From Paraspadella gotoi (lineage: Eukaryota; Animalia; Chaetognatha), in contig CM119265.1 in the NCBI GenBank assembly GCA_051294375.1, forward strand, positions 22,836,591-22,900,590: DNA of 64,000 bases, read 5' to 3'. Positions 1 to 64,000 of the stretch are shown in pieces. Each line of letters opens with the position of its first letter. Positions within the stretch are counted from its first letter, which is position 1. The notes under the pieces were generated by a model that did no database searches, was not told where the DNA came from, and saw only the letters and a list, made by a program, of their open reading frames with translations. Made by a program: the position numbers and the translations under genes.

Positions 1-25
1 ACACAGTACGGATGATAAAGTGTTA

Positions 26-1054
<1,029 letters not shown>

Positions 1055-2526
1055 ATGGAGGAGAGTGGGGAAAACCCTTTCGCGGATCCGTCAATCGCCC
1101 GGGCCGCGACGGGTTACGGGAGCAACGGAACGACTCAAAGTCACGGCCAGAGTCTCATGAGAGACTACAACCCTTTTGACGCCGCGGGAAATGCTCAAAC
1201 TCAAAGGGTAAGTAGTCTAGGAGGAAGAAAAAAGGGGGCGTGTTTTAAAAAAATAATAAACTAAAATCACCAGTCATTTCTTACATTTATGAAAGCGCTG
1301 AATTAACTAGCTGAATCAGGATGTTATGTTTAACTTTATGTTAAGCGGTTCCGCAGAAACTACTAAGAACCTTTCATTGTTCCTACTTATTTTTTAAAAT
1401 ACCTAAGGTTGAGCATCGTCTAACCCCGACTAATTAAATTAAATTCATCTTTTTATTCAGACTACCAGCCAGGCCTCCCGCCCTGATCCTTTGGAAGCAT
1501 ACAACCCGTTCGACAAGGAGCCGGGAGCCGCTGGTCGCGGCGCTTCCATGGCTTCGGGTGTTGGCGCTTTCGGCGCTCAGAAACCGGCCGCCGATCCGCC
1601 GCCGCCCTACGCCCAGTCTCCAGCACAAGCGGTTAGAATTTTATTTAGTTATTAAATTGTAGGGTTTAATTGTTTATTTGCTTTAAATTAAAAGTAACTT
1701 GAAATTCCTTTAAATTGAATTCGTCCAGATCGACACGGATAGTTACATGAGCGCGAAACGCGATCTTGACCGAAAAGCGCGCGAGTTGGAGGAAAGAGAA
1801 CAGCGCATGCGCGAGGAAGAGCAGCGTATCAGGGACGCTTCACGCCAGGGCCCCGCCGGACCCCCGTCTTCCTTCAACAACTGGCCGCCGCTGCCCCGCT
1901 GGTTCCCGCTCAAACCTTGCTTTTACCAGGACATCGACGTCGAAATACCCAGCGGACTCCAGCACCTCGTCAAACAAATGTATTACATCTGGCTGTACCA
2001 CTTTGTAATGCTTTTTCTCAACGTCTTGGGCACGTTGGCCCTGTTGTGCGTGAACGCGGACACGGGACAGGCGTTCGGCCTGGCTCTTCTTTACTTGGTC
2101 CTCTTCACGCCCTGTTCATTCGCCTGTTGGTTCCGCCCCGTCTACAAGGCCTTTCGCTCGGATTCATCGCTTAACTTTATGATTTTCTTCTTTGTCTTCG
2201 CGGCTCAGGCCTGCGTCTCCGTCATGCAGGCTCTGGGTATCCTTTCCACGGGGATGTGCGGCCTCTTCGACGGGATCAAAGTGATGAGGGGCGACAACCC
2301 CAATATAACCGTCGGCATCATCTGCATCGTCATCGGCGTCCTCTTTGCCTTCCAAGCCATCGTCGACTTCTTCATGCTCATTCGGATCCACAGACTTTAC
2401 AGGAGCAAGGACGGCGTCTCCATGTCGCAGGCGAAGAAGGACGCCATCTCCACGCTCATGAAAAACAAAGACGTGAGAGACACGGTCGTTGATGTTGGCG
2501 TGGCGGCCGCCTCTTCGGGACGATAG
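1055..2526 (+). CDS. SCAMP: Secretory carrier-associated membrane protein (SCAMP), 3 exons, ~373 aa
   Basis: Exons 1055-1207, 1461-1631, 1729-2526, all GT-AG and phase 0. Three NPF motifs (ENPF, YNPF, YNPF), a PPPY motif, coiled coil, NNWPPLP..PCFYQDI, four TM helices and the E-peptide CWFRPVYKAFRSD. Confidence 0.96.
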
Positions 2527-3104
2527 GCGGTTATATTGACAAAGCCGATCGTGTGTAAGTAAACCTCGTCGGTATTCATCGTTCTATATAACGTTGTAAA
2601 TAACTTGGTCGTTTTAAATTCAAAGTTTGGATAAATATTTTAAATTATGCACAAAAATCTTGGTCAAAAGGAGAATAAACTTTGTACCCCGACAAAAACT
2701 AGTCCAGCATAATAATCTCCGACAGCTCAGTCAGACAACTTGTTGATCTTATTTATAAATTTTGTATGAAAGTAATGATTTGAGATCTATTAAAGTAGTT
2801 TGTTGATCCGTTTCGTATTACTTTTCAATTATATTTTTTAAATAAAGTTTTAAACAGTTCATTTCTAAAAGCTATTCTAATTTAGTATTTATACGTTGAA
2901 TTTTTGTCTCACAACTGTTTTTAGAGCTAGAAAACTTTTTATCATTAAATAAACATTGTTTCATTTAATTGCTTATAAATGTAGCGTGGAGAGTAACGAC
3001 AGACGAGCGAGCAGGTAAATATTGACAAATAAAGGAACAATGTGAATATTTGACAATGTGGATGTAAACCAAAAAACGCAAGACATTTGATGTCTCAATC
3101 CGCC

Positions 3105-4121
3105 TCAATCATCCGACGATGTCTTGAGCGCGTCGCCCGAGTCTGCCGTCATATAACCGTTTGTCATCAGCGAGTCTCTTAAATTGGAGGCGTTCCGGAC
3201 TCCGGAAATCCTTCGACCGGCGACTCCCCCGAGCGCTTTCATCTTGATCCCGTTCTGCTCCAAATCTCCGTCCGCCCATTCGTAGCAGCCGTTCGAATGC
3301 GACCTTTCTTTTCCCCCCGACACCGCTTCGAACGACTCCAGCAGGTGGTCGCCCACGACGGCCGACCCGTTAGCCGCCAGCGTAACCGACGTTTGTCGCT
3401 GCGTCGTCGTCGATATCATGTGCTGCAGCCGCTGCCGCGCCACGACTGGTCGGCAGCGCAGACACCGCAGCGCGCGTTTAGCGGCGTCTCGTAGGCGGCG
3501 GCAGACTTTGAGAAAGTTGTCGTGAAAGAAGATTCGAAAGAGGATGTAGAACCAAGGATCGAGAATCTGATTGACGCACGCCAGTTTGACGAGAGAGAAA
3601 AACAGGTCGCCCCCGACCACGTTGGCGCCGGAGACTTGGTTGATGAAGACCGATACCATAAGCGGCGCCCACAACGAAGCGAAGGCGAATAGCGCCAACG
3701 TCAACGCCAGCATCTCGGCGTCGGCTTTGCGTTCGGCGGCGTCGCGTGATTTGACACCTTGCCGTTCTCGGAAGGAACCGGAGAATCTGTGAAGGGAGGC
3801 GTGGCTTTATTTAGTGAGAAGGGGGGAAAATTTCTTTTAACATGACCTGTAATTTCGGTTACTATTATAATTATTGTTACAACCTTCCATCCGGACAGGG
3901 ACTGGCAGACATACCTTTTGCAATAGACTAACGAAAAGAATAGCGAAGGCCCTGTAAGTGCAAGCTTTAAAATGACTCTAACACAGACTAGTTTAATACA
4001 ACTCTCATAGTAGCTTTCTCATAAATGAATTATTACTTAATTATTCTGTTAACCGTTAATCATTTAATGCTGTTCAATATGAACTGCTGTCGTTGAATTA
4101 AAGGAGCGCTCTCTTTTTAAC

Positions 4122-4152
<31 letters not shown>

Positions 4153-6518
4153 GTATCTAATAAATTGCATCAGACCATCCGGATTTTTTTGATTTCCGTA
4201 ATTTTAAGGGATGCCCGGATGTTTTTACTTTGCTCGTCTGCTTCGACAAACCTAAAATCCCGAACTCCCTTCCCGCCTCTCAGCGCCTACCCTAGGACCG
4301 ACCGTTTCCGGTATCGCCGCATCTGGCACATTGTCAGGATGGAGATGAAGTTCCCTACGGCGGTGACGCCGATGGAGAAGAGGCCGACCAATGAAAAGAC
4401 GTAAGGAAAAACGTGACGCGTCTCGTCGAATCTCATGTCGAAAAAGGACCACGTGTAGGGAAACATGACGACGTTGGCGCCGAGGGAAGGGACGCCGAGG
4501 GCGGGCAAACAGGCGATGGCGCAGGAGCAGGCGAAAGCGAGGATGATGCAGTGGAAGGCGTGGTGGGGGCGGACCAGGCGGTCGTAGAGAAAGGGTTTGC
4601 TGCGGTTGGGAGGAGTGTAATAGGGGAGATTGGGGGGCGAGAAGGAATAGTACGATATTTAATGACTCTATATTAGTAATGAGGCGAGTAAAATTCACAA
4701 TACACAGTATCTATTTAACTTTTTCAATAATTGTACAATAATTTTTGTATTTTTTTTAGGTTATTTTGTTATTAAAATTATATTAAAACACTTGCAATCT
4801 AATTTACATATTGTTGTCATTTAGGCCGAAAGTTGTATTTTACTTTTTTATTCAAATTAATGGATTAATGGATAATTTGGCACGAGCTCCATAAAAATAA
4901 AATCAAAAATTCAATTTTTATTATTGTGCAAATTTTACATGCTTTGAAAGCTGATAAGGACCAAAAAATAATGGAATTATTACTCGGTGGCATTTTACGT
5001 CTTATTCTTCAATAGAAATTTAGGGTTACTTTCCTCGTTATTAACGAAATAAAAAAAAATTCACAATTTTGAGAAATAAACACAAAAATTAATCCCGCAC
5101 ATTTATTGTAGTTTTCAAGAAATAAAAATTCAAACTAGTTTTCATTTCATTTTAAACTTAGTACTATTTTTTTAGACGAATTAATGTTTAAGGCTCGAAA
5201 CCACAATAAAGGAAATATTCAAAGCTCCTACCGAAGAGCGAGACATCTTTCTATCGCTATGACGGTTGCCATGAAGATCGTGTTGAATGCCGCCGTCAAC
5301 ATGTTGAAAGAGTAAAAGTGACACACGTTGGGTCCGCCGATCTCGGACCAGTTTCGCCCGTTGACGTAAAGACGCAGGACGAAGGGGCTGGTCAACATCT
5401 TGGGGACCGAGAAGTGGGGAAAGGGGGAAGTTAAGAGCGGAGAGATAGAGAGAGAGAGTGTGTGTGTGTGTGTGAGTGAGTGTGTTTTTAGGTCAAGAAA
5501 TACTCGGTTATTACGATACCCAGAATTCTTTTACCGGTATTGCATACACCCTTGTAATACAAACATACATTTTCATAATTAATGGAGATAATGGTCTACT
5601 GGCAAAAACCAATCAAGTTTTTCCAGATATTTCGGCTTAGGTTTCAAAATCGTCTTAGTTGGCGAAAGGGAAATTGGGGAAAAGTAAAACAAAATACAGG
5701 AGAGAGATTAAAAATAAAATAGAGAGAATCAAATTTATGCTAAAATTACTTATATATACCATTTCACCGTTATCTTCATTATTAAATTTAAATGAGCAGA
5801 TATTAATATTATTTTTTAACTTTGTGACAAATATTCTTGATATCACAAAGTTTTCAAATAATAATAAATGATTAGTAAGTAATTTATGAAAAAATGAAAC
5901 AATTTTAACATAAAGTTTTATTAAAAAGATTTCCGCGAGGATATCAATTTAATATTGAGGAGACAATGTTGTATGTCATAATCACAAATGCTTAAGTTCT
6001 AAGTTGACTGGTTATCCACCATCAGGTAAAACCGACTATCAATCACCCGTATTGATTTTTATCCTCTTCAGTAACCTGGATTCCTTTCAATCAATCACTC
6101 GCTGACAATGTTTTCGATTCTTCTGATTGCGCATTGCAAATCTCCCAGATTCCTTCTCATCGATCACTCGGCCTCAATCACCGCGTTCTTCACAATCAAT
6201 CACCCCTGTGTCAATCACTTCTTTTGATCACCCGACGTCAAATCACTCCCGATTCCCTTCCGCTCACCTGCCCGGCGAGATCGACGAGAATAAGAGCGAA
6301 GATGAGTCGATAGAAAATCGTCTGCCTCTGTCGTTTCCATGACGACGCGAGGATGACGATCGCGCAACAGTTGCCGATCAAACCCGAGACGAAGGACGGG
6401 AGGGCGAAGTCTGAGGCGGAGGCGGCGGCGACGAGGGCGGACTGGGCGGCGGAGAGATTGAGGGCGGGGAAGAGGCGGGGTGACGCGCGTCGCAGTCGGC
6501 GACGGGGAATGGAGACAT
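3105..6518 (-). CDS. Prostanoid receptor-like (EP2/EP4-like) class A GPCR, at least 4 coding exons; 5' end ambiguous
   Basis: Exons ~6518-6268, 5398-5232, 4599-4291, 3786-3105 join in phase. TM1 GLIGN, FYRLIFALILVDLAG, TM3 C...IERCLALRKPFLY, ECL2 FPYTWSFFD, DAEM, TM7 KLACVNQILDPWFYILFR are prostanoid-receptor signatures. The ATG at 6518 is 1 nt out of frame (see findings). Confidence 0.9.
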
Positions 6519-9344
6519 GGCGGCCAAGTGCGGGGGGGGGGGTGAGGTTAAGGGGGAAGAGGAGAGGTGAGAATGGTGAAGGTCGAGAGGAATTGGTAAG
6601 TTTTGCGTTAACGTTTCTTGTAAGTATTCGAAGTCGCGGGCGACAAAATATCAGGTGTACATTTGTACAATTGTACATTTATTTTCGAAAAAGGAGAGTT
6701 TTTTTTTTGATTGACGTAAATGCGTATATAGTACCTACATTTTTTAAAGATTTTTTATTTAGCTTTTTTCAAAATAATTTTTAGTCATTGTCATTTTCTT
6801 TTGCGAAGATGTGAATCGTGAAGGATTCAGCGAACGCCGAGTTCAGTTTCGAAAACTACATTTTTTTTGTGTGTTCGACATTCGAACAATTTGACAAATT
6901 GACAAATGGAAAATAAGAATCGCCTCCCCAGTTTGTTTTATTTGTTTTTTTCTTTTTTTTTTTCGAAAGCCGGATACGGAATTGAGATAAAGGTCGGTCC
7001 ACGTTCCACGAATCGCGTGTCCAAATTGTTGCCACTTTTTTTCTTGTGGCTCAAAAGTCACGAAAAAAAAAGTAGTTTGGTTTTTTTTTTTTTATCAAAC
7101 CTTTCACTCCGACTAATTCATGGAATTAAAATTTTTTGAAAAACTTTCAGATTCAAAGACGAGAAGAAAATCGTCACTTCTTTTTTTGGGGAAAAAAAAA
7201 AAAAGAGGAATTGACTCTTGGGGGTCGGGTGGCGAACCAAAAAAAGAGTAACGAATTTATCGCGTAAAAAAGANNNNNNNNNNTATCGCGTAAAAAAGAG
7301 TAACGAATTTATCGCGTCGTTTCGTGATTTAAGTCACTTCGTCTCCCCTTTCCTCGTTTGTCTTTTTATTTGTGTGTCATTGGCCGAAAACAATTTTTTT
7401 TTTTGGAGGGGGTTGTCTTTTGGAGAAATTCCTGAATCAATGAAAGAGTAATTGATAGTGAGAACGCCCGCTTTGGTTGTATTTTACGTGATTATAATTT
7501 ATATAGTTCAAAATAGTCTAGACGTCGTAACTATGTTTAAGAAAAAAAAAAAACCGTTGGCAAAATCAACAATGGTGCCAAAAGTTGTGAAAAAAATAAG
7601 TTATTTTATTTAGAAAAAATAAGATGAAAAATGAAAAGAAAAAAAAAACGAAATAAAGTTGAGAGAATAAAACTTAATTTTCACTCAAAAAAAAAAATCA
7701 GAAATAGAAATTTGATGTGCGATGTTCCGCTGTCACCGGTTTGGATGTCATTTTTCCTTCGAACAAACATCTATTGCCATTCGATCCGAAATCGAAAGAA
7801 ATTCAGTGACCCAATTTTTCCTCGCCCCGAAAACGAGTCTTTAAGTCGGCGAAGGTGTCAACAAAGATCTCTCATCGCTGACCCAAAAATTATGTCAAAA
7901 TGGAATCGAATCCCAACAAAATATTAAACTAATTTCGAACATGTATTTCTTTTCTCACTCTTGGGAACATGCGCTTTAGTCTAATTCGTATGAGCGTCAC
8001 TCATTGTTTGTAAATCAAAAAGCGATTTTAATTTAAGTTTGTTCGAATATCTTGGATTCAGTTTCAATCAAAATCCAATCAAGCTCCCATCGAAAGGAAG
8101 ATGTTTTTTTTTAGCCGACAAGGCCCCCGATATGAGAGCCCTGACGGCTCTCGAGGGCCTCCCGAGGGCCCCCCGAGGCTGGGGTGCGCTTCGCGATCGA
8201 TATTCGTGGGATCGAATGTCGAAAAAGTAATCATTAATCTTCCCAATTATTGACAATTTAATTTTTTAATTTAAAAATTACAAAAAGGTTTAATATGATT
8301 TTAAATGTTGAGAAATTATTAAAAAAGTTAAATTAAAGTTTAATTTTAAATTAGTGTTTTTTTTTTGCTCATGTAAAGACGACGGAATTTAAATTAATAC
8401 AAAATTTAATACAAAATGGTTGGGACAAAATATCTTTTTTTTTGTTGAAAAAGTGAAAAAAAAAAGTGGCTAAAGACGTTCGCAATCCGGACGCTTTCTC
8501 AAGCGCCCTCCTTTTATCGGGTTAAGTTTTCATCCTCCTCCTCCTCCTCCTCCTCCTCCTCCTCTTCCTTCTCCTCAGCATCTTCGTTCACCTCCTCTCA
8601 ACGTTTCATCTCTTTCATCTTCTTTCGTCGATTCTGATTTTGTCTTCCTCGTCTTCGTCTTCTCTTCCTCCTCTCCTCTCGCTCTCCTTCTTCCCTCTTT
8701 TAAATCCCTTTTCCTATCTCCCCAATGGGAGATTTTCTCCATTCTTTCCTAATCCCTCAATTTCTTTCTTCATATGTTCCCTCCTTTCTTACAATCTCCC
8801 TTTCCTGGCTTTATTCTCCTTCCCCACCCGAGCACCCTCTCATCCTCGACCGACCCGCCCTCCTCCGTTTCCATCGACGAATGACCTCGCAATTTCCGTC
8901 CGAATGCGGCGTCGTTTTGATTCCATCGACCGGCGTCGTTTTGGCTCCGTCGGCGGAGGAAATTCGAGGGCAAAACGGGACCGGAGTTAGAGGCGCTCGG
9001 TTTTTCATTGCTTGGGGCGCGGAAATTTGACCAGAGCTGATACTGCTGACATTGGCGCTGCGTGGGATACGGTTTAAAAGACACTTGCAGACCCTCAATA
9101 CCGGTTGCCGGTTGNNNNNNNNNNNNNNNNNAGAAAGATATAAAAGAAAAATTAGACAACGAAAGAAAACGAGAGATATAACTTAGCCAACCTTTTTAAC
9201 CAAGGCATAAAACCTTATTTTCTTTCATGGTGCCCGTGGAGCTCGGATATTTTTCCTCCCGTCCGTAGATTTTGAATTGTTTACATTCGTCCTCTAGCGG
9301 ATTTGTGGCTTCGCAAACTGACGGAGGTTCTGGTGGCGAATTTG

Positions 9345-9345
<1 letters not shown>

Positions 9346-9440
<95 letters not shown>

Positions 9441-10008
9441 ATGCATCTCTGGAAGGAAGTAGGAGGTTCCAGGGAGATAAATTTGTAGGAGGTTGAAGCA
9501 TGGAAGAAATTGTTTCTGACGAATGTAATGAGGTTTTAATGTTGCGCTTTTATGGAACGGGTCACAATGTTTCGGGAAACTCAAAATCAGTTATGACATT
9601 CAATCAAAGTAAGAAAGATTCTAAAAAGGAAAACGTGTTACTAGTTTTCGTGACAATCTCTTGAAAAATACTTAGGAAAATCGGTTACCTAATAGTTGGC
9701 GGTATATGCTCTTTTGCGGTAGACCACTAAAGAAAGAGTTCAGAGTCTCTTTATGCAAAAATGGACGATTTAATCTCGGTGGGCGGCGGCAGCTCCTCCT
9801 CGTGGTTGTCAGTGGCTGAGAAGGTTCGTGAGAGATCGAGAGATACGACGACGACGACGACGACGACGACGAAAACCTACGCCGACTCCCGTAAAAACAA
9901 ATTCAGGGTCACTCAACTCGTTCATCACGTGCGACCGTCGTTGTTGTTGTTGTCGTTGTTGTAATCGGCGTTGCGCTTGTCAATTTAGACGAGCGAAGGA
10001 GAAGCGAT

Positions 10009-10100
<92 letters not shown>
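9346..10100. repeat. (AG)n microsatellite blocks (9346-9436, 10010-10100)
   Basis: Direct inspection. They explain the ERER/LSLS pseudo-ORFs. Confidence 0.95.
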
Positions 10101-10103
<3 letters not shown>

Positions 10104-10198
10104 GAATCTCAAATGGACGCCTATCTTGAACCAGCGTCAGTTATCGCCTTTTTCCGCCGCGTCGAATCCTCAGGACTTAAGGGATCAAAGGAGAGAAG

Positions 10199-10775
10199 AT
10201 GACTTCGTCCGAAATCGCCCTAGTCACGTGACTTTCTTCAACGGTGGGCGTGGCCCTCTGTCTCCGGATTTATGGTGCGAAAATAAAAAAAAAAGGCTTT
10301 TTTGTTCGAGTCATCGCCGCCGGGATTTATTGTCGTCGTCGTTGTCGTAATTATCTCCGATCTGTCATTCAGATATCGATTGATTCTTTGTCTTCGACGT
10401 CGTTGTCATCTTGTTTTTTTCCCCTTTTTTCTATAATGTTGATGACAATTACGTCTATAGCTTCGTTGATATCGTTTTCTTTATCGTTATAGTTGTCATT
10501 TTTTTTCAAATGATTTTCTGATTCCCTCATTTCACTTTCTAAGGAAACTCGTCCAAGACGGAAATATGTACGACGACGACGACGATGACGACGACGACGT
10601 CGACCGTAACATTCACGGGTTCGTCGAGGTCGAAATCACGGAATCCGAGGCCGACGACGCCCATTTCGAGAATGAGCGTAACTCGCGCGCGAGGGGCACG
10701 CCCACCGGCGATGCGAAGATTGTGAGGACTACGACGAGGACGACAATAAACGAAATCGAGGGAACATTTTTGTGA
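10199..10775 (+). CDS. Putative small acidic protein (~86 aa, 2 exons) ending in ..EGTFL
   Basis: GC-rich coding-like exon 10544-10775 follows a pyrimidine tract/AG. Candidate first exon 10199-10227 (MTSSEIALVT, phase-2 donor AC|GTGACT) fits its phase. Inr-like TCAGTT at 10137. No recognisable homology. Confidence 0.3.
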
Positions 10776-12666
10776 AGTAGAAAAGATTTATTAAAGTTTT
10801 TTTAAATATTGTAATGACTATTATCTTTGATTACTTAAGTAGACTTAGTGCTATTTTCTCCCCATTTATGTCTATTTATTTTTGATGATATTTATTACTG
10901 TATTAAACTTTTTATTGGAAATAAACTTCCATTTTGGTTTACCTGTTTAATAATAACTGTTTATGATTTTATCTCAAATAGAAAAACGCTTTTATCCCCT
11001 TTTACGAATATTTATTACACTAAAACAACGAACATGTTTCAATAAATTTAAAATAGAACAAAGAATGTCAATTTGGTTGAATCCATATATCCGGAAAGAA
11101 ATATCCAGAATGTTTGTCATCTTTTGTTCCGCAATCATAAATAAAACTAAACAATACGTCTCGTCATTTTTCACTCGTGACGAACAAAGTGCGTCATGCG
11201 AGATCTCATTGGATCACAAACAAATAATTTCGAACCGCTGATTGGCTGCCGAGATAGTGGAAGCAAACTGTGATAAAAATATGTGGGCTTTCAATCAAAA
11301 TAGGTAGGTATCTGCGAACTATAATCGGAAAAAAAATGTGGAGGGGCTGTCGACAAAGGACGTATTTACATTCACGAGAACAATCAATATCGATATCTAG
11401 ATATATATAAACAATTCTCGCTATTTGTACAACTGAGAGAGAACGTGTCGAGATTCCAACTCGGATCAATTTAATCTCAAAATCAGAATCAAACTTTTTC
11501 AATTCGCTCCAAAGAGAAGCCGCTAATGGATTGCCAGATGTCGCCAGCCTAATAGTACCAATAATAAACCGAATTTTTTTTTTTAAGCCAAGAAAATTCT
11601 TTTTCAAATGGAAAACGTAGTAAACAGGACATTCTTCTCAAATTCGTAACGCCTAAAATAAAACCATTTTAGATTTAAGATTTTTAAATTGAAAAAAAAT
11701 ATTTCTTGGAGATTCGAAATCTTGTCGGTTTATTTCATCTTTCTTCGCGTCACGACTTCCTCTGTCTCTGTCTCTGTCTCACTCTCACACTCAAACCCAC
11801 AAACACACAAACAAACACAATTTCTCAATGCGTAGAAACATTTTCTATTAAGAGATCCCTTTATTTATCTTTTCTTTAAATTTAAAGAAAAAAAGAAAAA
11901 AGAAGTAAGACATTTTTGGCCATCTTAATTAAAAAAAATATGAAATCCGTTGAAAGCGATTCACATTTATTGGCGCAGCTACAAGTTATTTGACTTATTG
12001 ATCAATTGATATATAGATATTTTTATAGATTTATTAAGAAGTCTGTTATTATTTGTTTTTTTATGATCACTGATCAGTTATGATCTGAAGAGATCACAAA
12101 AAATTATCGTGATTATAATGTGTTTAGCTGATTACTGCTAAAATATCGTAGGCAGATCCGACATTGTTTGCTCAAACTTGTTATTTATTCTTTCTCTCCC
12201 CTTTGAGTTTTTCATCTCCCATTTCTAAAATTAAATTTCGATATGCCTCATTATATTTTTCTATTCTACACATCTCTTCATACAGCCGACCTTACATAAC
12301 AGAAAATTTATAACAAATAACGTTCGTATTAAAAAAAAAAAAATTATGGCTCGATGAAGTCAATAAAAATGATTTTATTTTACAATAAAAAAAAATTTAA
12401 AAAAAAAGTATGGATGTAACGAAAGCCATAATAGTTCTCGGCTGCAGTAAAAAAGATATAAAATTAATCCTTCTAACCGACAGACGATGGTGGCGCTAAT
12501 CTCGACAGGGAATAAAAATAAAGAAATGAATCCGTCCAACAGACGACGGTGGCGGTGATTTTGTGAATGACGATGGTGATAAGTGATCACTCAGTTTCTT
12601 TTTGAATTTTTTCTCACCTCGCTAACGCGGATGTGAGAAGAGAGAGGAGGAAAGGGACGGGGGAAA

Positions 12667-14897
<2,231 letters not shown>

Positions 14898-17720
14898 GTG
14901 AGGGTATAAAGTATTATGCCAGGAAAGAGGATAATAAAGAGGTTTTGAAAGATGCTCTCGGTTGTGTTTTATAACAACTTCATCTATAAAAAAAAGTAAA
15001 AGAGAAAAAATTTTCGGATAAAAATTCGAATCATTTATATTCAGTAAAAACGACAGTTGAAAAGCAGTGAAAAGAAAACAAACTCACGAAACGAGAAAAA
15101 ATCGTGGAGGGGGGGGGGTTAAATACGACAGTTTGTTTATCGATTTGAGTTTGATATATATATTTTTGCTTCTAACCGAAGTTAATGTCAACCTTTATTT
15201 ACGTTTTATATCTTCGCTCTTTAGTCTTATTTATGTTTAATGTTTAGTTAGGAGCCAGGCTTACCTACTTAAATAACCGAGTTTTAAAAATTTAAACTAA
15301 AAAGTTAAACTAATATTAAACCTTTAAATAGGATGTTGGGAAAAGGTGAGGATCGTCGATGACGTCAGACGAACGCTCACTTTCCCTTTTTATCTGTGAC
15401 GATTAGTCACTGACTCTATAAGGAATTTTCCGTGATTTCACTTTTCTTTATACAATTTTTTAGAATTTGGATTTTAAGGGGGGAAAAGCAGCCGTTTACA
15501 TTTCCTTTATTTACGATAATTGACCATGTTTTTTTTTTTTACACTTCCGATAGAATTAATCTCTCGTGCATTCTTGACGAGTATTTGATTTTGATGTCTT
15601 AAAAGATACGTTATCCTTTTCACGCGTTGCACGGAGAAGGCAAGGTAGTAAGATTGGTGATATAGAATTGACAACTTCTAGTACCCTGTGCTTAGCGTAT
15701 GTCTGTTGTCGAAGAACCTTTTTGCCTAGCTGTTGCATTAAGCTGTCTGGTCTATGAAATACGAAATCAGACTCGATTGATATGAAAGACTTTTGTACTG
15801 TCATATAAATAACTTTCGCAATTTTGATGATTTTTTTTTTTTGGAAAGATATGAAAAGGGGAGCAGAATGCAAGGTGAATCGCAAAAAAAAAAAAAAAAT
15901 AATGAGAACAAAACACTATGCAACTGTAAATCATGACTACAATATTAATACAATACGCTATGAATCAAGTGAGGAAGGCAGATTCTGCCAATTAAAATGA
16001 GAAAATGCAATTTTTGACCGAAAAGCCGTCGTACAATTTTTAAATACTAATATTTATTTTTACAATTTTAATACAAAACTGTATTTCAGCATCATGGGTA
16101 AACGTGAAGCGTATACAAAAACGAGAATAACTTTGTTTAATAGTGTTTAAGGCCAAATTAAACGTAATTTATATACTTTTCTCCACTTTTCTTATCGTTA
16201 ATATTCATATCTATCAACTATTTCTAATTGTTATCCCATTTCATGACTGGCATATCTACGTAATGAAAACAAAATTCTAAAGGCTTAGGATTTGTAGCGA
16301 TACTACAAGGCTCATCGAAACAACAGCGATACTACTGGTGTGTACACAGATACTATAGTCAATATGGGCTTTACAGCAATTTTAAAAATTCGAAAATATT
16401 TCACGATGCTCAAAGACAAATGAAAGCAATTAAATTTAAAAAAAAATATGAAAAGTGAGCAAATCTAGTCACTAGGAAACAAGATGTACAAAGTTTTTTT
16501 AAGTATTTATATGGTATAATCAAAGTGTATTGATGCATTAATTGATTTAAACAAAATAATAAAATGTTTTTTAAAAATCTTTTTTGCTACCATAACAGAC
16601 TGAAAAAAGCCTGAAGTGGGGCCTTTGGGAAGAGACATTCAATTACTTATCATTCATTGATATTTAGGCCTTCGCCAGTTCGCATGCCTTAATGTGCTCT
16701 GAAAAATATAAAGTATGCAATAATATGCAGTTATTCCAAATTAATTCCTCAGTTCTTTCATTCATGTTTTAATTAATTCTGCACCCACTCATTTATAATT
16801 TTAACCATTTATTTATTTATCTTTTTAAAACTTTCATGCAAAATTTTACAAGTTCCTTTAAAAAACTACCACACAGAATTATACAAATTTAATATTAATA
16901 TTGACACTCATTTACCAAAACGATGTCAAACAATCTTCTTCATCATTACATCTACTATAACGACTCAACCGTTTAGCCGCTGAGTTCATCAATTCATTTC
17001 CGGATGAAAAATTAACCGAAATTTAATGCCCCCTGAAAAATTCCAAGAGAAGATGGTTTGAACTGAGGCGTCGAAAAAAAGAAGAAAAATCGGTCTATAT
17101 ATCAATATATCATTATCATTATCATTATCATAATCATCATTCCAAAATTAGCCTTTTTTTTCGGTTTTCTTTCTTTTGGTTACCAGAGCGTTTGAATCTG
17201 GGTCGCGTTAATTGATTCTAACGAGGCTATGGCGCTACTTTCAATATTCGTGAAAAAAATATCACAAGTGAAATCAAATTCAACGCGTATTAAGTAGATT
17301 TTGGAAAAAAGCGGTAAAAAAAAAAACAAAAGACAAAAGAGGACAACAAAAGAGAAACGACGCAGAAGAGAAAAATGAATTTACTGAGAAAAGAGAGAAA
17401 AAAGGGATAGGTCAGGGGGAAGGTGTTACTTGGAATTCAAGGTTCAGGGTTCACTGGGAAATGTCTGTCGGTTGGGTTGCGAGAGTCTCCTCCGTTTTTC
17501 GGCGGGGAAAAGGGGTGCGGGGGGGGTTAGTTCACCCAAACTGAGGGAATATTTTGTTGGGGGGGGAATAATGGGGTTGACACGGAGTTCAGAGTTTCCG
17601 CTTTACATATTGGAGGGAAGGGTCAAAGTTTTCTAAGATGTTTGCGGATTTCAAGAGTGACGAATTTACACGTCGCGCGCGGATCCAGGGGTCAAAGTCG
17701 ATCGCGCGAAATAAACGGCG

Positions 17721-17770
17721 AATGCAGCCGGATGCAGCCAGATGTAGCCAGATGCAGCCAGATGTAGCCA
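17721..17770. repeat. 10-bp tandem repeat (GATGYAGCCA x5)
   Basis: aatgcagccg gatgcagcca gatgtagcca gatgcagcca gatgtagcca. Confidence 0.85.
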
Positions 17771-18033
17771 TAATTAGCCACGTTTAATCGGCGCCGGAAA
17801 AAAGTAGCGACAAGACTTCATAGTTTCAACGCTTCCTCGTAAGAGGGAGGCGGAGCTTCAGAGTCGTCGGCACAGGAATAGACTGAAAAGAGAAAGGGAA
17901 TATTTTGTGATTGATTGATTGATTGATCGATTATTGAACGGCAGAGCCTCTGCCAGAGGGAAAGGTTAACTCAGTTTGGTACGTATAGATTAGATTTTTT
18001 TTTATAAATAAGTTTATAAGTTTATAAATAAGT

Positions 18034-20670
18034 TTAGAGCTGATGTCTTATTCCTGGCACGATTATATTCGCACCGATTTCGGGCGATTTCTTCTCAGGC
18101 ACGACGATATTCCAACCAACGCCGATGGGATGCAGTGCACTGCTGTTGTCGACTGACTTCTCTTCCTCTTTCCCTTTTGTTTCGCTCGAATTGCACAGAG
18201 TATTTTTTAAGGAATCGGCTGAAAAAAAAAAAGAACACAAAAAAATCTAAAAATTCGGCAGCTGCCATTGATGATTTTTTTTTTTTTTGATTTTCCATCG
18301 GAAAAATAAGGAAAAAAAATAATAAAGAAGAAAGAAAAGAATCCGGGTCTTTCATTTGATCAGTTGTTGTTGTTGTTGTTGTTGTTTTGACCGCTACAAT
18401 TTAGTATTTTAATTTGGCATGGCGGAAAATGAAAAGGAAAAAAAATAATATATAAACCCCAAAATTTATGGGAGGGGGGTCAACAGGTCTGAACGGGGGG
18501 GGCGGGGTGGGGGAGGGAATTAACCATTTTCATTGTCCAACTCTCATTTCGCCGCAGAGACATAGAATAATTTTGATAAACAATCAATTTAAATTCGACT
18601 TCATATCAACTCACCGAGAGCTATTTCAGATCCTTTTTCCCGGTCGCTAGGCAACCCTAAATCCCTCGGGCTGAACTTTGACGCTAAATCCGGTTTCAAA
18701 ATGGCGGAGGATTCAACCGACTTCAAATTGCGGATTATTTCCGGTTCCGTCGTTGGATCTGGAATGGAATTTGTGGGGGGGGGGCGGTGGCATGATTGAA
18801 AAGATGTTTCAAAGATAAAAAAAATTGAAAGTAAAATTGCAGGGGCGTAATGAAAAATTTAGTGAGCATAACTCCAACAAGATCACTATATCAGTATCAT
18901 AATAAAGGGGTAAATGTAACAAATAGTTACAGAAATTCTTTTTATTCTTCGTATATCCGGAGTTAACCATTATTTCTACATCATGTATTACCACAATCTA
19001 CACATCCAAATTATCCAAAGCCGATATTTCTATTTTGTTCGCCCTTTTCGCACAATCGAATTTTAAATAAAAAAAAACCAAAACAAAAAAACAAAAAAAA
19101 AAACAAAAAAAAACAAAACCCCAAAAACACGGAAATGTCCTCAATTCTCAATCCTCATTGGTCGATTGTTGTGGGAGAATCTTCCACCAATCGTATTCAA
19201 ATAAACTCGAGAGATTTCCTTATTTGGATCTTTGCCTCTCGTTGAAGATATTAGATATTAGATATTAGGACGTGCGGCTTGAGGCTAGAACCTATAGCGC
19301 GTAAATTGAATAAGCTCATTCATTCAGCGCAGTTGCTCAAAAAAAAAAAAAAAAATAAAAAAAATAAATAAAAGAACAACCATTTCGCTTTCAACAGTGC
19401 CCAATTAAATCACCGTGGCTTTTATTTTGCTACACTGTTTTTACAGCCGAATTGCAAATTACCCCTAAATCGCCACTGTGGCTACTTTAAAAAAGTGACC
19501 AGAGACACAGAAAAAAAAAGGGAGAAAAAATAACAAAGGTCTCACCTTCTTTGAGGTCATCGCCCCTGGAGGACGTCGAGTCACTAACTTCCTTGAACGT
19601 CGTCTTCGTAATCGTCGTCGTCGTCGTCTTTTTCGTCGTCGTCGCCTCCGCCTCCGACGCGAAGGTGGAAACGCCAGGGGGCAGCGGGAGCAGCGGCGGA
19701 GCGGAAGGAACGAGCGGGAGCGGCGGGGTGGGTTCGCCGAGAGATGAGGTAAGGTGCGGACTGGCCTGGGGTTTCCTCCCGCCTTTCAGGAGAGGGTAAT
19801 GTCCTGAAAAGAAAAAAAATTTGTGGCGAATCGTAGTAAAATTCGAATCCTGAAAGATCGGGTCAATATTTACAATTCATCTTTGTTGACGTTATTTGAC
19901 CAGTCTTTTCACAGTTCTAGACGCTTTCTCATGTCTTTCTTTGAGCTGAAAACATCGTAACTCGTTATTCGATCATAATCGTTTCACAGGAAAAGATCGG
20001 CCGTCAGGAACCGTTTTTTTTTTTACGGATTCCAAGGATTTTTGTCACGAATTTATTGTACTGTGGATGCTGCTATAGTACGATATTTATTTAGACATTT
20101 GTTTACTTTTACTGGAATAAACTTATTCGTCATTTATGTTTCTATGAGATTTAGAAATGTTTGCTCCATGTAAAATCCAGTTCTTCCGAACGCGAGACTC
20201 TCGCACGTTTAGAAAATAATAAAACTTTTCTACCCATCCAGTTTAACATGGGCCAACTTAGCTTAGCTTAACTGAGAGCTGAGAGCTAAGTACTCGCTTA
20301 CCAGCCGTGGGTGCCTACTTTAATCCCCTCACGGTCACGCTGATTTAGTGCGATAGTTCTCGTGCAAGTACTTCAGTGACATTGGGTTGTCACAGCAGGT
20401 CCAAAGCCCCGATCGCCAGCAGTTGGAAGAATCCTCACTCCCCGACCATCACACACGACCCCCTTGTTCCCATACCTCACCATTTTTTGGTTGGAATCGA
20501 ATTTAATGAATTCTTTGTTTTCCGCGGATCTTAAATGTCTTCTTTAAAACGTCTCAATTCGGGAGATTTGAAAGCGTCTGTCTATTCCTCTGCCTCTATG
20601 TCAGTATGTCACTGTGTTTGTCAGTCAGTGTGTCTGCTTGTTTTTCTGTCTGTCTCCGTAAGTTTCCGTT

Positions 20671-20758
<88 letters not shown>

Positions 20759-22053
20759 GCTCTTCTTCTCCCACTCCCCCCTCGTAACCTCCAACCCCCC
20801 TTCCTCATCTCTCCCACTGTCAAAGTGTCGGCGATATTCGCCAGGTCAACTTTTGACAGATCTGCAGTTGCAGCCTTCGTTGGGGCCGCAGCGTCGAGAG
20901 GGCAGCAGGAGCAGTTGAGGACGCGGCCGCGGTTGCAGTAGAAAAGCCGTTCGGGCTGCGGGGAGGGGGGGGGCCGGGGAAGGTGGGGGGGGGAAGAAAA
21001 AGATTTAAAGTGGAACGAATCGATCGGCGCTCAAGATATTTTTTTTGGCGTTGGTCTCAGGTGATGTAGGAATTAAATTAAGGGGGGGAACCGATAACGA
21101 AGATTAACCTAGACCATTGAGGAACATACGAAACAACTGGACGTACTTTGTCTAACGTCTAGTTGGACTCGCAATTCGGATTGAGAAGCAATATTCGATC
21201 GTTTGACGATAAGCGTCCAACGGATTGCAATCTCCCATTCACTCGGTTATTTCCGGTTCGTTTTCGCGCTTCCGCGGAAATTCTTTTGTCTCATCCATCT
21301 CGATCACCCCATTTTCCTTTTTTTTCCCTTTGTTGTTTCTTTTCTTTTCTTCGTTTTTCTTTCTCTTGGCCTTTGTATATTCCTTACACTATTTCCTTTT
21401 CTTTTTTTAAATCTTTTTTTCCTCTTCTTTTGTCCATTTTTTGGACCCCAACATTCGTCCTCTTCTCTCCATTGTCGCAGAATCTCGCCTCATTTGCTCA
21501 CCGAGTGTTTCTTTTCTTTTTTCTATTGTTTCCTTTCCTCCCTTTTATTTCCTCCCTTTCCTCCCTTTCCTTTTCTACCTTTCCCTTCCCTTTCTATTCC
21601 TCTCTTTCCTTTCCTCCCTTTCTTCCATTTCCTCCCTTTCCTATCTTTCCTCCATTTCCTTTCCTCCCTTTCTTCCCTTTCCTCCCTTTGCTATCTTTCC
21701 TCCCTTTCTTTTTTATATTGTTTCCTTTCCTCCCTTTTTTTCCTCTCTTTCCTCCCTTTCCTTTTCTCCATTTCCCTTTCCTTTCCTTTCCTTTCCTCCC
21801 TTTCCTATCTTTCCTCCATTTCCTTTCCTACCTTTCTTCCCTTCCCTTTCCTCCCTTACCTCCCTTTTCTTTCCTCCCTTTTCTTCCCTCCCTTTCCTTT
21901 TCTACCGACGCAGTTAATCTTCACTTTTTCTCCTCATTTCTCTTCGGTTTCTTACTTTTTTTCGGCCCGCTAAACCGATTCCCTTCTGTTTTTCCATTCG
22001 CTCATGAAAAAAAAAAAAGAGTCGAACGATAAAAGAATCGCGAGAGAGAGACG

Positions 22054-22117
<64 letters not shown>

Positions 22118-25100
22118 AAGAGAGAGAGAGAGAAACGACGAAGAATTAAAGTTAATTATGGTTTGTTTTTAACTGAAATACCTTTTTTTTCCTCAAAAAA
22201 GCACTCGTCGGTAAAAAAAAAAAATCCGTGTTTAATTAAAAGCAAATTAGGCTTTTGAGATATATCAAGTATAATTGTCTCGCTCGTAATTAAATGGCGT
22301 CGTCTTGAAATTTATGAACGAAATTATTACATACCAGTAAAAACCTTTTAGATATTTCAGCGAGCGATTTTCCCATTTTTAGAGAGTGACTCAAATTAGC
22401 GAGCAATACACGTGTTTTCAGAGTGCGAGCTTACCTTTTTTTAGCCTAAAAAATTATTGAGCGCTTCAAATTAGCGAGCTCCGCAGACACGCCCTTTCAT
22501 CGACCGGATTACTGTTTTTATCAAGCGACTCAATTTAGCAGAGCAAGTCACTTTTTTTTCAGCGAGAGAGCATTCCTTTTTTAGCGAGCGAGCTTACCTT
22601 TTTTAGCGAGCGAGCTTTCCTTTTTTAGCGAGCGAGCTTAGCTTTTTTAGCGAGCGAGCTTAGCTTTTTTAGCGAGCGAGCTTACCTTTTTTAGCGAGCG
22701 AGCTTACCTTTTTTAGCGAGCGAGCTTACCTTTTTTAAGCGAGCGAGCTTACCTTTTTTAGCGAGCGCCCCCTCGGAATTTCTGACGAATCCGACGCCAA
22801 ATTCTAGATCCAATATTCGACAGGCTTCGCAGTTGCAGCCTTTCAATGGACCGCATATCCCATCGCAACATTTGCAGTTGAGAACGGTCTCACCGCAATG
22901 GAATCTGGAGAAAGTGGAGACAATCGAGTCACAGACATTTCTTCATACAACTAATAGGAAAATTAATCTATTCATTGAATACTACTTATACTGGTCTCCG
23001 CTGGCAATTATTATCTCCCACTCCCATGAATAGACATATGACATTGTGCCTCCAGACTTTGGACAGGGTGTGATGATTTAAAACTTACATTCTTCTTACT
23101 GGAATCGTTATTAATGAAAAATGCAATAAAAGTAAGTGGATTCGTTGGGTTCGTCGTCGTCGTAGTTTTTTCCTCATTTCGCATCAGAAGCCATTCCCTC
23201 ATTCCGGTCAAGTGTCTGACATCTTGACCTTATAAGTTATGAATGTGATCATAATGCACCTTTCACACGGTGAATTTATTTAGTCTCTGCTTTTCTTTAA
23301 AAGGACAAAAAAGGAATTGAAGGTTTGGTTGTTAATGTCATGAATTCAAATTTCATAACAGCTAAATAAAAACTACGTAGTATAAACAAACGAATCACCG
23401 AATGACAGAATGACAGAATTGCAGAATGAAAATCCTTCGCTTTGTGATCGGTTGGTGAAAGAGGTCATTGACGAGGTAACGTAGAAATGGTTAGTAAAGA
23501 ACGGGAGCTGAGGTGAAAAGGCGAGGCGCTGGAAACAACAATACGAGGTCAATGATGACGGCGACGACAGCCGAACTTTGATGACGATACGACGACGACG
23601 ACGACGACGACATTTCAGGATGACGGCGACGACGATGACGACAATAACGATACGGACGACGATACACCCGTGCCGATAACGACATTTTTACGTTTATTGG
23701 AGATGACAAAACGAGAATAACGACGACAACCGACCGACAACCAGAGTCAATTGACTCGGAAAACAAATTTCGGGCAACGAAGCGACGAATCTGAAGCGAA
23801 TCGCAATTTTGAGCTTCAAAGGGCAGAAAGTCGATATCTCGATTTGGCCGACGACGACGACGACGACGAGTCACGCAGACCGAACGACCTACTTTTTTTT
23901 TGACCAGCTCCAGTCCCAGGCTTCCATGGAGAACTATCCGTCCTTTCTCTCACTCAATTTGCTCTCGTTTCTCTCGGCCAGTTGGCGGTCATTTCTTTTG
24001 CCCAAAAAGACCTCGTTTCTTTGGGCTAGTTGGCGGTCATTTCTTTTTGTCCAATTAGCCAGCGTTTCTTTGGCTCAGTTTGTAAAAGTTTTCTTCTACT
24101 CAAAAATACCTCGTTTTTTTTAAATTTGTGCCCAAATAAAATTCTTTAGCTTTCGTTTCACCGGGATATCGTGTGGTTACGCAATTAGCATTTATTTCTT
24201 ATATTTCCCAATCAGAGTTCGTGCTTTTTCAAATGGAACCCGAATTGTCTTTCGGTGGTTTTTTGGGGGAGCAATTTAGTGCCTTTACGTACTAGCTACT
24301 AGGTCACCCAACATTTATGACTTATGAGCCATTTTAATTAATTGCTACCTGTTTTTATTCCGCTATTCGGCGAATATAAAATTAAAAAATGGCTTAGAAT
24401 TAGATTCATTTCTCTCACTCGATTTCCTCCGTCATCGAATGCGTTTCTCGTTCCATCGGTCATTCCTCTCCTTTTCGTCTCCTCACACTAGTTTAAAAAA
24501 AAAACAAACAGAAAAAAATTAAAGAAAAAAAAGTTTTTCTGTTCTTTTTTTTTAACAAATATTTTATTTATCTTTTCCGCTTGAGCTCTCACCCCCCCGC
24601 TCCCGCCCCCTCCTTAAGAAAACCCCATCTCAAACATTTCCAATCGACCCCAGGGTCGTTTACCCAAAGAAAAAGTAGTATCAGTTTGGCAAGGACTTCC
24701 AGGGCGAGCCATGTTGGCAGAGAACTTAAGCGGGGGGGGGGGTGGAAGACGTAGAGGGGTCGGTGGGGTAAACCTTTCCCCCCACCTTTTCCTCGTTCGA
24801 GAGAGTGGGGCTGAATTTAAATCCTCCGGATCATCGGCAGACGTCGCAGCGTTGGGAGGGGGTGTTGGACAAATTTCCCCCTTCAAAAAAAAGTTCGTAG
24901 ACCAGACTCGAATTTTAATTACGACATTGACACGAAAAGAGAATTATAATTACACAATTGTATTAAATGAGATAGTTTTATAGTGATGTAATACGATAGT
25001 ATAATTGAATATTAAGACTTTAGTGGGATGAAGACAACTCCGGTAACTTTCTTAACCCCAACAACTTGGCTTCGGTCGTCGCTCCGCTTCCAAGGGCAGG

Positions 25101-27058
25101 GAGAGCCTGGGGAGCTAGGAGGTTAGGGTTGAACCCGGTACCATAGAGGTTATGAGGCAACGGCTTTACTCAATGAGCCACAGGCATGAGTCCATTAGCT
25201 AGCGCTGTCGTGCTAGAATTTGTCCGCGATCCGTACCTCATCGTGAAGTAACTCCTGACGGCGAAATTCCCGTTGCAATTCATCTTCCGGTGACCAGATG
25301 AATCTTCCACGGTCACGGGTTCGATTCCGTTTTGAGACACGGAGTAAAGCGGAGGTTCGACGCCGCAACCGTCCACCAATCTATGGAAGGGGGGGGGGAA
25401 AGCAAGCACTTCAAATCGATGGGTCGATGGTTCAAATAAGTTGATTATAAATAAATAAATAACCCAAAAATAGATTTAAGTCTAATAATTAAATAATGAT
25501 CGAATCAAACAATAAACTAATAAAACAATTAGTCATTTTAATATTCAGGCAGTACGCAAAATTTAAAACCAATCAAGTGCTCACCTGTCCAACTCTCTCA
25601 GACTTTGGGTAAGTCGATCGTCGGGACTCAATCTCTGACGCAGTTGAGTTGGGGACAGAGAATCAAGGGAGGCCGCGGAAGATTTGTTGCCTGCGATCGA
25701 GCGAAGAGTCAATCGATCAAGTAAGTTTTACTTACCAAATGAAAATGAATTCATTTGTCACCAGAGATGAAAACGTAACGAGACGAAATGGAAGAAAATT
25801 GACGAGTCACGTTTGAATAAACTCTTTTTAATTTTTTCGTGGCGACTTTTTTTACCTGCAAAGTAACAGATGATGCTGATGACGACGATCATAATAAAAA
25901 TGCCGACGATAACGATGACGACGATGTGTTCTCTGGCGAAATAAGGATGGAATTCATTATTTTTTTTTACATAAGCTGGATTAATCTTTATTATTTGAAA
26001 TACGTCTAACAAGGAATCAACTATGAATACAACTAAAAAGAAAGAAAGGAATAAAAACCGAACGAAAAAAAAAATAAAGAAAGAGCTATGTACTTATAAA
26101 GAAATATATATTATCAGAGTCAGAGATATTGATCATTTATCTTTCCTCACGTTCTGAGCCCCTTATCATCCGAATCGTAGTCGTATTCCAAGTATTCGAC
26201 TTCTCCCGTGTAATAAACCGATCGGTACCCGTTGTATCTGTAGCGATAATTGCCACTGATGAACGTCCGTCCACCTGGAGAAAAAAAAGAAGAAATTACG
26301 TAAGTTAAACTAAGAAAACAAACGAACATATGACAACAACAAACAAACAGCGAAACCTTGAATCAAATAGAGACAATTTTTATGTATAATAATGACGAAG
26401 TATTTAATATAGAAGGGATATTAATAATTAAAATCTTTACCTCCCAAAGAAGTGTATCTGGCATTGCTGAATCTCGCCGCGTCCTTTCCCTCGCCTCCTT
26501 CCGGTTCCGCTGAAACAAAGAAACCAGAATTCAGTTTTATTTGTTTACCGAGCGTCGGAGATTCCATCACAGGATCTAGGAGATGGAATCTTCTGACGAG
26601 GAACTATTTGGGGATTTTGTCCAAGACGAATTGTTTTGACAGCTCGTGATGCAGTAGACGAAAACCTCACGGGCGACCTTGGGCTTGGAATCTAAAACGG
26701 CAGTGTTTCTGGCCAAAAAAATTTACCGTTTGGCACAAATAAGTCTGAAGGAATAATGTAATTCGATTTGATTTAAGGAGTATTTATTTATTGAAAAATT
26801 CATCAATTGTAAATTAAAGCCTGCTTTCGGTTATATTCTTTTTTTGGACGTTTTATATTATAAATTATATTATAAATATATATAGAAAATATATATATAA
26901 ATTATAAATTATAAATTATAACTATATCTTATTCAGTTATTGAGTTTAACAAACGAACAGATAGAATTATGCTTCAAATATCTTTAATTACCGGCGAGAA
27001 GACGGAGGCAACCGATCAGGAGGAAGAGGCCCAACGAAACAACTCTGGAAAACTCCAT
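18034..27058 (-). CDS. Uncharacterised type I membrane protein (~441 aa): signal peptide, short Tyr-rich ectodomain, one TM, PPxY, two tandem Cys-rich modules, Pro-rich PSAP region
   Basis: Exons 27058-26992 (MEFSRVVSLGLFLLIGCLRLLA), 26509-26441, 26274-26151, 25932-25856 (TM IVVIVIVGIFIMIVVISIICYFA), 25690-25585, 25380-25237, 22904-22753, 20955-20818 (frameshifted as assembled), 19803-19546, 18218-18034. All introns GT-AG with compatible phases. Confidence 0.8.
20229..20315 (-). pseudogene. Degenerate 5S rRNA-derived fragment (5S pseudogene or SINE3-type head) in intron 8 of the membrane-protein gene
   Basis: Minus strand TCTCAGTTAAGCTAAGCTAAGTTGGCCCATGTTAAACTGGATGGGTAGA aligns by eye to the 5S internal control region TCTCGGAAGCTAAGCAGGGTCGGGCCTGGTTAGTACTTGGATGGGAGA. 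Box A and box C are retained. Confidence 0.6.
21310..21960. repeat. Long polypyrimidine low-complexity tract (degenerate TTTCCTCCC units)
   Basis: About 650 nt almost entirely C/T, inside intron 7. Generates spurious F/P/L/S ORFs. Confidence 0.9.
22553..22767 (-). repeat. 22-bp minisatellite (~9-10 units) derived from the exon 7/intron 7 junction
   Basis: Minus-strand unit GCTCGCTAAAAAAG|GTAAGCTC. The first unit overlaps the end of coding exon 22904-22753. Confidence 0.92.
25120..25185 (-). mobile_element. tRNA-derived SINE head / tRNA(Met)-like pseudogene, copy 1
   Basis: Minus strand GCCTGTGGCTCATTGAGTAAAGC (A box) ... CTCATAA (CAT anticodon-loop-like) ... GGGTTCAACCC (B box). Anticodon and acceptor stems do not pair. 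Related copy at 51.5 kb. Confidence 0.6.
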
Positions 27059-27269
27059 ATTTCCGTTTTCTTTGTTTTTATTTTGTTTTATTTTCGTTTT
27101 ATCGTTTTACTTTTTTTTCGGAGTTTTCTGTCCTTATCTCCTTTTCGCTTTTGTTTTATTTCCGTTTTTTTAAATCAACAGTTTTCGTCGGAGTGAAAGG
27201 CAGTCGTCGTCATTGTCGTCGTCGTCGTCGTCGTTTCGGTCGTTGTCATTCGGTCGATTAAAACCGGTT

Positions 27270-34793
<7,524 letters not shown>

Positions 34794-36520
34794 NNNNNNN
34801 NNNNNNNNNNNNNNNNNNTTAAACAAAATCTAACCAAATCCCTAAACTGATCCCTAAACTGATCCCTAACCTGATCCCTAACCTGATCCCTAAACATAAT
34901 CCCTGACCAAAACCTTAAGCTCATATTTATGAATTATCCCTAACTATTAAACTAATTATTAAATATAAAAACAAACATGATTCTAAATTTAAGCGGAAAT
35001 AGGGCGCTTTCGAAACAAACAAAAACATGTTTTGTTTCAAAGTTTCACTATAAAATGACTGTTAACGATGTTAACCTCTCATCGCTGGGTTATTCCACAG
35101 TCATTTTAACTTTAATCTTTTTTTTTATCGCAGCCAATGACGAACTCCACGACGAAGAAAATGTTTCATTAAGTCGTAAGTCGCTACTGAAAAAAGAGAG
35201 AAAATCTAAGAAGTCGTCGTCGTCGTCGTCTTCGTCGTCGTCTTCGTCGTCGTCGTCTTCGTCGTCGTCGTCTTCGTCGTCGTCGTCGTCGTCGCTCTTG
35301 GGGTAAAAAATGGGTTTCGAAGATGAGAGGAAGTTTATTAGTCTGAGTGAGAATTAGAGGGAAGAAGGTGATGGTGGGGAAAAGTAAGGGGGGAGGAGAA
35401 GAGAAAAAGGATAAAGGAAAAAGAAAGGGAAGGAGAATGGAAAAGAGAGAGAGAGAGAAAAAAAAAAGAAAGGAAAAGAAAAGAAAGAAAGTAGAAGAAT
35501 GAATGATGAGAGATTTTAGAAAAATGAAAGTACCATCATGGAAAAAATAACAGTCGCGGTAACTTTCCAGATATTACAGCTTGTTAAGAACCATCTTTTA
35601 CCCCAAATCTGATAAAGAATATTATGTCGGAGATAAGAGAGAAAGCAAAAGAAGGACAGAAAAATAGAGAATGTAGAAGAAGAAAAGGAAAAAAAATGAG
35701 AGAAAGTAAAAGGAATAGAGAGAACTTTAAAAAGGGAGGAAGTCAACAGTGGATCTGTTACTAAAGTTATCTCGTCTCAAAAAACGAATCATTAAAGATT
35801 TATTATGTTCCTAGCTGACCCGACTTTCCTGTAACTGTCCGTAGAAAAGGGATTGAGAGAGAGTGAGTGAATGAGAGAGAGAGAGAGCGATAGCGAGAAG
35901 AGAGAGAGATAGCTGGCGCCATGAAATAAGTGACGAACCGGCGAAGCGGATAAAGAAAGCAGGGAAAAAGTCATCGTAAAAAAAGAAAAAAAAGAAAAAA
36001 TGATAAGAAATTCGCGTCAAATTCGATAAGAGATGAAAAGGAGAAATAAAAAAGAAATTAAGTTTATCGTTGAATGAAAAAGTAATAATCCAGTTATTTT
36101 CTTAAAAGTCTTATTGCAATAAAAAATGGGTTACCGAAATTGAAAACACGGAATTGTGATTCCGTGAAAATTGAAAGGAAAATTGAAAGGAAAATTGAAA
36201 GGAAGTTCGAGGGGAAAAAATCATGATGCTGATGATGATGATTAATGGATCCCTCGTCGAGGAAAATGGATTCAGAAGGAAAGATTCCAGTTGAGGCTCA
36301 AGAACTCGGGACTCAAATATTTTTTGGGGGGGATTTTATTAAACTGCGTTTTAAACTTAGTAACGTTGACAGAGACAAACTTATCTATTTACATTAAAAC
36401 CAATTCATGTATATTTTTAATGATATTTAAAATTTTTATTTAATTTTTTTCCCCCGCTAGTTATTACTATTTCGTTTACAGGATCATTACTGAAAAAAAA
36501 AATATAACAAGAATAGAATT

Positions 36521-37476
36521 TCCAATGTGTGTTGCGCCGTAGTAACTTTCTTATGTCGTGTATTTCTGTGTATCCTCGACACGCGCTGCGTTGGAATCTC
36601 GTCTTTGATTCTTTATAGTTTGTAAGATTCAAACTTAACAAATACTTCTGTCTTAACAAATGACCATCCAACTAACGTAAGTGGGACCGACGGACAGACA
36701 TACCCACCTAAAAGTAAAAGAGCTGATCCGCGAGTCTTTCATATCGAGTATCGAATCGGGTATTGTTCAAACTGAAATTAATCAATGCCCCTCGACTCCA
36801 GCTGGATTTCACAATCGAATGAATCACAAATTTGATTTTTCGCTTATATTCAGTCAGGCTTTGTCGATAGGTCGGACCGGCCAGTGATATTTAAATCAAT
36901 AAATCTGCCTTTATTGTTAGTTAAATTTGATCAACCTCTAATATGAGCTATGATTGAATTATGAAATATCGCTGGTTTAATCTTGACAATTCAACGAATT
37001 AAACAGAGCCTATTTGCTATCGAGCCGCGACAACGTACTTCCGCTGACCAATGACCGAAGGCCGACTCAATCTCTCTTTCCGTTCACCTAATGGACGGCC
37101 GCCACTGCGTTGGCGCGATTATTTATTTTTTTTACTTTCTTGGTGAATGCGAATGAAAAATTGTAAAATATAAAAAGTAAATATACGATTAATCGTTAAA
37201 CTTGACTGAGAGGGAAGATCTGAGGGGGATAGTAAAAAAGTAAGAAAACAAGATCGGTCCATCCAATGTGTTGCGCCGCAGTGACTTTCTTTTCACGTGA
37301 GATCACATGTGATCATAAGACTACATGATTAGAAAATTTATGTTTTAGGATTTCCTGAAGGCGGTAAGATTTTAGGTTTTTTTTTCCTGTCTTAACAACT
37401 GAGCAACCAAGTTATGAGCTTTTTTATTATAACTGGGATAGACTGACGGACCGACCGAAAAGTTGCTCCGCGAGTA
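36521..37476. mobile_element. Two related ~215-bp dispersed repeat copies (36521-36737 and 37262-37476), possibly Helentron/DINE-like
   Basis: Shared colinear blocks ccaatgtgt(g)tgcgccgYagtRactttctt; ctgtcttaacaa; gacggac..; aaaag.gct.ccgcgagt. The family assignment is inference. Confidence 0.55.
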
Positions 37477-37761
37477 ATAAAGGAAATTAGCAAATAATAA
37501 GCAAAAGAGAATCAATATAATATTATCGGGAAATTCCTTTCGAGATCAGAGCTGATATTGGGCTCGATTACGTCATTCCTAATTTCCTAATTTCCTAATT
37601 TCCTACAACCCAATTCGAAAGTAGAAAAAGACTCTTTCTTTCTCTCTCTCCCTCTTTCTTTCCCATTCATATTCTACTAAGTTATTATCCACTGTCATTG
37701 ACCGATGTGACATTTCAAACTGTTTACACTTGACAAAGATGTGCGATTTAATTCAACTTTC

Positions 37762-37800
<39 letters not shown>

Positions 37801-39393
37801 CTCTCTCTCTCTCTTTCTCGTAATTTTTTTTTTAAACAAGGCGTTAAATCAACCGAGTTGTTTTGATTCGATCGTTATACGAACTTCGGAAACCAAAGAT
37901 TTTCAGTTGAGTCAATCGCGACTCAAGTTTATTTTACGCTCGATTTTTTTGTTGCAAAAACTCAAACAAAATCGGAACAGAAAAAAAAAAGATTTTGCGC
38001 AAAAAAGTGGGGGAAAGTTCCAACGGAGAGACGGAGTGTGTGACACGAGGGGAGAGAGACACAGAGAGCGAGACTCCAATCATTCCTTGCTTTTTCTTGC
38101 AGCGTTGCAGTGATTCCACTTGAGTTTTTCACCCTTTCCTTCATCGTTCACCTTTTTTGGCCCTCGAGGGAAATTTTCACTTTTCTCTCTCTGATTATCT
38201 CAAATCTTGGCTTTAACTTTTTTTCGGCTTTACTTAGCTTTTTAAATTTTCAAAATTGCTTAAACAGTGAGCCCACAGAAGAGCACACACAAAAATTCAC
38301 TTCTTTCGATTTCTCTCGTTTTTTTCTTCTTTGAGATCGAATAATCGTAGGAGGAACATTCAATTAAATAATAAATTTACGTTCGCCAATAAGTCAAATA
38401 ACAGTTTTTATCGGCAGCTGCGATTTGACACTTTTCGGTCAATTTTATCATTTTATTTTTTTCTTGACATAGCTAAATTTAGGTTTACGCCTAAGTAAAC
38501 CAGAGAAAAATTTAAACTTTGTTTCAAAATAACCGGAATAAAAAAATATTACCATTTTAACCTTCATAATCAACATGGAGACATCTCATGTCGAGCATCC
38601 GGTCAAATAAAAAAGTCACGTTAAAGGTCAACGATCATCAGCATAATTTTTTTTGTCGTCGCACGCTATGTGCTTTGTTCTCAAATGAGGAACTAAAAAA
38701 TGTCTTTCGTTTAATATTCCATTCAAGATTCAATTTTCGCTAAGAAAAGTTTCAAACGTAATTAATAAAATAATAATAAATTAATTAATCTCAGATGCTT
38801 AGCCAACTTTTAGCCCGAGAGTCAACAGAAAAATCAGTAAAAAAAAATAAAAGGCGCTTCAACATTTCCCAGCTCAGAACAGGTTAGTCGAATCAGCTCG
38901 TTTTCCATTCTTTGCTTTAGTTACGACGACGACGACAAAATCGATTCAACCCTTACCCGACGAGTCTCGCCTGAGGAACACTTGAGAAATCATCATTGCC
39001 AAGTAAATCAAATATTTTGAAAAAAAAAAGATCTGCTCCCATCAAAGATTTAAACGAAAATAACTTTAAAAAAATAATCTTTATTTAGATCAAAACAAAA
39101 CAAATATTTTTTTTAAGGGGAAAACCATAAATTGAACCGCTCCCACATAACGATAACGAAAGTTAAAAAGTTTGAAAACTCATTAATTATTAAAAAAAAA
39201 AGAAAAAGAAAAATAATGACGAATAAAAAACAAATCCAATAAACGAGAACGAAAAAGAACGGGAATTTTTAAAATCGAAAATGTTTTGTCGGGTTACAAC
39301 GCGGGTCGCATTCGCCTGGATTTTAATTTAACAATTTGCGTTCGAATTGCAATGGCTTAGAACGTAAAGTCTTCCATAAAAAACCTTTTTCGG

Positions 39394-40557
39394 ATGCCAT
39401 CAAATCCCCGGAATCGGACGATGCCGGAATTCGTCCCCGGCGTCGGGTTCGCTTCCGGCTTCGGCGCCGACCGGAAAGACCCCAAGTTCAAATTGTCCAA
39501 GAGCATCGCAGCCTCGGCCACGGGCCTGCTCGTCGCTGTCTTGGGTGAGTAGGAAATTTTTGGGCTGTAAAATCGAGTCAAATATTGAAACAATTTAATA
39601 TGTACATTTCTATACATATTTTTACATTTATATACTACTTTATCGTAAATATATTGGGCGTCAGACAGTTAATTCTTTTAGTTTATCAATTACAGAAGCC
39701 GAAACAAATTTGAAGGGAACTTCAACTTGTTAAAGCTTACCAATGACGCTGTAAATTATTCAGGCACTGACCCGCATTCACAGTTTGTGAATCAGTTGGT
39801 GAAAAATTGGACGATAGTATCGTCACTCGTCAGTCGTCTTCACTTTACAATTTTCTTATCATACAGGCGTATTCCTCGTGAGTCTCGGCCTCTTCTTCCC
39901 CGTCGCCTCGTCGCAGGCTTTCTTCGTCTCCGGCGTGGTCATCGCCGCCCTTGGATTCGGCGCCATGATCTTTGGCTGCACGACGGCGGATCACGGGAAT
40001 CGGATAAAGGAGCACGCCTACTTGAAGGGAGTCGACTGCCCGTGCAACGGTTGGTTTATCCGTGTTAAATGTTAAATTGTTGTAGTAAATGATTTGAAAG
40101 TAATTGAAATTACCCTCAGTACTCGCAGGACATACAAAGTAAAATTATTTTAAATAAGTACTACATACATACATACTCTATAGGATAAGTAAATGATTTT
40201 TTTAAACGATTGAAACGATCAAGTTTCTTTACCCCCAACTTTCTAGCCCCGGAAGACAGTCCGTTCCAGCGCGGATACCGCTCTCCGTCGCAACCGCCCT
40301 CCGGCGAAGGCTCCACCGTCACCACAGTTTCGGACCAAAGCACTTCCGGCATAGGGGCGTCGGCCAACTCCACTTCCGGCCTGGGGGCGTCGGACTCACC
40401 GCTCCCGTCACCCCGTGCGCGCCTCGACGATCTCGAACTCCTAGACGCCTCCTCCTCTTCCTCGCACGGAAACGAAGCCGGCGCGACGGGCGGCGCGGTC
40501 GAGGAGACGACGTTGCGCGACACGGCGTCTTCCTCGGCTTTGATTTTTACGATATGA
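39394..40557 (+). CDS. Small two-TM protein with Ser-rich disordered C-tail (~214 aa, 3 exons)
   Basis: Exons 39394-39544, 39867-40049, 40247-40557 (phase 1/1, GT-AG). Hydrophobic segments IAASATGLLVAVLGVFLVSLGLFF and AFFVSGVVIAALGFGAMIFGC; ends LIFTI. GC-rich codon usage like neighbouring genes. Confidence 0.75.
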
Positions 40558-40949
40558 TCAGGAGAGGGAAATCGATCTCTTAACGACACTTCTCTCTCTC
40601 TCTCTCTCTCTTCGTCGAATCTACCGTTCAATTTACAAATAGTACGTTCTTGTTATACGCGATTGTTACTTTACAATTTTCAGCCATTCCTGATTCCATG
40701 TTCTGTGATAGAGGTTTGTATTCGAGTTTTAAATATACGTCTTAATCGTTTCATGTTCATATTTTTTATTGAAGTATACTCGACTAGCGTTCGTGAGAAA
40801 ACTTTGAGGTCTGATCTTATTTAGCGTTTAATATAATTTCTACTTTCAGTATGTAAAGTGGTCCCTATAGTTTTTCAACTAACTTATTTTAGGTACTAAA
40901 CTGCTCTCCAATATACTTGCAGAGTTCAAAACACGTTTTGACAATTATG

Positions 40950-41053
40950 AACAATTTCGAAATGGATGCACAAAATTTCTTAAGCACTTTCTTAATAATT
41001 TCGCGTAATAAATATGTACTCTGCATACTTTGTGCATCCATTAAGAGATTGTT
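40950..41053. repeat. Inverted repeat (MITE-like remnant)
   Basis: Perfect 14-bp arms AATGGATGCACAAA (40961-40974) and TTTGTGCATCCATT (41029-41042), imperfectly extended by aacaat/attgtt. Confidence 0.65.
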
Positions 41054-44000
41054 TTTTTTTAGGATTCTATTTTCTGGGTAAATAACACAGAACTAGACCA
41101 GAAGAAAGCAGGAAGAGTAGTGCCTCCATGCTCAGAACAGATGCACTGGATAAAGTTTTACACTGCAAAAGACATTGAAGTGTGTACGCTTTGTTGATTG
41201 GAAGGGGTTTTCTACTACGACGAGACTATTACAGTAAACTACAGTTAAGAGAAGCACGGATAATTTGATCTCACTTAATAAGCAGTTGCAGTGCAGCAAA
41301 ACTATTCATAATCTTTTCTCAGCATGGACGCATACAAAATCGAACTTTTTTCAAGGCGAATAAAAATTCTCTCGATTCGTCAGGAATTCGACAGCGGCAA
41401 ATTTCTTAACCAATTGGAGAAGAAAGCGGGAATCATTCGTGTTAACTCTTAAAAAATAAAAAGCGGCAAAACATTTATTAAATAATGATATGCAAGTAAT
41501 TTTTTTTTTTAATGTTCATTTGAGAAATGCGTTTCGCGAAATATAAATCGCTAAAGAAAGCTTTCTACGTAGCTTTACTTCTAATATACGAATAGAGTAT
41601 CAAGGAAAGGTAGGGGGAAATATCGGTCGAGAATTTGCAACTATCAAATTTTCGTTTTATCGAATTTTTATCGGTGGTATATTGTTTTTTTTTAAAAAAG
41701 AGAGAAGGCCGGAATTTAAAATGGGGAAATGATTTTACCAAATGTCTTTCGATAAAATATTTTAAAAATAAAACTATTAGTAAATTCAATAATGAAAAAT
41801 CCAGTCCGTCCTTAATCCGACCTTCGTTTAAACACTTTTTCTCCTAATTTTAGTTTTTTGTTTTTTTTGTTTCAATTTTTGTAAAGTTTTAACGTTGTAT
41901 ATAAGCTGACTGAGGGTAGTCACAGTCAGCAGTTCTTTCCATGCCTCGTTCTTTCTGATCACTGAAACTTGACACGACGTCACACACATCTACTGTGCGT
42001 TGATATGGGATCCCGTACACCGCTTCACACAGGGGGAAAAGAGCGAGAGAAGTAGAATTGACTACTCATAATTGGAGATCACATTGTGGAAAGAGATAAA
42101 GCTAGGGAGACTGGGAGGGAGAGAACTGAGAAGAGGAAGAGAAAAGAGGAAGAGACATTCAGGAGCCGATATCAAATCGAGGCAAAATGGAGGGGAAGAA
42201 GTAGTTTCGTCGATCGCGAATTTTTATTAAAAATAAATTGAAACAATTTCTAAGAAATCATCGTTTTGTTAAAACGAAGAGAGCGAGGAGAAAAAACTTA
42301 TTCCAACCCCACTACCTCGGGTGCGTGACTTTTTGTTTTTATTTACTTGGGAACTGTTAAGATGGGGATACCAAGTAATTCTACAGGTATCACACACGAC
42401 GACCTATCAGAGGGAGGGAGACAGGGAAAGGAGGCACAAGTACAGAAAACACTATTTATGACTGGATAGAAAGTGATTTTTGTTTTGTTTTTTGGTTTTT
42501 TTTTTTTTTTAAATAGGTCCGCAATCACCGATTGCTGGTTCAAAAAAGGAAAACGAAAAGAGAGAGAGAGAACGGAAAGGAGGTAGAGTGTAAACGACGG
42601 GCTGATCTTCACTACGGAGACGCGTGAGCATTTTTTGCGCTGCTCTCGAAAAAATCTCGGAGAAAACAACCCATAGTTTCGACGCCCACCGCCCCTTAAT
42701 GTCCTCAAGGGTGTGAATGATGATCATGGCAGTAGAAAGTGACTAAAAAAGCTCAAAAAAATGAATTTTTCTTCTTTTCAAGGAAATGAGGATCTAAAAC
42801 AAAGATTCACGTTTTGTTTACTTTTCTGTACCACGATACTTCGCTTGTTGACGAAAAACAAAAATAATATTTTCCTATATACGTAGCAAGCGCATTATTT
42901 TCGTATACATAAGATTGTCTAATCGTACGGAAATCTGCATATGTCCAAAAAAAAAAAAAAAGTGTAAGTATGGGGTTTGGGTTATAAAATAACCTGGGGT
43001 CGGGATAGGAAGCGGGTAATCGGTCGGGCGAGGTTTAAGATCCACAACCGCCAATAATATCGAGAAAATGAAAACCCTTGCTACGTACGAAGGTTAAACG
43101 AAATAAAAATAAACAACTTTTGTTTTTAAAACGAGGTCAATATTGCATCTAAAGAGAGAGAGAGAACAGGGAGAGCACAAAAACACGGTGATAAACATTT
43201 TATGATTAGTGACTGGTCGGATGGATGTAGGAAAAAAAAAAATTAAATCGAAACAATTCAAAAGGAACGCCAATCAATACTCATAAAAGTGGATATCGAC
43301 ATGAATATGAAAATACGATTTCTAAAGAACTAACAAATGGATCTGTCGCCTTTTTTTTTCCTCTAGAATATCGAAGATCTTTTTTTTTTTTTTTTTTAAA
43401 GTTGACAAGGCGGGAGAAACCGGCACAATCGCTGGGTAGCAACAACGAGTTGATTTAAGCAATAAGATTAAATCTAATCTAGTAAAAGGAGAATCGATCA
43501 CATTTGGCGGAGAGTGTGTAAAAAAATGTTGAGGCTCCAATCGCGTTAAAGCGCAAATCGGACTGACGTTTATTAATTCCATAGATTTGCGGATAAAAAT
43601 AGAAGTCGGAAAAAAAAAAAGAATAAAACGGGCCTCTCCTCGCGTTAACGGGAAATGGGCCTCAACCACAGAATACAAAAAGCAATAAAAATAATATGAA
43701 GTCAACGTTTGTGCAAACTTCTCCCGTCTTTTCCTTTTTTTTCCCCATTAGGGGGGGGGGAAGGGGTAATTGGGGAGGGGGGATTGATATTCAACATGCA
43801 AATACAATTATATCTTTTTTTTCTATTAATATCTGTTGATTTTGTTTTGACAACGATCACATTATCTACGCGAGGAGTGAGTTAGTAACCATTAGACAAG
43901 CCAATAGGTTCACTTTTTTTTTTTTAAATCGGTACAGGGTCGCCGCCATCAACTGCACCAACAAAACAACAGATGACGCAACTGATGGTGGAAACTCAAA

Positions 44001-45873
44001 AAATAAGGAAACAAGAAACCCGATTAAGAGATAGGCGCTCTCTTCCCCGGTTTATAAAGGCAATAATTTAGCGCAAAAACTGATCTAAATAAAAATCAGG
44101 ACTTTTTTCATTTTAAATTTCTTATTCAAATTCCATATTTCTAGTTAGTCCACTTTTGCACTAATACTTGACATTGAAAAAAATTGGATCTGACCAAGAC
44201 CCACAAATTGAGTCTGAACAGTCTAGCGTAACAAACGAAAACAAAAATATAGACAGCATTTTCAGGTTAATTTGATCGAATACGTTAAGTTATTTTCCAT
44301 GTAAATGCTGTATCTTTATCAAAGGAGCAAACCTATAAAAACTGCCATTTCCTATTACTGATCAGTGTTGACACCTAAAGGAGGCTTTTTAGCATGAACT
44401 AGATAAGGGATAGAAAATGGACAATTTCTAAGTTTAAAAATCACACAGTTTACACTTGATCCTGGAATGGTAATGAAATTTATGAAAAGGAAGCAAGTGA
44501 AAATGAAACTGATAATATTTAGTTCTAATTGGTCAAAATAATTTTCAAAAAAACTTAACTGAACAAGATTCTGACCAAGTAGAGAGCCTTCAAAAGGCTT
44601 ATCAAAGCATGTTGCCTGCTCCCTCTTCAATTTTTTCACTACCACGTCTTAAAAGTGATATTGAGGTGCCTTAAGTGGCAGACGAATAAAACTAATAACA
44701 AACAACACAATGAATCACACATTTAGTCGCACATGTGCGCAACTATGATAGAATTGATATAAATTTCTATGCCTCAGTTGAAAATCGCTACGAAGAAAAA
44801 CGAATAATTTAGATTTAATTCTGGGGGAAATAAAGTTAAAATGAAAAGAGTTTCTCCGGAATTCTCAACTGCTTCACAGAATGACTCGAATTTGATATGA
44901 CGCCAGCAAGAATTTAAATATACCAGGTTTAAATCATATTTAAAAAAAACTCCGGGATAATAAATTAAAAACAAAAACATGGCTCATATCCTGATAATTT
45001 AAAGACTTACCTTGTGAAAATTGACTCGATGCTTGCATCATTGATGTTTGGACAAATACGATTCGTTGTACATTCAAATGCCAAAACTCTTGATTTGGAA
45101 TTAAAGAAACTGTTTTAGCATTTTTTAAAAAAGAAGCTAACATGTCTGAAATCATAATCGCCAACTATATAGAACTCTCAGAGTATATTGAAACGCTGAC
45201 AAAAATGATTTCAAAAATACTAGCTTGGAATAATAACAAAAATATTATTTTTCGGTTGAACTTGAATGCTTAAAATAAATCAACTAAACAAATATCGATC
45301 AACAAGAGTATTGTCACATAATATTCAAATTATTTTCATTGTAAATCTTCGAAATAAGAAAAATGAAAGTTGGTTGATTACCAATTCGGCTTGTCTTTCA
45401 ATTTGAAGCTGTACTACTTTCAAAAATGCTGAAGCAAGGAATTCCAAAAAATCGATTACACAATAACTTCTACGACTCGAACGTAAGACAGTGATTTGAC
45501 TTAGGGTTATACTAGTAGGGAAGCGATTAATTAAAACACCAAGTGGACTTAAAAGACTACTAATTGTGCACAAGAACAAGTAATGAAATATTTTTTGAAA
45601 GAAAAAAAATCTTTAAATATCATACATCGCTGGCCAGCATTTTAAAAAAGTAGTTCAACTTTCTAAAGAATTTGAAAATCGTCTATTCCCGCTTGAAAGT
45701 CTAAAAATAATTATATTCGCGACGCTTTTTATTGACACTGAAAACCAACTCCCCGATGAACATCCCATAAATAAAAGCGGAGACGTAAAAAGTCGAAGAC
45801 CAACTTTTCTCTAGCACCCTATCCCATCCCGCCCCTTCCCCTACAAGTCCCCCTTTCCTACCCTTCCGCCCGT

Positions 45874-48050
45874 TCAGCCGCGTTTGGTCATGATCTTCAA
45901 ATACTGCAACGCGTTGTGGGCGGCGTTAGCATGGGCATCTTCCTTGGAAGACCCGAGCCCGTGACACACAGCCACCGGCATCGTCGACAACTGGACGATG
46001 CATTGCTCCTGCCCGGCGATGGACACTTCGGGAAGGTCTACGTAAGTCACCTTAAGAAAAGAGGGTGACCGTTAGAAACAATGTCATCGAGAGATTGAAG
46101 AAATGTAACGACGTCAGTGGGTAGAGTCAAACCTCGAAATTGTGTTCGTCGGCGATCTGACGCAAAATGTCGACAAAGTTGAGCCCGGGCGCGTTGAGGC
46201 TGCTGCCGTGCAGAGTCGACAGCGCTTTTCCGGGTTTGCTCTTGATGTTCTTGAAGAATTGCGTCACCGCCTTTCCGGTTTGGTTGTTAAGCGTCTGGAT
46301 CTTTTTTCCGTCCTGAAATTTTTGAGAGAAGGGGGAAAGAAGAAGTCTGAACGAAAGATGTCTAAATTGTTTAAGGAATGGTGAAGTAACTGAATCTAGT
46401 AGGTCAAACCCACAAGAGTAAATTTGGATTGATCGCCGACTTCACCTTGAGCATCGCCAGGTACGACGCTTCCACGGCAGAGTTGCCCTCGAAGTCTTCT
46501 CCTCCGTCCTGCTCCTCCAGCTTGGCCGCCTCAGATTCCAATTTCTTTAACATGTTGTACGCCGCCGCTCTGTGAGAAATAGGACTCGGGATGAGGCCCT
46601 CGCTAAAAAACTTTGGGTGTACTACGCAAAAGCTGGGGTATCGTTTGAAAAAAGAATCAGGAACCAAAAATGTATCAAGTTGCTCACTGGGGCGTCAGGT
46701 TCACTCCCTCAACCAGTCTGCAAAAATAAGTAACCAAAAAAAAAAAAGTTAACTAATAATAAATAACTTAACTTGTATCCTTAAAAATTGAAAGGAATTA
46801 GGGAATTTAGCGTGTTGCATTTACATAGACGAAATCATAAGTTAAATACCGTTTCGCAGTCTTTTTCGATTTTCCGATTCCCGTCTCTTTGAGTTTCCCC
46901 AAATTCACGATGCAGACGAACTCCCGACAGTGAGGGGGACCTGCTGCGGAAGGGTGGAAAGGGGGATGGGGGGGGGGTTCCGCGCGCGAGAAGGGGGCGG
47001 GAGGACAAGAGACTGTAAACGATTTAACTCTCAATGAGCGATGTGTCTTATAGGCGGACGAGGATCGGCCGGGCGCTGGACAGACCTTGCTCCGAAACGA
47101 ACTCGTAGATGGGAGGGCGGAGCAGCTTCTTCTGCGTGAACTCTTGAAGGCCGCCGACGGGGTTGCCAGGGACATTGTCGTCGTCGGCCGAGTCGGGGAT
47201 CTCGATCTTGGAGCACGCCTTGGCGAAGAACTGCGGGGAGAGGGAGAGATGGGACGTTTAGTCAGAATTCCGAGCTAATGTAATGTCAATCATCAACAAT
47301 CATCAAACTAGGTATTAAAAGACCGTGAAGCTTAACTAGACTTGCTCTTAACTTAAGGCGCCAGCTGTCGGGAGATGTCTCGCACCCCGGGAATCACACA
47401 AGCTTCCCCGTTGCCATAACAACCCCTTCATTGGTCTTATATGATCTCCACAATCGCAACCTCAATGGCTGAACTTGAATTTAACCGCTAAACTGATCTC
47501 AACATCACTTCTCAAATCCCGGGTCCCAGGTTGCACCCATCCCACCAACCTGTGACATATCCTGGCCGGCGGCGGAGGCGACGACCTCCCTGATCTTCTC
47601 CAGCGCCTCCTGAGCCGCGCAGTGCTTGGCCTTCTTCTTGGAAGGGCCCTTCCCCGTGGCCACGATCTCGCCGACGACGACGCGGTAGACGAAGATGGGC
47701 TCGTGGACGGCGCCTTCGTTGGCGATCAGATCGTAGGTAGGCGTCATCCCACGCTGAGCACAGAACTCCTGCAGCACCGAGATCGGCGTCTTCGTCGGCA
47801 TCGAATGCGACATCACGGCCGCCGTCGCAGCCGCCGAAGCGGCAGCTCCGGCCGTGGACGGCGCTCCTGGGGCGCCTGCGATGGGCACGAGGGGGGAGGG
47901 GGGATTAGATGAGTTGATCGGACAAGAAGAGCGCGCATTCTTCGGTTCACTCTCGTTGAGGAAAAAATAGAGGCGCTTACCAGTGGGAACTACGCCGGGA
48001 ACGGTCGGGACCGCGTGAACGGCGACGCCATTGGCCGCGGTCTGCGTCAT
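45874..48050 (-). CDS. loqs: Loquacious/TARBP2/PRKRA-family Dicer cofactor with three dsRBDs (~370 aa; may extend further 5')
   Basis: Exons 48050-47981, 47875-47550, 47230-47086, 46940-46850, 46569-46446, 46312-46133, 46050-45874 join in phase. dsRBD1 KTPISVLQE..HEPIF..GPSKKKAKH; dsRBD2 NPVGGLQE..PPHCREF..GKSKKTAKR; dsRBD3 ..QLSTMPVAVCHG..AAHNALQYLKIM. Upstream acceptor at 48077 and a candidate exon ~48233-48273. Confidence 0.95.
47363..47500 (-). ncRNA. Candidate intronic box H/ACA snoRNA
   Basis: Sense within the 319-nt loqs intron: hairpin, ANANNA (ATATAA/AGACCA at 47442-47432), hairpin, ACA (47368-47366); ~138 nt. Stems are GU-rich and imperfect; no target identified. Confidence 0.3.
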
Positions 48051-49582
48051 GACGTCGTTGGGAGTGGAGATGGAGACTGCGGATATTTCAAGTTATATTT
48101 AGAAGTTTCTTTTTTAGTATATAAAACGAAAATTGTTTCTTAGTTGTCGTTTCCGAGCTTTAGTAAATAACGATAAATGTATTTTTTTCGACAGTTTCCT
48201 TTTTTTAAGTAGCTTCCTTTCTTTCGCTCAACCAAACGGAACACGTTGCGGCCTGGCAAGAGGAGCAGAGATCCTGGAGAAAATAACAATATTAAAATAA
48301 AATTGCAACAAGAATATAAAAAAATATGTTTGGTTTCACAACAGAAAAAGAGCAACGATAACGGGAAGAAGGGAACCTTATGTTAATGTCAAATTAGATG
48401 GACGTGCAAAGAGAAAAAAATCTGGAATGCAGAATGCAGAATCGAGCATAAATTTATTATAATGAAAACGGAAAAAGGACTGCAGAGTCCGCTGCTTGTT
48501 CCACTCTGGAAAAAAATGAACAAATGGCTAACTAATTTTCGGCCCTGATTTTTATAAATATAATGAATAAATTCAACTGAATTCGTTCTATTAAAATTAA
48601 TAAAATAAAAATTAACATAGTGCATGAAGTAAAAAAAATTCGTTAAATCATTGATTTCCGGTGATTAATTTGGGCGTTCAAAATAGCAATTTTTTGACGG
48701 TGCGAAACCACGGGTCCCTTTTAAGGAGAACGAGAGTATTTTTTTACGCAAAAACCTGACCCTAACTTCGCGATGCTGTTGTAAGATTATAACAGAGAAG
48801 TCGCTCGATGGTTTGGCAGGTCCAATGGTCCACGTCTTGATCTCCTCGGTCCACTATTTCTCCGAGGCTATTATAAGCAGCTACATACTTTAAAACTAAT
48901 TGAAGGTGCAGTTATTGAACGCTAAAGCTTAAGCTCCGAGTGACATTGGAGGGGAGGATTATTTGCAATAACACTAGGACCTCATCAAACGTCCGTCCTT
49001 ATTTCATCTCTTTTATTTATTTATTTTTTTTTACCTTTTAAAATTTAATCTACCGCATTTCGCCTCTGAGTCGGTATTAAACTTAAGAAAATTAACTTAA
49101 TCTCTCACAATCTCTCACAATCTCTCCGACCGAAATCTCGACACTTCCATTCCGTGAACCCGCAGCGTCACGTTAAAGGCGTTTCAAGGTTTAAAATTCG
49201 TCCAACTGTTGAACGAATGATGGAAAAGTTTCCTGTTTTCAAAAAAAAGGAAATTTTTGAGTCTCGTTGTCATAAAGGAAAATGATTCGGAAATTTCGAT
49301 GCTAATCTTGACCCGAGGCGGATCGGGTGCGACAGTGACAGAACTTTTCAATACCGCCGGTTAAAAAATCAACCAAAAAGAATTTAGGGCAAAATGTACC
49401 CCAATCTTTCACTCGTTCGAATTTGAAAAAGTTTTTTTTTTCAAAACTCGGAAACGTGGATTAGAAATAAGTTTTTTTTCTTTTTTTTTTCTAAAAATAT
49501 CTTTGTAAATGGAAGGACAAAGATAAATAGAAAAGGGAGCAAGGGTAGAAACGAAACGGAGAGAAAGAGAGAGAGAAAGAAG

Positions 49583-49640
<58 letters not shown>

Positions 49641-49973
49641 AGTAACCTAGCATGTTCTCTCTCTTTTTGAAAGTGGCCACGTTTTTAAATTTCATAAAAA
49701 AATATAAAAGAATCCAGTCACCTCATCTCACTGGTATGATTAATGATGCTGCGAATGAACCTCATGTTTTTAACGACTTTATGATGAATTTGACACGGAA
49801 TTTGACGTTTGATCGCGTTCCCGACCGACAGGAGGCCATAAAACAAAGAAGATCGCTCCTTCGAAAAAAAAAAAAAAAAACAAACAAAGTGCGACTCTTT
49901 TTTCATCTCTTTTTCTTTTTTTTAATTCTGACCTTGATTCGTGGTTGAACGGGATGGAATGAGGTGTGAGCCG

Positions 49974-50055
<82 letters not shown>

Positions 50056-51494
50056 GGAGGGGAGAGAGAGAGGAGAAGAGAAATTGTCTCAATTAGCTGT
50101 AAAAACGTGCTGGGATTTTTATCATGCCGTAAATTGCGTTGGTAAGGCGTGCCGAGGCTCGAGCTGTACTTCCACGTTCAGAAAATATTGAAACCACCCA
50201 CGCCCAAAAGGATTCGTCAGACAAAAGCTTGTACGTAATCGTTTCAGTTTTAGAGCAAACGGTTAGTTATAACCAAATAACGAACCAAGTACAGATTTAT
50301 CTAACATATTTTAAAAGAATACAAGGAGATATAATGTATAATCATTAATAAACAAAAAAAAAAAAAATGAACGTAGAATGGTAGCTTCGTATTATAAATG
50401 GAGAATCGCTAACGAGATTCCTTTCCTTAGTTAATCAGATTAAAGACTTCAAATATTTCACTGGGTCGGGTTCAATTAAGGGACACACCGGCTTTGCCGC
50501 ATGCGTTTGGATCGTTTAAGAATTCCCGATTGCGATTCCCATGCCATGCAAAAGCGATTAATATAACCTCCTCGCTGTAATTTTCTTATAATGCGTCCAA
50601 GTCCTTATAATTATATAAAAGTAAATGAATTATTATTTACTCTCTTAGCGTTTGAAACTCGATATTTACGACGCTGTTAATTTTATTCAAAAGGTGAAAA
50701 CGAATTAATGCGCTAGATCTCTCTTTCTCTCCCACTTTTCCTCTATTATAAAATTTACAAATTAATTAAAGTTTGAGGAAAAATAATAGAATTATTTCGC
50801 TTGATAAAAGCCACGTGCTACTTTCTGCATCACTCAGTCATAATTCCAACCGGGTTTGAACTTCTCCCCTTTAAAATTGTTATATATATCTTTTCAACTC
50901 CTCATTTCATCGTCTCTTCGTCTACGAACTTCATTCGTTTCTTATGTTTTCGATCATCTCCTCTTTCTCGCACATCCTTACCTGCTTATCTCCTTCCCTC
51001 CTTACTCATTACCTTATCCCAACCTAATCTCTTAATCTCCTCGCCACATATCATCATCTTCTCATGTCTTTATTTCCTCATTTACTTACACCATTCCAAC
51101 CTCATCTCTTCATCTTTTTTCAACTTCATTTTCTCATCTCCTCGTCTCTCTCCAACCTCATCTAATCGCTTTCCCTACGTCATCTCCTCACCTTATCTTA
51201 TTTCAGCATTCCATCCTCATCTCCTCATTTCTTCTTCTTCTTCTTCTTCTTCTTGTTCTTCTTCTTCCTCTAAATTTCTTTTCTCGAGTCGTTGGTGGCT
51301 GATCTCATAGCAGACGACGAGTTTTGGCGGCGACTATATTTGTGGATAAGGCTCTAAGTGAGCTGAAGACTAATATCTGTAACTTCTATGTCCCCTCAGC
51401 AGTCATGGAAGGGGACCTGGGCTTGGAGGCTGGCTTGACGGTTTTCCAGGCCCCAAGGCGGCTTACGGCCGGACTCACGCTTCCCGCAGGTTCA

Positions 51495-51553
51495 ATCCCA
51501 ACCCGGTACCTAGTGGACATTAGGTGATGGCTTTACTCAATGAGCCACCGGGT
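51495..51553 (-). mobile_element. tRNA-derived SINE head, copy 2
   Basis: Shares the 20-mer ggctttactcaatgagccac (51529-51548 vs 25162-25181) and aacccggtacc (51500-51510 vs 25132-25142) at near-identical spacing with copy 1. Confidence 0.6.
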
Positions 51554-52522
51554 CATGACTGAAGGTATCATGCTAATAGGCGGGGTGAACAACTGCAATG
51601 CCCGACTACATATTATTGTTTCTAGTCCTCGTGTTTTGGCCAGGTATTAGGTTTGTTCGCCAGTTTGGGGGGGGGGATTATTTCGACGCTTAATAGGCTG
51701 GAATTGTTTTAATTCCCGAAAACATACAATTCCCTCAAAGACTCTCTGTTAAAGTACTAACCTGCGCAGTGTGCATTCGATATCTTCAGAACATACATTT
51801 ATAATCTTTTGTCATGTATGATAGTATTTTTCTTATATTTTCGTCTGTTTATTTATTTGCATTTCAATTTTTGTTTAAAAAAACAATTTTGTTCAGTTAC
51901 ACTTATTATTTTATTTTTTTTTATAGCTCTAGTAAGTAGTAAAGGATCCTAAATAATAACTTGTACAAAATCCCTGTGTAAAACATGAAAAGTCTCGCGC
52001 TTCCGACATCTCGCCCTTGTTGTCACGGGCCCGAGTTCGATCTGCTCTCAGCCATTCCCACCCCCCCCCCGAAACATCCCCGTCCTTCCCCCCCACGACG
52101 CCCCCCTTACTCGCACCCCCTGCGTTTTGTAAAAAAAAAAAAATTGGTCCGTGTCATTGTGACTCAACTTCATCTGAAGAAGAAAGAAAAAAAAATTGTA
52201 GAGAGAAAAAAAAATTATTAACAAAGAAACAAAAGAGAAAAAAAAAGTTGGTGAAAAAAAGAAAAAAAAATTGGAGGGACGGAAAATGTTGGAGCGTCAC
52301 GAACGGGCGGGTCCCTCTGTCGGGGAGTCGGCGCGATCGGGGAGAGGGGGAAAGGAAAAAAAAAAGAACAATGAAGAGTCAGAGAGAGAGAGCAGAGAGA
52401 GAGAGAGACAGAGAGCGCAGGGAAAAAAAATCACAGCTTGATCTCTATTTTTTTCTGAGCAAAGTGGAAAAAAAAAGAGGAGAGAGCTTATGTGGAACGA
52501 GAAGGGAAAAAAACGCGCGCAT

Positions 52523-52561
<39 letters not shown>

Positions 52562-52993
52562 AGAGAGAGTAAGAGAGCGGAAAGAGAAAACCTGATAACA
52601 GGTGGCGCTTTAGTGTCACGTGGTCTGTGTTTACGCCACATCGCCCGAGGGGTGGGGAAAAGAGGAAGGGGGAGGGGAAGGGTAAAGCGGGGAAGAGGGG
52701 AAGGGATTAAGAGTGAGGGAAAGTCGCTGTGACCCGAGACGGAATCGGAGAAAAGGAAGACGCGTTGAGTCAATCGCAGACTCACTCAATCCCAAAAACC
52801 AATCAACTTGTTTCCCTTCTTTTAAACTTCTGGTAACGTTCAGCATCATTCTGGCTCCCGACCAACTGTGGAAAGTGACTCCGAATTTCGTTGTCAAAAC
52901 AACAGTTTTCATTGCGTCAGATTACGTGAAACTCAGTATTAAACTAAAAGAATCGAACGAAGATAAAAGTTGAATTCATAATGTTGATGACTT

Positions 52994-55507
<2,514 letters not shown>

Positions 55508-56179
55508 TCCCTCCCCTTAACAGGGATAAAACTGGATTCATGCTACGTCGTTATGTTATGTCATGTCACGCTTGGCTTCCCAACTTCCTAATTTTTTGTA
55601 AAATAAGCGAACGTAAAAAAAAAAAAAGGAAAAAGAGAAAAAGAATAAAATCCTTTTTTTTTCAAAATATACCGTCGCGCAACTCAGACAACACACCTTG
55701 AAAAAAAAAAGCGAAAAAAAGTTAACAGATCCATTCCACAACCAGTGTGCCGGAAAATCCACAACTTGAGAGGCTAAAATCAACATTCTGTTCACGCTCC
55801 TCCAAGCTGTGCATTTTCTGGGAGCCTGGGACCAAAATTGTCTTCGAGATCTGAACGGAATCGATCGATCGATCGATCAAGCGTCGAGGATCGAATCAAT
55901 CAATTATTTCGTGACAAACTATTTTCTTTCTAATTCGTCATTGTATTAAATATATCTATTGTATTTAAGAGTATTCAATACGTTTGTATTTTATTCTCGT
56001 ATGCTTTCACGGTTATTATCTATTTATTTCTTTTGTTTATGATCATTATTGTTCCTTTCAAATTTGTTCCTTCCTCGGATCGTTTTAATTAAAATCTCTT
56101 TATATAATAGCAGCTGGTGGCAAAAGGCTCGCTTTTCAAGTCGGGGAAAAAAAAGGATGAGTGAAATTGAAAAAAAAAC

Positions 56180-56752
56180 CTATAAGTGTAGTTAGTATTA
56201 ATTTCGAATTCCAATTAATCCGCAAATTATAATCATTTACGAATGTATTAAAATTATATAAATTTCATATTTTGATAATTTACACAAAAAGAGGAATAAG
56301 GCGTAATTAAAAATACAAGAGCTATCTAAGGCTACTTATTGGACGAAATTAGATAGATAAAAACTTGTCATATAAGTAACAAGGCTGTCAAAGCGATTCT
56401 TAATTTATGGAGGTGGTGAGTTGTGAATTTGGTTAATTTGTGAGGAATGTCGCTCTGTTTCTCTTCCCAGAAGAAGAGAGGGAGAGAGAGAGAGAGACGA
56501 GAGAGAGATCGAAGAAAGAGAGAGAGAGAAGAAACAGAGAGGAAGGAAGAAGACCGCCGAGGGTCCTTCCCAAAAGATTCCCATTTTGTTTATTTTAAAA
56601 GAAGAGAATAAAAAAATACAAAAAAAGATTGGTCTTTAACCCTTAAATCGTCATATTTTTCGAACTGATCCTTGGTCTCCCCTCAGTAAAAAACCATAAT
56701 GGTTAGAAATGGGCTCGTACAACACTTGGCGTTCCATTGAGACATGGGCCAA

Positions 56753-56793
<41 letters not shown>

Positions 56794-58032
56794 AAGAGAG
56801 AGACGAAAGAGAGAAGAGAGAGAGAGAGAAGAAGAGAGAGAGAGAGGATGAATGTGAATAACGTAGACAAGATTAATTATTACTTGGCGGATGTGCGTAA
56901 ACTTACCCGACTGGTCGCGCGGGAAAGAAAGAAAGAAAAAAGAAAGAAAGGAAAAAAAGAAAAAAGGAAAAGAAAGAAAAAAGAAGAACAAAAGAAAGAT
57001 ATACAGAAAGAGAAACTGGCCGACGAGGAAATTGAAGCTTACCGTTCTTTCGTAAAATGGGATCTGACTACCTGTCTACTAATAGTTTTTGTCGTTGTCG
57101 AATTCCATCGTCTATTGTTCTTCGACGAAAAACCAAAAACTAAAAAAAAAAGAAAAAAAAAATTCTGGTCGACGAATTCGATCAAAATCTCGAACCAGTT
57201 TTTCCTCTATCAAAAATCGGTGCGACTTTTCTAAAGTTTTCGGTGAGCCGGGATCGGAGACGGGATCGGATGGTGCGTCTAGAGGATCGGGGACCGGGAT
57301 CGGGACCGGGGAGATCGAGAGATCTGAAATCGGAGAGAACCGCGATTGCGATCGAGGATCGGTCAGATTGATGGGGTCAGTATGTGTCGCGTGGAAATTT
57401 AAGGAGAAGTGGAAAGAAGGAAGGGTGTTGCGTTGAAGCAGAAGGAGGTTGCGTGAAGAAATCGAAGTGTGTGGTAAAAAGAAAAAAGTGTTGAGGAAAA
57501 AAGCTAAACTATTCGGGAGCAGGAAGATGGGAGCGTTGGTGTTGGAGTGGTTGCGCTGTTGGGTTGTTGGGTTGGTTGGGTGGTAAGAAGCAAAAGATTT
57601 GAAGCGGAGGGAACAAGAATGTGACCTCATGTTTTAGTTGGAGGATAGGAGTGAGAGAGTAGGAAATGAGGGAGTGAGAGCGTGAGAGTGAGGAATGAGG
57701 AGTAGTGAGAGAGTGAAGCAGTTGAGAGTTGAGAGTGAGGAGAGTGAGAATGAGAGAGTGGAATGAGGATGAAGAGAGTGATGAGTCGAGGGAGTGAGGA
57801 ATTGACGAGAGTGAGGGAGTGAGAGATGGGGAATGAGGAGTGGAGAGATGAGGAGTGAGGTTCTCCATCACTAAAGGTATCGAAAATCGATTTTTTTCAA
57901 TATTCCTTTCGGGGAAAAAAAAAACATAACATGTGAGAAGAACAAGAAAAAAATAAAGGAATGGCTGTGTTTTAAATATTTTGTCGACAAGACGAGCGTT
58001 TAGAAATTTCTTCCAAACTCTTTTCACGTTTT

Positions 58033-58100
<68 letters not shown>

Positions 58101-58195
58101 CTCTCTATCTCTCTCTTCTCTCTATCCTCTCTCTCTCTCCTATCCTTTCCCAAAAATGCCTTACCTGCGTNNNNNNNNNNNNNNNNNNNNNNNNN

Positions 58196-58230
<35 letters not shown>

Positions 58231-59075
58231 AAAACCGTGAAAAGAGTTTGGAAGAAATTCTAAACCTCGTCTGTCCGACTAAAACTATTTAAAAACACAG
58301 CATTCCCCCTTTTATTTTTTTCCTTGTTCTTCTCACTGTTTATTTTTTTTTCTTCCCCGAAAGAATATTGAAAAAAATCGACTTTTCGATTACCTTTAGT
58401 GACGGAGAACCCTCACTCCCTCACTCTCCCACTCCCTCATTCCCCACTCTCTCACTCCCTCACTCTCTCATTCCCTCACTCCCTCACTCCCTATAAGTGT
58501 AGTTAGTTATTAATTTCGAAATCAATTTAATCCGCAGAGATTATTAATCATTTACGAATGTATTAAAAAATTTATTATAAATTTCATATTTTTGATAAAT
58601 TTACATCAAAAAGGAATAAGGCGTAATTAAAAATACAAGAGCTATTAGGTACTTATTGGACGAAATTAGATAGATAAATTGTCATATAAGTAACAACTTC
58701 AAAGGATTCTTAATTTATGGAGGTGGTGAGTTTGTGAATTTGTTAATTTGTGGAAGGAATGGTCGGCTCTGTTCTCTTCCCAGAGAGAAGAGAGGAGAGA
58801 GAGATGAGAGAGACGAGAGAGAGAGTGAAGAGATAGAGAGAGAGAGAAGAAACAGAGAGAAGGAAGAGACCGGAGCCGAGGGTCCCAAAAAGATTCCCAT
58901 TTTGTTTATTTTCAAAGCGAAGAGAATAAAAAAATTACAAAAAAAGATTTTGGATCTTTAACCCTTAAATCGTCATATTTTTTCGAACTGTCCTTTGGTC
59001 TCCCCCTCAGAAAAAACCATATGGTTAAGAAATGGCTCGTACAACACTTGGCGATTCCATTGGAGACATGGGCCA

Positions 59076-59119
<44 letters not shown>

Positions 59120-60604
59120 GAGAGAGACGAGAAGAGAGAAGAGAGAGGAGAGAGAAGAGAGAGAGAGAGATGAATGTGAATAACGGTAGAGCCAAGATTA
59201 GATTATTTACTTTGGCGGATGTTGCGTGAAACTTACCGACTGCGTCGCTCATGCGGGAAAGAAAGAAAGAAAAAAGAAAGAAAGGAAAAAAAGAAAAAAG
59301 GAAAAGAAAGAAAAAAGAAGAACAAAAGAAAGATATACAGAAAGAGAAACTGGCCGACGAGAAATTGACTTACCGTCTTTCGTCAAATGGATCTGACTTA
59401 CCTGTCTACTAATAGTTTTTGTCGTTGTCGTTCCATCGTCTTTGTTCTTCGACGAAAACAAAACTAAAAAAAAAAGAAAAAAATTCTCGGTCGAACGAAT
59501 TCGATCAAAATCTCGAACGCAGTTTTTCTCTCTATCAAAATTATCGTGCGACTTTTCTAAAGTTTTCGGGTGAGCCCGGGATTCGGAGATCGGGGATCGG
59601 GATGCGTGGTCTAGAGGATCGGGGACCGGGAATCGGGCGACCGGGGAATCGAGAGATCGGAAATCGGAGAGAACCGGCGATTGGATCGAGGATCGGAGCA
59701 TTGATGGTTGTCAGTAGTGTCGCGTGGAAATTTAAAGGGAGAAGTGGAAAGAAGGAAGGGGTGTTGCGTTGAAGCAGAAGGAGGTTTGCGTGAAAGAAAT
59801 CGAAGTGTGTGGCTTAAATAGAAAAAAGTGTTGCAGGAAAAAAGCTAAACTATTCGGGGAGGCAGGAAGATGGGAGCGTGTGGGTGTTGGAGTGGTTGCG
59901 CTGGTTGGGGTTGTTGGGGTGGTTGGGTGGTAAGAAGCAAAAGATTTGAAGCGGAGGGAACAAGAATGTGACCTCAGTTTTAGGTTTGGGGAGGGAGTAG
60001 GAGTTGAAGAGTATGGGAATGAGGAGTTGACGAGCGTGAGAGTGAGGAATTGAGAGCAGTGAGAGAGTGAAGCAGTTAGAGAGTGGAGAGTGCAGGAGAG
60101 TGAGAATGAGAGAGTGGGAATGAGGGAGGTGAAGAGAGTGATGAGTCNNNNNNNNNNNNNNNNNNNNNNNNNTCTTTTTTTGTATTTTTTTATTCTCTTC
60201 CTTTCAAAATAACAAAATGGGAATCTTTTGGGACCCTCGGCTCCGGTCTCTCTCTCTCTCTCTCTCACTCTCTCCTCTCTCTCTCTCATCTCTCTCTCTC
60301 TCTGCCTCGTCTCTCTGGGAAGAGAACCAGAGCCGACCATTCTTCACAAATTAACAAATTCACAAACTCACCACCTCCATAAATTAAGAATCCTTTGAAG
60401 TTGTTACTTAATGACAAATTTATCTACTAATTTCGTCCAATAAGTACCTAATAGCTTCTTGTATTTTTAATTACGCTTATTCCTTTTTGATGTAAATTTA
60501 TCAAAAATATGAAATTTATAATAAACTTTTTAATACATTCGTAAATGATTAATAATCTCTGCGGATTAAATTGATTTCGAAATTTAATACTAACTACACT
60601 TATA
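56180..60604. repeat. Complex direct plus inverted duplication around two N-gaps, probably misassembly
   Basis: 56180-~57790 is repeated at 58491-60147. 58225-58490 is the reverse complement of ~57790-58035. 60173-60604 is the reverse complement of the ctataagtgtagttag start segment. Copies differ by many 1-nt indels. Confidence 0.85.
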
Positions 60605-61810
60605 GGAAAAAAAATAACGAGCATAAGTTATGGCACTGCCATAACATATTATCTCTAAAATTAATGAAAAAAATCGACGCAACATATTTGTCGAGCCGTG
60701 AGTATCACGCCTTTGCCTCCAAAGGCTTCGACGTCCAATAGAATTTGACCGACGAATCGAATCGTGGATTCGAATAAAGTCACGAGGCGAAAAGTCACGT
60801 GATCGCCATCCACCAATCGGGGAGGGGACGAAAGTCGACTGACCAATCTGAAGCCGATAAAGTATTTGGGTCAAACGAAGCGAAGGCGACAGCGGCAAAC
60901 CGACGCAAAAGAATAAAAGAATAAAAGATCTGAAATTGCGAAAATTCATTGCTGCAATTTGCGAGAAAACGGGGGAATTATTACTTTATTGAAATTTATA
61001 TAAACTTGTAAGCAATATTAATTTCTATTAAACTATTTTGTGCATTTTATAGTTTTCGTTGACTTTTTCTAATTAATTCTTCTATATATTCTTCTATATA
61101 TTTTTAATTTAATTTCTCGTCTTTGCCATTCTCCATTACCATTTCTCATATTTCCTGTTTTCAATTTTTTTAAATTCATGATTTTACATTAAAAATTAGT
61201 TTTCTATTTTGGTTTTAACTAACTAATTCATAAAAGTTAAAACATTTTAAAAACTTTTAATTCTTCCCCATTATCAATATTTTTGCTCTCTCACTCATGA
61301 TCCTGATCTTTATAAACTGTAGTGATCTTTGGCTGCTTAAAGATGAGAATCGGTCGATTGACAACATTTAACTATTTTTTTAAAATCTTCCTTCATTTTA
61401 TAATTGAATGAATTATATTTCTTTCGTTTTTCGTTTTTTACCGTTCCTGATCTTTGAACGATCTTAAACGTTATATATTTTAGTTTTTTTATGAACTAGT
61501 TCATAATTTATATTTATACCTTTACCGATACCGATTAAAAAAAAAAGAGACCAGTTATAAAATCCCGACATCTCCCGACCAGTCGGATTCCGCCTCGAAC
61601 TCTCGACCTTTGAAGTCTTAAAACCGTCAGTTCCAAATTCGCGGGGATGTTTGGAAGCCCCGACGGCCCGATCGCGAAGCCGAGCTCACTCTCCGGCCGT
61701 CGTCGACCCTCGTAATGATACAATGATGAAGGTAAACAGTTTTCTTTTTTAAAGAATAAAAAAAAGAGAAGAAAATGGTTAAGGAGTTAAAATCAAAGGA
61801 CAAACATCGT

Positions 61811-61875
<65 letters not shown>

Positions 61876-62662
61876 AGAGAGAGAGAGAAGACAAAGCCAA
61901 AAAAAAGGATGTGAGCCAGAAACAAGGAAAGGAGAAAGGACACCGACAAAGAAAATGAAGGACTTTATCAAATTCGCTTAAATGACAAAAGGTTTAAAAA
62001 AAAACGGAACTTTTCTTTTGGAAAAAAGGGTGGGAAGGCGAGAGAAAAAAAGGAATTTCATCTCTTAGTAAAATAGAATCGAGTAGTGATTTTAGAAGAG
62101 TTCGTGGTCAACGTAAAAGTTCCTTTGAAAATGCTAACAATTTTGCCTTTTTTTCCCTTCAAGTTTGGTCACCGCTGAATTACTCCTTCACAACGAACGT
62201 TGTTTATCATCTCTGCTTTGGAAAGTCGTTTGTGATAAAACACAAACCGAGGACTAAAAAAATCCATCGCTAAAATTTCCCAAATCAAAACTAAAAAAAT
62301 AGTAAATTATAGCTAAAAAAATGTTTTTGATTATTTCTTCATTCATCTCTCTTTAATTCAAAAAATAAAATAATGGTGGGCGGGGGGGGGGGGAAAGAGC
62401 TCCGATCAGCTTTTGTAAAAAATTTGGCAATAAAGGCGAGAAAAAAAATGTCCGGGTCCAGGATAAGCTTAGCCAAGCATGGCCCAACACTCAAAGAACA
62501 ATTCCCATGGCGAGAGAGAGAGAGAGNNNNNNNNNNNNNNNNNNNNNNNNNNNNNNNNNNNNNNNNNNNNNNNNNNNNNNNNNNNNNNNNNNNNNNNNNN
62601 NNNNNNNNNNNNNNNNNNNNNNNNNNNNNNNNNNNNNNNNNNNNNNNNNNNNNNNNNNNNNN

Positions 62663-62698
<36 letters not shown>

Positions 62699-63587
62699 GG
62701 CATTAACCATTTCGAATATCCAACCTGTCAAAAATAAAAGAAAAAGTTTTGTCGTCGTCGTCGTCGACGTAGTGCAATAAATAAACAAAAAAATATTTTT
62801 CCTTTTTCTTTAATCGTAAAAAAAAGTTTTAAAAAAGCTGTGAATTCGAAATCATGGTGAATAAAAGGAGACATCATCACGTTTGATGAAAGAGTCATGG
62901 GAAGAAGAAAATTAAAAAAATACGAAAATTAAATGCTTTCGGCGAAAAGTGGGTTTTTCTAAATGAAAACGGAAAAAATAAAAGGACAATGCAATCAATT
63001 AATGCTTTCAAAAGCCTCTTTCGATTTCCCTGACTTTTTTTTATTATTTCATTCGTGAGAAAATTTTAAACGTTATGATTAAAACGAATGATGAAGACGA
63101 TATGAAAGAAAAGTCATAAACCAGGAACCGCGAAATTCTCAGCTCAACATCTCGAAAGAAGTCATCAGTTCTATTAGCTACTAGCTTGGCCTTATACTTT
63201 CACAACGCCTGTCTTTTTTTAAAGCTATTGGATTTTTTAGGAGTCTTGTCTTTTTGGCTTTCTTCAACGCCTATTTGCAATTTATTAAAATTAATTAAAT
63301 TAATTTTAATTAAACGCTTAAAATTTATATAGTGAGGTAAGAGCGCGGGCGAGTTGCTTTGAGAAAACGCACAACGCTGCCTCTTTGCTTGATCGTCGTC
63401 GTCGTCGTCGTCGTCGTCGACGAGGTCGCAGCGTCGGAAAAAGAGAATGAAAAGGTTTTTCTTTCGCTCATAAACAGAAAAAAAAAAAAGAAAAGAAAAA
63501 AAAAACGGAGATTCAAAGTCGCGATTGCGAGAACGGAGAAAAAAAAACGCACTTCCCGAATTTCTGCCCATCACGCCCTCTTTTTGA

Positions 63588-63629
<42 letters not shown>

Positions 63630-64000
63630 AGAGTGAGAGAGAGAGAGTTTGAGAAAAGAAACGGAAAGTTTAAAAACCGAGAGACAGATGTTCGTCAAGA
63701 AAAGAAAGGAAGAGAAAGTTGGAAATTAAAGGGAGGAGAGTTGGGGAAAAGAGAAAAGGGGAGAGAGAGAGAAGAATAAGGAAGGAGGGGGGGGAAGGAG
63801 GGGGGGAAATGAAACCATAAGCGTCGGAGGTCGACGAACTTTGATTGCTTTTTCCGTCTCCTGCACCGTTGAGGACGCAAGATGTCGAGAACAAGAAGAA
63901 AAGAGACGAAGCAACATTGACGAAACAGATTAAAATAAAATTGAAAACCGGTTGACCATCAGGAGACGAATCGGATTCATAGCAGTTGGAATGGAGCGGT

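Follow-up and report, generated by a model that had tools for sequence, protein, structure and literature searches.

Does this locus encode a single membrane protein that carries cysteine-rich modules on its cytoplasmic side, and what might such a protein do? The window, a stretch of 64,000 nucleotides from the chaetognath Paraspadella gotoi, contains on its minus strand a gene of 12 exons, with the ATG at 27058 and the stop codon within 17882-17818, that gives a model of 497 amino acids. Sequence comparison indicates that this 12-exon gene is real, its junctions being predicted from genomic DNA and from a homologue. The homologue, P0151, is a protein of 595 amino acids on a 2148-base contig and was the sole match, 84% identical over the exon 7 query, with four candidates among longer proteins. 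The contig has no introns and P0151 is therefore probably a transcript. One reading frame in P0151 holds a hydrophobic start, an ectodomain, a transmembrane segment, PPLY, two cysteine modules, PSAP and a terminal PPSY, and 293 of the 497 residues of the model are identical to it. An earlier note had placed the transmembrane and cysteine exons in one gene, which the single open reading frame of P0151 confirms. The start, exons 1-7, the motifs and the first module that it described are retained here, while its exon count, the frame of exon 8 and the gene end had to be revised.

Exons 1-7 have GT-AG at every border, their phases chain and they encode 246 amino acids free of stops. The only two hydrophobic stretches in this part of the model lie at residues ~3-25 (hydropathy peak 2.04) and ~89-111 (peak 3.64), in agreement with the previously predicted signal peptide, ectodomain and single transmembrane helix. 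Exon 1 (26992..27058) contains the start codon, with in-frame stops upstream, and the predicted signal peptide; only 3 of 22 residues are identical to P0151, yet P0151 is hydrophobic there too. The ectodomain starts in the glycine-rich exon 2 (26441..26509, GT-AG, phase 1-1, 9/23 identical to P0151) and continues in exon 3 (26151..26274), which is tyrosine-rich, free of cysteine and conserved (33/41, tblastn E 5e-19). Exon 4 (25856..25932, 22/26) encodes the predicted transmembrane helix, and the same region in P0151 is modelled as a helix with pLDDT 83-86. Exon 5 (25585..25690, GT-AG, phase 1-2, 20/35) forms a juxtamembrane linker. Exon 6 (25237..25380, 34/48) carries PPLY at 25344-25355 and the first half of module 1, and its equivalent is also found in a third source, P0161. 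Exon 7 (22753..22904, 43/51) encodes the core of module 1 and runs into the beginning of module 2. Module 1 and the linker LEFGVGFVR read as quoted in the earlier note. A 22-base repeat is expanded across the exon 7 donor, and further noisy duplicated blocks are found elsewhere in the window.

Exon 8 (20817..20955) encodes the core of module 2. As assembled it is spliced out of frame from 20955 and meets a stop after residue 282, so that the ten phase-compatible exons counted earlier do not hold, and the module 2 quoted at that time had been read across several frames of the assembled sequence. The assembly lacks six single bases in this exon. Five missing bases were predicted by a frameshift-aware alignment to P0151. 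In run X1, possibly the source sample, the sole contig covering exon 8 (short reads, depth 21) carries one additional base at each of 20816, 20846, 20858 and 20899 and, in its loose end, two more near 20946 and 20952. These six are the five predicted by the alignment plus one at the donor; they restore the frame, and with them 45 of 48 residues are identical to P0151. Each extra base adjoins an identical base in a run, which marks the frameshifts as assembly errors. Runs X5, X6 and X9 yielded no contig over exon 8, which has no bearing on this. The frameshift as assembled and the repeat over the exon 7 donor are what would be expected if the window copy were a decaying gene, or if the prediction had fused unrelated exons. 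With the frame restored by the X1 contig, one open reading frame in P0151, a nearly identical exon 8 and other noisy duplicated blocks in the same window, such a reading is exceedingly improbable.

Downstream of the modules, exon 9 (19546..19803) is proline-rich and contains PSAP at 19697-19708; for this motif and PPLY the coordinates given earlier are exact. Exon 10 (18615..18758, GT-AG, phase 1-1) is a probable exon that encodes a low-complexity tail with a weak P0151 match (36%, E 0.018). Exon 11 (18075..18218) holds the conserved IGVGWNI (18106-18126), and its donor is weak and uncertain. Exon 12 (17818..17882) ends the gene with PPSYEEAL (17827-17850), an extended PY motif, followed by the stop, and 14 of 21 residues are identical to the end of P0151. 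The PPSY (17839-17850) had been missed and lies beyond the span described earlier. That span stops at 18034, where exon 11, if read through its donor, meets a stop codon; the true end according to P0151 is 17818. The gene model is weakest at exon 10 and at the exon 11 donor, and an exon is possibly absent from it because P0151 is ~100 amino acids longer.

Conservation was judged from the full sequences of the model and P0151 and from a single exon of the third source, P0161. Identity is highest in the modules (43/51 in exon 7 and 45/48 in exon 8), and the ectodomain and transmembrane exons (33/41 and 22/26) are better conserved than the linker (20/35). In the tail that follows the modules, 42% of residues are identical to P0151 (84/202), and windows of at least 8/9 identity are limited to PSAP (an island of 9/9), IGVGWNI and PPSY. 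The whole architecture is known from two sources only. Two further homologue searches returned P0151 alone among 2033 candidates and P0161 alone, through its exon 6 equivalent, among 205; none of 32 candidates was confirmed in a metagenome scan with P0151. The P0151 region 1-300 gave one lead at 0.75 in the ESM Atlas, a nematode cluster without Pfam domains. The strong conservation of ectodomain and modules would also suit a receptor, or a cargo, whose ectodomain binds a ligand and whose modules signal while the PY and PSAP motifs set only its own turnover. However, the ectodomain is only ~65 amino acids long, free of cysteine and matches no Pfam family above cut-off. The single-sequence model of P0151 (pLDDT 40) is uninformative apart from helices and gives no confident ectodomain fold, which is a weak test. 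A receptor of this kind would also lack a catalytic domain, and the three sorting-type motifs resemble those of known adaptors, so that this reading appears rather unlikely.

The combination of two PPxY motifs and PSAP did not arise in any of 20000 shuffles of the cytoplasmic part of the model and arose in 0.045% of those for P0151. The terminal motif is an extended PY motif in both proteins, with a chance of 0.03-0.04% in shuffles. PPxY is bound by WW domains of several classes, non-ligases included, and PSAP lies within a conserved proline-rich run that might form a polyproline SH3 site; the protein could thus be a membrane scaffold for WW and SH3 proteins other than ligases, of the Hippo-pathway type. 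This is improbable in view of the ubiquitin ligase domains with which the module is mostly paired elsewhere and of the terminal motif, which belongs to the extended Comm/PRRG4 type and agrees with the extended PY motif described for Commissureless in the sections of PMC5578492 drawn on here. According to the same sections this motif is critical for Comm, a Nedd4 adaptor that recruits Nedd4 by its PY motifs and leads to degradation of Robo1 (PMC12101832, in part). The Nedd4/ESCRT coupling proposed in the earlier note is strengthened by the conserved motifs and the second PY motif, while binding itself is still predicted. Another alternative is that the protein drives outward vesicle budding at the plasma membrane, in the manner of ARRDC1 and of viral late domains, and that its modules load the cargo. 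PSAP and PPxY are described as a late-domain pair in the part of PMC2958808 used, but the known type I PY adaptors act in endosomal and lysosomal sorting as far as the excerpts of PMC5578492 and PMC12101832 describe them, and budding has accordingly little probability. In LITAF, the two motifs engage TSG101 and Nedd4-family ligases (PMC5095921, in part).

The cysteine module is widespread. A search with exon 7 gave 178 cluster representatives at E<=0.001. Pfam domains among the 150 listed of these 178 were RING in 26, Sina/TRAF in 7 more, PARP in 2, kinases in 2, a weak ubiquitin-like match in 1 and HECT in 0, and a HERC2-type flank was found in 24 of 153 module proteins. The partners of the module in other proteins are mostly ubiquitin ligase domains. 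A profile search detected 319 modules in 152 of the 153 proteins, 297 of them complete and with all eight cysteines in 116. Both modules match the profile with 57 and 54 bits and retain all eight cysteines, as found in P0151. Four cysteines are kept in 97-99% of modules, a near-invariance partly built in because the pattern used to seed the profile already demanded these four. Losses of the remaining cysteines usually coincide (196 both, 82 neither and 19 discordant, n=297), a statistic inflated by related sequences. That four cysteines are nearly always kept while the rest go together suggests two metal sites per module, and this pattern, with the cytosolic proteins that carry the module, points to zinc.

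The AlphaFold2 model of the P0151 module pair, built from 82 sequences (pLDDT 89.8, pTM 0.60), has short strands, a cysteine loop and one helix in each module. No Pfam family covers the module; three stray matches (P0006, P0119 and P0152) had no passing stretch or were under cut-off. Foldseek with the module pair gave no match at E<=0.001 in the pdb set and none in the viral set, which is not equivalent to a new fold. The VIA wide fold search gave at best Z 2.9 (rmsd 3.4, 46 aligned residues, mostly the last helix), PDB sequence searches gave nothing below E 0.2 and the ESM Atlas contained no usable match to the pair. A hydrophobic window occurs in 8 of the 150 listed module proteins; none of the 7 inspected has PPxY, and four of these are HERC2-type exon frames reading into introns, the other three being P0023, P0036 and P0092. 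The literature searched, mostly open-access, showed no description of the module or of this architecture, which had struck the earlier note as unfamiliar, and no occurrence of the motif strings; the module is not mentioned in the available part of PMC6692442.

The module had been ascribed to giant HECT ligases. The flanks that lead to this link are presumably of HERC2 type; none of 30 proteins looked up by name is called HERC2. An alignment of these flanks, used in a metagenome scan, gave 60 loci, none of which has a match to the ectodomain and transmembrane part of P0151. In one of them (L018) tblastn links the module exon to a frame of 3372 amino acids with RCC1, Cyt-b5, MIB_HERC2, Cul7, ZZ and APC10 domains, the position of a HECT domain lying beyond the end of the DNA examined. 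Two others (L006 and L009) have the module and an RCC1-like domain within one frame. The series RLD, Cyt-b5, MIB-HERC2, Cul7, ZZ, APC10 and HECT is the HERC2 architecture as given in section 13 of PMC3673628, where the module is absent from the domains listed. The module sits at the N-terminus of invertebrate HERC2-architecture genes. This part of the ascription is correct, and so is the union of all exons in one gene, but the module is not exclusive to giant HECT ligases, as many RING proteins carry it and HECT is missing from the listed matches, and at ~500 amino acids the protein is not the small receptor or adaptor that was envisaged. The earlier note also named HECTD4 (KIAA0614) as a carrier of the module; no search here returned a HECTD4 sequence.

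Intron positions give further information on the origin of the modules. The module is interrupted in 42 loci (31 distinct exons) out of the 46 that also carry the flank. In every one of the 42 the acceptor has phase 1 and lies where intron 7 of the window gene, the intron of module 2, is found. The exon 7 donor coincides in position and phase (1) with the intron in the HERC2 module, and 4 of the 6 loci inspected for it have the matching donor. A tandem-module gene without HERC2 flank (L055) has the same intron. The intron in module 1 has a different position and phase 2. When 168 of the 297 modules (at least 40 columns and both marker cysteines of the second site) are placed in a tree, modules 1 and 2 group with HERC2-type ones, at a support of 80-86 only and with no starred branch. 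The closest matches to module 2 are a mix of HERC2-type and RING-type proteins (5/19), and the enrichment of HERC2-type proteins among module 1 matches is biased because module 1 was the query. The A1 vs A2 comparison for the HERC2-type cysteine module gave a probability of 99.6. It is likely, on these sequence grounds, that the module was duplicated and exon-shuffled into a membrane gene with PY motifs from an animal copy already containing an intron, either HERC2 or a derivative.

Considering the directly observed gene structure, motif order, conservation and presence of the module in HERC2-architecture genes, the protein is probably a Nedd4-ESCRT sorting adaptor similar to Comm, PRRG and LITAF with added HERC2-type modules. 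The conserved ectodomain and transmembrane helix would bind a putative membrane client, and PPLY and the terminal PPSY would recruit Nedd4-family ligases through their WW domains; P0151 has no ligase catalytic domain in Pfam. The recruited ligase might then ubiquitinate adaptor and client, and PSAP would bind TSG101 of ESCRT-I, sending both to lysosomes. Each module may bind two zinc ions and form a surface that recognises a partner also bound by proteins of the ubiquitin system. A bolder and distinctly speculative extension is that the module is a two-zinc domain with a new fold, used across eukaryotes for recognition by ubiquitin ligases (HERC2, RING and TRAF-like) as well as by some PARPs and kinases. 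In one lineage of animals, two copies would have been added to a Comm-like membrane adaptor, and the signal read by the HERC2 N-terminus would then also control the lysosomal sorting of a surface protein. The gene would in either case be a small, tractable setting for learning the role of the module and hence what the invertebrate HERC2 N-terminus and many RING proteins recognise, and a likely example of exon shuffling from the ubiquitin system to a membrane protein.

Comparison with known systems shows similarities to several families. Commissureless and PRRG4 are likewise single-pass proteins with a short cysteine-poor ectodomain, and several PY motifs, the terminal one extended (PSY-acid-acid-x-hydrophobic), as described in parts of PMC5578492. 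Comm and two PRRGs lack a signal peptide in the same parts, whereas the window protein has a signal-like start and, unlike Commissureless and PRRG4, carries PSAP and two folded cysteine modules. No Pfam match to a Gla or Comm-like ectodomain was found up to E 0.5, and no Comm or PRRG appeared in the homologue searches, which have limited sensitivity. The Shisa-like or STMC6 proteins (Shisa, WBP1, VOPP1, TMEM92 and CYYR1) share a signal peptide, one transmembrane helix and a proline-rich tail with PY motifs, according to the available portions of their descriptions. They differ in their six-cysteine ectodomain: both the model and P0151 have zero cysteines between signal peptide and transmembrane helix, and cysteines in the cytoplasmic part instead. 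LITAF and CDIP1 have PPxY and PSAP beside a cysteine zinc domain at the membrane (PMC5095921, in part), but LITAF is a monotopic protein that binds one zinc and keeps both termini in the cytosol, while the window protein is predicted to be single-pass type I, with no Pfam match to the LITAF domain and a hydrophobic stretch separate from the cysteine modules. The N-terminus of invertebrate HERC2 has the same eight-cysteine module in one copy, with the phase-1 intron of module 2. HERC2 is a giant soluble ligase, and P0151 is without its RLD, Cyt-b5, MIB-HERC2, Cul7, ZZ, APC10 and HECT domains in Pfam. The PY-motif membrane adaptors compared have unstructured tails in the parts of the sources consulted, and the window protein instead has two folded modules between its motifs. 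The protein carries none of the domains that mark Comm, PRRG and LITAF, but most likely works, by analogy, as they do.

The donor of exon 7 is the start point of a 22-base repeat (22555-22767, 9.6 copies), and the donor itself has been multiplied by the repeat copies. Use of the copy at 22708 would, as predicted from the sequence, add 15 residues in frame within module 2. In the divergent tail C-terminal to the modules, the segment IGVGWNI (18106-18126) is conserved in full.

Other genes in the window include a SCAMP-family gene on the plus strand (1714-2526), with the SCAMP Pfam domain within a single frame, and a multi-exon gene on the minus strand whose first exon encodes a double-stranded RNA binding motif (Pfam dsrm, 47505-48092). 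Also on the minus strand, we take 23-274 to be the start of a Rab6-like GTPase, and the several exons at 3105-6547 presumably encode a prostanoid-receptor-like GPCR. Duplicated blocks with 84-97% identity and many gaps (27266-30871 versus 30953-34793, and also 56179-60606) are likely noisy assembly left uncollapsed.

The context of the module elsewhere was observed in five database proteins (P0001, P0152, P0078, P0107 and P0037). A rotifer protein has the module at its end, and the part preceding it, which to our eye looks HECT-like, gave no match in a Pfam search. PARP domains adjoin the module in two proteins, and in a brittle star a RING is followed by 5-6 module copies. Two module exons are also found in a non-HERC2 gene at a metagenome-scan locus (L055:853-1370), where both begin at the HERC2 intron position.
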